Of a DNA stretch of 64,000 bases, positions 1-64,000 are shown one piece after another (position 1 is the stretch's first letter; every line of letters begins with the position of its first letter). The notes under the pieces were generated by a model, which searched no databases, was not told where the DNA came from, and worked only from the letters and a program-made list of their open reading frames with translations. The position numbers and the translations under genes are program-made. The stretch lies in contig JBHGAY010000013.1 of the NCBI GenBank assembly GCA_041946735.1, positions 1 through 64,000 of the forward strand, read 5' to 3'. This stretch comes from Candidatus Eiseniibacteriota bacterium. GTDB lineage: Bacteria > Eisenbacteria > RBG-16-71-46 > CAIMUX01 > VGJL01.

Positions 1-108
1 CCGCCGATGCTGCGGCTGCTCGGCAACCGCATCATCGAGCGCTTCGGCGAGCGCATCGCTGTCGAGCAGCGGAACGGAGTCGGCCGCGACCCGAACGTCC
101 AGCCTTAG
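1..108 (+). CDS. 3' end of an unidentified CDS (partial)
   Basis: Frame +1 is open from base 1 (PPMLRLLGNRIIERFGERIAVEQRNGVGRDPNVQP) to TAG at 106-108, overlapping the stop of the convergent flxA. Confidence 0.45.
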   Translation, partial: PPMLRLLGNRIIERFGERIAVEQRNGVGRDPNVQP

Positions 109-941
109 GCGTCGCTCCCGACCGGCATCGCCATCATCTCCTCGAGCGTGAAGACCGGGCCTTCCTTGCAGACGTAGGTTTGCCCGATGTTGCAGCGGCC
201 GCACTTGCCGATGCCGCACTTCATCCGGTTCTCGAGCGTCGAGTAGACCTGAGGCGGCTCGAAGCCGAGCTTCGTCAGCACCGGCATCGAGAACTTGATC
301 ATGATCGGAGGCCCACAGACGAAGGCGATCGAGTTCTTCGACGGCGGCGCAACCTGGTCGAGCACCGTCGGAACGAAGCCGATCTTCCCCTTCCAGTCGG
401 GCGTCTCACCGCCCGGATCGACCGTCGTCACGAGATCGACGTCCGGCCGCGCCTCCCACTCCGCCAGCTCGTTCTTGTACACCAGGTCGGCGACCGAGCG
501 CGCGCCGTAGACGATCCGTACCTTCCCGTACTTGTCGCGCTCGTCGAGCACGTTCCAGATGACGCAGCGCAGTGGCGGCAGGGCGATCCCGCCGATCACG
601 AACAGGAGATCCTTGCCGTGGAACGACTCCATCGGGAAGTGATTGCCGTACGGCCCGCGGAAGCCGATCGTGTCGCCGGCCTCTTTCTTGCGCAGCGACT
701 CGGTCACCTTGCCGACCGCGCGGAAAGTGCACTCGATGTATCCCTTGCGTGTCGGAGGCGAGGCGATGCAGAAGGTGGACTCCCCTTCCCCGAAGACGGA
801 GTAGAGGCCGAACTGTCCGGCCCGGAACGAGAAGCGCTCGCGCATCCCTTCGTCCTGGAAGACGAGCTTGAACGACTTGACGTCCGGGGTCTCCTGCCGG
901 ACCTCCTCGATCCGCATCAAATGTGGCGTGTAGACCCTCAT
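105..941 (-). CDS. flxA: FAD/NAD(P)-binding oxidoreductase with C-terminal 2Fe-2S site (FlxA / HydG / AsrB family)
   Basis: MRVYTPHLMRI start overlaps the upstream stop (ATGA). Motifs FRAGQF, RGPYGN, GGIALPP, CGPPIM, ENRMKCGIGKCGRCNIG and VCKEGPV. Last gene of the hdr-flx operon. Confidence 0.9.
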   Translation of the reverse strand: MRVYTPHLMRIEEVRQETPDVKSFKLVFQDEGMRERFSFRAGQFGLYSVFGEGESTFCIASPPTRKGYIECTFRAVGKVTESLRKKEAGDTIGFRGPYGNHFPMESFHGKDLLFVIGGIALPPLRCVIWNVLDERDKYGKVRIVYGARSVADLVYKNELAEWEARPDVDLVTTVDPGGETPDWKGKIGFVPTVLDQVAPPSKNSIAFVCGPPIMIKFSMPVLTKLGFEPPQVYSTLENRMKCGIGKCGRCNIGQTYVCKEGPVFTLEEMMAMPVGSDA

Positions 942-2041
942 CCCCGGCCTCCCTCGCGCGCCGCGGGCGCCGCCGGCGCCGCCTTCGCGCCCGCGCCCGC
1001 TTCCGATTCGGCCGCCGCCGGCGCTCCTTCCCCTTGCTCCGCCGCCCGCTGCAGCACCTCGACAAGGTCCATCCCGCCCGGACAGGCCGAAACGCACCGG
1101 CCGCATCCAGTGCAGAGGAGCTTGCCGAACTTCTCCGGATAGAAGACGAACTTGTGGTAGACGCGCTGGCGGTAGCGATTCCACTGATGCGGGCGCGGAT
1201 TGTGCCCCGTCGCGTGGAGCGTGAAGTGATCGAACTGGCAGGAGTCCCAGTTGCGCACGCGTGCGCCGCGCCGCCAGTCCCCCTCGTCGACCATGTCGAA
1301 GCAGTGGCAGGAGGGACAGACGTAGGCGCACGCGCCGCATCCGAGACAGGACTCCGCGACCTTCTCCCAGAGCGGATCCTCGAACGCCCCCGCGCCCGCC
1401 ATCCAGGCGCGCGCCCCCGCGACGTCCACCGCCTGCGTGCGCACCGGCTCGCCGATCGGCGGACCCTCCGCGATCGGCCCCGGCGCCCCCGCGAGCGATT
1501 CACGCCCCGCGTCCGTGAGCGCGACGACCCGATAGCGCGTCTCGCCGCCAGCATCGACCGGCTCGATCGCGACGTCCGCCCCTTCGGCCCGCCGCGGGTC
1601 GATCCCGCAGGAGGTGCAGAAGCATGCCTCGGGCTCCGGGACCTTTGCGCACCCGAGCGAGACGAGCAGCGTCGCCTTGCGCCGCTCCTCGTACGGCTCG
1701 TCCTCGTAGTCCCACCGCATCACCGGATCGAGCGCCCGCAGCCCCGCCACGTCGCAGGAGCGCAGCAGGAACAGGACGGTCGGCGGCGCCGCGATCGGAG
1801 GCTCCACGATCTCTGGAGGATCGGCGGCGAGGTCGTAGGTGAAGAGCGTCTCGTGCTGCGGGAGCAGCCAGGCGCGCGGCGAGATCGAGGTGCGGCCGTA
1901 GTCCCACGAGATCGCCTCGGGGTCATCGACCGGCGCCCACACCGCCCCTTCCGGCCCCGCGACCGGCGCGATCACGCGGCGCGACTTCGCGAGCGCCCGC
2001 GCCCAAGTCTTCAGATCGGCCAGCGTCCAGAACTCTGCCAT
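938..2041 (-). CDS. flxB: 4Fe-4S dicluster protein (FlxB / HydB / AsrA family)
   Basis: RSCD, CFC, CLGCGACAYVCPSCHCF, RNWDSC and CTGCGRCVSACP motifs. GGAGG precedes the ATG at 2041; alternative start at 2050. Confidence 0.88.
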   Translation of the reverse strand: MAEFWTLADLKTWARALAKSRRVIAPVAGPEGAVWAPVDDPEAISWDYGRTSISPRAWLLPQHETLFTYDLAADPPEIVEPPIAAPPTVLFLLRSCDVAGLRALDPVMRWDYEDEPYEERRKATLLVSLGCAKVPEPEACFCTSCGIDPRRAEGADVAIEPVDAGGETRYRVVALTDAGRESLAGAPGPIAEGPPIGEPVRTQAVDVAGARAWMAGAGAFEDPLWEKVAESCLGCGACAYVCPSCHCFDMVDEGDWRRGARVRNWDSCQFDHFTLHATGHNPRPHQWNRYRQRVYHKFVFYPEKFGKLLCTGCGRCVSACPGGMDLVEVLQRAAEQGEGAPAAAESEAGAGAKAAPAAPAAREGGRG

Positions 2042-2075
2042 GACCTCCATGCCTCCTGAATGTCTCCTGGGCGAA

Positions 2076-3329
2076 TCACAGGATGAACGGCGCCTCGTCG
2101 GCGGTCTCGTAACGGATCAGCGGGGAGCGGATCGCGTCGCCTTCCTTCCCGCGCGGCCCGAAGTGCTTTTCCGCCGCCGCGATCATCGATCGGTTGAGCG
2201 CGAGAAGCGGGATTCCGACCGGGCACGCCTCCTCGCACGCTCCGCAGCCGACGCAGCGGCCGGAGAGATGGAAGGCGCGCGTCACGTTCCAGATCCAGTT
2301 GCCGGCCGGCGTCGCGGAGGAGTCGATCCATCGCGGCCGGGTTTTCTCCTGCACGCAGCGCACACAGCTGCAGAGCGAGCACGACTCGCGGCAGGCGTTG
2401 CAGCGCAGGCAGCGCGCGAACTGCGCCGTCCAGTAGTCCCATCGCTCGCTCGCCGGACGGTCGAGGCCCGGCGCGCCGCACGCCGCCAGTGGATCGGCCG
2501 CTTCGGCGGGGAGCGCTGCCTCCTGGTGGTAGACGCGCACGCGATCCTGCGGGATCTGGCTTTCGGCGAGCAGCAGCGCGATCGCCTCCGCCTCCTTGGG
2601 GCCTGCGACGATCCCGTAGACGCCTTCCGGGTCCTCGCGGAGCCGGCGCACGAGGTGGGTGATGAGCGCCGGCTGCCGCGAGGTCGCGAAGAGCAGGTCG
2701 TCGACCGACTCTGCCTCCGTCATCCAGGTCGGGGAGAGCGTTCCCGTCCGCCTTCCCTTCCGGTATCCGAGGACGGCCCGCACCTTGCCGTCGCGCAGGT
2801 CCTCGCGGACCGGCCCGCCATCGGGGAGCGAGGTGATCGGAACCGGATCGCGACGCGAGGACAGAGGCGCCATCGCCAGCTCCGGCCTGCGAGGAGCGAA
2901 GCCGGGGAACGGTCCCAGCTCTAGCACCGAGTCGGTCACCTTCTTCACGACGTCGACGAACTTCGCCCCTTCGGCCGCCGACACCCAGGAGAAGTGCTGG
3001 CGTCCCGGGTCGAGGCCGATCAGGTTCAAGAGCTCGGTGAACAGCACCCAGCGCCGGCGGGCATAGTAGTTGCCGCTGATGTAGTGGCAGTCGCCCGGAT
3101 GGCATCCGGAGACCAGGATCCCGTCGGCCCCCATCTCGAAGCCGCGGAGCAGGAACAGCGGATCGATCCTCCCCGAGCACGGGAGCTTCACGATCCGGAT
3201 CTGCGGGGGATACTTCAGCCGGCTCGTCCCGGCGAGATCCGCCCCCGCGTAGGTGCACCAGCGGCACACGAACGCCAGGATCCTCGGCTGCCAGTCCTTC
3301 TCGAGTTCGACTTGCGGTTCTGCGCTCAT
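2076..3329 (-). CDS. flxCD: MvhD-like 2Fe-2S domain fused to a 4Fe-4S dicluster domain (FlxCD fusion)
   Basis: N-terminal MvhD motifs FVCRWCTYAGADLAG, PCSGRIDP and SGCHPGDCHYISGN. C-terminal CLRCNACRESCSLCSC and CVGCGACEEACP. Confidence 0.88.
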   Translation of the reverse strand: MSAEPQVELEKDWQPRILAFVCRWCTYAGADLAGTSRLKYPPQIRIVKLPCSGRIDPLFLLRGFEMGADGILVSGCHPGDCHYISGNYYARRRWVLFTELLNLIGLDPGRQHFSWVSAAEGAKFVDVVKKVTDSVLELGPFPGFAPRRPELAMAPLSSRRDPVPITSLPDGGPVREDLRDGKVRAVLGYRKGRRTGTLSPTWMTEAESVDDLLFATSRQPALITHLVRRLREDPEGVYGIVAGPKEAEAIALLLAESQIPQDRVRVYHQEAALPAEAADPLAACGAPGLDRPASERWDYWTAQFARCLRCNACRESCSLCSCVRCVQEKTRPRWIDSSATPAGNWIWNVTRAFHLSGRCVGCGACEEACPVGIPLLALNRSMIAAAEKHFGPRGKEGDAIRSPLIRYETADEAPFIL

Positions 3330-3354
3330 CTCGCCCTCGATCCTCCCCTCCGCC

Positions 3355-5358
3355 TCACGGACGAAGCGCGCCGATCTGCGCGAAGACCTGCTCGTCGGTG
3401 TATCCCGCCAGCTCGAGCGACTTCGATGGGCAGGTCGCCTGGCAGGTGCCGCAGCCGTTGCAGACGCCGCTGTTGATGCGCGCGACGCGACGCAGCAGCC
3501 GTCCCTGGCGATCCCGCACCTCGATCTCCTCGACCGCGCCGTAGGGACAGACCGCCTTGCATGCGAAGCATCCGGCGCAGGTCGTCTCGTTCACCTTCGC
3601 GACGACCGGCTCCCGCTCGAGCACGTCGCGCGAGAAGAGGACCATCGCCTTCGAGGCGGCCGCGCTCGCCTGCGCAACCGATTCCGGAATGTCCTTCGGA
3701 CCCTGGCAGGCTCCGGCGAGGAAGATCCCCGCCGCGGCCGACTCGACCGGGCGCAGCTTTGGATGCGCCTCGGAGTAGAACGCGGCGCCGTCGTAGCCCA
3801 CGCCGAAGAGCTGGGCCAGGCGGGCGGCGTTCGGCTGCGGCCGGATCGCCGTCGCCAGGACGACCAGGTCGGCGCGGATCTCCATCGGACGAGCGGAGAG
3901 CGTGTCGACTCCGGAGACCACGATCTGCCCGCCGTCCTCGTACATTCTCGAGACGCGCCCGCGGAGGTAGAGGACCTCGTCCTCCTCGACCGCGCGGCGC
4001 ACGAACTCGTCGTACCCCTTGCCGGGCGCGCGGACGTCCATGTAGAAGACGATCGCCCGGCCGTCGTGGACCTTGTGCTTGTACAGCAGGGCATGCTTCG
4101 CCGTGTACATGCAGCAGATCTTCGAGCAGTAGTCGATCCCCTTCGCAGGATCGCGGCTCCCGATGCACTGCAGGAAGACGATCGTCTTGGGAATCTTGCC
4201 GTCGGACGGGCGGCGGATCTCTCCGCCTGTCGGGCCGGATGCGGAGGCCAGCCTCTCGAATTGCAGCCCATCGATGACGTCGGCCAGCCTCCCGCCTCCG
4301 TACTCCTCGTATCCGCGCAGTCCGCTCCCCTCCGGCTGCGCTCCGATCTCGTAGAGCTGGTAGCCGGTAGCCAGGACGACCGCTCCCACCGGCTCGACGA
4401 CCAGCTCGTCCTGCTGGTCGAAGTCGACCGCCTGCGGCCCGCAGAGCTTCTTGCAGACGCCGCACTTTCCGTTCTTGAAGTAGGTGCATTGCTCGCGATC
4501 GATCACCGGTTTGTTCGGGACGGCCTGCGGGAACGGAATGTAGATCGCCGAGCGCATGCCGAGACCGGCGTCGAACGCGGAGGGGATCTTCTTCTGCGGG
4601 CACTTCGTCTGGCAGACGCCACAGCCGGTGCACTTCGTGATGTCGACCGAGCGGGCCTTCTTGCGGACCGTCACGCGGAAGTTGCCGATGAACCCCTCGA
4701 CCTTCTCGACCTCCGAGTACGTGTGGAGCGTGATCTTCGGATGCTGCGCGACCTCGACCATCCGCGGGGTGAGAATGCACTGCGAGCAGTCGAGCGTCGG
4801 GAAGGTTTCGGAGAGCTGGCTCATGTGGCCGCCGATCGACGGCTCCTTCTCGACCATGACGACCTCGATCCCCGCGTTCGCGAGGTCGAGCGCCGCCTGG
4901 ATCCCCGCGATCCCGCCGCCGACGACGAGCGCGCGCCGCGTCACTGGCACCTGGATCGGGATCAGGTCCTCGTTGCGCTTGACCTTCTCGTACATCATCC
5001 GCACGAGATCGATCGCCTTCGCCGTCGCCGCCTCACGGTCCTCATGCACCCAGGAGCAGTGCTCGCGGACGTTGACCATCTCGCAGCGGAACGGGTTCAC
5101 TCCCTCGCCGGCGGTCGCGCGCCGGAAGGTCGGCTCGTGCATGGCGGGACTGCAGGCCGCGACCACGACGCCATCGAGGTGGTGCTCGCGGATCGCGTTG
5201 CGGATCAGGTTCTGTCCCGGGTCGGAGCACATGTACTTGTAGTCGACCGCGACGACGACACCGGGCAGCTTGCCCGACGCCTCGGCGACGCGCGCGCAGT
5301 CGACGGTCCGGCCGATGTTCTCACCGCAGTGGCAGACGAAGACGCCGATCCTAGACAC
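3355..5358 (-). CDS. hdrA: Heterodisulfide reductase subunit A (FAD, Fe-S; electron-bifurcating)
   Basis: RIGVFVCHCGENI, AACSP, NVREHCSWVH, VGGGIAG, FPTLDCSQCILTP, CIGSRD, YCSKICCMY, GACQGPKDI, plus ferredoxin motifs. Confidence 0.97.
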   Translation of the reverse strand: MSRIGVFVCHCGENIGRTVDCARVAEASGKLPGVVVAVDYKYMCSDPGQNLIRNAIREHHLDGVVVAACSPAMHEPTFRRATAGEGVNPFRCEMVNVREHCSWVHEDREAATAKAIDLVRMMYEKVKRNEDLIPIQVPVTRRALVVGGGIAGIQAALDLANAGIEVVMVEKEPSIGGHMSQLSETFPTLDCSQCILTPRMVEVAQHPKITLHTYSEVEKVEGFIGNFRVTVRKKARSVDITKCTGCGVCQTKCPQKKIPSAFDAGLGMRSAIYIPFPQAVPNKPVIDREQCTYFKNGKCGVCKKLCGPQAVDFDQQDELVVEPVGAVVLATGYQLYEIGAQPEGSGLRGYEEYGGGRLADVIDGLQFERLASASGPTGGEIRRPSDGKIPKTIVFLQCIGSRDPAKGIDYCSKICCMYTAKHALLYKHKVHDGRAIVFYMDVRAPGKGYDEFVRRAVEEDEVLYLRGRVSRMYEDGGQIVVSGVDTLSARPMEIRADLVVLATAIRPQPNAARLAQLFGVGYDGAAFYSEAHPKLRPVESAAAGIFLAGACQGPKDIPESVAQASAAASKAMVLFSRDVLEREPVVAKVNETTCAGCFACKAVCPYGAVEEIEVRDRQGRLLRRVARINSGVCNGCGTCQATCPSKSLELAGYTDEQVFAQIGALRP

Positions 5359-6238
5359 GGGCCGCCCCCTCCCCCGCCAGCAGGCGGTCGATCGGAACGG
5401 GAATGAAATGTCTCTTCAGTCCCAGCCGGTCCGCCGAGATCCCCAGCGCGAGCCCGACGAGCTGCGTCAGGTAGACGACCGGGATCCGCCACGACTCCCC
5501 GCGCCGCTTCTGGATCGCGTCCTGCTTGAAGTCGAGGTTCGAGTGGCAGAGCGGGCAGGCGACCAGGACGACGTTCGCGCCTCGCTCGTGCGCCTTCGCG
5601 AGGATCTTGCCGGAAAGGTCCATCACGAGATCCGGGCGGGGCAGCGCCATCGACGCGCCGCAGCAATCGAGCCGCAGCGGCCAGTCGACCGGCTCCGCTC
5701 CGAGGCGGCGCACGAGATCCTCGAGGATCTGCGGGTTCTCCGGATCGTCCACCGCGCCGGCGCCGCGCGGCCGCGTGAGCAGGCATCCGTAGTAGCAGGC
5801 GACCTTCAGCCCGGCGAGCGGCCGGGTGATCGCGGCCTTCAGGCGGTCCGCCATCTCCTCGCTCGCGAGCACCTGCGCGATGTGGAGCACCGGGAGGTCC
5901 GGGTCGAACGACGCGCCGAGCCCTCCGTCTCCGCGGCCGATCGAAGCCGGGTGCTCACGCGCCTCTTCGGCGACCGTGCGGAGACGGGAGAAGCACGAGG
6001 CGCAGCCGGTCAGGAGAGGTCCGGCGCCCGACTTCGCCGCCTGCCCGAGGTTCCACAGTCCCAGGATCTTCGCGGCCTTCGGATCGAGCGCGTGCGCCGG
6101 CGTCGCGCCGCAGCAGCACCAGTCGTCGATCTCCTTCAGCTCCCATCCGAGGAGCCCCGCGATCGCGCGGATCGACTCGTCGTACTCGCGCGCGGTCGCG
6201 TGGAGCGAGCAGCCGGGGAAGTAGGCGTAACGGCTCAT
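5351..6238 (-). CDS. hdrB: Heterodisulfide reductase subunit B (two CCG domains)
   Basis: YFPGCSL, WCCCGA, CASCF, YYGCLL, DCCGA and ACPLCHSNLD motifs. Confidence 0.95.
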   Translation of the reverse strand: MSRYAYFPGCSLHATAREYDESIRAIAGLLGWELKEIDDWCCCGATPAHALDPKAAKILGLWNLGQAAKSGAGPLLTGCASCFSRLRTVAEEAREHPASIGRGDGGLGASFDPDLPVLHIAQVLASEEMADRLKAAITRPLAGLKVACYYGCLLTRPRGAGAVDDPENPQILEDLVRRLGAEPVDWPLRLDCCGASMALPRPDLVMDLSGKILAKAHERGANVVLVACPLCHSNLDFKQDAIQKRRGESWRIPVVYLTQLVGLALGISADRLGLKRHFIPVPIDRLLAGEGAARV

Positions 6239-6765
6239 CGCGCATCACCTCCCGCGGCCTTCCGGGCCCGGCCCGGTCCGCCGACGCGCTTGCCGCCGAT
6301 CTTCACCTTCCCGCGAGCAAGGAGCGAGGGGAGCGACCCGACGTTCGCGAAGAAGGAAGCGGTCTTCAGGTTGTAGAAGGCCCCGAGCTGGACTTCCGAG
6401 AGACGCCCGCGCGCGAGGACCTGATCGAGGAAGATGCGGTTGAATGCCGCGATCCGCTTCGCCTCGACCGGGACCGTCCCGCGGCGCTCCGCCTCCTCGC
6501 GGAGGAAGTCCATCACGCGAGAGAGGTCGAGCTCCTGCGGACAGCGGACGGCGCAGGTCTGGCATCCGACGCAGAGCCAGGGCTGGAGCGCGCGGAGCGG
6601 CTCGTCGCTCTCGATCTGGAGATGCCGGAAGATCTGGTGCGGCAGAAGATCCCCTTCACCGGCGACGGGACAGCCGGCGGAGCAGTTACCGCACTGGTAG
6701 CAGCGAAACGGATTCTGCCCGGTGGCTTCGGCCACGCGGACACGGAGCGCCAACGAACCCGCCAT
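6235..6765 (-). CDS. hdrC: Heterodisulfide reductase subunit C (2x 4Fe-4S)
   Basis: CYQCGNCSAGCP and WLCVGCQTCAVRCP; GGAGG RBS; 4-bp overlap with hdrB. Confidence 0.93.
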   Translation of the reverse strand: MAGSLALRVRVAEATGQNPFRCYQCGNCSAGCPVAGEGDLLPHQIFRHLQIESDEPLRALQPWLCVGCQTCAVRCPQELDLSRVMDFLREEAERRGTVPVEAKRIAAFNRIFLDQVLARGRLSEVQLGAFYNLKTASFFANVGSLPSLLARGKVKIGGKRVGGPGRARKAAGGDAR

Positions 6766-6804
6766 CCTCCACCTCCACCCAATGCTTGGCGACTCGGGGC
6801 TCTT

Positions 6805-6822
6805 ATGTGAATGCCATCACAA
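6805..6822. promoter_or_regulatory. Palindromic operator, Rex-like (also a perfect CRP/FNR-family TGTGA-N6-TCACA)
   Basis: ATGTGAATGCCATCACAA matches the Rex consensus TTGTGAA-N4-TTCACAA with 2 mismatches. It lies directly downstream of the -10 box of the hdr-flx promoter. Confidence 0.7.
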
Positions 6823-6850
6823 TCGTAAGACGGGGGCGAATCGGTGTCAA
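6822..6850 (-). promoter_or_regulatory. Sigma70-type promoter of the hdr-flx operon
   Basis: Minus strand TTGACA (6850-6845), 17 bp spacer, TACGAT (6827-6822). Confidence 0.75.
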
Positions 6851-6854
6851 CCGG

Positions 6855-6885
6855 CCCTTCCGGGCCTGGATGAGCCCGGGAAGGG
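6855..6885 (-). terminator. Possible hairpin downstream of the POT transporter
   Basis: Inverted repeat CCCTTCCGGGC / GCCCGGGAAGGG with one bulge; no clear U-tract. Confidence 0.3.
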
Positions 6886-6906
6886 GAATCGATGCCTCCC
6901 CTCCGG

Positions 6907-8337
6907 TCAGGCGGCGCCGATGTCGTGCGCTCGTACGATGCGGTTCAGCGGACGGCTGACCGCATAGATCGCCAGACCGGCGGCGACGCCGAGGACGCAG
7001 AGCATCAGGAAGAAGCCGCCGCGCGGCATCTTCTCCCAGAAGGTGCCGAGGAATCCGCTCAGGTAGTTGCCGAAGAAGCTCGAGAGGAACCAGATGCCCA
7101 TCGTCATCGAGGCGATCCGCGCGGGCGCCACCTTCGTGACGAGCGAGAGCCCGATCGGCGAGAGGTACAGCTCCCCGACCGTGAGAACGAGCGTCGTGCC
7201 GGCGAGCCAGAGGACGCTTCGCCGCTCGTCGGGCGTCATGCCGTGGGATCCCGCGATCATGACGAGGAAGGAGAGGCCGAGCAGCACGCAGCCGATCGAC
7301 ATCTTGATCACGCTCGACGGCTCGCGGTTCCTCCTCGACTGCCATCCCCAGAAGACGTTCAGCAGCGGCGCGAAGATGAAGATCATCGCCGGGTTGAACG
7401 CCTGGTACCAGGTCGAGGGGATCCGGATCCCGCCGAAGGTCCAGTTCGCGTTCCGGTCGGCCCAGAGCTGCATCGTGTTCCCCTGCTGCTCGTAGACCGC
7501 CCAGAAGATGACGTTCAGGCCGCAGAGGGCGGCAAGCGCCCAGACGCGCTTCCATTCCTCGCGCGTGAGCGGCTGCTTCGCCGGAGCGGCGACCAGGCCG
7601 TTCTCCTTGCGCCGCATGATCAGGTCGGGCGCGAGGTATCGCTGTCCCGCCAGGTAGAGGCAGAGGCCGAGGACCATCCCCACGCCGGCGGCGCCGAAGC
7701 CGTAGTGCCAGCCATAGCGCTGTCCGAGGGTGCCGCAGATCAGCGGCGAGAGGAACGCGCCCAGGTTGATTCCCATGTAGAAGATCGTGAACGCGCGATC
7801 GCGGCGCGGATCGCCGGGCGGGTAGAGGCTGCCGACCTGGGTCGAGATGTTCGGCTTGAACGCCCCGTTGCCGGCGATCAGGAAGAGCAGCGCGAGGAAG
7901 AAGAGGCTCTCCACCGCCATGAGGAAGTGGCCGATCGCCATCAGGACCGCGCCGAGCACCACCGTGCGCCGCTGTCCGAGGACGCGGTCGGCGAGCATGC
8001 CGCCGAAGAGCGGCGTCAGATAGACGAACGCCGTGTAGAGCCCGTAGATCTGCGACGAGAGCGGCTGGATCGCGAGCGGACCGAAGAGCGTCTCGAGCGT
8101 TCCCTTGACGAAGCCGAAGCCCACCACCTTCTGCGTGACGTCCGGGCGCAGGAAGAGATGGTCGACCATGTACAGGACGAGGAGCGATCGCATCCCGTAG
8201 TACGAGAAGCGCTCCCACATCTCCGTGAAGAAGAGCAGGAAGAGCCCGGGCGGATGGCCGAGGATCGTGCGGCCGGCCTTCGGAACGTGACTTGCACTTA
8301 CGGAAAGGGGGTCTTGGGGGGCGCGCATCGAGCTCAT
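6907..8337 (-). CDS. Proton-dependent oligopeptide transporter (POT/PTR, MFS)
   Basis: GHPPGL, EMWERFSYYGMR (ExxER motif), GGMLADRVLG, GNGAFKPNIS, FYMGINLGA and GELYLSPIG. Start estimated; the ORF-track extension to 9090 is not credible. Confidence 0.93.
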   Translation of the reverse strand: MSSMRAPQDPLSVSASHVPKAGRTILGHPPGLFLLFFTEMWERFSYYGMRSLLVLYMVDHLFLRPDVTQKVVGFGFVKGTLETLFGPLAIQPLSSQIYGLYTAFVYLTPLFGGMLADRVLGQRRTVVLGAVLMAIGHFLMAVESLFFLALLFLIAGNGAFKPNISTQVGSLYPPGDPRRDRAFTIFYMGINLGAFLSPLICGTLGQRYGWHYGFGAAGVGMVLGLCLYLAGQRYLAPDLIMRRKENGLVAAPAKQPLTREEWKRVWALAALCGLNVIFWAVYEQQGNTMQLWADRNANWTFGGIRIPSTWYQAFNPAMIFIFAPLLNVFWGWQSRRNREPSSVIKMSIGCVLLGLSFLVMIAGSHGMTPDERRSVLWLAGTTLVLTVGELYLSPIGLSLVTKVAPARIASMTMGIWFLSSFFGNYLSGFLGTFWEKMPRGGFFLMLCVLGVAAGLAIYAVSRPLNRIVRAHDIGAA

Positions 8338-8409
8338 GCGAAGGAGTGAACGGCGTCGCGGCCTTCGAATGCAAGCGTTCGTTCGCTGGAAAGCCGCGAA
8401 GGCGAGGCT

Positions 8410-8457
8410 GCCGTCGACAGACGAAACTGGCCGTTCGACAGACGAAACTAGCCGTCG
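8410..8457. repeat. About 21-bp tandem repeat x2.3 across the NlpC/P60 stop codon
   Basis: GCCGTCGACAGACGAAACTG / GCCGTTCGACAGACGAAACTA / GCCGTCG. Confidence 0.75.
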
Positions 8458-9437
8458 TCCTCGTCGCGGGGTCCGCCCGGTCTCCAGGGGGGCCGGATGA
8501 CGGCGCAGGCGCGCGCCAGCAGGTTCGGCTCGAATCGGTCCTCGTCGGCGGGGTCCAGGCTCGAGATGCGCACCCGGCCACTCGCGTGGAGGATCCTCCC
8601 CGGCCGATCGAGCTCGCCGCAAGGCCCGAGCCCGCACCCGATCGCCACGTGGTCGGCCCCCTCTAGGCTTTCGCCGAAGAAGACGAGATCTCCGGTGCCG
8701 GCGTGCGATGCCGGCTCCTCGATCCTCCAGGGCGCCAGGGCCACCGCCTGGTCGCGTGCGTCCCGGGGCAGCGCGATCCCCTCGAGACCGAAGGCCAGGC
8801 GCATGAGCCCCGAGCAGTCGACTCCCGACGCGCTCGCGCCTCCCCAGCGATACCCCACGCCGACGAGCATCAGCGCGCGGGTGAGCACGGCGCTCGCCAA
8901 GGCCCTGGTGAAGTCCGGGGTGGGCATCGGATCGGAGGGCTCCCAGAAACGCGCCCGCCGCGCTGTCTCGTCGCTCGTGGCGGCGGAGGAGGAGATCCAA
9001 CCCTCTCGTCCGTCGGGAGTCGCAACCCGGAGCTCGCCGTCCTCGTCCTCGTGCTCGTGCTCGTCGCCCTCGATCCGCCGCAGGCGGCAACCCATCCCCA
9101 GGCTGCTCACGACCCCGAGCATGTCATGGTCGCGCCGCTCGACATGGAGCAGCGCGAACGGCTCGCGGATGACACAGTGCTGCCCTTCGCTCCACTCGTC
9201 ACTCAGCGGGACGGTCCCCCAGCTGCGCGCCCAAGCCTCGTAGCCGTCCGGCGCCCGAACGAGGAGCCACTTTCCCCCGTCGCACGCCTCGCGGACGGCG
9301 AGCTCGCTCCCCATCACGCACTCCGTGACGCACTCCGAGCGATGATCCGGCTCCCGGCGCAGCTCGAGCGCGGGAACGCACACGACGGCGACCGAGCCGG
9401 CGCGCAGCTCAGCGCCTTCCGGGCGTGTAGAGCTCAT
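8448..9437 (-). CDS. SH3b + NlpC/P60 cysteine peptidase (YkfC-like gamma-D-Glu endopeptidase)
   Basis: Two SH3-like segments (DGYEAW, DGREGWI), YRWGG..GVDCSGL, LPRDARDQ, GDLVFF, HVAI and ILHAS; no signal peptide. Confidence 0.85.
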   Translation of the reverse strand: MSSTRPEGAELRAGSVAVVCVPALELRREPDHRSECVTECVMGSELAVREACDGGKWLLVRAPDGYEAWARSWGTVPLSDEWSEGQHCVIREPFALLHVERRDHDMLGVVSSLGMGCRLRRIEGDEHEHEDEDGELRVATPDGREGWISSSAATSDETARRARFWEPSDPMPTPDFTRALASAVLTRALMLVGVGYRWGGASASGVDCSGLMRLAFGLEGIALPRDARDQAVALAPWRIEEPASHAGTGDLVFFGESLEGADHVAIGCGLGPCGELDRPGRILHASGRVRISSLDPADEDRFEPNLLARACAVIRPPWRPGGPRDEDDG

Positions 9438-10710
9438 AGCGTCCGAAGCCGTCGTAATCGATGAAGACGAAGCGGCGGCGGATCGAGTTGTAGATCCAGA
9501 TCTCCATCGGAGGGCCGTCGATCTGATGCGGGTAGCTCTCGACCTGGTCCGGCGGGCCGTACTGGATGTAGATCATCCCGCGATCGGTCTTCCAGCCCGG
9601 AATGATGCTCGTGAAGTTCTCGTTCGCGTAGCGGACGCGCGCGAAGAACTCGTCCTCGAACTCGTTCTCGGGCGTCTCGGGGCTCGGGTCCCGGCGCTTC
9701 CAGAACTCCTTCCAGACTCGGTCGCGGTCCTCGGGCGGCGCGGCCTCCAGCTCCGCGATCTCGTCGCCGGTCGCGATGTAGCGGATCATCGAGATGCTCT
9801 CCGCCGGATTCTGGACGAGCGAGACCATCGACTCGTCCATCTCGAAGCGGGCGGTCCGGCTCGCCGTCTTTCCCCCCGCCTTCGCCTCGACCCGCAGCTC
9901 GTAGCCGCCGAGCCAGAGCTTGTCGAGCGGGAGCGGGAAGCGAACCGGCGCGATCTGCCCATCGGTGGGGAACTCGCGCGTCTGCTCGTCGAGGATCTGA
10001 CGGCGCGAATCGTAGATCCGGTAGTGGACCGAGACGTGCCCGGAGCCGGCCACGTCGGAGCCGCCGACCCACGAGATTGCGCAGACCGGACCGGAGCCGG
10101 CGCCGAACCTCCGGCCGACCAGCGGATCGGCGGGAATCTCCATGCCGGTACGCGCGGCCGAGTCGCCCGGGCAGCGGACGAACCAGACCTTGCCGACCTC
10201 GAGCGCCTCCTTGCCGAGGTCGGGGATCTCGATCTCCTGCGCGAGGCGCCCCTCGTTGCCCGAATCCTGCTCGCTCACCTCAACCTCGACCCGGTACTTG
10301 CGCGGCCGCGCCGGCAGCTCGACCTGCTTGCGAAAGACGGCGGCGTCGCGATGGATTTCCGCGAGCGACCCGATCTCGATCCTCTCGTTCCAGAGGTTCC
10401 CCGCGACCTGCCGGTCCCCCTCGTACAGGACGACGATCAGGTCGAACTTCGCGAGATAGCGCGCGCCGTCGAGACGGAACATCAGCTCCCGGTACGGGAC
10501 GAGCACGGCGACCCCCACGTACGCGGAGTCGTTGCGCCAGAACGCGCCGGCGTCGAACGCGAAGCGCGGCCGCTCCATGTTCCGGGCGATCGGGGAGTCG
10601 TGAAGGTCCTCGCCCCGAGCGGGGCCGGACACCGGCAGCGCGGTGAGGAGCAGCAGGGCGGCGGCGATGGCGCTGCTCGCGCGGCCGGCCGCGCGCAACC
10701 TACCTCTCAT
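9409..10710 (-). CDS. Secreted GWxTD-domain protein
   Basis: Signal-like N-terminus; FWKRRDPSPETPENE...RVRYANENF...GWKTDRGMIYIQYGPPD...EIWIY. Start estimated (MRGRLR). Confidence 0.88.
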   Translation of the reverse strand: MRGRLRAAGRASSAIAAALLLLTALPVSGPARGEDLHDSPIARNMERPRFAFDAGAFWRNDSAYVGVAVLVPYRELMFRLDGARYLAKFDLIVVLYEGDRQVAGNLWNERIEIGSLAEIHRDAAVFRKQVELPARPRKYRVEVEVSEQDSGNEGRLAQEIEIPDLGKEALEVGKVWFVRCPGDSAARTGMEIPADPLVGRRFGAGSGPVCAISWVGGSDVAGSGHVSVHYRIYDSRRQILDEQTREFPTDGQIAPVRFPLPLDKLWLGGYELRVEAKAGGKTASRTARFEMDESMVSLVQNPAESISMIRYIATGDEIAELEAAPPEDRDRVWKEFWKRRDPSPETPENEFEDEFFARVRYANENFTSIIPGWKTDRGMIYIQYGPPDQVESYPHQIDGPPMEIWIYNSIRRRFVFIDYDGFGRYELYTPGRR

Positions 10711-11800
10711 CTCCGAAGCTCGTCCCGACGCTGCGCGCCGCCCGCACCAGCTCGCCCTCGGGCTCGACGCGGCGCAACGAGGCGACCGCCTCCTCGATCG
10801 GGACGGCCACGATCTCCCGGCCTCGCAACGCGACCATGACTCCATGCTTTCCCTCGACGGCCTCACGAATTGCTTGAACACCGAATCGGGTGCCGAGGAT
10901 GCGATCGTACGCGGTCGGGATCCCGCCTCGCTGCAGATGGCCGAGGACGGTCGCGCGAGTCTCCATGTCGAGCATCCGCTCGAGCTCGCTCGCGACCCAG
11001 TTGCCGATCCCTCCGAGCCGGAGGGGATCGGTCGACGTCTCGATCGTCTTCGCCACCATCATCTCGCCCCCGGCCGGCTTCGCCCCCTCCGACACGACGA
11101 CGATCGAGAAGTGACGCCCGCGATAGGACCGCTGCCGGATCGCGTTGGCGACGCTTTCGAGCTGGAACGGGATCTCGGGGATCAGGATCACGTCGCCGCC
11201 CCCCGCCATCCCGGCCTCCAGGCCGATCCAGCCGGCGTAGCGGCCCATCACCTCGAGCACCATCACCCGCTGGTGGCTCATCGCGGTCGTATGCAGGCGG
11301 TCGACCGCTTCGGTGGCGATGGCGAGGGCCGAGTCGAATCCGAAGGTCACGTCGGTCGCGGCAAGGTCGTTGTCGATCGTCTTCGGCACTCCGATTACCG
11401 GCATCCCCTTCTTCTCGAGATCTCGGGCGATCGAGAGGCTTCCATCCCCTCCGATGGCGATGAGCAGTTGGAGTCCGTGACGCTGGAAGGTGCGGAGCGC
11501 GACGTCGGAGAGATCGCGAAAGACGATCTTCCCGTTCTCGTCCGAAGGAACGCGGAACGGGTTGTCGCGGTTGCTGGAGCCGAGGATCGTTCCGCCACGG
11601 GCGAGGATCCCTCCCACGCTGGAGGGATCGAGATCGCGAGTTCGATCCTGTACGAGTCCCGCGTAGCCGCTCTCGATGCCCACCACCTCGATGCCGTAGT
11701 CGAACGCGGCCGTCTTCACGACGGCGCGAATCACGGCGTTCAAGCCCGGGCAGTCTCCGCCCCCCGTCAGGACACCGATCCGGCGAAGCTTCTCGGCCAT
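10700..11800 (-). CDS. pfkA: 6-phosphofructokinase (group III / mixed-substrate type)
   Basis: GVLTGGGDCPGLNAVIR, GGTILGSSN, IGGDGS, PKTIDND, EVMGRYAGW and LGHLQRGG. Confidence 0.95.
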   Translation of the reverse strand: MAEKLRRIGVLTGGGDCPGLNAVIRAVVKTAAFDYGIEVVGIESGYAGLVQDRTRDLDPSSVGGILARGGTILGSSNRDNPFRVPSDENGKIVFRDLSDVALRTFQRHGLQLLIAIGGDGSLSIARDLEKKGMPVIGVPKTIDNDLAATDVTFGFDSALAIATEAVDRLHTTAMSHQRVMVLEVMGRYAGWIGLEAGMAGGGDVILIPEIPFQLESVANAIRQRSYRGRHFSIVVVSEGAKPAGGEMMVAKTIETSTDPLRLGGIGNWVASELERMLDMETRATVLGHLQRGGIPTAYDRILGTRFGVQAIREAVEGKHGVMVALRGREIVAVPIEEAVASLRRVEPEGELVRAARSVGTSFGDER

Positions 11801-11975
11801 CTTGCCCCCCTCTCGTTCGCGCCCGCCCTTCCGCTCGCGGCCAGCGACGGCCGCGCGACCCGCACCAGGATAGCAGGAGCCCGCGCTCCTCGCGGGAAAT
11901 CGCAGGGTCGATGACGGCGTCCGGGAAGCTCTGTTAACCTGGAGTTGCGGCGCGAATTCCCCGAAAGGAGGAGGG

Positions 11976-13256
11976 ATGCAATCGAAGGGGCGAGATCCCG
12001 GCCGGGCGAGCCGGGAGGCGAGCGCGAAGCGGCGCGGCCGGTCCGGTGAAGCGGCAGGGAAGAAGCGCCGGGGGCTGGAGCGCGGTGTGTCCGAGCCGCA
12101 GGCGCGGCCGGCGCGCCGGAGCAGGCAACGCGATGCCTCTCCTCCGCCGGCGCGCCGGAGCAAGGCGGGCGCCACCGCCGGACGGCGGTCCCGAGCGTCC
12201 GCTGCGGCGGCCCGCGGTGCGCGCCAGGTTGCGCCGCCCGTGCCGCGCGCTCCGATCGAGGGGGAGCATGGCCCGGAGATCCTGCTGCGGCTCGAGGAGC
12301 TGCTGCGCCAGCGGATCCACGGCAAGGACGACGCTGTCGAGCGGATCGCGCGCGCCGTCCGGGTCCGGCTGATCCATCTCGACTTCCGCCCGGAGCGCCC
12401 CAACGGAACGTTCCTGCTCGTCGGCCCTCCAGGCGTCGGGAAGAACGAATTCGCGTACGCGCTCGCTGAAATCCTCTACGGAGACGAGTCGCTCGTCGTC
12501 CCGATTGACATGCGGGCAATGGCCTCGGAGGAAGACGTCATCCGCCTGGTCGACGTCCTCGTGCCGGGTCCGCCTCCGACCCTCTACGAGGGCATGCTGA
12601 CGGCGCCGGTGCGGCGCCGGCCGCACACGATCCTGTTGCTGCGAGGGATCGAGCAGGCCCACCCGGCCGCGCTGCGCATGATCCAGAAGATCAACGAGCA
12701 GGGATGGATCGAGGACGCGCAGGGGCGCATCTCGTTCGATCGGACGATCCTCTTCGCCACCGCCCGCGTCCCCGACGACGAGAACGGCCCGACCTCGGAG
12801 ATCGGCTTCAACCGGACGGCGAAGACGAGCGAGGAGCGGGTGCTCGAGAAGCTGCGGCGCCGCGTTTCGGAAGAGTTCCTCGACTCGTTCCAGGAGATCC
12901 TGGTTCTCTCGGCCCTCTCTCCCGAGGACGTGCGGCAGATCGCCCGCTACAAGGTGCGCGTGGTGCTCGACCGCCTGCAGCAGGGACGGAGGGGCGTCGA
13001 GGTGAGCGATTCGATCTACGCCGCGTTCATCCCGGACGAGGATGCGCGCGTGCGGGGGGCCGGCGCGCTCAACCAGACGCTCGAGAACAAGCTGCTGAAT
13101 CCCCTGGCGCGCTACCTGCTCGAGCATCCGAAGGAGCTCAGGATCCGCGTCGACGTGCGCGACGGGCGGCTCGTCATCGAGCCGGCCGCGGCGGCGGCAG
13201 CCACCGCGGCGCATCCCTCGCCACCAAAGACCCGCCGGGGCGGCGGGCGGGGCTAG
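11976..13256 (+). CDS. Stand-alone Clp ATPase second-AAA-module (D2)-like protein with degenerate catalytic motifs
   Basis: Aligns by eye with ClpA/B/C NBD2 (RP.GTFLLVGPPGVGK, IDM, LT.PVRRRPH.ILL, AHP, D.QGR, small domain). True start uncertain and possibly near 12240. Confidence 0.8.
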   Translation: MQSKGRDPGRASREASAKRRGRSGEAAGKKRRGLERGVSEPQARPARRSRQRDASPPPARRSKAGATAGRRSRASAAAARGARQVAPPVPRAPIEGEHGPEILLRLEELLRQRIHGKDDAVERIARAVRVRLIHLDFRPERPNGTFLLVGPPGVGKNEFAYALAEILYGDESLVVPIDMRAMASEEDVIRLVDVLVPGPPPTLYEGMLTAPVRRRPHTILLLRGIEQAHPAALRMIQKINEQGWIEDAQGRISFDRTILFATARVPDDENGPTSEIGFNRTAKTSEERVLEKLRRRVSEEFLDSFQEILVLSALSPEDVRQIARYKVRVVLDRLQQGRRGVEVSDSIYAAFIPDEDARVRGAGALNQTLENKLLNPLARYLLEHPKELRIRVDVRDGRLVIEPAAAAAATAAHPSPPKTRRGGGRG

Positions 13257-13300
13257 GGCCGGCGGGCCTCCGCTCGCCCGACTCGACGCGAGGTTCCCCG

Positions 13301-14470
13301 ATGGCGCGCGGCTCCATCCCGGTTGCGATTCTCGGTAACGGCTTCGCCAGTCGCGTGATCCTCCCTTGCCTGCGCCACGTCGAGGAGATCGATGTCGTCG
13401 GGATCGCGAGCCCCGACGACGCGCGTCGCGCCGAGACCGCCGCGGCGTTCTCGATCCCGATCGATGGGCGGGACCATCGCGAGGTTCTCGAGCGCGCGCG
13501 GCCGCGGCTCGTCTTCGTCGTGACTCCCCCGAGCCTGCACCGCGTCATGGCGATCGACGCCCTGGAGGCGGGATGCCACGTGGTCTGCGAGAAGCCGACC
13601 GCGCTCGACGCCTCCGAGAGCGCGGCGATGCTGGCGGCGAGCCGGCGGCACCCGAGCCAGATCGCGCTGATCGATCACGAGCTGCGGTTCCTTCCGGCGC
13701 GGCGGGCGGCTCGCGCGGCGGCGCCGGAGATCGGCGCGATCCGCGCCGCGCACTACATGCTTCGATCCGCCGGGATGGCGGACGCCGCGCGCCCGTGGAG
13801 CTGGTGGAGCGACCGGAGGGGCGGCGGCGGGGCGCTCGGCGCGATCGGCTCGCACGCCGTCGACACGCTCCGCTGGCTCGCCGGAGAGATCGTCGAGGTG
13901 CGCGGGCGACTCGAGACGATCGTGAGGGAGCGGCCGGATCCGGGCGATCCGCGCCGCGCGCGCGAGGTGACCTCCGACGACCTCTTCTCCGCCTGGCTGC
14001 GATTCGCCGGCGGCGCCACCGGGACGATCGACGTTTCGATGGTCGAGCGGGAGCGGGAGCACCGCGTGACGGTGGCGGGCAGCGCCGGCGCCCTTCGGAT
14101 CGAGGAGCAGGCGGCGAGCCGGCTCGCGAGGGGCGACGAGGCATGGGAGGAGATCGCCGCGGACGATCCTCTGCCCGAATCGGCGCGGCTGGGGATTCCC
14201 GAAACGGACTGGGCGCGGGCCTTCCTGCTGTTCGCGCGCGAGATCGCGCGAGCGATCGAGGAGGGGCGCGCGGAGGTCCCGGGAGCGTCGACGTTTGAGG
14301 ATGGCCACCGCAACCAGCTCGTCCTCGACGCCATCCGGCGCTCCTCCGAGGGGGGCCGCTGGGAACCGGTAGGCCCCGCCGGGCGCCTCGATCCCGCGAA
14401 CGGCCTCGATCCCGCCGACGGCCCCGATCCCGCCGACGGCCCCGATCCGGCCGGGCTCCCCCGCGCCTAG
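13301..14470 (+). CDS. Gfo/Idh/MocA family oxidoreductase
   Basis: Rossmann motif ILGNGFA, VVTPPSLH, HVVCEKP, HELRF and GGGALGAIGSH. Confidence 0.9.
   Translation: MARGSIPVAILGNGFASRVILPCLRHVEEIDVVGIASPDDARRAETAAAFSIPIDGRDHREVLERARPRLVFVVTPPSLHRVMAIDALEAGCHVVCEKPTALDASESAAMLAASRRHPSQIALIDHELRFLPARRAARAAAPEIGAIRAAHYMLRSAGMADAARPWSWWSDRRGGGGALGAIGSHAVDTLRWLAGEIVEVRGRLETIVRERPDPGDPRRAREVTSDDLFSAWLRFAGGATGTIDVSMVEREREHRVTVAGSAGALRIEEQAASRLARGDEAWEEIAADDPLPESARLGIPETDWARAFLLFAREIARAIEEGRAEVPGASTFEDGHRNQLVLDAIRRSSEGGRWEPVGPAGRLDPANGLDPADGPDPADGPDPAGLPRA
14387..14458 (+). repeat. 18-bp in-frame tandem repeat x4 ((L/P)DPA(N/D)G) at the oxidoreductase C-terminus
   Basis: CTCGATCCCGCGAACGGC, CTCGATCCCGCCGACGGC, CCCGATCCCGCCGACGGC, CCCGATCCGGCCGGGCTC. 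Confidence 0.85.
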
Positions 14471-14599
14471 GCGCCGGCCCTCGCTTCCCCGCCGGACCTC
14501 CGCGTCGCTCAAGACGCCGCCTTCCTGGGACGAAAACGAGAGGGGACGCGCGCCGCCTTCTCGGGCGCAGCCGCGCGTCCCCTGCGAGTTCGAGGAAGG

Positions 14600-15853
14600 A
14601 TGACGACGGCGATGGTGACGCGAATCCTGTTCGTGGACGACGAGCCGAACGTGCTCGAGGGACTCCGTCGCCTCCTCCACCCGGTGCGGGACGAATGGGA
14701 AACGACCTTCGCCACCGGGGGGCGGGAGGCGCTCGAGATTCTCGATCGGCAGAGGCACGACGTGATCGTCTCCGACATCCGCATGCCGGGGATGAGCGGC
14801 GCGGAGCTGCTCGAGACGGTGCGCCGGCTCCATCCGCACATGGTGCGGATCGGGCTGTCGGGGCATTCGGACCAGGAGACGATGCTCCGCTCCCTCGGGG
14901 CGACGCATCAGTACCTGACGAAGCCGTGCGAGATCGATCTGCTGAAGAAGACGATCCGCCGGTCTCTCGCGCTCCAGGAGATTCTCTCCAACGAACGGCT
15001 TCGCGCCCTCGTGAGCCGCCTCGATTCCCTGCCGTCGGTCCCTTCCCTCTACGCCGAGCTGATGGAGGAGATGGCGAGCCCCTCCTGCTCGCTGCAGCGC
15101 GTAGGGAAGATCGTCGCCCAGGACGCGGGAATGACGGCGCAGATCCTGCGGCTGGTCAACTCCGCCTACTTCGGCCTCCGGCACGAGGTCTCGAGTCCCG
15201 AAGCGGCGGTCATCTATCTCGGGCTGAACATGATCTCCTCCCTCGTACTCGGGCTGCATCTGTTCCGGCAGGTCGACGAGGCCACCTGCTCCTGGCTGCA
15301 TCTCGACCGGATCTGGCAGCACGGGGTTCGCACGGGGGCCCTCGCGCGCGCGATTTGCGAGACCGAGGGTCAGGACGCTCGCATCGCCGAGGAGAGCCTC
15401 TCGGCAGGGCTGATCCACGACGCAGGCCGGCTCGTGCTCGCGGTGAACCTCTCCGGCACCTACCGCGCGATCCTCGATCGGGCGCATCGGGAAGGTCTCC
15501 CCCTCGCGCAAGCGGAGAGGGCCGAGCTTGGCGTGACCCACGCGGAGGTGGGCGCCTACTTGATCGGGCTCTGGGGTCTGCCGTCGCCGGTCGTCGAGGC
15601 GCTCGCGTTCCATCACGCTCCCAGCGCCCTCCCCGCAACGGGCGGTTTCGCGCCGGTGACGTCGGTCCACGTCGCCTGCGCGCTCGACCACGAGCGGCAG
15701 CAGGCGGGCGCGAGCGACGAGCCGCCTCCGCGGATCGACCCTCTCCACCTCGAATCGCTGGGCCTCCGCCCGCGCCTCGAGGAGTGGCGCCGCATCTGCG
15801 CGGAACGCGCCGCCGCCCAGGCGGAGGAAGACAGGGACAGGGACGCCGCATGA
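14600..15853 (+). CDS. Response regulator with REC + HDOD domains
   Basis: ILFVDDE, VSDIRMPG, LTKP; HDOD signatures LPSVP, QDAGMTAQILRLVNSAYFG, GLIHDAG and THAEVGAYL..LWGLP. Confidence 0.92.
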   Translation: MTTAMVTRILFVDDEPNVLEGLRRLLHPVRDEWETTFATGGREALEILDRQRHDVIVSDIRMPGMSGAELLETVRRLHPHMVRIGLSGHSDQETMLRSLGATHQYLTKPCEIDLLKKTIRRSLALQEILSNERLRALVSRLDSLPSVPSLYAELMEEMASPSCSLQRVGKIVAQDAGMTAQILRLVNSAYFGLRHEVSSPEAAVIYLGLNMISSLVLGLHLFRQVDEATCSWLHLDRIWQHGVRTGALARAICETEGQDARIAEESLSAGLIHDAGRLVLAVNLSGTYRAILDRAHREGLPLAQAERAELGVTHAEVGAYLIGLWGLPSPVVEALAFHHAPSALPATGGFAPVTSVHVACALDHERQQAGASDEPPPRIDPLHLESLGLRPRLEEWRRICAERAAAQAEEDRDRDAA

Positions 15854-16719
15854 CGCGCAAGATCCTCTTCGTCGACGACGAGCCTCTCATCGTCGAGACG
15901 TTCCGGCGGCTTCTCGAGGAGCGCTACGAGATCGAGACGGCGACGAGCCCGGAGGAGGGGCTGCGGATCCTGCGCGGTTCTGGCCCCTTCGCCGTCGTCG
16001 TCTCCGACCTGCGGATGCCCGAGATGAGCGGCACCGACTTCCTCGGCAAGGTGCGCCAGGGATGGCCCGACACGGTCGGCGTGATGCTGACCGGCTACGC
16101 GGATCTCGACACGACGATCCGGATCCTGAGCGAGGGGAAGATCTTCCGTTTCCTGACGAAGCCCTGCCCGCGCGAGCAGATCATCCTGACGGTGGAGGCG
16201 GCGCTCGCCCATCACCGGCTGGTCGTCGCCGAGCGGGATCTGCTTGGCGTGACGCTGCCGGGCCTTCTCGGCGCCATCGCGCGGGACCTGGAGAAGGCCG
16301 CCGGCTCGCGGCCGGGGCGCGCCCGGCGCGTGGGGCAGATCGCTCGCCGCCTCGCCGCCGGCCTCTCGCTCGAGAACGGCTGGCAGTACGAGACGGCGGC
16401 GATCCTCTCCGCGTTGCCCAGGAGGGAGCCGACGGAGATTCTGCCTTCCCTCGCCTCGATGCCCAGGATGGAGACGGTCGCCGGGATCGTGGAACGCGGG
16501 GACCGGCCGGTCGCCGAGGAGGAGATGGAGGCGGAGGGGGAGCGCGCGCTGGTCGTCCTCGGAAGCCTGCTCGTCCAGGAGGCGCAGAGGCTCGAGACCC
16601 GGCTCGATCCCGATCGATCCATCGAGGACGGGTTGCGGAGTCTCGGAGAGAGCGGCGAGTCGGTTCCCGACGCGCTGGTGCGGGGCCTGCCCGACTCGGA
16701 CCTTCGCCGCGCGGCTTGA
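15850..16719 (+). CDS. Response regulator (REC + truncated HD-like helical region)
   Basis: MTRKILFVDDE, VSDLRMP, LTGYAD and RFLTKP; ATGA overlap with the upstream gene. Confidence 0.85.
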   Translation: MTRKILFVDDEPLIVETFRRLLEERYEIETATSPEEGLRILRGSGPFAVVVSDLRMPEMSGTDFLGKVRQGWPDTVGVMLTGYADLDTTIRILSEGKIFRFLTKPCPREQIILTVEAALAHHRLVVAERDLLGVTLPGLLGAIARDLEKAAGSRPGRARRVGQIARRLAAGLSLENGWQYETAAILSALPRREPTEILPSLASMPRMETVAGIVERGDRPVAEEEMEAEGERALVVLGSLLVQEAQRLETRLDPDRSIEDGLRSLGESGESVPDALVRGLPDSDLRRAA

Positions 16720-16743
16720 GCCGGAGGAGGACGGCGGCCCCGG

Positions 16744-18102
16744 CTACGCCGCCTTCTCCTCGCCCTCGCTTTCGCCCTCCCCTTCGGCCTCGCCCTCCCC
16801 TTCGAGCAGCAGCCCGCAGGAACCGCCTTCGAGCGGAAGCCTCACGACGAAGGTCGTTCCCTTGCCGGGCTCCGTCTCGAAGTCGATTGTCCCGTGATGC
16901 TTCTCCTCGATGACGGAGCGCGCGATCGACAGTCCCTGCCCCGTCCCGCTTCCGACCGCTTTGGTCGTGAAGAACGGATCGAAGATCCGGTCGCGGATCG
17001 CCTCGGGGATCCCCGTCCCTGTGTCGGATACCCGGATCTCCGCCCAGGAGCCGCAGCGCTCGGTCGACACGCGGATCGCCCCCTTGACGGGCGGGGAGTC
17101 TCCGGCGCGAGCGGCGATCGCGTGGGCGGCGTTGACGATCAGGTTCAGGATCGCCTGGTTGAAGTCCCCCGCGAGAACCGGGACCGGAGGGAGATCGGCG
17201 GAGAGGTCGAGATCGAGGTCGGCGACGTACTTCCACTCGTTGCGGGAAACCGTCACGGCGCTCTCGATCGCGCGGTTCAGATCGACCGGCAGCTTCTCGT
17301 CGCTTCCCGGATGGCTGAACTCCTTCATCGACTGCACGATCTTCGTGACACGCGCGATCCCCTCGAGCGACTGCTCGATCGCGAGCGGTGCTTCGCGCGC
17401 GAGATAGGCGAGATCGCAGGACCGGCAGGCGGCGACGAGGCGATCGACGATCGGGGCGGTATCCTTCGCGCCGCCGTCGACCGCCTCGACCAGTTCGAGC
17501 AGCAGCGGGGGAAGCGCGGCGACCGCGGCGACCGAATCTCGAAGGAACTGCAGGTTGTCGCCGGTGAACTGGGTGGGCGTGTTGATCTCGTGCGCGATCC
17601 CCGCGGCGAGCTGCCCGATCGACTCCAGCTTCTGCGCCTGGGCGAGCCGTCGCTGCAGGAGGATCTTCGACGTCGTTTCGACGAAGACCAGAAGCAGCGA
17701 GGTCCCGAGGGTGGCCCCTCCGGCCATCGGCGTGACCGCGAGGTCGAGAAACCCGTTCTTCCCGTCGGGCCTGATGAACGGCACGGACGACTCTTCGACC
17801 GTCTCCCCCGTGCTCCGCGCGCGGGTAACGGCATGAGCGAGCCAATGGGAATCCCATCCGGCAAGGAGAAAAGAGAGAGGACGGCCGATCGCTTGCGATG
17901 CGGGAACGCCGAGCAGCCGCCCGGCGAGGGCGTTCCACTGACAGACGGTCTCCGAATCGTCGAGCGTGATCAGAGCCGCCGGCATCGCCGCGATCAGTTG
18001 CTCGTTGCGAAGGTGCTCGGCGCGCGCGGCGTTTCTCGCTCCTCCCGCGTCTCGCTCGAGGCGACGCCGCCGCGTTTTCTCGCTTCTCCTCGGTGCCGTC
18101 AT
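16744..18102 (-). CDS. Cytoplasmic PAS sensor histidine kinase
   Basis: PAS region, [21 protein letters not shown]-box, [23 protein letters not shown] and GTGQGL. Confidence 0.93.
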
Positions 18103-18425
18103 CTCGGCCGCTCTCCTTCCCGCCTTCCTCAGCGAACCCGTCTCTCACCCTTGCCCTTGCGCTCACCCTTGTTCTTTTCGGGCGCGGGCGCCGGGCGCTT
18201 GAGCGCCGCCCGCGGCTCAGCGCTCGTCGTCCTTTCCTTCCCTCCCCATCTCTTCCTACTCCTTTCTGAAATGCGATTCATGACGCGCGATCGGGGGAGA
18301 AACCCCGGGGGGAAACGTGTGCAGAATGGAGAGAGGGGTCCGCAACAGTCGCGCGCGAGGGGCGCAGACCCAGAGTGCGCAAGCGAGAGCGCGCGAACGA
18401 GGACCGCAAAGGAGGGAGGTACTCG

Positions 18426-18998
18426 ATGGCTCAGTCGAACAGGCTCGAGGGACTGAGGATCGCGATTCTGGCGACCGACGGCGTGGAGGAGGTCGAGCTC
18501 ACCGACCCGAAGGAGGCGCTCGAAGAGGCGGGGGGGAAGACCGAGGTGATCGCGCCGCACAGCGGCCCGATCCAGGGCTTCCGGCATCATGACAAGGCGA
18601 ACCGGATCGAGGTGCAGGGGACGCTCGATCGTGCCGATCCCGATCGCTACGACGCCGTCCTGCTCCCCGGCGGCGCTCTGAACGCAGACGCGCTCCGCGC
18701 CGACCCGGCCGCCCAGGACTTCGTCCGGCGGATCGATGAGGCGCGCAAGCCGATCGCCGTGATCTGCCACGGGCCTTGGCTGTTGATCTCGGCCGGCCTC
18801 GTACGCGGCCGGCGTCTGACGAGCTTCTTCACCATCCAGGACGACGTCCGCAACGCCGGCGGGCAATGGCTCGACCAGGAGATGGTTCGCGACCGCAACT
18901 GGGTCAGCAGCCGCAGTCCGGAGGACCTTCCCGCGTTCGATCGAGCGATGATCGAGCTGTTCGCCGAGTCCGGCGCTCGGACGACCGGCTCGCGCTGA
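18426..18998 (+). CDS. PfpI/DJ-1 family (type 1 glutamine amidotransferase-like) protein
   Basis: AILATDGVEEVEL, LPGGALNAD, ICHGPW and SSRSPEDL; GGAGG RBS. Confidence 0.92.
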   Translation: MAQSNRLEGLRIAILATDGVEEVELTDPKEALEEAGGKTEVIAPHSGPIQGFRHHDKANRIEVQGTLDRADPDRYDAVLLPGGALNADALRADPAAQDFVRRIDEARKPIAVICHGPWLLISAGLVRGRRLTSFFTIQDDVRNAGGQWLDQEMVRDRNWVSSRSPEDLPAFDRAMIELFAESGARTTGSR

Positions 18999-19035
18999 CG
19001 GGCGGGACGACCCACGCGAGAGGGGGCGGCGGCGC

Positions 19036-19100
19036 GCTCAGCCGCGCCGCTCAGTCGCCCCGCTCGCCCGCGCCGCTCCGTCGCCCCGCTCGCCCCCGCC
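19036..19100. repeat. 13-bp degenerate tandem repeat x5 across the PNP stop codon
   Basis: GCTCAGCCGCGCC / GCTCAGTCGCCCC / GCTCGCCCGCGCC / GCTCCGTCGCCCC / GCTCGCCCCCGCC. Confidence 0.7.
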
Positions 19101-19925
19101 GAGGATCGAGGCGGCACGTCCGAGAAGACGCGCGAGGCGCTCGTCCGCGTCGGAGGCGGAGGCGAGGACGTCCTCATGGCGCAGGGGCGCGGTGAACGAG
19201 ACGCCGGTCGCGAAGTTCGACAGGAGCGAGACGACGGCGACCCGCATTCCGGCCGCCCGCCCCGCGAACGCCTCCGGAATCGTCGACATCGTCACCGCGC
19301 TCGCCCCCAGGCGTCTCGCGAGACGGATCTCCGATGCGGTCTCGTAGCTCGGGCCCATCGCTCCGCACAGGGTCCCGCGATGGAGGACGATCCGCGCCTC
19401 CCGCGCGGCCCGGTCGAGGATCCGGCCGAGCGCCGGATCGAGAACGCCTCCGCCTCCGCGGCCGACGAATCCCGGATCGCGCGTCCCGCGCAGCCTCCGG
19501 AAGAAGAGGTCGAGCAGGTCGCTCGCGCGCATCAGAGATCCGGCGGGCAGGTCGGGATCGCAGGATCCTGCCGCGTTCGTGAGGACGAGGTCGCGCGCGC
19601 CGAGCGCCGCCGCGACGCGCACGTTCCGCGTCACCGCCGCGGCGTCGTGCCCCTCGTAGAGATGCCCACGCCCCTCGAAGAGCAGAACCGGCACGGCGCC
19701 CCACCATCCCCGATGGATGCGGCCGCCATGGCCTGCGACCGACGGGGAAGGAAGGCCGGGCACCTCCGTCGCGTCGATCGACGCCCTCCGTTCGAGCGAC
19801 GCCGCGATGCCGCCGAGGCCGGAGCCGAGGACGACGGCCAGACGCGGCGCAGGCTCGCCGGGGAATCGCGCGCGGAGGTGCGCGACGGCGGAGCGCACGA
19901 GATCCGATTCGCCTGCGTCGTTCAC
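19038..19925 (-). CDS. punA: Purine nucleoside phosphorylase (trimeric type)
   Basis: VLGSGLG, VAGHGG, GRGHLYEG, LTNAAG, GPSYET and MSTIPE; GTG start overlaps the permease stop. Confidence 0.88.
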   Translation of the reverse strand: MNDAGESDLVRSAVAHLRARFPGEPAPRLAVVLGSGLGGIAASLERRASIDATEVPGLPSPSVAGHGGRIHRGWWGAVPVLLFEGRGHLYEGHDAAAVTRNVRVAAALGARDLVLTNAAGSCDPDLPAGSLMRASDLLDLFFRRLRGTRDPGFVGRGGGGVLDPALGRILDRAAREARIVLHRGTLCGAMGPSYETASEIRLARRLGASAVTMSTIPEAFAGRAAGMRVAVVSLLSNFATGVSFTAPLRHEDVLASASDADERLARLLGRAASILGGGERGDGAARASGATERRG

Positions 19926-20824
19926 GACGACTCCCCTCCCCTCTTGTACGGGCGGCCGAGCGCGGCCGGCGGCACGGCACGGCCGACCCATCCGGAGAGG
20001 ACCACGAGCGCGGCGAGATAGGGAACGGCCTGGAGCAGCTGCGTCGGGATTCCGGGGCGCGCGAGGCGGATCTGCAGCGTCTCCGCCCCGGCGAAGAGAA
20101 GGCAGGCGGCGACGACCGAGGCGGGCCTCCACTTGCCCGCGATCATCGCGGCGAGGGCGATGTAGCCGCGGCCGCCGGACATGCCATCGGTGAAGAGGTT
20201 CTGCTGGATGGTCAACCATGCGCCGCCGATCCCCGCCAAGGCGCCCCCCGCCACGACGGCGAGCATGCGAACGCGAACGACCGACACGCCCGAAGCGTCG
20301 AGCGCCGCCGGCCTTTCGCCGGCCGCTCGCACGAGCAGCCCCGCGCCGGATCGAAGCAGCGAGAGGTGCGCGAGCAGCACCACGGCGGCCGCAAGCAGGA
20401 AGAGCGGATTCCCGAGCACCTCGCCGAGCGGGCCGAGCCAGCCGAAGCCGGGCAGCGGCGCGATCGGCTCCTCGAGCAGGCGCGGGGAGTTGCTCGAGCT
20501 GTGGAACAGCGCGCGCAGCAGCGCGCGCGTCGCCCCGAGCGAGGCGATGTTGATTGCGAGTCCGCTGACGATCTGATCCGCCCGCGCGAGAACCGTTACG
20601 GCGGCATGGAGGAGGGCGGTCAGCGCGCCGGCCGCGATCGCCGCGACCAGTCCGATCGTCGCCGATCCGGTCGTGATCGTCCCGACCGCCATTCCGAAGG
20701 CGCCGTTCAGCAGGATCCCTTCGAGAGCGATGTTGATCACCCCGGAGCGCTCCGAGAGCGATCCGCCCACGCCGACGAGCGCGTAGGGAACGGCGATCCG
20801 CGCGATCTGCGCGGCCAGGCTCAT
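19922..20824 (-). CDS. Nucleoside ABC transporter permease (NupC-like)
   Basis: SERSGVINIALEG, ADQIVSG, RAAGE, GRGYIALAA..GKW; start estimated. Confidence 0.88.
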   Translation of the reverse strand: MSLAAQIARIAVPYALVGVGGSLSERSGVINIALEGILLNGAFGMAVGTITTGSATIGLVAAIAAGALTALLHAAVTVLARADQIVSGLAINIASLGATRALLRALFHSSSNSPRLLEEPIAPLPGFGWLGPLGEVLGNPLFLLAAAVVLLAHLSLLRSGAGLLVRAAGERPAALDASGVSVVRVRMLAVVAGGALAGIGGAWLTIQQNLFTDGMSGGRGYIALAAMIAGKWRPASVVAACLLFAGAETLQIRLARPGIPTQLLQAVPYLAALVVLSGWVGRAVPPAALGRPYKRGGESS

Positions 20825-20838
20825 CAGAACTTCGATCG

Positions 20839-21918
20839 CTACCTCCGTTCGGCGGCCGGCCCGGCTGCAGGCTCGGCGGCACCAGCGGCGCCCAGCGGCG
20901 CGCGCTCCCTTCCCCGCGCGTCGAGAACGATGAACGCGATCAGGATCGCCCCCACGATCACGTCGACCAGCTCGCGCGGCACGATCCGGTTGACCGAGAG
21001 CCCCGCCTGGGCGAGGAAGCCGAAGAGGCAGGCGCTCGCCGGGATCGCGATCGGCCGGTTGCGCGCGAGCAGGGCGACCGCGATCCCCAGGAATCCCGCT
21101 CCTCCCGCGAACCCCTCCTCGAAGTAGTGCTTCTGGCCGAGCACGAACGAGGAGCCGCCGACACCGGCGAGCGCGCCGCCGAGAGCGAGCGAGAGGATGG
21201 TCAGGCGTCCGACGTCCAGCCGCGCGTAGCGCGCCCGCTTCACCCCTCCGGCCAGGATCCGCCAGGCGAAGCCGAGGCTCGAGCGCAGCAGGAGCGCATC
21301 GCAAGCGGCGGCGACGGCGATCGCGAACGGCAGCGCCGTGGACAGTCCCGACCCGCGAAAGAAGCGGAGCGAGTCTCCCGCCCGAGCCATCCACGCGCCC
21401 TTGCCGATCGTCTCGGTCCGCACCGTCTCCGGGAGGGCGTAGCCGCGCACGAGCAGGTAGTTGACGAGCGCGGCCGCGACGAAGTTCAACAGGATGGTGA
21501 CGATGACCTCGTGGGCGCCCGTGCGAGCCTTCAGGAAGCCGGCGATCCCGCCCCACAGTCCCCCCGCAAGGGCGCCGGCCGCGATGCAGAGCGCCCAGAG
21601 CCACGGCCCCGGCAACGCGGCGAGGTGCACACCGGCGATCGCCATGGCGAAGCCGCCGACCGTCATCTGTCCTTCGGCGCCGATGTTCAGCAGGCCGGCG
21701 CGCAACGGCAGAGCGACGGCGAGGCCGGCGAAGACGAGCGGCGTCGCGCGGAAGAGCACCTGCCCGATGCCGTAGCCGCTCGCGAGCGCCTCGCTCGAGA
21801 GCAGAGCGAGGACATCGCCGGGGCGGGCGCCGAAGAGCGCGGCCAGCAGGAGGCCGGCGCCGAGGCCGGCCGCGGCGGCGCCGAGCGGAGGAACGAGAAG
21901 CGCGCGGCCGCGCATCAT
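20839..21918 (-). CDS. Nucleoside ABC transporter permease (NupB-like)
   Basis: ATPLVFAGLAV, GLLNIGAEGQ, GAHEVIVTILLN and GFLGIAVALL. Confidence 0.9.
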   Translation of the reverse strand: MMRGRALLVPPLGAAAAGLGAGLLLAALFGARPGDVLALLSSEALASGYGIGQVLFRATPLVFAGLAVALPLRAGLLNIGAEGQMTVGGFAMAIAGVHLAALPGPWLWALCIAAGALAGGLWGGIAGFLKARTGAHEVIVTILLNFVAAALVNYLLVRGYALPETVRTETIGKGAWMARAGDSLRFFRGSGLSTALPFAIAVAAACDALLLRSSLGFAWRILAGGVKRARYARLDVGRLTILSLALGGALAGVGGSSFVLGQKHYFEEGFAGGAGFLGIAVALLARNRPIAIPASACLFGFLAQAGLSVNRIVPRELVDVIVGAILIAFIVLDARGRERAPLGAAGAAEPAAGPAAERR

Positions 21919-23489
21919 CCGGCTCCGACCATCGCGCGCGCGACCGCCTCTTCCTGCGCATCCCCGGCGTCCGCCGCATAGCGGAGCGTCCCGCGATACA
22001 GGACGAGGAGCCTGTCGGCGAGCAACAGAAGCTCTCGCATGTCGGCTGTGACGAGCAGGACGCCGGTGCCCGCCTCGCGCGCCTCGATCAGCCGCTCCTG
22101 AACGAAGGCGGTCGAGGCGGGATCGAGACCGCGCGTCGGATGGACGGCGAGGAGCAGGCGCGCGCGCCTCCCCATCTCGCGCGCGAGCAGCAGGCGCTGC
22201 TGGTTGCCGCCGGAGAGCTGCCCGGCGCCCGCCTCGAGATCGGCGGGACGGACGTCGAACGCGCGCAGTCGCTCGAGCGCCGGCTTGCCATGCAACCCCT
22301 CGCCGCGCGGCAGTCCGATGGCGAGGTTCTCCTCGAGCGTCATCTCGAGGGCGAGCCCTTCAGCGCGGCGATCCTCCGGAATCCAGGCGACCTCGTCCGG
22401 GAGGCGCACTCGCTCCCCCGCGCCCCACGCGCGGCCGAGCAGCTCGACCTCTCCCGACGCGATCTCGGTCTGCCCGGTCAACGCCGCGACCAGCTCCGAT
22501 TGCCCGTTGCCGAGAACGCCGCCGACCCCGACGATCTCCCCCGCGTGAACCTCGAGGTCGAGTCGGCGCGGCGCGTTCGGCCCCGAGCCGCAGGAGAGGG
22601 CGCGGCAGGCAAGCCGGAGCTCGCGGGCCGCAGGCGCCTTCCCGCCCGCAGTGCCGCGTTCGGCCGGCCGGCTGCGCGCGCGGACGACCGTGCGCGCCAC
22701 GTGCCGCCCTCCCGCGATCCACTCGATCAGCCGCTCGCCGCCGATCTCACGCGGATCGCCCTCCCCCACGACACGCCCCTCGCGCAGGACGGTCACGCGA
22801 TCGGCAATCTCCATCGCCTCGCGGAGGCGATGCGTCACGAGGACCACGGTCCGGCCGCCGGCGGCCAGCTTCCGCAGCGTGTCGAAGAGCGGGGCGATCT
22901 CCGGCGGCGCGAGCACGCTCGTTGGCTCGTCGAGCACCAGAACCCTCGCGTCCCGCTCGAGCAGCTTGAGGATCTCGATCCTCTCCTGCTCGCCGATCGA
23001 CAGATGCTCCACCGGGACGTCGAGCGGCGTCGCCAGACCATGCTCGCTCGCCAGCCGCTCCAGTGCGCGCACCTTCTCGCGCGCTAGCGGCCGCCAGCCG
23101 CGCGCACCCGGCCGGCCGAGCAGGATGTTCTCCGCTCCGGTCAGCGCGCCGGCGAGCAGGAAGTGTTGCGCGCAGAGCCCGACGCCGGCGCGGAGCGAGG
23201 CGGACGGCGACCCTTGCGGGAGGGGATGGCCGGCGACCCGGATCGATCCGGAGTCGGCCTTCTGCAGTCCCGCCAGGATCGAGAGCAGGGTCGTCTTGCC
23301 TGCCCCGTTCTCGCCGAGGAGAGCGTGGATGGAGCCGGCCTGCACGTCGAAGGTGACGGCGTCGTTGGCGACGATCGCCCCGAAGCGCTTCGTGACTGCT
23401 CGGAAGGAGACGCCGGCCGTCGGAGCGGCGGTCGGAGCGGCGGGCGGACCAACAGCAGGAGCAGCGGGCGGCTGCCCGGGCTCGCTCAA
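21915..23489 (-). CDS. Nucleoside/sugar (CUT2) ABC ATP-binding protein with two NBDs
   Basis: GENGAGKTT, LDEPT, LSGGNQQ and PTRGLD. Confidence 0.93.
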   Translation of the reverse strand: MSEPGQPPAAPAVGPPAAPTAAPTAGVSFRAVTKRFGAIVANDAVTFDVQAGSIHALLGENGAGKTTLLSILAGLQKADSGSIRVAGHPLPQGSPSASLRAGVGLCAQHFLLAGALTGAENILLGRPGARGWRPLAREKVRALERLASEHGLATPLDVPVEHLSIGEQERIEILKLLERDARVLVLDEPTSVLAPPEIAPLFDTLRKLAAGGRTVVLVTHRLREAMEIADRVTVLREGRVVGEGDPREIGGERLIEWIAGGRHVARTVVRARSRPAERGTAGGKAPAARELRLACRALSCGSGPNAPRRLDLEVHAGEIVGVGGVLGNGQSELVAALTGQTEIASGEVELLGRAWGAGERVRLPDEVAWIPEDRRAEGLALEMTLEENLAIGLPRGEGLHGKPALERLRAFDVRPADLEAGAGQLSGGNQQRLLLAREMGRRARLLLAVHPTRGLDPASTAFVQERLIEAREAGTGVLLVTADMRELLLLADRLLVLYRGTLRYAADAGDAQEEAVARAMVGAG

Positions 23490-24550
23490 CGCGACGGGAC
23501 CTCGATCGTCCCGGCGAGGATCTCGCGCTTCAGCCCCTCCACGCGGTCATGGATCTCGGGAGTGATCCATTTCTGGTTCGCCTCGTCGTAGACGTAGTCG
23601 ATCGCGCCATTCTCGAGCCCCATCACCTGGACCTCCCCTCCGGGGAACCGCCCCTCCTTCGCGGCGCGGATCGTCTCGAAGACCGCGACGTCGACCCGCT
23701 TGATCATGCTCGTCAGCACGTGGCCCGGCGCCTCGGCCTGCTGATCCGCGTCCACGCCGATCGCGAGCGCGTCGCGGCGGCGCGCCGCCTCGAAGACGCC
23801 CAGGCCGGTCGATCCGCTCGCGTGGAAGACGATGTCCGCCCCGGCGTCGTACTGGGCGAGCGCCAGCTCTCTCCCCTTGGCGGGATTCTTGAAGGCGTCG
23901 GGGGTCACCCCCGCGTAGGCGACCAGAACCTCCGCGCCCGGATTGACGTGCCTGACCCCCGCGCGATAGCCCGCCTCGAACTTGCGGATCAACGGGATCT
24001 CCATGCCGCCCACGAACCCGACCTTCCCGGTCTTCGTCACGAGACCGGCGATCGCTCCGACGAGAAAGGCTCCCTGCTCCTCACGGAACTTCAACGCCGC
24101 GAGGTTGGGCGGAATCTGCGCCCCTTCCTGCACCGTGTAGTCGACGCAGGCGAACTCCTTGTTCGGGAAGTCGCGCGCCACGGTCGCGATGTCGTCGGAG
24201 AAGAGCATCCCGATACCGAAGACGAGGTCTCGATCGCCGGCCGCCATCTGGCGCAGCGCCGCCTCTCGATCGGTCCCGGCCGCGGGCTCGAGGTACTCGA
24301 CGTCGACGCCGAGCGAGTCACGGGCATGCACCAGCCCCTGATAGGCGGAGTCGTTGAAGCTCTTGTCGCCGAGGCCGCCGACGTCGAAGACGAGGCCGAC
24401 GGAGAACTTCTCCGTGTCGCTCCGCCTGGAGCCGGAGCCGCAGCCGGCGACGGCGGAGAGGCCGAGCACGAGCACGAAGGCGAGGACGAGGGCGAGGGCG
24501 AGGACGAGGACGGGGACGCCCACGGCCGGCGCGCTCCTCCCCCTAGGCAC
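23486..24550 (-). CDS. BMP family nucleoside-binding lipoprotein
   Basis: Lipobox VAGC; GGLGDKSFNDSA, FREEQG, GADIVFHASG, IGVDADQ and SMIKRVD. Confidence 0.93.
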   Translation of the reverse strand: MPRGRSAPAVGVPVLVLALALVLAFVLVLGLSAVAGCGSGSRRSDTEKFSVGLVFDVGGLGDKSFNDSAYQGLVHARDSLGVDVEYLEPAAGTDREAALRQMAAGDRDLVFGIGMLFSDDIATVARDFPNKEFACVDYTVQEGAQIPPNLAALKFREEQGAFLVGAIAGLVTKTGKVGFVGGMEIPLIRKFEAGYRAGVRHVNPGAEVLVAYAGVTPDAFKNPAKGRELALAQYDAGADIVFHASGSTGLGVFEAARRRDALAIGVDADQQAEAPGHVLTSMIKRVDVAVFETIRAAKEGRFPGGEVQVMGLENGAIDYVYDEANQKWITPEIHDRVEGLKREILAGTIEVPSR

Positions 24551-25121
24551 TCTCGCCGCCTTCCTCGTGCGGCATCTCGTAGCAGCGGCGGCATCGCGCC
24601 TCGTACAGATCGCTCGAGCCGACGGCGATCCGTCCGACCGCCGCGCCGACCCGCTGGGTGCGGTTGGCGGGCGCGCCGCAACGCACGCAGATGGCGAGGG
24701 TCTTCGTGATGTACTCCGCCATGGCGAGCAGTTGCGGCACCGGCTCGAAGGGGCGGGCCAGGTAGTCCTGGTCGAGGCCGGCGACGATCACGCGCTTCCC
24801 CTGGTTCGCGAGCGTCTCGCAGACGTCCAGGATCCCCATGTCGAGGAACTGCACTTCGTCGATCCCGATCACCTGGGCATCGGCCGCCGCCTCGAGCACC
24901 TCGAGCGAGTTCTTCACGATCGACGAGGGGATCCGCTGCTGGCTGTGGGAGACCAGATGGTCGGAGCCGTAGCGGAAGTCGGTCGACGGCTTCACGATCG
25001 CGACGCGCTGCTTGGCGATCTGCGCGCGCCGCAGGCGGCGGATCAGCTCCTCGGTCTTGCCGCTGAACATCGGGCCGCAGATCATCTCGATCCATCCGCC
25101 TCCCTGCGGAAGGTCCTGCAT
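24543..25121 (-). CDS. tdk: Thymidine kinase
   Basis: GPMFSGKTEEL, IDEVQF, AGLDQD, zinc motifs CVRC and YEARCRRC. Confidence 0.96.
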   Translation of the reverse strand: MQDLPQGGGWIEMICGPMFSGKTEELIRRLRRAQIAKQRVAIVKPSTDFRYGSDHLVSHSQQRIPSSIVKNSLEVLEAAADAQVIGIDEVQFLDMGILDVCETLANQGKRVIVAGLDQDYLARPFEPVPQLLAMAEYITKTLAICVRCGAPANRTQRVGAAVGRIAVGSSDLYEARCRRCYEMPHEEGGESA

Positions 25122-25783
25122 CAGGGTGTCTCCTTCTCGTCGAGCGGCCACTTCTCCGCCAGCACCGAGACGATCTTCGTCCGGAGCAGGTCGATCGCCA
25201 CCCGGTTGTATCCCCCTTCGGGGATGATGATGTCGGCATAGCGCTTGGAAGGCTCCACGAACTGCAGATGCATCGGCCGGACGTCCCGCTCGTACTGCTC
25301 GAGCACGGATTCGAGCGTGCGGCCGCGCTCGGCGACGTCGCGGCGGATGCGGCGCAGCAGCCGGATGTCGCTGTCCGTGTCGACGAAGACCTTGATGTCC
25401 ATCATCTCGCGGATCTCGGGATCGGCGAGAATCAGGATCCCCTCGACGAGCAGGATCGGATGCCCCCCGATCGGCACCGAGTCCGGAAGCCGCACGTGGC
25501 GTGTGAAGTCGTACTGCGGTTGCGGCACCGTCTGCCCCTGAAGGAGCGCACGCAGGTGATCGCGCAAGAGCGTCGCGTCGAAAGCGTCGGGATGGTCGAA
25601 GTTCGTGCGGACCCGCTCCTCCCAGCTCATCCAGGAGAGGTCGCGGTAATAGTGGTCCTGCTTGATGATCGTCGCCCGGCTGTCCCCCAGCGCCTCGATG
25701 ATCCGCTGGGCGACGAGCGACTTGCCGGAGCCGGTCCCCCCCGCGATCCCGATCAGGATCCTGCCGCCGCTCGAGACGTTCAT
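25121..25783 (-). CDS. udk: Uridine kinase
   Basis: GIAGGTGSGKS, QDHYY, NFDHPDAFD, EGIL, RDVAERGR and FVEPSKRYADIIIP. Confidence 0.96.
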   Translation of the reverse strand: MNVSSGGRILIGIAGGTGSGKSLVAQRIIEALGDSRATIIKQDHYYRDLSWMSWEERVRTNFDHPDAFDATLLRDHLRALLQGQTVPQPQYDFTRHVRLPDSVPIGGHPILLVEGILILADPEIREMMDIKVFVDTDSDIRLLRRIRRDVAERGRTLESVLEQYERDVRPMHLQFVEPSKRYADIIIPEGGYNRVAIDLLRTKIVSVLAEKWPLDEKETP

Positions 25784-26424
25784 CGCTGCGCCCCTCCTAT
25801 GCCGCTCGGCCCGCCGCCGCTCCCGGCGCCCGGTTCGGCCTCGCCGCCGCTCGCGGCGCCCGGCCCGGCCTCGCCGCCGCCGCTCGCGCGCTCCCCTTGC
25901 TCGATTTCCGCGTCGGTCAGCATGGCGATGTGCCGGAGGCCTCGGTAACGCTCCTGGTAGTCCAGGCCGTAGCCGACGACGAACCGGTCGGGGATCGGAA
26001 AGCCGGCGTAGTCGATCGCGACTTCGCGGCTCCGGCGGTCCTGCTTGTCGAGAAGAGCGACGATCGCGAGCGAACGCGGCCCCCGGGCGAGCAACATCGC
26101 GCGGATGTAGGAGAGGGAGAGCCCGCTGTCGACGATGTCCTCCACGATCAGGACGTCGCGGCCTCGGACGTCCTGATCGAGGTCGCGAAGCAGCCGGACC
26201 GATCCGGAGGAGGTGGCGCGGTTCTGGTAAGAAGAGATGGCGATGAAGTCGACCGCCACGTCGAGCGAGATCGCGCGGGCGAGGTCGGCGAGGAAGAGGA
26301 TCGAGCCCTTGAGGAGCCCGACAAGGAGAAGAGACCTCCCGTGGTAGTCGCGGGAGATCTGCTCGCCCAGCTCCCGGACCCTGTTGCGGACCGCCTCCTC
26401 GGTCAGGAGCAGCTCCGTGACCAC
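25780..26424 (-). CDS. hpt: Hypoxanthine phosphoribosyltransferase
   Basis: LLKGS, ISSY, PRPP motif LIVEDIVDSGLS, FVVGYGLDY; repetitive Gly/Ala-rich tail. Confidence 0.95.
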   Translation of the reverse strand: MVTELLLTEEAVRNRVRELGEQISRDYHGRSLLLVGLLKGSILFLADLARAISLDVAVDFIAISSYQNRATSSGSVRLLRDLDQDVRGRDVLIVEDIVDSGLSLSYIRAMLLARGPRSLAIVALLDKQDRRSREVAIDYAGFPIPDRFVVGYGLDYQERYRGLRHIAMLTDAEIEQGERASGGGEAGPGAASGGEAEPGAGSGGGPSGIGGAQR

Positions 26425-26461
26425 CTCCCCGCCGGTCGTGCCAGGCTCGCGCCTGCCGTCG

Positions 26462-26562
26462 TTGACGCTTTCCCGCTCCGCAGGCTATCTTGCGAGACCG
26501 GCCGAGCCGGCGCCATATCCGGATCGCACTGACTTCTACCCGGCCCCCTCCGGGACTGTCAA
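26462..26562. promoter_or_regulatory. Candidate face-to-face promoters between hpt and the deaminase operon
   Basis: Plus strand TTGACG(26462)-N18-TATCTT; minus strand TTGACA(26562)-N18-TAGAAG. Confidence 0.35.
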
Positions 26563-26639
26563 GGACGCCCGAAGCGGGGCCGCTTGCGTGCGGTTCCGGA
26601 TGGAGCGGACCCGACGGACGGACCGAGGAGCGTGATCGA

Positions 26640-27974
26640 TTGATCCTGCGCGGAGCCCGATGCCTGACGCTCGACCCCGCCCGTCCGGCGATTCGCGCGG
26701 ACGTGCGGATCGATCCGGCCGGCCGGATCGAAGCGCTGCTACCGCCCGGCCGCTCCGTCCCGCCGTCCGAAAAGGACGTCGACTTGACCGGCAGGATCTT
26801 GATGCCGGGCCTCGTCCAGACGCACGTCCATCTCTGCCAGGTCGCGATGCGCGGCCTGGCCGAGCGCCTCCCGCTCGATCGCTGGCTGCGCGAACGGATC
26901 TGGCCGCTCGAGGCGGCGCACGATGAGGCGACCCTTGCCGCCTCCGCCCGCCTCGGCCTGGCCGAGCTTCTCTCGGGCGGGACGACCGCGATCCTCGACA
27001 TGGGGACGACCCGGCGCCAGGAGGCGATCCTCGCGAGTTGCGAGGAGTCCGGCATCCGCGCCCTGTCGGGACTCGCCCTGATGGACGAAGGGGACGGCAT
27101 CCCGCGCGCGCTCGGGCGCGACGCGGAGGACGCGCTGGTCGAGACGTTCGCGCTCGCCAGGCGCTACCCCGGCGAGCCACACGGGCGCGTCGGCCTCTGC
27201 CTCTGCCCGCGCTTCCTCGGGAGCGTCAGCGATCGGGCGTGGTCGCGTGTCGCGAGCGCGTCGGCCGACCGGGGACTCCTCATCCACACGCACCTCGCCG
27301 AGACCCGCGCGGAGGTCGCCGCCGATCGCGCCCGCACCGGCACGACCGCGCTCGCGCATCTCGAGAGGCTCGGCGTCGCCGGCGCCCGCCTGCGCGCCGC
27401 GCATGGCGTCTGGCTCGATGCGGACGATCTTGCGATCCTTCGCCGTACGGGCGGGATGCTCGTCCACTGTCCCGGCTCGAACGCCAAGCTCGGCTCCGGC
27501 GTCGCCGACGTCCTCTCCTGGGAAGGCATCCCGGCCGGCATCGGCTGCGATGGCGCTCCCTGCAACAACCGCCTCGACGCGTGGGAGGAGATGCGGCGCG
27601 CCGCGCACGCGATGGCGCTCCTGCATGGTCCCGAGGCGATCGATCCCGCCCGGATCCTCGCGATGGCGACGATCGACGGCGCGCGCCTGCTCGGCCTCGA
27701 GGAGCGGATCGGCTCGATCGTCCCGGGGAAGGAAGCCGACCTGGTGTCGCTCGAGCCGCGCCTGGAACCGGCGCTCGAGCCGCCGGCCGGGGATCTCTAC
27801 GCGCAAGTGCTCTACGGCGCCTCGCGCGCGGCGGTCGATTCCGTCTGGATCTCCGGGCGGGTCGTCGCGAGGCGCGGGGTGCCACTCACCCTGCCGCTCG
27901 GGCGCGTGCGACGCGAGGCGGCGCGCGCCGCCACCATCCTTCTCGAAAGGGTGGAGACGGGACGGCGACGGTGA
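26640..27974 (+). CDS. Amidohydrolase, 5'-deoxyadenosine/MTA/SAH deaminase-like
   Basis: PGLVQTHVH, HTHLAE, AHGVW, HCPGSNAKLGSG, GCDGAPCNN and GKEADL. TTG start inferred from the GAGGAG RBS. Confidence 0.85.
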   Translation: MILRGARCLTLDPARPAIRADVRIDPAGRIEALLPPGRSVPPSEKDVDLTGRILMPGLVQTHVHLCQVAMRGLAERLPLDRWLRERIWPLEAAHDEATLAASARLGLAELLSGGTTAILDMGTTRRQEAILASCEESGIRALSGLALMDEGDGIPRALGRDAEDALVETFALARRYPGEPHGRVGLCLCPRFLGSVSDRAWSRVASASADRGLLIHTHLAETRAEVAADRARTGTTALAHLERLGVAGARLRAAHGVWLDADDLAILRRTGGMLVHCPGSNAKLGSGVADVLSWEGIPAGIGCDGAPCNNRLDAWEEMRRAAHAMALLHGPEAIDPARILAMATIDGARLLGLEERIGSIVPGKEADLVSLEPRLEPALEPPAGDLYAQVLYGASRAAVDSVWISGRVVARRGVPLTLPLGRVRREAARAATILLERVETGRRR

Positions 27975-29038
27975 TCCCCTTCGAGCTGATCCACGCCCTG
28001 CCGAAGACCGACCTGCACTGCCACTTGGACGGATCGCTCCGGATCGAGACCCTCTGGGAGCTGGCTCGCGAGAACCGCGTAGACCTCGGGACCCGTGACG
28101 TCGCCGGGCTGCGCGAGAAGCTGAAGCCGCGCGCGGCGGATCTCGCTTCCTACATCCGGATCTTCGAGTCGACGCTGGCCGTCCTGCAGGATGCCGCTTC
28201 GCTGCGCCGGGTCGCATACGAGCTGGTGGAGGACGCGAGCCGCGAGAACGTCCGCTATCTCGAGGTGCGCTACTCGCCGATCCTCCACGTGCGGCGCGGG
28301 CTCGCGCTCGAAACGATCGTCGAGGCGGTGCTGGAGGGCCTCGCCGCCGGGGAGCGGGACTTCGGGCTCCCGAGCGGCGTCATCCTCTGCGGGATCCGGA
28401 CGATCTCGCCGGAGACGAGTCTCTTGCTCGCCGATCTGACCGTCTCGTTCAAGGACCGGGGAGTCGTCGCCTTCGATCTGGCCGGCGAAGAGAAGGATTA
28501 CCCGGCCAAGGCGCACCTCGCCGCCTTCTACAAGATCCTGAACAACAACATCAACGTAACGGTGCACGCGGGAGAGGGATTCGGACCCGCCTCGATCCAC
28601 CAGGCGCTCCACTACTGCAACGCGCACCGCGTCGGTCACGGGACGCGGCTCCGCGAGGATCCCGAGCTGCTCGAGTACGTCAACGACCACCGGATCCCGC
28701 TCGAGATGTGCATCTCCTCGAACCTGCACACCGGCTCGATCGCCTCGACCGAAGACCATCCGTTCCGCCAGTACTTCGACCGCGGCCTGCGGGTCACGCT
28801 GAACACCGACAACCGCTTGATTTCCGATACGACCGCGTCGAAGGAGATCGAGATCGCCTGCCGGACCTTCGATCTGACGATCTACGACCTGCGGCGGCTC
28901 TTGATCCACGGGTTCAAGTCCGCGTTCCTCCCCTACGACCGGAAGAAGGAGATCCTGCGCCAGGCGATCACCGAGATGGACGATCTCTTCGAGCGCTTCT
29001 ATCCGGGCGAGTACCAACGCTTGCGGACGTTCCTGTAG
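27971..29038 (+). CDS. add: Adenosine deaminase
   Basis: LPKTDLHCHLDGS, FDLAG, TVHAGE, RVGHG, LEMCISSN and NTDN. Confidence 0.95.
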   Translation: MIPFELIHALPKTDLHCHLDGSLRIETLWELARENRVDLGTRDVAGLREKLKPRAADLASYIRIFESTLAVLQDAASLRRVAYELVEDASRENVRYLEVRYSPILHVRRGLALETIVEAVLEGLAAGERDFGLPSGVILCGIRTISPETSLLLADLTVSFKDRGVVAFDLAGEEKDYPAKAHLAAFYKILNNNINVTVHAGEGFGPASIHQALHYCNAHRVGHGTRLREDPELLEYVNDHRIPLEMCISSNLHTGSIASTEDHPFRQYFDRGLRVTLNTDNRLISDTTASKEIEIACRTFDLTIYDLRRLLIHGFKSAFLPYDRKKEILRQAITEMDDLFERFYPGEYQRLRTFL

Positions 29039-29295
29039 GCGGCGCATCGCCGCGCGCGGTCCCCCGGCCCGGGTTTCTGTCGCCGGCGACGGGAGTCGTC
29101 CGCCTGCCTGCCCTTCGGCCGCCGGTCAGGAAAGCGGTTGCCGCGCCGGCCGGGCTCCTCCTAGACTGCTGATCTGTTCGCTCGACCAAGAACCGTTCCA
29201 CCTCGCTCGGTCGCCGGCCGCCGCCCGATCGAGTGAACGTCTCCGCGTCCGGCCGCTCTCCGGGGCCGGCCGGAGCAGCGAGGAGTGTTGAATCG

Positions 29296-30051
29296 ATGCC
29301 CAGCGAGTCGCAGCTTCCTTTCACGGCGGTCCTGGTGGCAGGGCGAGATTCCCGCCATCTCCGCGTGCCGAAGCAGAACCTCCCGTTCGGGGAGACGACC
29401 GTCCTGCTCCGCACCGTGCAGACCTACCTCGACGCGGGGTTCCCCGAGGTGATCGTGGTCCTCGGCTACAAAGCGGATCAGATCGAGCCCACGCTCGAGT
29501 CGCTCCCTTCCACGGTCCGGCGGGTCCGGAACATGTTCTACGAGGAGGGAGTGAGCTCGTTCATCCGTGTCGGAGTGCGCGAAGCGAGCGCTTCGGGACG
29601 CCCCCTCTGCCTGGGTCTGCAGGATCAGCCGTTGCTGACGGCGGATCTGCTGCGGGAGCTGGCGCAAGCGTATCAGGACGGGAAGAAGAAGATCCTCGTG
29701 CCGGCCTACCAGGGAGACATCGGGATGCCGGCGTTCTTCGATCCGTCGCTCTTCGACGAGCTGACAGGGCTGCCGGCCAACGAGACGCTCTGGTCGATCC
29801 TGAAGAAGCACGGCGACGACCTGCTCGACCATCCGACCGGATATTCCGCGGTCGTCCGCTCGATCGAGGACCTGGAGGACTACCGGGACCTGCTCCGTCT
29901 CGCCGGCTTGCCGGTGCCGGATGCGGCGACGATCTCGGAGATGACCAACCCGCACCCGACGTCGCAACCGCCGCAACCCTCACAACCCTCGCAGGCGTCA
30001 CAACCATCGCAAGCGTCGCAACCGCCGCAACCGTCGCAACCTTCCGAGTGA
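29296..30051 (+). CDS. MocA/MobA-like NTP-transferase family protein (divergent motifs)
   Basis: LVAGRDSR...PKQNLPF, VIVVLG, N.FYEEGVSS, LQDQP, VPAYQG..GMP and EDY. Confidence 0.75.
   Translation: MPSESQLPFTAVLVAGRDSRHLRVPKQNLPFGETTVLLRTVQTYLDAGFPEVIVVLGYKADQIEPTLESLPSTVRRVRNMFYEEGVSSFIRVGVREASASGRPLCLGLQDQPLLTADLLRELAQAYQDGKKKILVPAYQGDIGMPAFFDPSLFDELTGLPANETLWSILKKHGDDLLDHPTGYSAVVRSIEDLEDYRDLLRLAGLPVPDAATISEMTNPHPTSQPPQPSQPSQASQPSQASQPPQPSQPSE
29962..30042 (+). repeat. 9-bp in-frame tandem repeat x9 ((S/P)Q(P/A)) at the C-terminus
   Basis: TCGCAACCG-type units encoding SQPPQPSQPSQASQPSQASQPPQPSQP. Confidence 0.85.
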
Positions 30052-30800
30052 GCGATCCCCGCATCCGGATCGTGGTCTTCGACATCGACGGCACGCTCCT
30101 CGACACGGGAGGGGTGGGCCGTCGATCGTATCTCCGCGCGCTCGAGGAGGCGCTCGGCGGGCCGCTGCCGGCCGAGAAGCACGAGTTCGCGGGACATACC
30201 GACCTCGGGATACTGCACTACTTCCTCGAGAAGGTGGGGCGCGGCGATGCGGACGCCGCGACGCGCCAACGGATCCTGGACGGCTACGTCCACTACCTGG
30301 ACCAGGAGCTGGCGAGGGGCCCCGAGGGGGGACTGTGCCCGGGGGTCGGCGAGCTGCTGCCCGCGCTCGAGTCCGACCCGCGGTATCGGGTGGGACTGCT
30401 GACGGGCAATCTCGCCGCCGCGGCCCGCGTCAAGCTGACCCACTACGGGATTCTCGGCGCGTTCCGCTTCGGAGCGTTCGGGGACGACGATCCGGACCGC
30501 GACCGCCTGGTCCCGATCGCGAGGCAGCGGGCCGAGGAGGCCGAGGGCCGGGCGCTTCCCGACGCGCCGATCCTGGTGATCGGCGACACGCCGCGCGACG
30601 TCGCCTGCGCGCGTGCGGGCCGGGCGGCCGTGCTCGCGGTTGCGACGGGACTCTACTCGGAGGCGGAGCTGGCGGCGACGCGCCCCGACGTCCTGCTCCG
30701 CGACCTCTCCGACACCGGCGCTGTGATGGCGGCGATCGAGCGGCTGACCGGGCCTACTCCTCCTCCGACAGGCAGTGCCACTCCTCATAGAGGAGATTGA
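30048..30800 (+). CDS. HAD-superfamily hydrolase (phosphatase)
   Basis: FDIDGTL, LTGN, K and IGDTPRD motifs I-IV. Confidence 0.9.
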   Translation: MSDPRIRIVVFDIDGTLLDTGGVGRRSYLRALEEALGGPLPAEKHEFAGHTDLGILHYFLEKVGRGDADAATRQRILDGYVHYLDQELARGPEGGLCPGVGELLPALESDPRYRVGLLTGNLAAAARVKLTHYGILGAFRFGAFGDDDPDRDRLVPIARQRAEEAEGRALPDAPILVIGDTPRDVACARAGRAAVLAVATGLYSEAELAATRPDVLLRDLSDTGAVMAAIERLTGPTPPPTGSATPHRGD

Positions 30801-32724
30801 GCGCCTCGATCGCTTCGCGGTGCTCCTTCACGTAGAAGCCAGACTTCTCCGGGTCGCGGAAGAAGCCGTCCGACGCCATCAGATCCTCGAGCTTGCGGCG
30901 CCGCCCCTCGAGCGCGCCTATTCGCTCCTCGACCTCGACGAGACGGCGCGCCCTCTTGCGATCCTCGCGGGCCCGCGCACGCGAAGCGGTCCCGGCGGAT
31001 TCCGGAAGCGGAGCGCCGGCGCCGAGCGAGGCCGCCCCAGCGGGCGCGGACGGCCCGCCACCTTCGCCGCCCCGCGCTGCCGCCGCCTCCGCGGCCGCGT
31101 CCGCCGCCGCCTTCGCTTCCTGCTCCTTCCTCCATAGGAACGACGCGTAATCGCCCGCGAAGGAGCGGATCGTCCCGCCCCCCACCTCGACGACACGCGT
31201 GGCGAGGCTTTCGATGAAGTGATGGTCGTGGCTGACGAAGATGACCGTCCCCTCGAAGTCGGCCATCGCCTCCAGCAGCACCTCCTGCGCCTCGATGTCG
31301 AGATGGTTCGTCGGCTCATCGAGCAACAGGAGGTTCGCCGGACGCAGGAGCATCATCATCAGGGCGAGACGATTCCGCTCCCCTCCGGACAGAACGCCGA
31401 TCTTCTTGTCGACCTCCTCGCCCCGGAAGAGAAAGGCGCCGAGCATCGAGCGGATCTGCGGCACGAGCGGCACCGGCGCGCGGTCGGTCGCCTCTTGCAG
31501 GATCGACCGTCCCGGCGGGAGGTGGTCGGCCTGGTCCTGAGCGAACGACTCGATCGTGACGCGCAGACCGAGCTCGCGCGTCCCCGCCTGCACCGGCTCG
31601 GTCCCCGCGAGGATGCGCATCAGGGTCGACTTCCCCGCTCCGTTCGGTCCAACGAGCGCGACCTTCTCCCCCCGCTCGATCTCGAGGTCGATGTCGCGGA
31701 AGACGGTCAGCGGCCCGTAGCTCTTGGAAACGTTCTGCAGGCGGACGACGATCCGCCCGGACGGCTGCGGCTGCGGGAAGCGGAAGTGGATCGGGCGCGG
31801 CGGAGCCATCGGCGGCGGGAGCCGCTCGATCTTCTCGAGCATCTTGACCCGGCTCTGTACCTGCGTCGCCTTCGTGTTCTTCGCGCGGAAACGGTCGATG
31901 AAGCGCTGGATCCGCGCGATCTCCTCCTGCTGCCGCTCGTACGCCTTCCGCGCCGCCTGGTAGCGCGCCTCACGAAGGTCGAGATAGCGAGAGTAGCCGC
32001 CGTCATAGTCGACGAGGCTTCGCCCGAAGATCTCCGTCACGCGCTTCACCGTCCGGTCGAGGAAATAGCGGTCGTGCGAGACCAGGACGAACCCGCCGGG
32101 ATAGTCCGCGAGGAAGCCTTCGAGCCAGACACGCGCCTCGATGTCGAGATGGTTCGTCGGCTCGTCGAGCAGCAGCACCTCCGGCGCGGACAGCAGAAGG
32201 CGCGCGAGCGCGACACGCATCTGCCAGCCGCCCGAGAGCGCCCGCACCGGGCGGTCGAAGTCCTGCTCCCGGAAGCCGAGCCCGGTCAGCACCTGATGGA
32301 CCTTCCGCTCGATCTCGTAGCCGCCGAGGTGCCGGAAGCGCTCTTCGATCTCCCCATGGCGCGCGAGCAGCCGCTCCGCCTCTTCGGCCGGAAGGTCCTC
32401 CTGCAGCAGCCGCCGCTCGATCTCCTCGCGCTCCCATTTCCACGCGAGGACGGAGCGGAAGGCGAGACGCGCCTCCTCCAGCACGGACTGCGGTCCCGAC
32501 TCGAAGCCAAACTGCGGGAGATACCCGACCGCCTGGTCCTTCGGCGACTGGATCGATCCGGAGTCGGGCGAGTCGAGACGCGCCATCATGCGCAGCAGGG
32601 TCGACTTGCCCGTGCCGTTGCGACCGATCAGGCCGACCCGGTCCCGGTCTCCCAGAAACCAGTCGACCTCATCGAAGAGCACCTGCCCTCCGAACGATTT
32701 CGACACTCTGTCCAGGCGGAGCAC
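30754..32724 (-). CDS. ABC-F family ATP-binding protein
   Basis: Two NBDs (GRNGTGKST/LSGGW/LDEPTNHLD and GPNGAGKST/LSGGE/LDEPTNHLD), linker, C-terminal coiled coil, no TM segments. Confidence 0.95.
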   Translation of the reverse strand: MLRLDRVSKSFGGQVLFDEVDWFLGDRDRVGLIGRNGTGKSTLLRMMARLDSPDSGSIQSPKDQAVGYLPQFGFESGPQSVLEEARLAFRSVLAWKWEREEIERRLLQEDLPAEEAERLLARHGEIEERFRHLGGYEIERKVHQVLTGLGFREQDFDRPVRALSGGWQMRVALARLLLSAPEVLLLDEPTNHLDIEARVWLEGFLADYPGGFVLVSHDRYFLDRTVKRVTEIFGRSLVDYDGGYSRYLDLREARYQAARKAYERQQEEIARIQRFIDRFRAKNTKATQVQSRVKMLEKIERLPPPMAPPRPIHFRFPQPQPSGRIVVRLQNVSKSYGPLTVFRDIDLEIERGEKVALVGPNGAGKSTLMRILAGTEPVQAGTRELGLRVTIESFAQDQADHLPPGRSILQEATDRAPVPLVPQIRSMLGAFLFRGEEVDKKIGVLSGGERNRLALMMMLLRPANLLLLDEPTNHLDIEAQEVLLEAMADFEGTVIFVSHDHHFIESLATRVVEVGGGTIRSFAGDYASFLWRKEQEAKAAADAAAEAAAARGGEGGGPSAPAGAASLGAGAPLPESAGTASRARAREDRKRARRLVEVEERIGALEGRRRKLEDLMASDGFFRDPEKSGFYVKEHREAIEALNLLYEEWHCLSEEE

Positions 32725-32937
32725 GGCGCGCGACCCCCTCGTGAATCCAAGAACGAAGCACCGGCGACCACGACGACCCCCAGTCGATTGCCGAACCGAG
32801 GCTCGCTCTGCTATCGTCGTCGGTTACGAAAACGTGCGAGTCCCGCCACGAGCCGCGCGCGGGTTCCCCGGCTATGGCGGACACCGGTTCATGAAACCTT
32901 ACGGGATCGCTTCCGTCCAGGAAGACTTGGGGGGCTC

Positions 32938-35106
32938 ATGTCGAACAGCCGACGTTCCCGCTTCTGCTCCGCGATCGTGCCGCACCTCCCCGCTTTCCCC
33001 ATCCTCTCGGCCCTGGTCGTCGCCCTGGCGGGACTGATGGTCGCCTCGGTGGCCGCCGTCGAGTCCGCGCAGGCCGGCGCGATCGAGCCCGACTTCGCCG
33101 CGCGGCTCGCCGCAATGCCGCCCGGCGAGACCGTTTCCGGGCTCGTGATGCTGGCCGAGCAGCCGGACGTCCGCCAGATGGAGCGCGAGATGGGAGAGCG
33201 GGGAATCGCCTCTCGCTGGCGCCGGCATCAGTACGTCGTCGAGCACGTTCGCGACCTCGCCTCTCGCTCCCAGGCGGCCCTGCTCGGCATGCTCAGCGAT
33301 GCGCAAGCGCAGGGAACGGTTCGCTCCGTCGCGTCGTTCTGGGTGACCAACATGATCGCGGTCGAGACGACGCCCGAGCTGTTCGAGCGGATCGCGGCGC
33401 GCGCCGACGTCGGGACGATCTACGAGAACGCGCCGATCGAGCTGCGCCTCGGGTGGCCGGACGACGGCCCGAACGGCGCGGGGAGCGTCGACGGGACGCG
33501 CGCCCTCGGCAACGGCATGGACGGAGACAACCCGATCCTTCCCGACAATCTCGTCTGCGTGAACGTTCAACCTGCCTGGGATCAAGACCTCAAGGGACAG
33601 GGACGTCTCGTCGCCGACTTCGACACGGGCGCCGACGGCAACCACCCCGCCTTCGCGAGCCGCTGGCGCGGCGCGCAGCCGGGCGTCGACTGGTCCTGGG
33701 CCTGGAAGGATCCGTACACCAACACCCAGTTCCCCTACGATCACGCGATCCACGGAACACACACGCTCGGGATCATGGTCGGCGAGAAGCCCGACGGCAC
33801 GCCGATCGGCGTCGCCCCCGGGGCGGAGTGGATCGCCGCCGGGATCCTCATCGACTACAACGTTCAGCTGATCATCGAGTGCTACCAGTGGGCGATCGAT
33901 CCCGACGGAGACCCGAGCACGATCGTCGACGTCCCGGACGTGATCAACAACTCCTGGGGCACGAGCGGCAACTGCGACCCGACCTACTGGGGAGCAATCG
34001 ACGTCGTCGAGGCGGCGGGAATCGTCAACACGATCGCGGTCGACAACACCGGCCCCTCTCCCGGCAGCGTCAACAGCCCGGAGAGCCGGTGCGACACGCC
34101 CAACGTCAACTGGGGGGTCGGAAACGTGAACCCGCACATCGAGGGATACCCGATCGCGAGCTCCAGCGGGCGCGGTCCCTCCCCGTGCGACGGCGTCTCG
34201 ATCAAGCCGGAGGTCACCGCTCCGGGCACGCAGATCTACTCGACCTTGCCGGGCAATTCCTATGGCAACCTGAGCGGCACCTCGATGGCTTGCCCGCACA
34301 CCTCGGGGGCGGTCGCGATCCTGCGTCAGGTCAATCCCGATCTCACCGTCGACGAGGTGAAGACGGCGCTGATGGCGACCGCGGTCGACAAGGGAACGGC
34401 CGGCGAGGACAACGACTACGGCTGGGGGATCATCGACATCGGCGCGGCGGTCGCCTACGTGCAGCAGACCCTGCCGGCCCTGCCTCCCCGCAATTTGGTC
34501 GCGCTGGCTGACAGCAACGACGTCCACTTGAGCTGGGAAAGGCCGGAATCGCTCGATCCGGGCAATCCCCTCCAGCAGTACCGCATCTACCGCGCGGCTG
34601 CCGGCGATTCCTTCCCTCCCGACCCGATCGCGGAGGTCGGAGTTCTTGCCGCCTTCCCGTCGTACGACGACCTCGACCTTTCCGCCGGGCAGTACCGCTA
34701 CGTCGTCACGGCGGTCTACGCGCGCGGCGAGAGCGGACCGTCGAACGAGGCCGACGTCGCGATCGACGCGTCGTCGTCGGTGGCGGACCTGGGCGCGGCC
34801 GCCGCTTCGCTCGTGCTCGGCGTCAGCCCCAACCCGTTCCAGCCGCGGACGGTGATTCGCTATCGCGCGCTCGGGACGTCGCCGATCGCCCTCGCCGTCT
34901 ACGATCCGTCCGGGAAGCGCGTGCGGGTTCTGGCGGAGGGACGTTCCGGCGACGCGAACGCCGGCGGGGTGGAGCGCGGCGCATCCGGATCTCTCGTATG
35001 GGACGGGACGGACGACGCCGGACGACGCCTGGCGAGCGGCGTGTACTTCGTGAAGCTCGAGCAGGCGGGCGTGGCGCGGACCGAGCGGGTGAGCCTGTTG
35101 AAGTAG
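32938..35106 (+). CDS. Secreted S8 subtilase with propeptide, FN3-like and C-terminal FlgD-Ig/T9SS-like domain
   Basis: Triad FDTG / HGTHT / GTSMACPH; IKPEVTAPG; C-terminal PNPF...YDPSGKRVRVL...WDGTDDAG...SGVYF. Start estimated. Confidence 0.92.
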   Translation: MSNSRRSRFCSAIVPHLPAFPILSALVVALAGLMVASVAAVESAQAGAIEPDFAARLAAMPPGETVSGLVMLAEQPDVRQMEREMGERGIASRWRRHQYVVEHVRDLASRSQAALLGMLSDAQAQGTVRSVASFWVTNMIAVETTPELFERIAARADVGTIYENAPIELRLGWPDDGPNGAGSVDGTRALGNGMDGDNPILPDNLVCVNVQPAWDQDLKGQGRLVADFDTGADGNHPAFASRWRGAQPGVDWSWAWKDPYTNTQFPYDHAIHGTHTLGIMVGEKPDGTPIGVAPGAEWIAAGILIDYNVQLIIECYQWAIDPDGDPSTIVDVPDVINNSWGTSGNCDPTYWGAIDVVEAAGIVNTIAVDNTGPSPGSVNSPESRCDTPNVNWGVGNVNPHIEGYPIASSSGRGPSPCDGVSIKPEVTAPGTQIYSTLPGNSYGNLSGTSMACPHTSGAVAILRQVNPDLTVDEVKTALMATAVDKGTAGEDNDYGWGIIDIGAAVAYVQQTLPALPPRNLVALADSNDVHLSWERPESLDPGNPLQQYRIYRAAAGDSFPPDPIAEVGVLAAFPSYDDLDLSAGQYRYVVTAVYARGESGPSNEADVAIDASSSVADLGAAAASLVLGVSPNPFQPRTVIRYRALGTSPIALAVYDPSGKRVRVLAEGRSGDANAGGVERGASGSLVWDGTDDAGRRLASGVYFVKLEQAGVARTERVSLLK

Positions 35107-35153
35107 GCCGCGGCGGAGCGTTACGGCGCCGGCGCACCCGCCCCGGCGAGGAG

Positions 35154-35969
35154 CTACTCCTCGCCCGCGCTCGCGGACAGCTCGTCGAGAAGCGTGCGGA
35201 GCCATCTCTCCGCACGCTTCGCCTTTTGCGCCAAATCGTCCATGTCGGCGACGAACCAGAGCGGCGTCAGGCGCGCGAGCACTTTCGACGGCAGCTCGTA
35301 GTGCACGTAGCGGACGCCGAAGTCGAAGTGGAGCGGCTGATGCTTCATGCGCAGCGCCTCGGTCAGCGTGTCGATGTAGAGGCGCTGATAGTTCGATACC
35401 GCCTCGATCGCGTTGCCGCGCTGGATCTCCTTCTCGACGAAGCAGCCGAAGAAGGCGACGCGGGCGCGCAGCCGCTCGAGCCGCTGGCGCATGCGGCGGC
35501 GATGGGCCGCCGCGTCGAACGGTCCCGCCTCGCCCGCGCCCGGCTTGCGGAACGCGAAACGCGGCTGCCCGTGGATCGAAGGCTCGAGGTACTTGTCGGG
35601 AGCGGAGTGCTTGAAGATCGCGAGATCGACCATCAGGAAGCGGCTCGCGCGAACGAGACGGTAGAACCCTTGCTCGTAGGCGTGGTCGGGCGGGAACGGC
35701 ATGATGAGCTTCTGTTCGATCCCGCCGAGGGCATCGAGCGTCCGCTCGACCGCTTCGAAAACCTCGCCCGCGTGTCCGTCCTCCGCGTCGACGTTGACGT
35801 CGATGTCGGACCATCGATCGACCCGGTCGAAACTGACCGCCCCCGCCTCCCACATCGAATAGACGGGCGGCAGCGACTCGAGCGCGTTGCGCAAGGCAAC
35901 GAAGATCTCCTCGCGCTTGACAGACCGGTGCGGCAGCGCCGCGCTCTCCTCGAAGGCGCCTCCGCTCAC
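35154..35969 (-). CDS. Pol-beta-superfamily nucleotidyltransferase-like protein with helical C-terminal domain
   Basis: WEAGAVSFDRVDRWSDID resembles the hG[S]x9-13DxD motif; third acidic residue in MVDL; GTG start overlaps the upstream stop. Confidence 0.6.
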   Translation of the reverse strand: MSGGAFEESAALPHRSVKREEIFVALRNALESLPPVYSMWEAGAVSFDRVDRWSDIDVNVDAEDGHAGEVFEAVERTLDALGGIEQKLIMPFPPDHAYEQGFYRLVRASRFLMVDLAIFKHSAPDKYLEPSIHGQPRFAFRKPGAGEAGPFDAAAHRRRMRQRLERLRARVAFFGCFVEKEIQRGNAIEAVSNYQRLYIDTLTEALRMKHQPLHFDFGVRYVHYELPSKVLARLTPLWFVADMDDLAQKAKRAERWLRTLLDELSASAGEE

Positions 35970-38392
35970 CGGACGACCCACACGCGCGCGGTCGACCCGC
36001 CTGACTGCTTCAGGATGTAGAGTCCCGACGGCACGTCGCGCCCGCCGTCGTCTTTCGCGTCCCAGTCGAGCAGGCCGTACCCGACCGGAGCGTTCCACTC
36101 GATCGTCCGCACCCGGCGGCCCGTCGCCGTGAAGATCTCGATTCGTTGCGCGGCCTCGCTCAAGGAGACCAGCGGAATCGTGAGGGTGCCGGTGGCGGGA
36201 TTCGGGTACGGCTTGCCGAGGAGCGACCGGCCGGGCATGGCGACGTTCGCGACGACCGGCCCTTCCTGATAGCGCAGGACGCCGTTGCGGAACTGCAGCT
36301 CGAGAACGTAGGAGTAGGACCCCGGCGCGCCGGGACGATCCAGCCAGCGGCGCACTCCGCGATCGATCAGCACGCCGTCGAGCCGCTCCGAGTCCTGGCC
36401 GTGAATCCGGTAGAGGTGGAAGCCGTGGAGCGCGTTCTGCCCGAAGTAGGAAGCGTCGACATCCAGGTCCCAGGAGATCGTGACCGATCCGGTCGGATCG
36501 GGAGTCGCCTCGAAGCGGGTCAGCGCGTAGGGACGCCCGACGGTGAGCAGGAGCGCGCGATCGACTTCGATCCCTCCCTCCTCGATCCCGAGGAAGATCC
36601 GGAACTCGCCGAGCGCGACGCCCTCGGGGCGCTCGGGCAGGACGACCCGCGCGAGCGACGGAACGAGCACCGAGTCGCCCGGCGCGATGGGGCCGACCGC
36701 GACCACCTCGTCTCCGGTGATCGCGAGCTCCTCGTCATGGCTCTCGATCGAAAGGAGCGCCTGCTCGGACGCGGTCGGCCCGACGTTCGCCAACCAGACG
36801 CCGAGCGTGCCGTGCTCCTCCCAGCCGGGGTGGCCGTCTCCGGCGCCCTCCTCCTGCCAGACGAGGCGCAGCGTTTGCAGGCGCGCGGCGCGGGAGCGTA
36901 GCGCGCGCAGCCCGTCCGGCACTCCCCAGCCCTCGTCGGAGTTCGGCTGCGAGCTTCGATCGCCGGAGTCGCGCAAGCGAGCGAGCAGGCTGTCCGGAGT
37001 CCAGTCGGGCCGCGCTTCGAGCAGCAGCGCCGCCAGACCGGCCATGAGTGGCGTCGCGAGGGAGGTGCCGCTCACCCGCGCGTAGGAGTCGAGGTCGATC
37101 GAGCTGGCGCAGAAGGTGGAGAGGCCGAGCGCCATGAGATCCGGCTTCGTGCGACCGTCGCCAGTAGGGCCGCGGCTGCTGAATCGCACGACTCCCCCGG
37201 CGAAGTCGCACGCTCCGACCGATAGGACCCTTTGGCCGTCGGCCGGGCAGATCAGAGACTGAGCCTCCGGCCCCTCGTTGCCCATCGCGGTCACGACGAG
37301 CATCCCGCGATCCGCCGCCTGGTCGGCGGCGAGTGTGATCGGGATCGTGTCGCCGTCGAGATCCTCGATCGGGTACTCCTCGCCCCCGTCGAAGTCCCGG
37401 TATCCGAGCGAGGTGGAGACCAGATCGGCGCCGAGGCTGTCGGCCCACTCGAGCGCGGCGATGTAGTTGTCCTCTTCCTGGTGGACTTCCTGCGCGACGT
37501 CCTCCGTGCGGGCAAGCAGGAAGGAGGCCCGATAGGCGGGGCCGATCAGGATCGACGGCGCGAAGCCGGCCGCCGCCGACCAGGTATAGGTGCCGTGCGC
37601 GAGAGGATCCTCGACCCTCGCGAGACGTTGGTCGCACGGATCGTTCGGGTCGTAGCCCGGATCGTCGTCGCCGCAAACGAAGTCGCGCTGGCCCGCGATC
37701 GAGAGGAAGCCGAGCGACTCGTGCGCGCGGAGGAAGCCGGTGTCGAAGATCGCGACGAGGACGCCGGCGCCGCCCCAGCCGCGGGCGTGAAGCTCGGGGA
37801 CGCCGAGCATCTCGAGCTGCTCCCACGCGTAGCCGTAGTCGGCGCCTTCGAGAAGCGCGGGGTCGATGTCCGCGCCGGACTGTGGCGGCGCGGGCGCGTG
37901 CCGTTCGCGCGTGCCGCCCGCCTGCCCAGGACCGACCGGCTGAGGAGGCGGGACGGCGACGTCGGCCGGCTCGACCGGGCGGACGAAGCGCGTCACCGGC
38001 CGCACGCCGCGCACCCGCGGGTCGCGGGCGAGCTCGCGGGCCTGCTCCGCGGTGAGGACGGCGGAGACGGCCTCGAGCCAGCGCGAGCGCTGGCGCATCG
38101 CGATCCCCCGCTCGATCAGCGGGGCAAGCTGCGCATCGGTGAGATCATGGTCGCTCGCCGCTTCCCCGGGCCGGTGGCCGACCTTCGCGAGCCGGCGCGC
38201 GGCCCGCTCGGTCAGCGCGACCGGAGCGGCCGCCCGATCCGGATCGGGAGCGAGGTAGACCCAGTAGACGCGCGGAGCCTTCGACGGCGGAGCCGCGGCG
38301 GCGGCCTCCGGCGGTGACCCGGCCACGACAGTCACGCCCGCTCCGGCGGCCAGCGCGAGGAGCAGCAGCGTCGCGAGAGCGGCCCGAGTCAT
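35966..38392 (-). CDS. Secreted S8 subtilase with C-terminal FlgD-Ig/T9SS-like domain
   Basis: Signal peptide MTRAALATLLLL; FDTG / HGTYT / GTSLATP; AMGNEG; KPDLMA; PYPNP...WDAKDDGG..SGLY. Confidence 0.9.
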   Translation of the reverse strand: MTRAALATLLLLALAAGAGVTVVAGSPPEAAAAAPPSKAPRVYWVYLAPDPDRAAAPVALTERAARRLAKVGHRPGEAASDHDLTDAQLAPLIERGIAMRQRSRWLEAVSAVLTAEQARELARDPRVRGVRPVTRFVRPVEPADVAVPPPQPVGPGQAGGTRERHAPAPPQSGADIDPALLEGADYGYAWEQLEMLGVPELHARGWGGAGVLVAIFDTGFLRAHESLGFLSIAGQRDFVCGDDDPGYDPNDPCDQRLARVEDPLAHGTYTWSAAAGFAPSILIGPAYRASFLLARTEDVAQEVHQEEDNYIAALEWADSLGADLVSTSLGYRDFDGGEEYPIEDLDGDTIPITLAADQAADRGMLVVTAMGNEGPEAQSLICPADGQRVLSVGACDFAGGVVRFSSRGPTGDGRTKPDLMALGLSTFCASSIDLDSYARVSGTSLATPLMAGLAALLLEARPDWTPDSLLARLRDSGDRSSQPNSDEGWGVPDGLRALRSRAARLQTLRLVWQEEGAGDGHPGWEEHGTLGVWLANVGPTASEQALLSIESHDEELAITGDEVVAVGPIAPGDSVLVPSLARVVLPERPEGVALGEFRIFLGIEEGGIEVDRALLLTVGRPYALTRFEATPDPTGSVTISWDLDVDASYFGQNALHGFHLYRIHGQDSERLDGVLIDRGVRRWLDRPGAPGSYSYVLELQFRNGVLRYQEGPVVANVAMPGRSLLGKPYPNPATGTLTIPLVSLSEAAQRIEIFTATGRRVRTIEWNAPVGYGLLDWDAKDDGGRDVPSGLYILKQSGGSTARVWVVR

Positions 38393-39501
38393 CGTCCCTC
38401 TCCTTGCGTGCGGAGATATCCGGCAAAGCGATCGAGGAAGCGGGCGACGTCCGCTTCGGGCGCCCCCGCGCCGATCCGGACGTGGTCGGGGCGGTCGAAG
38501 AACCGGCCGGGAACGAGCGCCACCTGCGCTTCGGCGAGGGCGCGCCGGCAAAGCGTGTCGGCGTCCGGGATGGCCGGCGTTCCCTTCCAGCGCGGGAAGG
38601 CGAGAATGCCGTGCGGCGGCATTCCTCCCTCGAAGAGGTCCTGCTTCTCGAAGAAGCGTGCGAGCGCCGCCCGGTTCGCTGCGACGCGCCGCAGCAGGCG
38701 CGCGCGGATCGCGTCCATCTTCGTCGTGTTTGCGAGCAGGCGCGCGCCGAGCGATTCCGACACGTAGGGATGGTTCACGCCGAGGTTGTCGTGGATCCGC
38801 TTCGCCCGCTCGATCAGCTCGGGTGGGCCGATCCCCCAGCCGATCCGAAGCGCCGAGAGGCCGAAAGGCTTCGTCAGGCTCGACGTGACGCAGATGGCGG
38901 GATGCGCGCGCGCCGCGCATCCCGGCGGATCCTCGCCGAGAAGCTCGCGATACGCCTCGTCGACGATGAGCAGACCGTCCTGCGCCTCGCACGCATCGGC
39001 CATTGTGACGAGAGTCGCGTCGGGGACGACCGCGGCGGTCGGATTCTGCGGGTTCGTCAGTACGACCGCCCGGAATCCGGCCGTGTCGGCCTTCAGCGTC
39101 TCGAGAATCGGCGCGTGCCCGTGGGGCCCGTCGATCGGCTGCAGGACGATCCGCGCCTCGAGCGCGCGCAGCACCGCGCCGATCGGCTCGTAGTACGGCT
39201 CCTCGAGGAGGACGCGGTCCCCGGGACGGATCCAGGAAGCGAGGACGAGGAAGTTGGCGCCGCTGGCCCCTTCTGCGGTGAGGACGTTCTCCGGGGGGAC
39301 CCGATAGCGCGCGGCGATCGCGTCGCGCAGGGCGGGAAGCCCATCGGAGTTCAGCCCGAGGATCGGAATCCGCTCGAGACCTTCGAGGAGATCGGCGTCG
39401 GTCACGAGACCCCGGATGCCGCTGCTGGCCAGGTTCGCGATCGATTCGTCGTCCACGTGGGCCTTGGCCCAGGTCATGTATGCGATCGGCTCGAGTCGCA
39501 C
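38389..39501 (-). CDS. PLP-dependent aminotransferase class I/II
   Basis: TNPQNPT, IVDEAY, SSLTKPFGLSALRIGW (PLP lysine) and HVRIG. Confidence 0.9.
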   Translation of the reverse strand: MRLEPIAYMTWAKAHVDDESIANLASSGIRGLVTDADLLEGLERIPILGLNSDGLPALRDAIAARYRVPPENVLTAEGASGANFLVLASWIRPGDRVLLEEPYYEPIGAVLRALEARIVLQPIDGPHGHAPILETLKADTAGFRAVVLTNPQNPTAAVVPDATLVTMADACEAQDGLLIVDEAYRELLGEDPPGCAARAHPAICVTSSLTKPFGLSALRIGWGIGPPELIERAKRIHDNLGVNHPYVSESLGARLLANTTKMDAIRARLLRRVAANRAALARFFEKQDLFEGGMPPHGILAFPRWKGTPAIPDADTLCRRALAEAQVALVPGRFFDRPDHVRIGAGAPEADVARFLDRFAGYLRTQGEGR

Positions 39502-39643
39502 GCCCCCTCCTCCGACCCACCCCGGTCGCGGAAGACGATAGCACCCGGGCAGGCGATGCGCCGGGCGAAAACTCGAAGCCCGCGGGGACGAAGGCTCCTC
39601 GCGGGCTCTGTTCGGCCTGCGCTGTCGGCGCCGTGCAGGCGAG

Positions 39644-39688
39644 GATCGCTGGCGCGGGTCGCGCTGGCGCGGGTCGCGCTAGCGCGTG
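39644..39688. repeat. 15-bp tandem repeat x3 across the helicase stop codon
   Basis: GATCGCTGGCGCGGG / TCGCGCTGGCGCGGG / TCGCGCTAGCGCGTG. Confidence 0.7.
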
Positions 39689-41235
39689 GCGACCGCTCCG
39701 GCTTCGCGATCCCGGCGCTGCATCGGAAGAGCGCTGCGCACTCGGTCGAACACGCCGCGCAGGATCCCGAGGGGCGCGGGCGCTTCGGCGGGCGGAGCGA
39801 GGGGACGGGCCGGGGCGCGACGCTCGGCCGGAGCTCGGCGCTCGGCCGGAGCTCGGCGCGGGCGCTCCTCGGCAGTCGCGCTTCGGCGCGGGCGCTCCTC
39901 GACGGCGGCGGACCGGCGCGGGCGCTCCTCGACGGAACGGCTCCGCGGGCCTTCCTCCACCACGACTCTCGCTGCGTGCGCGGTCGTGACCGTATCGACG
40001 ACCGCCCCGCCGGCCGCCGAACGGCGGCGACGGCGCCGCGATCGACGCGCGGGGGGCGCGACGTCCTCGGCCTGCGTCGCGGCACCCGTGGCCGTAGCCG
40101 CGACGGCGGGCGCGGGCACCGTCGCCCGCTGCTCGCCCCAGTACGGGATTCGGCGGGCGATCAGCCGCTCGATCGCCGCGACGGCTTTCATCTCCTCCGG
40201 GGAGACGAGCGAGATCGCAGTGCCGCGTCGCCCGGCTCGCGCGGTCCGCCCGATCCTGTGGACGTAGTCGGCCGCGGCGTGCGGGAGGTCGAAGTTCACG
40301 ACATGCGTCACGTCGTCCACGTCGAGCCCGCGGGCGGCGATGTCGGTGGCCACGAGGAACGGGACACGTCCTGCACGGAATCCTTCGAGCGCCTGCACGC
40401 GCTCGCTCTGGCTGCGGTCGCTGTGGATGGCCGAGGCCCGGAAGCCGCGCTCGCGCAGCTGCGAGGCGAGCCGGGAGGCGCCGGCCTTCGTCTTCACGAA
40501 GACGATCGTCCGCGTCATCCGCTCCTCGCGGATCAGCCGCTCCAGCGTGGAGCGCTTGCGCTCCCGCGGCGCCCCGACGAGGAACTGGTCGACCTGCTCG
40601 ATCGTGCTCGCCGGCGGGGCGACCTCGATCCGCATCGGATCGCGGAGGATGTCCCGGGCGAGCACCGCGACCGCCTTCTCGAGCGTCGCGGAGAAGAGCA
40701 TCGACTGGCGCTCCTGGGGGATCGATCCGACGATCTCGCGGACGTCGTCGATGAAGCCCATGTCGAGCATCCGGTCCGCCTCGTCGAGGACGAGGAAGGC
40801 CGTGTTGCGGTAGTCGATGTTGCCGCGCCACATGTGGTCGATCAGCCGCCCGGGGGTGGCGACGACGATGTCGACGCCGTGCCGCAGGTTCATCTCCTGC
40901 GGCTCGATCGGGACGCCGCCGAAGATCGTCGCCGTCCGGAGGCCGAGGTACTTGCCGTAGTCGGAGAAGCTATGGCCGACTTGGATCGCCAGCTCGCGGG
41001 TCGGCACGAGAACGAGCGCGCGCAGCGGCTTCGACTCTCCCTCCGCAAGCTTCTGGAGGATCGGCAGCGCGAAGGCCGCCGTCTTTCCGGTGCCGGTCTG
41101 CGCGCAGCAGATCAGGTCCTTCCCTTCGAGGGCCGGACGGATGGCGCGTTCCTGAATGGGGGTGGGATCGGTGTAATGGAGGTCCTGGATAGCGGAGAGG
41201 AGCTCGCTCCGGAGCCCCATGTCTTGAAAACTCAT
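39679..41235 (-). CDS. DEAD-box RNA helicase (RhlE-like)
   Basis: Q motif PTPIQ, AQTGTGKT, PTRELA, TPGR, DEAD, SAT, ARGLD and HRIGRTAR; C-tail with EERPRRS repeats. Confidence 0.96.
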   Translation of the reverse strand: MSFQDMGLRSELLSAIQDLHYTDPTPIQERAIRPALEGKDLICCAQTGTGKTAAFALPILQKLAEGESKPLRALVLVPTRELAIQVGHSFSDYGKYLGLRTATIFGGVPIEPQEMNLRHGVDIVVATPGRLIDHMWRGNIDYRNTAFLVLDEADRMLDMGFIDDVREIVGSIPQERQSMLFSATLEKAVAVLARDILRDPMRIEVAPPASTIEQVDQFLVGAPRERKRSTLERLIREERMTRTIVFVKTKAGASRLASQLRERGFRASAIHSDRSQSERVQALEGFRAGRVPFLVATDIAARGLDVDDVTHVVNFDLPHAAADYVHRIGRTARAGRRGTAISLVSPEEMKAVAAIERLIARRIPYWGEQRATVPAPAVAATATGAATQAEDVAPPARRSRRRRRRSAAGGAVVDTVTTAHAARVVVEEGPRSRSVEERPRRSAAVEERPRRSATAEERPRRAPAERRAPAERRAPARPLAPPAEAPAPLGILRGVFDRVRSALPMQRRDREAGAVATR

Positions 41236-41605
41236 CTACTCTCTTTCTCTGCGTCGACAATCGCCGGTAGCCGCGGCCGTCTGCCGGGCCGGCATGGGGT
41301 GGTGCATCTCATCCTGTGGGTAACAGCCGGACACGCCTTCGGGTCCTGGGCAAGTGAGCCGGAACGCCGGGGACGATTCGAGGGAGCCGTCGAGGGATCG
41401 GCTGGGACGCGGGCGGCGCGGACGGGACGCTGTCGTTTTCGCCCGTTTCTTCCGGATCGCCCTTCTCTTCGCGATTGCTACCCGTTTCTGTTCGATCACA
41501 TTGCAGTATCGCCGAGGCCGGCGGCCGGCCGCAACGGTTTCTCGGGCTTTGTCCCTGGATTTGCCCGCCGCGCGAGGAACCGTCGCCTCCCTCTTGTGAA
41601 CTCGA

Positions 41606-42157
41606 TCACACGGCTGCGTCGCCGGCGCCCGCCTCCCGCAAGTCCTTCGCCAGGATCACGCTGACGTAGTTCGTCGAAGGCCAGTCCACCCTTTCGACGG
41701 CGCGATATCCCCGGCTCTCGTAGAGCCGAAGAAGGTGGGCGGCACCCTCCGCCGTATCGAGAGCGATCTCGCGCGCGCCAAGGCGGCGCGCACGGTCCTC
41801 GGCGAACGCCAGCAGGCGGCTCCCGATCCCCCGGCCCTGCAGCGCGGGCTCCACCGCGAACTGATGGACCGTCGCGAGCTGGGCGCGCTCGTAGTACGGG
41901 CAGCCGCCTGTCCGTCCCGGCGGAACGAGCGTGAGTGTCGCGACCATCGCTCCCCGGAGCCAGCCGACGTAGCACTCCCCCTTCCCGGCGCGCCGCGCCG
42001 TGATCGCGTCGTCCTGCCACGTGGCGACGTAGCGGAATCCCATGGCGAGAAGAGCCGCATAGGCGCGATGGAGCAGAGCCGTGAGATCGGAAAGCGAGTC
42101 CTGCTCGGCCAGCAGGCGGACGGCGATCGGCTCGCCCTCGCGCGGCTCGCTACTCAT
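41606..42157 (-). CDS. GNAT family N-acetyltransferase
   Basis: AVEPALQGRGIGSRLL acetyl-CoA motif; LYESRGY. Confidence 0.9.
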   Translation of the reverse strand: MSSEPREGEPIAVRLLAEQDSLSDLTALLHRAYAALLAMGFRYVATWQDDAITARRAGKGECYVGWLRGAMVATLTLVPPGRTGGCPYYERAQLATVHQFAVEPALQGRGIGSRLLAFAEDRARRLGAREIALDTAEGAAHLLRLYESRGYRAVERVDWPSTNYVSVILAKDLREAGAGDAAV

Positions 42158-42160
42158 GAC

Positions 42161-42496
42161 TCATGCGGGACCGGAGCGCTCCCCCCGTGTCGCTTGCCTG
42201 CCCGACCGCGCGCCCGAGGGGCGGCCCGACGCGTGATCTCGCTGCTCCTTCTTCCGCCAGTAGGCGAACTCCTCCTGGAAGCAGGAGGCGTCGAGGTCCT
42301 GCACCTTCGCGCTCAGGAACGCCTGGGCATCGGCGATCGCCTGGTTGTACACGCACGGACCGATCTCCTCGAGACAGAACTCGAGGAAGAAGGACGCCTT
42401 CAGATCGCCGACATCCTGCTCCATCACCTCCGCGCAGTAGCGCTTGATCGACGCGAGAAGCCTCCGCTCGACATCCTTGCCGAGTTCGATCGGCAC
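42161..42496 (-). CDS. DUF2164 family small protein
   Basis: SIKRY, GDLKA..FLEF.LEEIGP.VYNQAIADAQ. Confidence 0.8.
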   Translation of the reverse strand: MPIELGKDVERRLLASIKRYCAEVMEQDVGDLKASFFLEFCLEEIGPCVYNQAIADAQAFLSAKVQDLDASCFQEEFAYWRKKEQRDHASGRPSGARSGRQATRGERSGPA

Positions 42497-42516
42497 GTTC
42501 CCTCCGTCCGCCTGAA

Positions 42517-44730
42517 TCAGCGGGCCAGGATCACATGGCCGCGGCAGGTCCCCAGGTCCTCTCCCTGAAGCCGCACGAAGTAGACGCCCGGCGGGAGATC
42601 CCGGCCGTTCCCATCCCTCCCGTCCCAGGCGATCTCATGAGAGCCGGCAGGCAGGATGGCGTCCCGGAGCAGACGCACGCGGCGGCCGTTCGCGTCGTAC
42701 AGCGCGAGCACGATCCGGTCGCTCGCCGGCATCAGGAAGCGCACGCGAGCGGCCGTTCCACCGATCGTCATCGGGTTCGGCCGTACGGAATCGAGGAGCA
42801 GGCGTGGAGCCGCAAGGCCGCTCGCGCTCTCCTCGGCGCCGGAAGGATTGCCGTTGGCCGTCGTCACGACCATCGAGTCGACCGCGGTGTTGCCGCGCGC
42901 ATCGATCGCCGTCACCCGGATGACCCACTGGCGGTCGGGCAGCGTGGTGGTGTCCCACGACTCGTTGCCGTCGGACTGCTCGTAGATGCCATCCCCATCA
43001 GAGTTCGTCAGCACGTGGAAGAACTCCCGGTAGTCGTAGTCGCCTTGCGTGTTGCAGACCGAGTCATCCTTGTAGATCAGGCCGATCAGCATCGCGTCGA
43101 GCTGTCCGCTTCCGTAGGTGTCGCACGTCATGTCGAACCGCTGCGCCAGCTTGTTGTCGACGACCGGGTACTCCGGCATTCCGAGCGGGTAGATCGTGTA
43201 CCACAGCTCCTGGACGGAACAGACGTAGTGCGTCTCGATCCGGTCGCCGACGTGCGCGATGATGTCGACGGCCCCGTGCAGCGACGTCGGGCTCTGATAC
43301 GACGAGGTCTGGTTCGCGCAGAACGCGAGCAGATCGTTGCCGCGCGCCGGCTCGAAGACCGGCGGCTCCGTCTCGCTCTGTTGCGTGATATCCATGTGCG
43401 GATTGTGGACGGAGAGCCAGTTGCCGTCCCAGGTCGCCCCGCTGTCCTCGATGCGGGTGAAATGGCAGTGCGTGAACTCGTAGATCGGCCACTCGACCAG
43501 ATTCCCCAGATACTGCCCCAGCTCCACCTGCTGGCCTACCGTGACCGCGATCGAGTTGCGCTCGATGTGAGCATAGAGATATCCCGGGACGGTCGACGTG
43601 AGGGCGGTGTCTGCGATCGCGATCCGCCAGTACCAGTCGCCGCCCGTCGTGAGGACTGCCTTCACGACGCCGCGCCGCACCGCGTAGACCGCCTGACCGG
43701 GAGAGCCGAAGACGTCGATGCCCGGATGCGGGTACGGAGCGCCGCCATAGTTCTGGTACTCGCCGTAGGTGTTGCCGACCGCGTGCTGCGCATCGGGCGC
43801 CAGCGGCCAGGGGATGCCCCGATCGTCGCGCGCGAAGTCGGCGCGGGGGATCTGCCGCGGCGCGCCGGGCGTCCGATCGAGGATCGCGCCGCTTCCATCC
43901 AGCAGGACTGTCGAAGGCTGCAGGAGCCCGCCGGCCTCGATGCGAGCGAGTTCGACTCGCACGCGGAGCGGGAGGGCGGCTTCGAGGGCCGCGTCGCGAA
44001 CGCGCTCGCCGTCCGCCGGCACGTAGAATCGCGCCACCGCGCCGGAGGAGGGATCGACGCGCCAGAGAGCGTCCGGCGTGACCAGAAGCACCGCGGCGTC
44101 GCCCGACTCGATCAGCGAGAGGGCCTGCGCGGCGACTCCCGGCGGAAGCGGGATCGCCCGCGGCTCTGCGGCTCCGGCAGGAAAGAACTTCACGACGTCC
44201 TCTTCGAGAGCGAGCCCTGCGAGAGCGCCGCCGGTCATCGGGACGAACCGATCGAGCGCGGGAAGGTCACGCGCGGCGCCGTCGCGCAGGTCGAGAAGCC
44301 GCGTCGTCCCCGGAGAGCGGAACGCGAGGTAGGCGCCATCTCGCGAGAGGACCGGGCTCGACGGCGCCTCGAGCGGGAGGTCGAGACGCACCTGCCCGTC
44401 GAGGGCGTACATCCGGAGCCGGGCGGGAGCCGCGTTCGCCTCGTAACGCGTCCATGCGAGGACGCCGACCACATCGGACACGAAGAAGGTGCTGGCCTCG
44501 ACGCGCGAAAGGCGCGCCGTCGGGCCCTCCGCGTCCGCCGTCCGGATCTCGAGGTCCCAAAGCAGGGACGAATCGCCGGTCGCGACCGGCGTGGCGGAGA
44601 CCGTGACGGCGCCCGATGAGGACGCGAAGGTCGTGGTCTTGGTGGTCGCAGCCGGGACGGGAGACGCCAAAGCGAGAAGGAAGCCTATCAGCAGGACGCA
44701 AGCGGGGGCGACCGGGACGTTGCGGTGCAT
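42517..44730 (-). CDS. Secreted M23-family metallopeptidase-domain protein with C-terminal FlgD-Ig/T9SS-like domain
   Basis: Signal peptide; HPGID, YAH, V.VGQQV..GQYLG and HCH; PNP...YDANGRRVR...WDGRDGNG...PGVYF. Confidence 0.85.
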   Translation of the reverse strand: MHRNVPVAPACVLLIGFLLALASPVPAATTKTTTFASSSGAVTVSATPVATGDSSLLWDLEIRTADAEGPTARLSRVEASTFFVSDVVGVLAWTRYEANAAPARLRMYALDGQVRLDLPLEAPSSPVLSRDGAYLAFRSPGTTRLLDLRDGAARDLPALDRFVPMTGGALAGLALEEDVVKFFPAGAAEPRAIPLPPGVAAQALSLIESGDAAVLLVTPDALWRVDPSSGAVARFYVPADGERVRDAALEAALPLRVRVELARIEAGGLLQPSTVLLDGSGAILDRTPGAPRQIPRADFARDDRGIPWPLAPDAQHAVGNTYGEYQNYGGAPYPHPGIDVFGSPGQAVYAVRRGVVKAVLTTGGDWYWRIAIADTALTSTVPGYLYAHIERNSIAVTVGQQVELGQYLGNLVEWPIYEFTHCHFTRIEDSGATWDGNWLSVHNPHMDITQQSETEPPVFEPARGNDLLAFCANQTSSYQSPTSLHGAVDIIAHVGDRIETHYVCSVQELWYTIYPLGMPEYPVVDNKLAQRFDMTCDTYGSGQLDAMLIGLIYKDDSVCNTQGDYDYREFFHVLTNSDGDGIYEQSDGNESWDTTTLPDRQWVIRVTAIDARGNTAVDSMVVTTANGNPSGAEESASGLAAPRLLLDSVRPNPMTIGGTAARVRFLMPASDRIVLALYDANGRRVRLLRDAILPAGSHEIAWDGRDGNGRDLPPGVYFVRLQGEDLGTCRGHVILAR

Positions 44731-45057
44731 GAAGCGGTCCTCCGAGCGAAAGTGAGGCCGGACGCTCGACCCGGATCGCCGGCCAGGAAGCGCCTCGCCG
44801 CGCGAGCCCGATCGACTCCGGCCTCGAGGAGTATAGCGGAGCGCAGGGCCGCCGGTCAGCAGACCGGCGGGAGGGTAGCCTGGCCTGGCCGGCCCGCCCC
44901 GGTCCGTTGCTGCGCGGGCCGGTTCTCCGATCCACGACTTTTCCCGGAACCAGGCGATCGTCCCGCGCGTATTCGTCGGTTTCCGCGTCGCGCGGAGCGT
45001 TGGCGACCGCGACGCCGGCTCCGACACCAAGAGAATCCCGAGAGGAGACTCCGTGCG

Positions 45058-45324
45058 ATGCGGCCAGTGTTTCGCCCGCCTCCGCTTCGCGTCGCTCCGG
45101 CCGCCCTCCTGCTCCTGTCCCTGCTCCCGCTCCTGCTCGTCGCCGTCGCGAGCGGCTGTGCTCACGTCGGCGCGCGGCCTTGGCAACGCGATCAACTCGC
45201 GCGGCGGGAGATGCAGGTCGACCCGGACCCGGTCGAGACGTCCGTCGACGATCACATCTACTTCAGCAAGGAGGCTTCGAGCGGCGGCCGCACGTTCGCG
45301 GGCGGCGGCTGCGGCTGCAACTGA
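45058..45324 (+). CDS. DUF4266 lipoprotein
   Basis: Lipobox ASGC, PWQR..LA..EM, HIYFSKEASSGG and C-terminal GGGCGCN. Confidence 0.88.
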   Translation: MRPVFRPPPLRVAPAALLLLSLLPLLLVAVASGCAHVGARPWQRDQLARREMQVDPDPVETSVDDHIYFSKEASSGGRTFAGGGCGCN

Positions 45325-45381
45325 TCCCGGCGGGCCGCGCCCTCGCACGACCCGGCGGGACGGAACCCGGAGGAGAGCCCG

Positions 45382-46698
45382 ATGAGTCCCACCCATTTGC
45401 CGATCCGAAGCGCGCTAGCCGCCGCCGCCTGCGCCCTGCTCGGCTCCGCCGCCGCCAGCGGCTCGGCGGCGGAAGCTTCCTCCGGACAACCGACCCAGGT
45501 GCAGTCCGGCATCCTCGTCTACTCCGAGTCGAAGCGTGTAACGACCGTCGAGACGGTCGTGAACCTCTCGAAGGAGCTCCGCGCGGGACGCATCCTGACC
45601 GGCCAGGTCGTCTTCGACGCTTTGACCGGGGCTTCCCCCAACGGCGCGACCCCCGCGGGCCGCGTGCAAACGTTCACGCGACCATCGGGACAGGGAAGCT
45701 ATCAGGTCGCGGCCGGGCAGACGCCACTCGACCACACATTCCAGGACACACGCTTCGCCGGCTCGATCCATTACGACGTTCCACTGAGCGCCATGAGCCG
45801 CGTCGTCTACGGAGCGGGCCTCTCGCTCGAGCGCGACTACAGCTCCGTCGGCGGCGACATCCTCCTCTCGCGAGATCTGTTTCTGCGCAACACGACCGTC
45901 TCGCTCGGTCTCTCCGGCTCTCTCGATCGGGTCTCCCCGCTCGGCGGCCCACCGAGCGCGCTCTCGGTCATGAGCGCGCCGACCAGCCGCCACGGCGACG
46001 ATGAGGAGGAAGGAGAAGGCGGCGAGGGAGGCGGCGGCAAGGGGAAGCAGGTGGCCGGCCTGCGCCTCGGTCTCACGCAGGTGCTGACCCCGTCCGCGCT
46101 CATGCAGGTCAACTATTCCGCCGGCCGCACGAGCGGCTACCTGAACGACCCGTACAAGATCGTGAGCCTCGTCGACGGCGGTCCGGGGCCGAACCAAGGC
46201 GAGCCGGTCCGCTACCTGTACGAGAAGCGCCCGCCCAGCCGGCTGCAGCAGAGCCTCTACTGGCTCGGTAAGGGGACGACAGGCTCCGACGTCGTGACGC
46301 TCTCGTATCGCTACCTCTGGGACGACTGGGGGATCCGCTCGCACACGCTCGAGGCGCGGTATCGCTGGCAGGCGCGTGAGCAGCTCTCGCTCGAGCCGAT
46401 CTTCCGCTTCTACCGTCAGACAGCCGCTTCGTTCTACCGTCACAGCCTGGTCGACGGTGAGCCGCTCCCGGGCAACGTTTCGGCCGACTACCGGCTCGGC
46501 GCGATGGATGCGTGGACCACGGGAGTCAAGATCGGCCACCCGATCGCTCCCGGGCGCGAGCTGACGCTCCGCCTGGAGTACTACCTGCAGAAGGGGAACG
46601 GAAAGCCCGACGACGCAATCGGCTCCCAGCGCAACTACGACCTGTTCCCCGATCTGCGAGCGACGATCGTGCAGCTCGGCTACTCGATGGGATTCTGA
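45382..46698 (+). CDS. DUF3570 outer-membrane protein with flavinylation motif
   Basis: Signal peptide, DALTGAS, GYLNDPY, YRYLWDDWGI.SHTLE, SADYRL and C-terminal aromatic residue (YSMGF); adjacent to DUF4266. Confidence 0.85.
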   Translation: MSPTHLPIRSALAAAACALLGSAAASGSAAEASSGQPTQVQSGILVYSESKRVTTVETVVNLSKELRAGRILTGQVVFDALTGASPNGATPAGRVQTFTRPSGQGSYQVAAGQTPLDHTFQDTRFAGSIHYDVPLSAMSRVVYGAGLSLERDYSSVGGDILLSRDLFLRNTTVSLGLSGSLDRVSPLGGPPSALSVMSAPTSRHGDDEEEGEGGEGGGGKGKQVAGLRLGLTQVLTPSALMQVNYSAGRTSGYLNDPYKIVSLVDGGPGPNQGEPVRYLYEKRPPSRLQQSLYWLGKGTTGSDVVTLSYRYLWDDWGIRSHTLEARYRWQAREQLSLEPIFRFYRQTAASFYRHSLVDGEPLPGNVSADYRLGAMDAWTTGVKIGHPIAPGRELTLRLEYYLQKGNGKPDDAIGSQRNYDLFPDLRATIVQLGYSMGF

Positions 46699-47007
46699 GC
46701 GGCCCGGTTCCGGCCACTCCTGAGCGCCAATCGTCGAATGCGGCGTATCAGGCGGCGAGGGCCGGCGACCCCTAGCGTTCGAAGCGATCCCACGAACGGC
46801 GAGGGGAGTCCAGGGCAGCGCAGGTCGAAAGACGGTTCGGCGATCATCGGTACGTTCGCTCCGCCAACCGTTCTCATTTCTCATCCGGGCCGGCGCTTTT
46901 CGATCGCCCATCCTCCCGACTCCACGTAGGATCGCGCGTCCGTTCGAATCGTGTTTCGATTCCTTCGAATCCAATCCAGGTGGAAGAGAAAGAGAAGAGG
47001 AAACGGT

Positions 47008-48480
47008 ATGCATACAGATCTTGTTGCTCAATCCGGTGTCGCCACGCAGCGGCGCCGCTCGATCCTTTCCGTGTTGCCCGTCCTCGCGACGATCGTGGCG
47101 ACAGGGTCCCTTCTGCTCGCGACGTCTTCCCAGGCGGCGCGTTTCGTCTACGGGGCGGTCCTGACGGAGGCGCAGGAAGTGCCCCCGACCGGCTCCGCCG
47201 CGTTCGGCTCGGCGCAGTTCGTCATCGACACGGATGCGAACACCGTCACCTACCGGCTCGCCTACGGCGGCCTCTCCGCGGCCGAAACCGCTTCCCACAT
47301 CCACGGCCCCGCGGATCCCGGCACCAACGCCGGCGTCAAGACGGCGCTTCCGGCAGGCAACGTGAAGACCGGCGTGTGGAACTACGCCGAGGCGGACGAG
47401 GGGGACATCCTTGCGGGAAAGATGTACTGCAACGTGCATAGCGGCAACTTCCCCGGCGGCGAGATCCGCGGCCAGATCGTGCCGCTGAACGCGCAGATCG
47501 ACGGAGCCCAGGAGAATCCCCCGGTGCCGACGACGGCGAGCGGTTTCGCAGTCTTCTCGATCGACCGGGCGACGAACACCCTCAGCTACTACATCTCCTA
47601 CGCGGGTCTCTCGAGCGCCGAGACCGCAGCGCACATTCACGGCACAGCGCTGCCCGGCACCAACGCAGGCGTTCTCGTGGCGCTGCCGGCCGGCAATCCG
47701 AAGGTCGGCACGTTCAACTATCCGGAGAACATGGAAGTGCCGCTGCTCGAGGGACAGACCTACGTCAACATCCACACGTCGAACTTCCCCGGCGGCGAGA
47801 TCCGCGGGCAGATCGTTCCGATCGTGATTCCGATCGACAACCAGCAGGAAGTCCCGCCCACCGGCTCGGTGGCCACCGGAGTCGGCCTGATCTGCTATGA
47901 CTCCTCGACGGACAATCTCGGCTTCGACTTCAGGGTCGCGGGACTCTCGGCCAACGAGACGGCGGCGCACATCCACGGCTTCGCCGCCCCCGGACAGAAC
48001 GCCGGCGTTCTCGTCGCGCTGCCCGCCGGAAACCGAAAGATCGGCGTCTGGAACTACGGAGCGGCGAACGAGGCCGATGTCTTCGCCGGGCTGACCTACT
48101 TCAACATCCACACGTCGAACTTCCCGGGCGGCGAGATCCGCGGCCAGATCCAGGGCTTCCCGCAGGTCCTGCCGTCGGCGGTCGATGGCTCGGAGCTGCC
48201 GCTCTCGATCCATCTCGCGCCGAACGCTCCGAACCCGTTCGTCCAGCAGACGACGATCGCCTACTCGCTCGATCATGCGATGCCGGTCCAACTCGCGATC
48301 TACGACACGCAGGGACGGAAGGTTCGCACACTCCTCAACGGGACGGCCGAAGCCGGAAACCACGCCGTCGCGTGGGACGGCCGCGATGAGCAGGGGCGTC
48401 CTGCGGCGAGCGGCATCTACCGCTACGTTCTGCAGACCGACGAAGGGAAGCTGCAGCGTCCTCTCACGCTGATCCGCTAG
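47008..48480 (+). CDS. Secreted protein with three CHRD domains and C-terminal FlgD-Ig/T9SS-like domain
   Basis: Three repeats of QE.PP...TA.HIHG...Y.N.H..NFPGGEIRGQI, then PNPF...WDGRDEQG..SGIY. Confidence 0.9.
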   Translation: MHTDLVAQSGVATQRRRSILSVLPVLATIVATGSLLLATSSQAARFVYGAVLTEAQEVPPTGSAAFGSAQFVIDTDANTVTYRLAYGGLSAAETASHIHGPADPGTNAGVKTALPAGNVKTGVWNYAEADEGDILAGKMYCNVHSGNFPGGEIRGQIVPLNAQIDGAQENPPVPTTASGFAVFSIDRATNTLSYYISYAGLSSAETAAHIHGTALPGTNAGVLVALPAGNPKVGTFNYPENMEVPLLEGQTYVNIHTSNFPGGEIRGQIVPIVIPIDNQQEVPPTGSVATGVGLICYDSSTDNLGFDFRVAGLSANETAAHIHGFAAPGQNAGVLVALPAGNRKIGVWNYGAANEADVFAGLTYFNIHTSNFPGGEIRGQIQGFPQVLPSAVDGSELPLSIHLAPNAPNPFVQQTTIAYSLDHAMPVQLAIYDTQGRKVRTLLNGTAEAGNHAVAWDGRDEQGRPAASGIYRYVLQTDEGKLQRPLTLIR

Positions 48481-48520
48481 CTCTCACGTCGGTCCGCTTG
48501 CGCTCACGTTGATCCGTTAG
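48461..48520 (+). repeat. 20-bp tandem repeat x3 starting with the last 20 nt of the CHRD gene
   Basis: CTCTCACGCTGATCCGCTAG / CTCTCACGTCGGTCCGCTTG / CGCTCACGTTGATCCGTTAG. Confidence 0.8.
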
Positions 48521-48603
48521 CGCGGTCGCCGCTCCAGCGCAACGATGCCGCGGCCGGGTCCGGGATGCCGGGCCCGGCCGCTTGCTTGCGCCTCGCGCCG
48601 CGC

Positions 48604-50376
48604 TCAACGGAGCGCGACGAGCGTCGCCGGCCAGATCCCGCGGACGGAGTTCAGCAAGAGGATCCGCGCGCCGTCGCGCAGATCGTCGATGCGGATCGGC
48701 GCCTCGGCCAGCTTGCCCTCTTCGAGGAGGGCGGCGCGGAGAGTCCCGGGGAGAAGCCCGGACCGGACGGGCGGAGTGAGCAGTCGGCCCCCTCGCTCGA
48801 TCGCGAGGTTCGCGATCGTCGTCTCGGTCACCTCGCCGTCGGGATTCCAGAGAAGCGCGTCGTCGCAGCCGGCCGCCCGCGCCTCCTCGAGCGCTCGATC
48901 GTAGACGGAGCGGGCCGTCGTCTTGTGGTAGAGGAGCGGATCGGCCGGATCGATCGGAGAGGAGGCGAGCCGCAGGCGGTATGGCTCCGGGAACGGCGCC
49001 CGCAGAGGCTCTGCCTCCACGCGCGCAGCGCCGTCCGCCTCGACGATCAGGCGGACGCGCAGCGGGGCGTGCGAGAAGCGGCGCTCCGCCTCCTCCAGTT
49101 TTCGAACGATACGGTCACGATCGAGCGCGCGGCCGAAGTAGACGCTCGAGGCAGCCAGACGCGCGAGGTGTGGCTCGAGGAGGACGAATCGCTCCTCCGG
49201 CGTCCAGCGGATCGTCTCGAGAAGGGCGAAGGCGGGCAGCCGATGCTCGAGCACCTTCGCCTTGGTGCGGCACTCCTCGTACTCCCCCTCCTCGGTCGAG
49301 TCCCAGACAATCCCTCCCCCGACGCCGTATTCCGCCTCCCCCGTCTCGCGATCGACGACGACCGTCCGGATCGCGACGGACCATTGCGACCGGCCGCCGG
49401 GCGCCAGGAAGCCGATCGTTCCCGTGTAGATCCGGCGCGGCGTGGTCTCGAGCGACGCGAGAATCTCCATCGTCCGGACCTTCGGAGCGCCGGTGATCGA
49501 CGCGGGCGGGAAGAGGGCCCGCATCTGCTCGACCAGACCGGCGCGTGTCCGGCAGGCGACGGTGCTCGTCATCTGCCAGACGGTCGGATATCGCTCGACG
49601 TCGAAGAGCCGCTCGACCTGCACGGTCCCGGGCTCCGCGATCCGGCCGAGATCGTGGCGCACCATGTCGACGATCATCACGTTCTCCGCGCGGTCCTTCT
49701 CCGACGCGCGCAGTGCAGCCGCGGCACGCTCGTCCGCCTCGCTCCAGAGGCCGCGGTGCGCGGTCCCCTTCATCGGTTTGGAGACGATGCGGCCCTCGTC
49801 ATGCGAGTAGAACAGCTCCGGGGATGCGGAGAGGATCGTCCAGCGGCCGGCTTGCAGATAGGCGCCGTAGCCCGGGCCCTGGGCGGCGATCATCCGCAGG
49901 AACCGCTGCCAGCGATCGCCGGAGCCGAGGCTCGCTCGGAGGCGGAAGGTGAAGTTCGCCTGGTAGGTGTCGCCCGATGCGATCCTGTCGAGCACGGCGC
50001 GGATGGCGGCGCGGTAGGCGTCGCGGTCGATCGAAGGGGCCCAGGCGACGGAGGCGAGTCCGTCACGGCCGCCGGTCTCGCGGCCCACCGCCCGATCCGG
50101 AGCCGGCAGAGCGGCCGGCTGGGGTTCGGCTGCGAAGATCCCGAACCACGCGAGGGGGAAGCCGCCGGGGTCGGGGTCGTGCACGGCGAAAGCGGAGTCG
50201 AATGCCGGCGAGGCCTCGTACGCGAGGAGGCCTGCCGCCCACGCACGTTCGTGCGCTACGCGACGCTCCACCTCCTCGAGGAGCGGCACCACTTCTCCGA
50301 TCGAGCGGGCGCACAGCACATCTTGCGGCCGCGGAAACCGCAGCCATCGGCCCCGCGTGGCGTCGTAGAGGATCAT
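48604..50376 (-). CDS. pabB: Aminodeoxychorismate synthase component I fused to a class IV aminotransferase (PabB-PabC)
   Basis: GDTYQANF, SPELF, KPMKGT, KDRAENVMIVD, FPPASITGAPK and GGGIVWDS; C-terminal HKTT, ET..AN and SGLLPGT.R. Alternative GTG start at 50466. Confidence 0.9.
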   Translation of the reverse strand: MILYDATRGRWLRFPRPQDVLCARSIGEVVPLLEEVERRVAHERAWAAGLLAYEASPAFDSAFAVHDPDPGGFPLAWFGIFAAEPQPAALPAPDRAVGRETGGRDGLASVAWAPSIDRDAYRAAIRAVLDRIASGDTYQANFTFRLRASLGSGDRWQRFLRMIAAQGPGYGAYLQAGRWTILSASPELFYSHDEGRIVSKPMKGTAHRGLWSEADERAAAALRASEKDRAENVMIVDMVRHDLGRIAEPGTVQVERLFDVERYPTVWQMTSTVACRTRAGLVEQMRALFPPASITGAPKVRTMEILASLETTPRRIYTGTIGFLAPGGRSQWSVAIRTVVVDRETGEAEYGVGGGIVWDSTEEGEYEECRTKAKVLEHRLPAFALLETIRWTPEERFVLLEPHLARLAASSVYFGRALDRDRIVRKLEEAERRFSHAPLRVRLIVEADGAARVEAEPLRAPFPEPYRLRLASSPIDPADPLLYHKTTARSVYDRALEEARAAGCDDALLWNPDGEVTETTIANLAIERGGRLLTPPVRSGLLPGTLRAALLEEGKLAEAPIRIDDLRDGARILLLNSVRGIWPATLVALR

Positions 50377-50584
50377 CGGGCCTCCCCCGCTCGGGTCTTC
50401 GCCCTCCGGATCTCCGCTTCCAGCGCTCTCGAATCCGGAACCGGAACGGCTTCGGATCGTACTCACTCGGTCCTGCCCTGGAAACGGCGGAGGTCGGTCG
50501 ATCGGCCAGGAAGGCGGGCCGACCGACCTCGCCGGGTCCGGGATCCCAATCCGAACCCCAGCGCGCGAACCTCCGGGAGGAACG

Positions 50585-51154
50585 ATGAAGCGCCGCTCCC
50601 TCGCGATCCGAATGGTTCGATCCAGCATCCCGTATTCTCTGCCCATCCTGTCCCTCCTGGCACTGATTCCTCCGGTCCTCGCTGCCGAAGGCGGAGACGA
50701 AGGCCGGGCCACCGGGGCCGCCTCTCTCTCGACCAGCGCCACGATCTCCGGAGACTCGCTCGACCTCTCCGCCTACCGCGGGAAGGTCGTCTATCTCGAC
50801 TTCTGGGCATCGTGGTGCGGCCCGTGCCGCGCGGCATTCCCTTGGATGGACGAGATGCAGCGGCGCTATGGGTCGAAGGGATTCACGGTGCTGGCGGTCA
50901 GCGTCGATCGCAAGCGTGAAGCGGCCGAGAAGTTCCTGAAGGAGCGTTCCCCCTCCTTTCCGATCCTCTTCGATCCGGAGGGAAAGGTGGCGTCCCGATA
51001 CGACCTCAAAGGGATGCCCACATCCTTCCTCTATGACCGCCAAGGACGCCTGCACGAATCGCACCTGGGATTCGACCCCGCAAAGTCGGGCGAGGTCGAG
51101 GCGGCGATTGCGAAGCTGCTCGCCGAAGAGGCGCCGAAGGATGCGAACCCCTGA
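50585..51154 (+). CDS. TlpA/ResA-like periplasmic thioredoxin
   Basis: Signal/TM segment, GKVVYLDFWASWCGPC and cis-Pro motif GMPTS. Confidence 0.93.
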   Translation: MKRRSLAIRMVRSSIPYSLPILSLLALIPPVLAAEGGDEGRATGAASLSTSATISGDSLDLSAYRGKVVYLDFWASWCGPCRAAFPWMDEMQRRYGSKGFTVLAVSVDRKREAAEKFLKERSPSFPILFDPEGKVASRYDLKGMPTSFLYDRQGRLHESHLGFDPAKSGEVEAAIAKLLAEEAPKDANP

Positions 51155-52088
51155 GGCAGCGCGCCGCTGTGACGTGCCGGCGTCCCCGCCCGCCGAAGCG
51201 CTGAGGCTCGAGCCGTCCGGAGACGACGGCGCCTGGCGCGGAGGCTTCTCTGCGATGGCGAGCGGGTGCGAGGTCCTCGTCGATCCGGTCCCCGAGCCGC
51301 TTGCGCGCCGGCTCCTGGAGATCGCCGCACGGGAGGCTTGGCGCATCGAGCGCAAGTACAGCCGGTACCGTCCCGACAGCGAGGTCGCCCGGATCCATCG
51401 ATCGCGCGGAGCGCCGGTGGAGGTCGACGACGAGACCGCCGGTTTGCTCGACTTCGCCGCCGCGTGCCATGCCATGAGCGGCGGACGGTTCGACGTGACC
51501 TCCGGCGTGCTGCGCCGCGCCTGGAGGTTCGATGGGAGCGACCGCGTCCCGGCCGCAAGCGAGGTCGAAGCCCTACTGCCTTCGATCGGCTGGGAGAAGC
51601 TCGCCTGGAGACGGCCGATCCTCTTCCTGCCCGAGGGCATGGAGATCGACTTCGGAGGCATCGGCAAGGAGTACGCGGTCGACCGCGCGTTCGAGGAGAT
51701 GCGCGTGGAGACCGGCGCCGCGTTCCTCGTCAACTTCGGCGGCGATCTCCGCGCGAGCGGGCCGCGCTGCGGCGAACGTCCCTGGGTCGTCGGGATCGAG
51801 GATCCCGGCGCGGAGGAGTGCGCCGTCCAGCGGATCGAGTTGAGCGGCGGCGCGCTGGCGACGAGCGGCGACAGCCGCCGCTTCCTCGAGAAGGACGGCG
51901 TCCGTTACTCCCACGTTCTGGACCCGCGCACCGGCTGGCCCGTGCGCGATGCCCCGCGCTCGGTGACCGTCGCCGCCCCTACCTGCCTCGAGGCCGGAAT
52001 GCTCGCGACAATGGCGCTGCTGCATGGTCCCGCAGCGCGCGCGTTCCTCCAGGAGCAAGGTGCCCACTCCTGGTGCGTCATGGCCTGA
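51141..52088 (+). CDS. apbE: FAD:protein FMN transferase
   Basis: AMAS, SRYRPDSE, FDVT, IDFGGIGKEYAVD, NFGGD, ATSGD and HVLDPRTGWP. Confidence 0.92.
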   Translation: MRTPEAARRCDVPASPPAEALRLEPSGDDGAWRGGFSAMASGCEVLVDPVPEPLARRLLEIAAREAWRIERKYSRYRPDSEVARIHRSRGAPVEVDDETAGLLDFAAACHAMSGGRFDVTSGVLRRAWRFDGSDRVPAASEVEALLPSIGWEKLAWRRPILFLPEGMEIDFGGIGKEYAVDRAFEEMRVETGAAFLVNFGGDLRASGPRCGERPWVVGIEDPGAEECAVQRIELSGGALATSGDSRRFLEKDGVRYSHVLDPRTGWPVRDAPRSVTVAAPTCLEAGMLATMALLHGPAARAFLQEQGAHSWCVMA

Positions 52089-52131
52089 GCCCGGCGAGTC
52101 GACTCGCGAAGGCGAGGAAGCGGCTCGAACC

Positions 52132-53733
52132 TTATCGAACGAGCACCAGGCGCCGCTTCGCCTCTCCGTTCGCCGTCCGCAGCACCCCGAAGTAGACGCC
52201 CGCCGGCGCGTCCTCGAAGATCGCGGCCGTGTCGAGGGGCACCACGTGCGCGCCGGCCGTCTCGTTGCGATCGAGGAGGGTCGACACGAGGCGTCCCTCG
52301 ACGTCGACGAGCTCGAGGCGGACCGGACCGCTCTTCGGCAGCGTGTACGAAAGCTCGGTCGAGGCGCGGAACGGATTTGGCGATGCGTTCAGGTCCAGGC
52401 GGGCGACCCCCGCCTCCGGGCCAGGGGCGTCCGCCAGTCCGTTGCGAAGGACGAAGAGGCCCCGCTCGATGTCGGAAACGAGGATCGTCCCGCTCGGAAG
52501 AGCTGGATAGACGCCCCACGCGCCGTTGAAGTTCGCATTGTCGTTGTCCGGATATGTGTCGAAGAACCCGACCTCGTGTTCCTCACCGGGATTGCGGATG
52601 TCATAGATTCGCAGGCCGCTCCGGTAGTTCGCCTCATAGAGATAGCCGTCGCGACCGTACGGATTATGATCGATCGCGGACAGACCGTTCGTGAAGCTCC
52701 GCAGGAACGTCGGATGCGCCAGATCGGAGACGTCGATCACGTACGTCGTCGTGGTCGAGACGTCGGGATCGTCCAACTCGTCCAGCTCGTCGTTGACGTA
52801 GAGGAGCCGGCGATCCGGGCTGAGCCAGCTGTGGTGGCAGTAGGTCGTATTCGGATAGGCAACCGAGCCGAGCGTGACCATGGCGCTCTTGTCGGTGACG
52901 TCGATCGTGAAGAGCCCGTTCGAGCCACAGGCGGCGAAGGCGATCTCCCGCCCCGCATAGGGACCGTCTTCGTACGTGACGACATTGACGTCGTGGACGT
53001 AGTGCTCGGACCAGACGGTGTCGAGCGAGAAGTAGGGATGCATCGGATCGGAGACATCGACCGCGATCAGCCCACCGCCCGAAATGTTGGGCCCGTACCC
53101 GTTCGATCCACAGAGGTAGACGAAGTGGCTCGCGTGGTTCACGGCGATGTTGTGGGATGTCTTCAGGTCGTAGTCGGTGTCCTGCACCGCCAGGCTCACC
53201 TGTCCCTCGTCGATTCGAGTCAGGTCGATCACGTAGAGGCCGTCCCCGGTGTCGGGCGGATTGTCGTCGGGATAGTCATGGACGGCGAAGGCGTACTCCC
53301 CGTCGATCTTCATATCGCGCCAGATCGAGGGGCGGCCGGGGATCACGCCGACGACGACCGGGTTGGACGGATCGGTCACCTCGACGAAGCCGACCCCCTC
53401 CCACAGTCCGATGATCGCGTACTCGCGCCCCGATGGAGAGACGTAGCCCCAGATATCGGACGCGCGTTGCTGCGAACCCGGAAACTCGGAGAGCGGCACC
53501 CAGCCGAGAAGGGCGACGTTCGACGCGGCGAAGGTGTCGAGGATCTTGCCGCGGGAGTCGGGTTGGAGCGGTAAGCCCGAGTAGCCCGGGCCGTCGTAGG
53601 GAGGCTCGGCGTCGTGCTCCATCCGCTCGTCCCCATGCATGGGGAGCGCGGGAACTTGCGAGGACTGGGCGAGGATTGCGAGGAATGCGAGGGCCGGCGC
53701 GAGCGCGCCGGGGCGAAGGCTCCTGATGTTCAC
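52132..53733 (-). CDS. Secreted choice-of-anchor B / LVIVD-repeat propeller protein with FlgD-Ig/T9SS-like C-terminus
   Basis: SDIWGY, SIWRDMK, SHNI, YVHD, HHSW, DELDE, IDHN, ANYRSGL and GAWGVYP; PNPF...GVYF; GGAGAGGAG RBS before the GTG. Confidence 0.85.
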   Translation of the reverse strand: MNIRSLRPGALAPALAFLAILAQSSQVPALPMHGDERMEHDAEPPYDGPGYSGLPLQPDSRGKILDTFAASNVALLGWVPLSEFPGSQQRASDIWGYVSPSGREYAIIGLWEGVGFVEVTDPSNPVVVGVIPGRPSIWRDMKIDGEYAFAVHDYPDDNPPDTGDGLYVIDLTRIDEGQVSLAVQDTDYDLKTSHNIAVNHASHFVYLCGSNGYGPNISGGGLIAVDVSDPMHPYFSLDTVWSEHYVHDVNVVTYEDGPYAGREIAFAACGSNGLFTIDVTDKSAMVTLGSVAYPNTTYCHHSWLSPDRRLLYVNDELDELDDPDVSTTTTYVIDVSDLAHPTFLRSFTNGLSAIDHNPYGRDGYLYEANYRSGLRIYDIRNPGEEHEVGFFDTYPDNDNANFNGAWGVYPALPSGTILVSDIERGLFVLRNGLADAPGPEAGVARLDLNASPNPFRASTELSYTLPKSGPVRLELVDVEGRLVSTLLDRNETAGAHVVPLDTAAIFEDAPAGVYFGVLRTANGEAKRRLVLVR

Positions 53734-54011
53734 GGCGACTCCTCTCCGCGGCCTCCCTTCGAAACTCCGTCCGTCGCGATCGCCGGCCACGCCCGCTCAT
53801 CGAGCGATCCGCCCGGGTCGCGGCGAAACGGGTGAGTGTACTCCGGGAGCGGAGCGGGAAGCCAGAGAGACGAGCGGGCGGATTGCGGGCGGAGGTGTCG
53901 GAGAGCTGTACGGCCGGCCCTACCGCCGTGCCAAGTGATTTCGGTGACGGCCGCGCGAGGGAGGCCGGTCATCGCGCGCCCGCCTTGGCCGGGAGACCGT
54001 GGCGTTGGCCC

Positions 54012-54563
54012 TCAGGCCTTGGCCGGCAGCTCTCCCCGGCGCAGCCGGCGGTAGAGATCCAGGGCGTCGAGCAGGATCCGGACGGCCTCCTCCGGCCCCA
54101 TCAGGTCCTCGACGACCACCTGCTTGTGCTCGAGCTGCTTGTAGTCCTCGAAGAAGCGCCGCATCTCCCGAAGGACGTGGCTCGGGAGCTGGCGGTGATC
54201 GGTGTACGCGTTCACCGCCGGATCGTGCACGGAAACCGCCACGATCTTGTCGTCGATCCCCTTCTCGTCGCGCATCCGGAAAGCGCCGACCGCGCGCGCC
54301 TCGACGATGGTCAGAGGATCGACCGGCTCCTGACCCAGCACGAGGGCGTCGAGCGGATCGCCGTCGTCGCAGTAGGTGCGCGGGATGAAGCCGTAGTTCG
54401 CCGGGTAATGGACGGCCGAGTAGAGCACCCGGTCGAGGCGGAGAAAGCCGGTCTGCTTGTCCAGCTCGTACTTGTTCTTGCTCCCCATCGGAACTTCGAT
54501 CACCACGGGGAAGGCGCTCGAGACGAGTTGATCGTCGACGTAGATGTCGTGCCAGGCATGCAT
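54012..54563 (-). CDS. ppa: Family I inorganic pyrophosphatase
   Basis: KYELDK, LDRVL, YPANYGFIPRT, DGDPLD, DDK and FFEDYK. Confidence 0.96.
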   Translation of the reverse strand: MHAWHDIYVDDQLVSSAFPVVIEVPMGSKNKYELDKQTGFLRLDRVLYSAVHYPANYGFIPRTYCDDGDPLDALVLGQEPVDPLTIVEARAVGAFRMRDEKGIDDKIVAVSVHDPAVNAYTDHRQLPSHVLREMRRFFEDYKQLEHKQVVVEDLMGPEEAVRILLDALDLYRRLRRGELPAKA

Positions 54564-54738
54564 CGGAAGGGCTCCTGACTGGAGGCGGCCGGCCCGGCCG
54601 TCTGACCGTCCCGAGTGTAGGCGATCGCAGGCCCGGCGCCTCGCCGTCGGCGAAGGCCGCTTGCGCTCTGCCGGCCGACCGGGACAATCTGCCTGCGGGG
54701 AGGCGCGGGACGATCCGCCTCCGAGGAGGTGCGAGGCG

Positions 54739-55179
54739 ATGGCGATCGAGATCCGCGAGTACCGTCCCGACGAGTACGAGCAGGTGCGCGCTCTGTGGGA
54801 AGCGTGCGAAGGCGCGATCGGCCTGGGGCGATCCGACACGCCCGAGGAGATCGAGAAGATGCGCCGCTTCGACCCGGGCCTCTTCCTCGTCGCGGCCGGC
54901 GAGGGCGGCACGATCGCCGGTACGGTGATCGGCGGCTTCGACGGCCGCCGCGGCCACGTCTACCATCTCGCCGTCGCGCCCGATTCGCGGCGCTCGGGCC
55001 TCGGCCGGCGCCTCATGGCGGAGATCGAGCGCAGGCTCGTGGCGCGGGGGGCGATCCGGGCGCACCTGATGGTCATGCCCGGCAACGAGCAGGCGATCCG
55101 CTTCTACGAGTCGATCGGCTGGTCGGTCCTGCCGATCACCGCGATGTCGAAGAACCTAGAGGCGCCGGCCGAGGGCTAA
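54739..55179 (+). CDS. GNAT family acetyltransferase (YpeA-like)
   Basis: GFDGRRG.VYHLAV..RRSGLGRRLM and N..AIRFYESIG; GAGGAGG RBS. Confidence 0.9.
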   Translation: MAIEIREYRPDEYEQVRALWEACEGAIGLGRSDTPEEIEKMRRFDPGLFLVAAGEGGTIAGTVIGGFDGRRGHVYHLAVAPDSRRSGLGRRLMAEIERRLVARGAIRAHLMVMPGNEQAIRFYESIGWSVLPITAMSKNLEAPAEG

Positions 55180-55205
55180 CCCGCCGCCGCCCTCGCGCGA
55201 GCCTC

Positions 55206-55277
55206 TCGTCGATCGGATCGTCGATTCGCTCGTCGATCGGATGGTTGATCTGCGCGTCGATCTGCCTGTCGATCTGC
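55206..55277. repeat. 12-bp degenerate tandem repeat x6 between convergent genes
   Basis: TCGTCGATCGGA / TCGTCGATTCGC / TCGTCGATCGGA / TGGTTGATCTGC / GCGTCGATCTGC / CTGTCGATCTGC. Confidence 0.75.
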
Positions 55278-55282
55278 GCGCA

Positions 55283-55903
55283 TCACTTCTTCCAGAGCTT
55301 CATCTCCATCATCGGCGTCCAGGTCGCGCCGCCGTCGGTGGACATCTCCCCCGTCTCGTGCCACCAGCCGTCTTCGAGGCGCATCGAGTAGCGGATGCGA
55401 TCCTTCGCGGCGTCGGGGGCCCAGTCGAAGCCGTTCTCGACCGGCGTCAACGTCGCGACGCCGCTCAGTCCGTCGGTCGTCCCGGAATGCATCCGGTACT
55501 GCCCCGACCACGGCTCGTAGAAGACGAGGCCGATCGCGCGGAATGCGATTCTCCCCTGCTCCGTGCCGGTGCCTTCGATCAGGAGCGCCGCCCCCTCGAG
55601 CTTCGTGCGGACCGACTCGTGCTGGCGCAGCTCGTGGCGCTGGCCGTCGGGCGTCACGACCCAACCGTTGCCGTCCCACTCGCCGACCAGGAAGGACATC
55701 CGCTGCATCGCTTCACGCGGCGAGATCCTCGAGCCGGGGGCCTGATTGCCAGTTGGGGCGGCCGGAGCCTGAGCAGGCGCAGCGGGCGCCTCCGGCGGAT
55801 CCTCCGCAGCGGCACGGCTCGACGAGGCGACGAGCGCCGCCGCGCAGAGGACCAGGCTCACGAACGTCAGGGCGACGATCCGGATCGCGCGGAACGATGT
55901 CAT
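55283..55903 (-). CDS. Secreted hypothetical protein (DUF1579/lipocalin-like beta-barrel)
   Basis: Signal peptide, M.RMSFLVGEW.G and W.ETGE.S.DGG.TW; GAGGAGGAG RBS. Confidence 0.7.
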   Translation of the reverse strand: MTSFRAIRIVALTFVSLVLCAAALVASSSRAAAEDPPEAPAAPAQAPAAPTGNQAPGSRISPREAMQRMSFLVGEWDGNGWVVTPDGQRHELRQHESVRTKLEGAALLIEGTGTEQGRIAFRAIGLVFYEPWSGQYRMHSGTTDGLSGVATLTPVENGFDWAPDAAKDRIRYSMRLEDGWWHETGEMSTDGGATWTPMMEMKLWKK

Positions 55904-56028
55904 CGGTGCTCCTCCTCTTCCTTTTCCTTCCCCTTCGTCGGTCCAACCGCCCGCGCTCGGACGGCGACCGGCAGACGATATCGCGGGCTTCGCGCCGCGT
56001 TCAAGCGCTCGCTCCGTGTTCCCGACGC

Positions 56029-56601
56029 TCAAGTCCGATCGAGACCGAGTCCCGGGTAGGAGATGTCGAGGCCTTCGATCACGGCGAACGGCGTGATCTC
56101 GTGGGGCCGGGGCGGGCCAAGGGAGAGGATGTGCACGACGGCGATGCCGCGGACGGTGAGCGCGTCGGCGATCAACGAGCGGTGGCAGCGCCACGGGACC
56201 GCTTCGGCGCACAACAGGCACAGACGAGCTTCGTCCTCCGCCGTCGCTTCCTCCGCGGCATCGCCTCCGACGCGGCGGGCGAGATCGATCAGGCCGGCGA
56301 GCGCTTCGCGAAATCCCCCGGTTTCCATGTAGTCCGCATAGCCGCGGAAGGAGGCGTTCTGCCAGCCGGTGTTGCGCGAGTCCTTCCGGGGATGGCGCAG
56401 GCCTCCGAGTCCCGGGAGATGCGAGTAACCGATTCCCGCGCTGGCCAGCGAGGCGGCGAGCGTCTCGCGCGCGAACTGGGGGTTGCGGCGCGACCGTGGA
56501 ACCGTGCGGACGTCGGCGATCCAGCGGACGCCGTGCGCGTGCAGCAGGACGATCAGGTCCTCCGCGCTGCGCGTGGAATGTCCGGCGGTCGCGATCGTCA
56601 T
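56029..56601 (-). CDS. DUF488 family protein
   Basis: TAGHST, DVRTVP.SR, LGG.R, F.GYADYM and LCAEAVPWRCHRSLIAD. Confidence 0.9.
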   Translation of the reverse strand: MTIATAGHSTRSAEDLIVLLHAHGVRWIADVRTVPRSRRNPQFARETLAASLASAGIGYSHLPGLGGLRHPRKDSRNTGWQNASFRGYADYMETGGFREALAGLIDLARRVGGDAAEEATAEDEARLCLLCAEAVPWRCHRSLIADALTVRGIAVVHILSLGPPRPHEITPFAVIEGLDISYPGLGLDRT

Positions 56602-58253
56602 GGCTGCGCGCCACCGGCGGCAACGGCCGCCGCCGCCCGCGTCCCCGCGCGGCGCGCGGCGAGAAACACCTCGGCGAAGCCGGTCTCGTCGAGCGCCACC
56701 GGCTCCCCGGCCACGATGCCGCGGACCTCGTAGCGTCCCTCGATCTGGACGAAGCGGCCCGCCTCCTCGCCTTCGGCGGTCCCCGGCGAGAGGACGGCGT
56801 CGCGAACCGTGATCGCCACACGGATCGAGTCCGGCCCCGTCGCCCCTTGGAGGACGAGCCGGGCGGGGACCGGCTCCCCCGCCTCGTTCGCCGCCGGACC
56901 GCGGAAGCTCCCCTCGCGGCGGATCTCTCGGATGCGGAAGATCTGCAAGAGGCCGCGGCGGTTCAGCAGCGCCAGGAACGCCTCCGGATCCAGGATCGAG
57001 GGAGCCCGCACCGAGCCGTAGAACAGCGCGAGGTCGGGGCCGACCGCCTGTCCCCAATCCCAGCGGACGCGGTCCCACTTGCCCCAGTTGTGGTCGTGGT
57101 AGCCGACGTAGCCGTCGAGAGCGTAGGAGCGGCCGCCTGCGCGCACCGTGCCGCGCGCCTCGCCGCGCAATACCGGGATCACGTAGCCAAGCTCGAGGCC
57201 GCCTCCACGGTCGATCGAGAACGGCGGGTAGAAGTACCCCTCGACCGGCGCCAACGTGAAGTCGAAGGAGATGGGACCGCTCTCTCCGTCGGGAGCAGTC
57301 GCGCGCACGTGATACTCGCCGTCCACGAGAGAGACGCGGTTCGGCGCGGCGGCCACGGCGGCCACCGCGTCCCCGGCGGCCCCGGAGGCCCCGGCGCCGC
57401 CAGCACCGTCGCGGGCGCCGCCGCCGGCAGCACTCATGCCGATCGCGATGCCGGGCCCCTTGGTCGAGAACGAGACCTGATCCTGCGGCCAGACGCCGCT
57501 CGCGCGGAAGCTGCGGCCCCCCGGCTCGCGCCACTGCGCGAGCAGGATGCCGTGCGCGCGGCCGCGCCGCACGTCGCCGGCGAGCATGAAGGTGACGTAG
57601 CCGTACGGATCGCCGCCGTCGCGTCGCAGGTTGAAGTAGTGCCACTCGGCCCACAAGGAGTCGGGCGCCGTCCCCGCCGCCGTCCCCCCGGCGGGCGCGG
57701 GCGAACTCTCGCTCGAAGCGCCGGCCGAGCCCGCCTCTCCTCCAGGAAGATGGAACGCGTCCATCTCCGGCGTCGCGCGCCGCGGAATCGCCAGCCACTG
57801 GCGCGACGCCTCGGTATCCGACCACGGGGCCGGCTGCCCGAGAAGCATCGCCTCCCGCGACGGGATCGACGCGCTCGCGAGCGCCGCCGTGGCTCGCCCG
57901 CCGGGCCGCCCGACGTATACCAGACGGTTCGCGAGCTGCGGCGAGGCGGCGCGCACCTCGTCCTCGAAGCGCTGCCCCTCGAAGAGGCCGCCGATCAGAT
58001 AGCGGGCGTTCGGAATCTGGAAGAACATCGCCGAGAGCCCGCCGACCTTCAACGCCTCGAGATCGACGCCGGCCGGCAGGATCACCACGTCGCCCCCGCC
58101 GAGCAGGTCCTTGTCGCGCGCCTGCTCGAGGATCGCCTCGCCCACCGAGAGCAGGACGACCATGACCGCTGCCCCGAGCGCGAAGCCGAGGAGCAGGATC
58201 GCCGAACGCACCGGATGGCGCGCGAGCCCGCGCCGGGCGAGAAGGAAGATCAT
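56598..58253 (-). CDS. Fusion of a MacB/LolC-type permease N-terminus (TM1 + part of the periplasmic domain) with an AttH/CrtC-like beta-barrel domain
   Basis: LARRGLARHPVRSAILLLGFALGAAVMVVLL resembles permease TM1; later WAEWHYF and GYHDHNWG..WDW; no FtsX TM2-4 region. Confidence 0.65.
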   Translation of the reverse strand: MIFLLARRGLARHPVRSAILLLGFALGAAVMVVLLSVGEAILEQARDKDLLGGGDVVILPAGVDLEALKVGGLSAMFFQIPNARYLIGGLFEGQRFEDEVRAASPQLANRLVYVGRPGGRATAALASASIPSREAMLLGQPAPWSDTEASRQWLAIPRRATPEMDAFHLPGGEAGSAGASSESSPAPAGGTAAGTAPDSLWAEWHYFNLRRDGGDPYGYVTFMLAGDVRRGRAHGILLAQWREPGGRSFRASGVWPQDQVSFSTKGPGIAIGMSAAGGGARDGAGGAGASGAAGDAVAAVAAAPNRVSLVDGEYHVRATAPDGESGPISFDFTLAPVEGYFYPPFSIDRGGGLELGYVIPVLRGEARGTVRAGGRSYALDGYVGYHDHNWGKWDRVRWDWGQAVGPDLALFYGSVRAPSILDPEAFLALLNRRGLLQIFRIREIRREGSFRGPAANEAGEPVPARLVLQGATGPDSIRVAITVRDAVLSPGTAEGEEAGRFVQIEGRYEVRGIVAGEPVALDETGFAEVFLAARRAGTRAAAAVAAGGAQP

Positions 58254-59095
58254 CGCTCGCCGCTCGGCGCCGGCGCCTGCCCCGGCGTCCGCGCCGACTC
58301 CGGCGCCGATGCCTGCGCCGGCTCCGGCGCCGCCGGTCGATTCCGGCGCTCGCCGACGATCCGCCCGTCCTCCATCTCGAGGATGCGGTCGGCCGCCTCG
58401 GCGAGAACGGCGTCGTGCGTGACGACGACGAGCCCGCTGCCGGCGCGCGCGAGGCGGACGAACAGCCGCACGATCGCCTCGCCTGTCTTGCGGTCCAGCT
58501 CCCCGGTCGGCTCGTCGGCCAGGATGCAGACCGGCTCGTTCGCGAGCGCGCGGGCGATCGCGACGCGTTGCATCTCCCCTCCGCTCAACTCGGCGGGACG
58601 GTGATCGGCCCGCCCCTCCAGTCCCACGAAGCCAAGCAGCTCACGGGCCCGCGCGGCACGCTCGGTCTTGCTCCGTCCCGCCTCGGACATCGGCAGCTCG
58701 ACGTTCTCCTGCGCGGTGAGGATCGGCAGCAGGTAGAAGCGCTGGAAGACGAAGCCCAGATCGCGCAGGCGGATCGCCGCGCGCTCGCGATCGCCGAGCG
58801 CCGCCGTCGCGCGGCCGGCGATCGTCACCTCTCCCGCGTCCTGGCGATCGACCAGGCCGAGCAGATGGAGCAGCGTCGACTTGCCGCAGCCGCTGGGGCC
58901 GACGACCGCGAGGAACTCTCCTGCCGTCACGTCGAGGTCGACACCACGGAGCGCTTCGATACGCCGAGCGCCGCGCTCGTAGCTCTTCCGCAGTCCCGTG
59001 GCGACGATCGCCGGCGGCCCCGCGGCGGGCGCCGCCCCGGCCGCCCCGGCCGCCCCGGCCGCCCCGGCCACCCGCTTCGCGCCCGGCCCGCTCAC
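58250..59095 (-). CDS. LolD/MacB-type ABC ATP-binding protein
   Basis: GPSGCGKST, GFVFQ, LSGGEMQRVAIARAL, LADEPTG and VTHD. Confidence 0.93.
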   Translation of the reverse strand: MSGPGAKRVAGAAGAAGAAGAAPAAGPPAIVATGLRKSYERGARRIEALRGVDLDVTAGEFLAVVGPSGCGKSTLLHLLGLVDRQDAGEVTIAGRATAALGDRERAAIRLRDLGFVFQRFYLLPILTAQENVELPMSEAGRSKTERAARARELLGFVGLEGRADHRPAELSGGEMQRVAIARALANEPVCILADEPTGELDRKTGEAIVRLFVRLARAGSGLVVVTHDAVLAEAADRILEMEDGRIVGERRNRPAAPEPAQASAPESARTPGQAPAPSGER

Positions 59096-60405
59096 AGCGC
59101 CTCCTCGCGGAGCGTCGCCGCGATCGGCATCCGCACGGCGAACGCCGCCGCCGCGCCCCCCGCCGCGACGCCGACCGCCACGACGAACGCCGCAGTGCGC
59201 GCGAGCGCCTCCGGGGTCCAGACGAAGAAGGAAACGTCGGCGGGAAGTCCCGGGCTGTCGCGCAGGATCGCGTCGAGGTAGCCGGAGAGGAGCCCGCCGA
59301 GGCCGATTCCGGCGAGTCCCGAGACGACGGCGAGGCCGAGCGCCTCGAGCAGCACGAGGAGCACGACGCGCGAGCGCCGGAAACCGATCGCCCGCATCAC
59401 GGCCAGCTCGCCCGCCCGCTCGCCGACCGAGATCACGACGATCGTGGCGATCAGAAGGAAGTTCACGACGAGGCTGATCGATCCCAGGATGCGGCTGAAC
59501 TGCTGGAAGTAGGACAGGCGCGCCCGGACCGACTCGACCAGCTCGGCGACGGAGTAGACGTCGACCTCCGGGAGGGCGCGTCGCAAGCGGTCGACCGTCG
59601 CCGGAACGTCCGACCCCGGCCGCAGGCCGACCAGGAACAGGGACACCTCGTCGCGATCGCGCCGGCCCTCCAGCCGCTGCAGCCACGCGAGCGGGACGGC
59701 GAGGGTCCGTTGGTCGCGCGCGTCGAAGAAGAACTCCGCGACCCCGGCGACGCGCACGCGTGCCGCGCCGACGAGCGCCCCGCTCGCCGGATCGCGATCG
59801 GCGCCGAGCAGGAGCGAGTCGCCCGGCGCTACGCCGAGCGCGGCGGCGAGGTTCTCGTTCAGCACGGCATCTCCCTCGCCCGCCGTGGCGGCAGAGCCGG
59901 CTTGGCCAGCGGTAGCGGCCGAGCCCGCCGTGGCGGCCGAGCCGGCCGAGCCGGCCAGGCCGGCGCCGAGGTCGGAGCCGCGAACGATCCGATAGACGGA
60001 ACGCGCCTCTCGATCGACGCCGACGGCGAAGACGGCCCGCTCCCCCGGCGCCCGGCCGCTCTCGCGCTCCTCCGCGTCGCCCGTCTCCCCCACGCGGACA
60101 GTCCGTGCATACACCGTCGCGCCGAGCATCGCGCCGGCGCGGGCGACCGCCGGATCCTCACGCAACCGTGCCTCGAGCCGCTCCGCGCCCGGGAACGTCG
60201 CGTCGGTCGAGAACGGGAGCGTCCCGCGCGGCGTGACGCGCAGCTCGTAGCCGAGCGAATCGAGAAGCCGCTCGAACGACAAGACAATGCCTCCTCCCAG
60301 GAGGACCATGTCGAAGAGGATCGCGGTCGCGATCGCGATCCCGAGCCCGGCGAGCAGGTTCCGCGCGGCGTGCCGGGCGAGGTTGCGGATGGCGAGCGAG
60401 AGCAT
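59092..60405 (-). CDS. MacB/LolC-type (type VII) ABC permease, full length
   Basis: LAIRNLARH TM1, periplasmic domain (GVD; LAAALG..PGD; VAGV), ERAGELAVMRAIG and LLEAL. Confidence 0.9.
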   Translation of the reverse strand: MLSLAIRNLARHAARNLLAGLGIAIATAILFDMVLLGGGIVLSFERLLDSLGYELRVTPRGTLPFSTDATFPGAERLEARLREDPAVARAGAMLGATVYARTVRVGETGDAEERESGRAPGERAVFAVGVDREARSVYRIVRGSDLGAGLAGSAGSAATAGSAATAGQAGSAATAGEGDAVLNENLAAALGVAPGDSLLLGADRDPASGALVGAARVRVAGVAEFFFDARDQRTLAVPLAWLQRLEGRRDRDEVSLFLVGLRPGSDVPATVDRLRRALPEVDVYSVAELVESVRARLSYFQQFSRILGSISLVVNFLLIATIVVISVGERAGELAVMRAIGFRRSRVVLLVLLEALGLAVVSGLAGIGLGGLLSGYLDAILRDSPGLPADVSFFVWTPEALARTAAFVVAVGVAAGGAAAAFAVRMPIAATLREEAL

Positions 60406-60425
60406 GACGTCCGCCTCCCTTGCCG

Positions 60426-61355
60426 CTACCGCCGCATGAGCTCGAGCGGTGGGCGCCGCACGAGCCGGAGCGAAGCCGCCAGCCCCGAGACGATTCCGAT
60501 CCCGATCGAGATCGCGACCGCGAGCCCGACGATCCCCGGGGTCACCCTGCTGAACACGAGCGTCGTCCGGTAGAACGCCTGGTAGTAGGCGTTCACCCCT
60601 GCGGACAGAAGAAGCCCGAGCCCGATCGACACGGCCGCGCCGGCGAGCGTGAGGATCAGCGCCTCCAGGCACAGGCTCGCGAGGATCGTGCGCCTTCGGA
60701 TCCCGATCAGGCGGAGCACGCCCGCCTCGCGTCGCATCTCCTCGACCTTCAGCAGCAGGATCGCGAGAACGAAGACGCCGCTCCCGACGATCGTGATCCA
60801 GCTGATCGCCTCGTGGAAGCGGCGGATCACGACGAACGACCGGCTCGCGCGCGAGGTCAGCTCCTCGGCGGTGTACGCCTCGAATCCGTAAGCCATCTCG
60901 TCGATCTGCGCCGCGAACGCCTTCGCGTTCGCGCTCGACGGATCGCGCAGCGCGATCGAGATCCGGTCGACCGCGCCGTCGAGCCGAGCCACACGCTCGA
61001 GATCGGGGAGCTGCAGCCGCACGTAGTCGTTGCGCTCTCCGATCTCTGCCGGCTCGGCCGGCTCGTCGAAGATGCCGGCGACGACGAACCGTTCCGGATC
61101 GGGATCGTCCGCGCGGATCGAGACGGTCAGCGTGTCGCCGGCCGCGAGGTGCAGCCGCTCGGCGAGGCGCTTGCCGACGCGCACCGGAGGAAGCTCGGCC
61201 CCGCCGTCCCGACCGGGCGCTTCGCCCGCCGCCAGCGACGCCGCCAACACTGCGGCAACCGCGAGCGCGACCGCACCGAGGGCGAGCAGCGGCGAGCGCA
61301 GCGGCCTAGGCAGCGGCAGAACTGAGGCGGGCGGCCGGCAAGCGCGCGAAGCCAA
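60426..61355 (-). CDS. Short FtsX-domain ABC permease lacking the first part of the periplasmic domain
   Basis: Hydrophobic N-terminus followed almost directly by LAERLHL..GD, VVAGIF, then E.RREAGVLRLIG and LEALIL. TTG start estimated. Confidence 0.8.
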   Translation of the reverse strand: MASRACRPPASVLPLPRPLRSPLLALGAVALAVAAVLAASLAAGEAPGRDGGAELPPVRVGKRLAERLHLAAGDTLTVSIRADDPDPERFVVAGIFDEPAEPAEIGERNDYVRLQLPDLERVARLDGAVDRISIALRDPSSANAKAFAAQIDEMAYGFEAYTAEELTSRASRSFVVIRRFHEAISWITIVGSGVFVLAILLLKVEEMRREAGVLRLIGIRRRTILASLCLEALILTLAGAAVSIGLGLLLSAGVNAYYQAFYRTTLVFSRVTPGIVGLAVAISIGIGIVSGLAASLRLVRRPPLELMRR

Positions 61356-61369
61356 GGCGAGCCGGCTCC

Positions 61370-62464
61370 TCAGCGGACCTTCCTGCGGCGGTGGTTCAGG
61401 AAGTCGAGCATCAGGTAGCTCCCCAGGCGGTCGACCGAGGTGAAGTAGGCTCGTCCCCGGTTCTTCTCCGTGAGCTGCTCCACGAACTTCTGCAGGAAGG
61501 GATCGTCGGTGACCATGAACGTGGTGATCGGGATCTTCCGCCTCCGGCACAGCACCGCCTCGTCGAGCGTGCGGGCGACGATGATCGGATCGAGGCCGAA
61601 GACGTTGCGATAGAGCCGGCCGTCGCTCGTGCGGATTACCGTCGGCTTGCCGTCGGTGATGAGGAAGATCTGCTTGTTCGCCTGATGCCGCCGTTCGAGG
61701 ATCCGCCGCGCGAAGCGGATCCCCTCCTGCGTGTTCGTGTGGTAGGGCCCCGCGCCGACGTAGGGCAGGTCCTTCACCTCGATCCGCTTCGCCTCGTCCC
61801 CGAAGAGGACGATGTCGAGAGCGTCCTTGCGGTAGCGGGTGAGGATCAGCTCGGAGAGCGCGAGCGCGACCTGCTTGGCCGGCGTGATCCGGTCTTCCCC
61901 GTAGAGGATCATCGAATGGGAAACGTCGATCAGGATGACGGTGGCCGACGAGGTCGTCGCCTCCGTCTCGGCGACGCTCAGGTCCTCCTCGATCGGCAGC
62001 GTCTCGGCGCCGTGCGTGCGCCGCACCGCGTTGGCGATCGAGTCGGGAAAGTCGATCACCCCGAGGTCATCCCCGAACTCGTACGGGCGCCGCTCCGGCA
62101 GCGGCTCGCGACCGCCGATCCCCTCGTGCGGCGTCGGATGCTCCCCGAGCCCTTCGGCGCGCAGGTTGCCGAAGATCAGCTCGAGCGACGAGGCGCGGAT
62201 CGAGCGCTCCCCCTTCGCCGTCAGGACCCGCCCTTTCGGAGTCCGCTCGACGTAGCGCTCCTCCTCGAGCTTCCTCTCGAACTCGTCCAGATCCCACTCG
62301 CCCGGCAAGTATCCCTGCGCCTGCATCGAGCGGAGGAAGTCGAGCGCCTCGTCGACGTCGCCGTTCGTCCGCAGGACGAGCTGCTGGAAGAGCGACAGAA
62401 GGTCCTGGAAGCGCGAGAGCGCCTCGAGCAGCTCCGGATCCCATCCCTGGAAGCGGTATCGCAT
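61370..62464 (-). CDS. VWA-domain protein (partner of the AAA+ ATPase)
   Basis: MIDAS motif DVSHSM, HTN and ITDGKP. Confidence 0.9.
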   Translation of the reverse strand: MRYRFQGWDPELLEALSRFQDLLSLFQQLVLRTNGDVDEALDFLRSMQAQGYLPGEWDLDEFERKLEEERYVERTPKGRVLTAKGERSIRASSLELIFGNLRAEGLGEHPTPHEGIGGREPLPERRPYEFGDDLGVIDFPDSIANAVRRTHGAETLPIEEDLSVAETEATTSSATVILIDVSHSMILYGEDRITPAKQVALALSELILTRYRKDALDIVLFGDEAKRIEVKDLPYVGAGPYHTNTQEGIRFARRILERRHQANKQIFLITDGKPTVIRTSDGRLYRNVFGLDPIIVARTLDEAVLCRRRKIPITTFMVTDDPFLQKFVEQLTEKNRGRAYFTSVDRLGSYLMLDFLNHRRRKVR

Positions 62465-62512
62465 CGTTGTCGCTCCGCCTGCCGGTCCCCGCCGCCGCCC
62501 GCGGCGGCGCGC

Positions 62513-64000
62513 CTAGCGGCTCTCCTCCTTGAACATGCTCGCCAGCATGTCGGTGAAGCGGAGGCCTCCGCCGTCGAGCGCCTGCCGCGCGATCAGGCTC
62601 GCCTGGTGCAGCGCCTCGAGCACCCACTCCATCGCGAGCGCACGCTCCGCGGCGAGCAGCTTGCCGAGGTGACGCTCCACGAGGGAGCCCAGCCCGGGCA
62701 CGCGCTCGAGCGCCGCGACGTAGGCGGCGAACGGCATATCGTCGGACAGCTCGACCTTGCCGCCCGCCGAGAAGAAGTCGAGCACCTCCCGATACGCGGT
62801 CGGGACGGACCGGCCCGCGGACGCGCCCGCGGTCTCCTCCTCGTCCTCCTCGATCGCGGCCCGCCGGCGCCGCCGCTCCTTCGCGGCGTACGGAGCCGGG
62901 AAGTAGCGGCCGAAGGTCTTCGCGAGCGCGCGCCCGATCAGCTTGTGCGCGACGATCACCGGCCCTTCGCGCTCCCCTTCGTAGACGAGCTCGATCCTGC
63001 CCGTCACCGCGGGCACGACCGACGCGAGGTCGGCCATCCGCGGAGCGAGCGGCTCGCCGGGACGGCGCAGCGCCCGCCGCTCGATCGACGACAGAAGCAG
63101 CTCGCGCGCGCGGATCGGAAGCCTCTGGCTCACTCCGGAGGATGGATCCACGTGGTCGCTGCCGCGCGCCTCGAACGCGATCTCCTCGAGGATCTCCTCG
63201 AGGAAGCGCGGCATGGCGATCTCCGCCCCGCGCTCCGTCCAGGCCTCCTGGCGCGTGATCGCGATCGCGTCGTCGATCGTCTTCGGGTAGTGCGTCAGGA
63301 TCTGGCTGTCGATCCGGTCCTTGAGCGGCGTGATGATGTTGCCACGATTCGTGTAGTCCTCCGGGTTCGCCGTGAACGTGAGGAGGAGGTCGAGCGGGAT
63401 CCGCACCGGGAAGCCGCGGATCTGAATGTCTTTCTCCTCCATGATGTTCAGGAGCCCCACCTGGATGCGCGGCTGCAGGTCGGGCAGCTCGTTCAGCGCG
63501 AAGATCCCGCGGTTCGTGCGCGGGATGATCCCGTAATGGATCACCTCCTCGCTGGAGAAGTCGAGCTTCTCGCGCGCCGCCTTGATCGGATCGATGTCGC
63601 CGATCAGGTCGGCGATGGTCACGTCGGGCGTCGCGAGCTTCTCGTGGTAGCGCTCTTCCGGCGCGAGCCACGCGACCGGCAGCCTCTCCCCCATCTCCTC
63701 GAGGCGGCGGCGGCACGTCGCGCAGGTCGGATGGTACGGATCGTCATGGATCGGGCAGCCGGCCACGTAGGGCAGCTCCGGGTCGAGGAGCCCGAGCAGG
63801 TTGCGGACGATCCGCGTCTTCGCCTGGCCGCGCAGTCCCAGCAGGATGAAGTCATGCTGCGAGAGGATCGCCTGCTCGAGCTGGGGCAGCACGCTCTCCT
63901 CGTAGCCGATGATCCCGCGCAGCCAGCTCGCGCCGCTCGCGAGCCGGTCGCGCAGGTTCTCGCGCAGTTCCTCCTTCACGGACCGCGATCGCCATCCGCT
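62513..64000 (-). CDS. Mg-chelatase subunit I-like / sigma54-interacting-type AAA+ ATPase (5' partial)
   Basis: GLRGQAKT, ADLIGDIDP, NRGIFALNELPDL, TANPEDY and PLKDR; the frame is open to the window edge. Confidence 0.9.
   Translation of the reverse strand, partial: SGWRSRSVKEELRENLRDRLASGASWLRGIIGYEESVLPQLEQAILSQHDFILLGLRGQAKTRIVRNLLGLLDPELPYVAGCPIHDDPYHPTCATCRRRLEEMGERLPVAWLAPEERYHEKLATPDVTIADLIGDIDPIKAAREKLDFSSEEVIHYGIIPRTNRGIFALNELPDLQPRIQVGLLNIMEEKDIQIRGFPVRIPLDLLLTFTANPEDYTNRGNIITPLKDRIDSQILTHYPKTIDDAIAITRQEAWTERGAEIAMPRFLEEILEEIAFEARGSDHVDPSSGVSQRLPIRARELLLSSIERRALRRPGEPLAPRMADLASVVPAVTGRIELVYEGEREGPVIVAHKLIGRALAKTFGRYFPAPYAAKERRRRRAAIEEDEEETAGASAGRSVPTAYREVLDFFSAGGKVELSDDMPFAAYVAALERVPGLGSLVERHLGKLLAAERALAMEWVLEALHQASLIARQALDGGGLRFTDMLASMFKEESR

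Follow-up and report, generated by a model that had tools for sequence, protein, structure and literature searches.

A conserved Clp-like pseudo-ATPase that keeps an IGF loop of the ClpP-docking type in one order of uncultured bacteria

The IGF-type loop of ClpX, ClpA and ClpC plugs into hydrophobic sites on the flat face of ClpP. In a 64,000-nucleotide stretch of a Candidatus Eiseniibacteriota genome (assembly GCA_041946735.1, contig JBHGAY010000013.1, positions 1 to 64,000; hereafter the window), one gene encodes a Clp-like protein in which the ATPase motifs are degenerate and a loop of this type is intact. We placed the gene at positions 11976..13256 of the forward strand (stop codon included), based on its open reading frame, homology and a GC3 of 0.87, and the intact frame that the first-pass annotation had marked there proved to be a real gene of 426 aa. 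A Shine-Dalgarno-like AGGAGGAGGG (11966..11975, forward strand), read from the sequence, directly abuts the ATG at 11976, which supports this ATG as the true start and thus the translation of a basic N-terminal tail. The antisense ORF at 11934-13214 was rejected for want of a meaningful Pfam match. A scan for promoter and terminator consensus sequences at the gene found nothing, an outcome that is uninformative for the host phylum.

We examined the domain architecture by sequence and by predicted structure. An AAA+ large (alpha/beta) subdomain of the Clp/Hsp100 D2 type spans residues 96-311 (12261..12908, forward strand), as indicated by Pfam AAA_2 (residues 141-307, E=3.7e-21, 76.3 bits against a cut-off of 27), pLDDT above 90 and Foldseek, and is followed at residues 312-410 (12909..13205, forward strand) by a D2-small (lid) subdomain, also with pLDDT above 90 and matched by Pfam ClpB_D2-small (E=2.2e-05, 24.8 bits against a cut-off of 21.9). 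Both Pfam domains were detected in all 52 family members. The NCBIfam ClpB model was matched over its positions 550-852 (E=8e-47), far under the model cut-off, and the ClpA, ClpB and ClpC equivalog models gave 107-160 bits against cut-offs of 993-1232, with coverage only of positions ~550-852. The best solved structure by sequence was the D2 of B. subtilis ClpC (residues 496-808, E=3.4e-42); in the AF2 model the core has a pLDDT above 90, and its top Foldseek matches were the NBD2 of ClpC and ClpB (E down to 7.8e-29), including chains from ClpC-ClpP complexes. By both sequence and fold the protein belongs to the Clp/Hsp100 D2 module, and it is derived from the D2 (second ATPase ring) of a ClpC-type unfoldase. 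The 426-aa protein lacks the full-length N-domain/D1/D2 architecture of active Clp/Hsp100 unfoldases, and a Pfam scan found no Clp_N or D1 lid within or beside the gene, as the first-pass annotation had held. The same annotation had called the protein D2-only, which is right for residues 96-410 but overlooks a conserved polybasic tail at residues 1-95. A split gene with an orphan D1/N-domain partner was rejected, as no such partner was found in the own genome: in that genome (94.8% complete) the D1 lid and Clp_N domains are confined to three full-length Hsp100s, so the pseudo-ATPase is not half of a split gene. One 596-aa match (P0069) joins the AAA part of the family to a GFO oxidoreductase, and we take it to be a frameshift or a gene-call merge of two adjacent genes, with no real fusion.

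The substitutions in the window protein were read from its alignment to B. subtilis ClpC D2, and the state of each motif was counted over 52 homologues (all motif coordinates are on the forward strand). In the Walker A motif, GPPGVGKN (residues 150-157, 12423..12446), GKT has become GKN (G155-K156-N157), keeping the Lys and exchanging Thr for Asn; the P-loop Lys, K156, is invariant (52/52), and the triplet reads GKN in 42 members, GKS in 5 and GKT in 5. The former pore-1 loop, DVLVPGPPPTLYE (residues 193-205, 12552..12590), is proline-rich, with VPGPPPT in place of PPGYVGY; the GYVG motif occurs in 0/52 members, and some have stray aromatics at other positions of the loop. The former Walker B, ILLLRG (residues 219-224, 12630..12647), has Arg-Gly instead of Asp-Glu, a pair that is found in none of the 52, the first position being R, K, H or Q and the second G, W, C or A. 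At the former sensor-1 (residues 262-264, 12759..12767) TSN is replaced by TAR; T262 is invariant, and in 79% of the 52 an Arg takes the place of the Asn. The former arginine-finger site (residues 301-304, 12876..12887) reads FLDS where ClpC has FINR, and no member (0/52) has Arg at the finger position. Finally, the former sensor-2 (residues 361-363, 13056..13064) has changed from GAR to GAG, the majority state of the family (28/52), with GAR in 10/52 and GAK in 4/52; 7 of the 10 members with GKS or GKT also keep the sensor-2 Arg. All six substitutions proposed by the first-pass annotation were thus seen in the alignment. Its wording of a loss of every catalytic motif applies to Walker B, the arginine finger and GYVG, which are gone in 52/52, but goes too far for the P-loop, with its invariant Lys and the GKS or GKT of 10/52.

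The window protein lacks these features of an active unfoldase: a Walker A with [T/S], a Walker B with DE, sensor-1, the arginine finger, sensor-2 and GYVG. The loss of catalytic residues in a gene that is kept under purifying selection, as here, marks a pseudoenzyme, and we predict an ATPase-dead state. ATP hydrolysis by the canonical AAA+ mechanism would not take place, as Walker B has lost its Asp-Glu and sensor-1 its Asn, and the arginine finger is missing too; because the pore-loop Tyr is lost, the protein would neither grip nor pull polypeptides. Nucleotide binding without hydrolysis appears more likely than a nucleotide-free protein, given the invariant P-loop Lys and the ten GKS/GKT members, seven of them with the sensor-2 Arg. 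The family could still be an enzyme, if a rebuilt pocket (Arg at Walker B and sensor-1, Glu226 kept) hydrolysed ATP or another phosphate compound in a non-canonical way, or if an Arg of a partner completed the site in trans, as in the Torsin-type AAA+ proteins, whose activation depends on an arginine finger contributed by a partner. The invariant P-loop GxxGxGK, the GKS/GKT members, a sensor-2 Arg or Lys in 14/52 and the near invariance of E226 in the 'IEQAH' segment across the family would suit such an enzyme. We regard it as very unlikely, however, given that the Walker B catalytic position is acidic in 0/52, that the metal-coordinating Thr/Ser is lost in 42/52 and that, with the pore loop lost, hydrolysis would be unable to drive translocation.

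We then considered whether the degenerate motifs belong to a gene that is kept. The gene is single-copy in 31 of the 32 other genomes of the same order, the one miss being a genome that is 68% complete, and it is absent from all 168 other genomes sampled across the phylum (168/168). Since the family is confined to one order, the phyletic evidence counts as a single evolutionary event. The family proteins carry the label Candidatus Eisenbacteria. The core frame is open in 29/29 loci, and NG86 dN/dS is 0.07-0.28 for pairs with dS <1, which argues against a decaying pseudogene. Distant pairs gave a median of 0.44 over 430 pairs (maximum 0.97), which we attribute to dS saturation, and relaxed constraint on some branches may contribute. 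A decaying pseudogene, or a mis-called ORF in a high-GC genome, would account for degenerate catalytic motifs, and high-GC DNA does give many spurious long ORFs (44 ORFs overlap the 10 kb around the gene). This explanation is refuted by the open frames and the near-universal single copy within the order, by the low dN/dS of the unsaturated pairs, by 48 invariant columns among the 304 of the family core, by a confidently predicted AAA+ fold and by the Shine-Dalgarno-like sequence before the start. The first-pass annotation had argued against random decay and had proposed to check whether the motif states and the IGF are conserved among homologues and whether dN/dS is neutral; both the degenerate motifs and the IGF are conserved family-wide over the 52 homologues, and the dN/dS of the unsaturated pairs departs from neutrality.

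A profile search of 1.84 billion representatives recovered five full-length clusters of the family, plus fragments. Beyond the family, all the matches that we inspected (8 read and 12 aligned, among the 150 matches listed) were canonical; the 12 aligned ones were short Clp-like matches in which, wherever they cover the region in question, the motifs of Walker B, the pore loop and the arginine finger are retained, save for one match that departs at the arginine finger. The nearest canonical relatives inspected, by profile score among the matches listed, were full-length proteins, and two of the three that were looked up are named, as an 'AAA family ATPase' of Chloroflexota and an 'ATP-dependent Clp protease ATP-binding subunit' of Bacillota. 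The ESM Atlas also holds D2-only clusters of ~300 aa, mainly labelled Verrucomicrobiota.

A divergent phosphofructokinase gene (10700..11800, reverse strand, start ATG at 11800; Pfam PFK E=2.2e-104) adjoins the pseudo-ATPase gene in 15 of 20 orthologous loci, and a gene for a GWxTD protein lies near it in 18 of 20. The phosphofructokinase gene is probably not a functional partner, and we read this neighbourhood as synteny rather than as a functional link. The gene on the 3' side varies by family: a GFO oxidoreductase gene in 3/20 loci, a gene for a FlgD_ig-domain protein in 3 of 8 scanned loci and a convergent PNP_UDP_1 phosphorylase gene in 4 of those 8. An operon partner was rejected, as the downstream gene is not constant and only the phosphofructokinase and GWxTD neighbours are conserved; in the orthologous loci examined, the gene shares no conserved operon with a clp gene. 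Membership in a defence system was also rejected, PADLOC having given weak P-loop matches only (E >= 5.5e-4).

A strictly kept part of the protein is a tripeptide, I276-G277-F278 (12801..12809, forward strand), on a flexible loop equivalent to the ClpP-docking loop of ClpC, ClpX and ClpA. It lies exactly where the first-pass annotation had placed its EIGF site, with the 'VGFN' of ClpC aligned to the 'IGFN' of the window protein. The IGF is present in 52/52 members (entropy 0), while the flanking loop positions mostly vary by ~1-3 bits, and the pLDDT of the loop is 66-81. The window protein carries the [LIV]G[FL] element of the docking partners, exposed on a flexible loop on the side that faces ClpP. 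The same conservation signature is seen in the order's genuine ClpX, with IGF in 29/29 and variable flanks. ClpB does not dock on ClpP, and the ClpB of the own genome has no such tripeptide (by eye).

Potential partners are present in the own genome, which encodes ClpP1 beside ClpX, as well as ClpP2, ClpC, ClpB and a third Hsp100. We predicted the docking of residues 96-410 on three copies of ClpP1 and obtained a score of 0.52 (runs 0.45, 0.52 and 0.52; best of 3 controls 0.00), which falls in the 'weak support' band, in which, by the calibration of the tool, most passes are false unless there was a good prior. Contact agreement among the runs was at least 84% and partner pLDDT at least 77. 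In calibration the mark was reached by 116/157 solved complexes and 2/215 mismatches; 18 of the 157 solved complexes, and both of the passing mismatches, reached it with scores <=0.60. The score for ClpP1 may also be a memory of likeness to the solved ClpC-ClpP family.

The resident Hsp100s could be targets themselves, if the dead D2 inserted into or stacked on hexamers of ClpC or the third Hsp100 and tuned them as a regulatory or poison subunit, with no action on ClpP alone. Each of the three resident Hsp100s has a D2 with 32-34% identity to the core, the nearest canonical relatives inspected are full-length proteins, and dead AAA+ subunits are known in mixed rings such as that of the clamp loader, with its delta and delta-prime. 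Nevertheless, a one-ring protein misfits the geometry of a two-ring hexamer, an identity of ~33% makes conserved ring interfaces unlikely, and the invariance of the IGF instead of a ring interface would be unexplained. The third Hsp100 also has an EIGF loop, but it is sporadic, with close matches in one genome of the family, while four genomes from other families have matches of 42-45% identity, and its co-distribution with the pseudo-ATPase was rejected for this reason. We consider such a subunit distinctly improbable.

The N-terminal tail (residues 1-95, 11976..12260, forward strand) is disordered, with pLDDT 45-55, and residues 1-99 contain 27% K+R, with a net charge of +19. A basic tail was found in 50/52 homologues (median 65 aa, 33% K+R, 3.5% D+E), with a median net charge of +20 against about -4 for the core. 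It has 17.6% K even in high-GC genomes, from which we argue for selection on charge. Its length ranges from 26 to 153 aa across the family, its sequence is not alignable, and no Pfam family was found in the tail of any of the 52 members. These properties also suit a scaffold that is independent of ClpP, in which the dead AAA+ shell would be an oligomerisation platform or nucleotide sensor for a tail that binds nucleoid, RNA, ribosomes or polyphosphate, and the IGF loop would contact the hydrophobic groove of another partner or be structural. The charge and Lys content of the tail, the absence of a genomic link to clp genes and a docking prediction in the weak band all lean this way. We nevertheless find the scaffold doubtful: the IGF is kept more strictly than the tail, its conservation signature is that of the docking loop of ClpX from these genomes, the non-docking ClpB of the own genome has no such tripeptide (by eye), and Pfam nucleic-acid-binding families match 0/52 members.

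We also examined ClpP2. This paralogue is present in 31 of the 32 other genomes of the order and in 0/168 outside it, the same distribution as that of the pseudo-ATPase. Its N-terminal extension is net acidic in 12/12 loci (median -11 over 35 residues), and this polyacidic segment would take the place of the usual gating hairpin that the ClpP N-terminus forms at the axial pore. Based on the shared distribution, the acidic extension and the +20 median of the tail, the pseudo-ATPase might be the dedicated partner of the order-specific ClpP2, in a capped ClpP or ClpP1P2 protease that is independent of hydrolysis and has its pore gated by charge pairing between the two tails. Given their shared ancestry, the co-occurrence of the two genes counts as one event only, and we hold this pairing to be unlikely. 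If true, it would be a bacterial counterpart, made from a dead AAA+ ring, of the ATP-independent proteasome activators.

With fold, motif states, conservation, selection and distribution established, we read the pseudo-ATPase as a ClpP-docking cap or regulator that is dead in hydrolysis, to which we give a probability of roughly 0.5. With its AAA+ fold and retained P-loop Lys, the protein would probably still bind a phosphate ligand, either a nucleotide or another compound. It would dock on ClpP through its IGF loops as a non-motor cap, probably in the form of a ring. Against this reading, the arginine finger is lost, as is sensor-2 in most members, and with them go contacts through which nucleotide binding normally promotes the assembly of hexamers; ClpX requires several IGF loops, and the binding of a monomer, which has just one, would be weak. 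Once docked, the cap could keep the ClpP gate open and so admit unstructured polypeptides, or, by occupying the docking face, it could govern the access of ClpX and ClpC, the motors proper. The polybasic tail might tether the complex to a polyanion, for which nucleic acid, polyphosphate and an acidic segment of a protein are candidates. Opening, blocking and poisoning of ClpP would all be compatible with the sequence, which does not discriminate among them.

If the cap reading is true, a motor-less Clp ring with a docking loop has been kept by selection, cells can regulate ClpP by a passive cap, and docking is separable from motor function in nature; the family would also offer a ready-made protein for studies of ClpP gate opening or blocking without ATP turnover. 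The impact is limited by the restriction of the family to one order of uncultured bacteria. The public labels of the family, 'ATP-dependent Clp protease ATP-binding subunit ClpA/ClpC' or 'AAA family ATPase', are contradicted by the sequences of its members and call for correction. To our knowledge, the well-studied protein partners that dock on ClpP via IGF-type loops are all ATP-burning motors, and opening of ClpP without motors is known only from antibiotics that mimic the loop. The first-pass annotation knew of no described family of this kind, and our literature search likewise found no description of a ClpP-docking pseudo-ATPase of the Clp type.

Among known systems, the CLPB/Skd3-type single-ring relatives resemble the pseudo-ATPase in having one D2-type ring and an unrelated N-terminal part, and CLPB is among its sequence matches (E ~1e-11); Skd3, unlike the proposed cap, works as an active disaggregase and is not known to bind ClpP. 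Occupation of the ClpP docking face without ATP, for opening or blocking, has parallels in the acyldepsipeptide-type small molecules, which are described in the available text of PMC9035409 as mimics of IGF loops and non-motor binders of ClpP, and in a chloroplast co-chaperonin complex, reported in the available text of bioRxiv 10.1101/2021.07.26.453741 to bind and inhibit ClpP. Both are chemically and evolutionarily unrelated to the pseudo-ATPase, and neither is a degenerate AAA+ protein. With ClpX and ClpA, whose IGF/IGL motif is described in the available text of PMC9035409 as docking at the H sites of ClpP, the family shares a flexible loop of variable sequence that bears an invariant IGF, as in the ClpX of the same genomes; those proteins are ATP-hydrolysing motors with pore loops that feed ClpP, whereas the pseudo-ATPase has neither the hydrolytic motifs nor the pore loops. 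The closest comparison is the D2 of B. subtilis ClpC (7abr, 3j3s), with the same fold, its AAA+ large and D2-small subdomains arranged in the same order, ~30% identity and [LIV]GF at the aligned position; relative to ClpC, the pseudo-ATPase is without the N-domain, D1 and M-domain, has lost Walker B, sensor-1, the arginine finger and the pore Tyr, has exchanged the Walker A Thr for Asn, and has gained a polybasic tail.

P0001, the 426-aa Clp-D2-like protein encoded at positions 11976–13256 (+), corresponds to one of two mirror ORFs at its site, and coding character was found in this reading only (GC3 0.87 vs GC2 0.51); the translation of the antisense ORF had no real match in Pfam and that ORF was rejected. 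The window has a GC content of 66–74% and is full of spurious ORFs, with 44 of 60 aa or more overlapping the 10 kb around the gene. AT skew was 0.25 at 20001–22000 and 0.18 at 58001–60000 versus near zero elsewhere, and the same two segments hold the highest GC of the window (0.73–0.74). The ATG at 11976 is preceded by a Shine-Dalgarno-like AGGAGGAGGG (+) whose end lies one base away from it, and the divergent phosphofructokinase gene starts at 11800, which together argue that the first 95 residues are translated.

The Pfam domains AAA_2 (E=3.7e-21, residues 141–307) and ClpB_D2-small (E=2.2e-05) were detected in P0001, and the NCBIfam ClpB, ClpV, ClpK, ClpG and ClpA models matched through their last ~300 positions only, far below their cut-offs (e.g. 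160 bits for ClpB, with a cut-off of 1232). The best solved relative by sequence was B. subtilis ClpC D2 (residues 496–808, E=3.4e-42). An AlphaFold2 model built on an alignment of 52 family members had a mean pLDDT of 84.3 and a pTM of 0.75: pLDDT was above 90 almost throughout the core (residues 96–410), 45–55 in the tail (residues 1–95) and 66–81 in the block with the IGF loop, as expected of a flexible loop. In Foldseek the model grouped with NBD2 structures of ClpC and ClpB (lowest E 7.8e-29), including chains of ClpC-ClpP and ClpC1-ClpP1P2 complexes.

The alignment with ClpC D2 bore out all six motif changes listed in the first-pass annotation: Walker A GVGKT to GVGKN, pore loop PPGYVGY to VPGPPPT, Walker B LLD(E)IEKAH to LLRGIEQAH, sensor-1 TSN to TAR, arginine finger EFINR to EFLDS, and sensor-2 GARPL to GAGAL. 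SEIGFN of P0001 aligned opposite KYVGFN of ClpC, so that I276-G277-F278 (bases 12801–12809) indeed occupies the position of the ClpP-docking loop. Both the degeneration and the loop proved to be conserved among homologues: across the 52 sequences the Walker B Asp-Glu was found in none (replaced by [R/K/H/Q][G/W/C/A]), an arginine-finger Arg in none and the GYVG pore motif in none, and the IGF tripeptide was present in all. The earlier claim that every catalytic motif is lost thus holds for Walker B, the arginine finger and the pore motif but not for the P-loop lysine, which is kept in 52/52. The residue following that lysine was Asn in 42 members, Ser in 5 and Thr in 5, and sensor-2 read GAG in 28, GAR in 10, GAK in 4 and otherwise in 10. 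The ten GKS/GKT members fall within the family's more distant half, and in 7 of them the sensor-2 arginine is retained as well. Judged from these motif states, the family has wholly lost hydrolysis and substrate grip, and not necessarily nucleotide binding, which is probably kept. A rebuilt and still active site, to which the retained lysine and the GKS/GKT members could be referred, is improbable beside a Walker B acidic pair missing throughout.

Column entropy was 0 at I276, G277 and F278, with 1.0–2.8 bits at the thirteen loop positions before them and mostly 0.9–3.2 bits after them; the core had a median of 1.27 bits and 48 invariant columns out of 304. As a positive control, the genuine ClpX of the same taxonomic order, encoded beside ClpP1 (the ClpP next to ClpX), carried IGF in its docking loop in 29/29 loci, with variable flanks. 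The loop of P0001 therefore shows the conservation pattern of an established ClpP-docking loop.

A word-indexed search of 5.8 billion proteins gave 59 matches, of which 57 were 286–455 aa long and 47–100% identical and two were distant; some carried the source label 'Candidatus Eisenbacteria bacterium', and public product names included 'AAA family ATPase' and 'ATP-dependent Clp protease ATP-binding subunit ClpA/ClpC'. We then sampled 200 other genomes of the phylum. One match per genome was found in 31 of the 32 genomes of the same order (5/5, 1/1, 11/12 and 14/14 by family), the single miss being a 68%-complete genome, and no match at E ≤1e-50 was found in the 168 genomes of 14 other families. 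Because the first look of this search was set more strictly, a missing match is to be read as 'not found with this query'; the negative genome G015 is unpublished. The core frame was open from start codon to stop in 29/29 fetched loci, except that a contig edge truncates one of them on the 5' side. Where the genome search had flagged 'stops inside', these precede the true starts and fall in the part aligned to the tail. Nei-Gojobori dN/dS (30 sequences, 435 pairs) was 0.07–0.28 for pairs with dS <1, and over the 430 pairs with finite dS <3 it had a median of 0.44 and a maximum of 0.97, a rise in distant pairs that we attribute to saturated synonymous sites, GC3 being near 0.87. The open frames and the low dN/dS of close pairs agree with the first reading of the gene as something other than random decay, and the probability of a pseudogene, to which lost catalytic motifs might otherwise point, is negligible.

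A profile search of 1.84 billion representatives returned five full-length family clusters at 438–593 bits together with fragments, and then canonical proteins. Among the matches listed, the 8 canonical ones examined in full were ordinary or multi-D2 Clp proteins, and 12 further short ones kept the Walker B Asp, a GYVG-type pore loop and the arginine finger, except for one with Gly-Arg at the finger. Taken with the genome sample, these results indicate that the degenerate form is, as far as the searches reach, a narrow order-level invention and not widespread. P0073 (728 aa; source label Chloroflexota) was among the closest canonical matches listed with full N-domain-D1-D2 architecture; another protein, P0081, was labelled Bacillota. 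By eye, D1 of P0073 looks degenerate, with a non-canonical Walker A lysine-threonine and Walker B acidic pair, and its D2 is intact with an LGF loop, the reverse of the P0001 pattern. The ESM Atlas also holds several large D2-only Clp-like clusters of ~300 aa, mostly labelled Verrucomicrobiota, one of them with 922 members; these could be active single-ring proteins, further dead forms or fragments.

P0001 had been described as D2-only, which is right in that it has no D1 or N-domain, but the description passed over residues 1–95, a polybasic low-complexity tail. Such a tail was present in 50/52 members; the other two start at the conserved core or slightly ahead of it. It is 26–153 aa long (median 65), with 33% K+R and 3.5% D+E, a median net charge of +20 (vs about -4 for the core) and no Pfam match among the 52 members. 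The tails are not alignable and are built largely from K, A, R, S, P, G and T. That lysine leads this list (17.6%) at so high a GC content points to selection acting on charge and not to a drifting composition. Nucleic acid, polyphosphate or an acidic protein segment are plausible ligands. A core serving as a ClpP-independent scaffold for this tail is a possible but minority reading, to be set against the invariant IGF.

The P0001 gene stands by itself, with no clp gene nearby. Upstream, the divergent phosphofructokinase gene adjoins in 15/20 orthologous loci and a GWxTD-domain protein gene in 18/20. The downstream neighbour varies by family: a GFO/IDH/MocA oxidoreductase in the window's own family (3/20 loci), a FlgD_ig-domain protein in another and a convergent phosphorylase-superfamily gene in a third. 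In one prediction, the 596-aa metagenome protein P0069, the AAA part of the family is joined to a GFO/IDH/MocA oxidoreductase, probably through a frameshift or gene-call merge of two genes adjacent in the window's own family. PADLOC gave weak P-loop matches only, and membership in a defence system was rejected. Elsewhere in the window we found a heterodisulfide-reductase-like set of three adjacent genes at 3355–6816 (-), namely an HdrA-like flavoprotein with 4Fe-4S domains, a CCG cysteine-rich protein and a 4Fe-4S dicluster protein, with synteny kept at 66–87% identity in the three loci from the window's own family; a fusion of a response-regulator receiver with an HDOD domain at 14600–15853 (+); a PAS histidine kinase at 16744–18102 (-); and a DJ-1/PfpI protein at 18270–18998 (+).

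ClpP1, whose gene is followed by that of ClpX, and a further ClpP (ClpP2) are encoded in the genome. It also encodes HslU and three full-length Hsp100s: ClpC, which has an LGF loop, ClpB, in which no such loop is seen, and a third one bearing an EIGF loop. No D1 lid or Clp_N domain was found outside these three, which rules out P0001 as the D2 half of a split unfoldase. That P0001 modulates these Hsp100 rings, whose D2 it resembles, is unlikely. ClpP2 orthologues (57–72% identity) were found in 31 of the 32 other genomes of the order, one match being partial and the genome missing it 86% complete; outside the order (168 genomes) the best ClpP-region matches among those listed were 37–45% identical, the same level as the ClpP2 query against ClpP1. 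Aligned with ClpP1, ClpP2 keeps the residues at what we take to be the catalytic Ser, His and Asp positions. It lacks the conserved N-terminal hairpin sequence of ClpP1 and has instead an acidic extension, net negative in all 12 loci inspected (median -11 across 35 residues). The two order-specific proteins, a dead ring with IGF loops and a polybasic tail and a ClpP with a polyacidic axial extension, suggest a dedicated pair, a prediction from sequence that we consider rather doubtful; both proteins could simply descend from the ancestor of the order. On another contig of the same genome (C67:157325–158500; 880–2055 of fetched locus L002), dCMP/cytidine deaminase and ClpP domains share one 391-aa frame (dCMP_cyt_deam_1 3.6e-25, CLP_protease 7.6e-62). 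In most related genomes these are adjacent genes with a stop codon between, and the frame is either a real fusion or a stop codon lost in assembly.

The complex of three ClpP1 copies (alignment of 26 orthologues) with residues 96–410 of P0001 (52-sequence alignment) was predicted with a docking score of 0.52 (runs 0.45, 0.52 and 0.52) versus 0.00 for the best of three controls, graded 'weak support' by the tool; contacts agreed by at least 84% between runs and partner pLDDT was at least 77. The passing mark was reached by 116/157 solved complexes and 2/215 mismatches in calibration, and passing scores of 0.60 or less comprised just 18 of the 157 solved complexes and both passing mismatches. 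Since structures of homologous ClpC-ClpP complexes exist, the pass may stem from likeness to that family instead of from binding that P0001 has kept, and the score adds a small increment to the case for ClpP binding, not proof.

We predict that P0001 is a ClpP-docking cap or regulator, with a probability of roughly 0.5. The family offers unusually clean sequence evidence and a testable idea, though it is narrow, its hosts are uncultured and its ClpP binding is a prediction. As first supposed, searches of open-access papers and bioRxiv found no Clp-derived pseudo-ATPase docking on ClpP; among the listed titles and abstract openings of papers that mention Eisenbacteria, none dealt with Clp. ClpA and ClpX need only bind ATP, not hydrolyse it, to assemble on ClpP. 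A nucleotide-binding D2 ring that is dead for hydrolysis and has no pore-loop grip would remain permanently docked on ClpP as a passive cap, which might admit unstructured polypeptides or shut out ClpX and ClpC. In known systems, according to one study, IGF loops dock at hydrophobic sites between adjacent ClpP subunits, small molecules at the same sites activate ClpP, and the gate of the ClpA-bound ClpP ring is open (PMC9035409).
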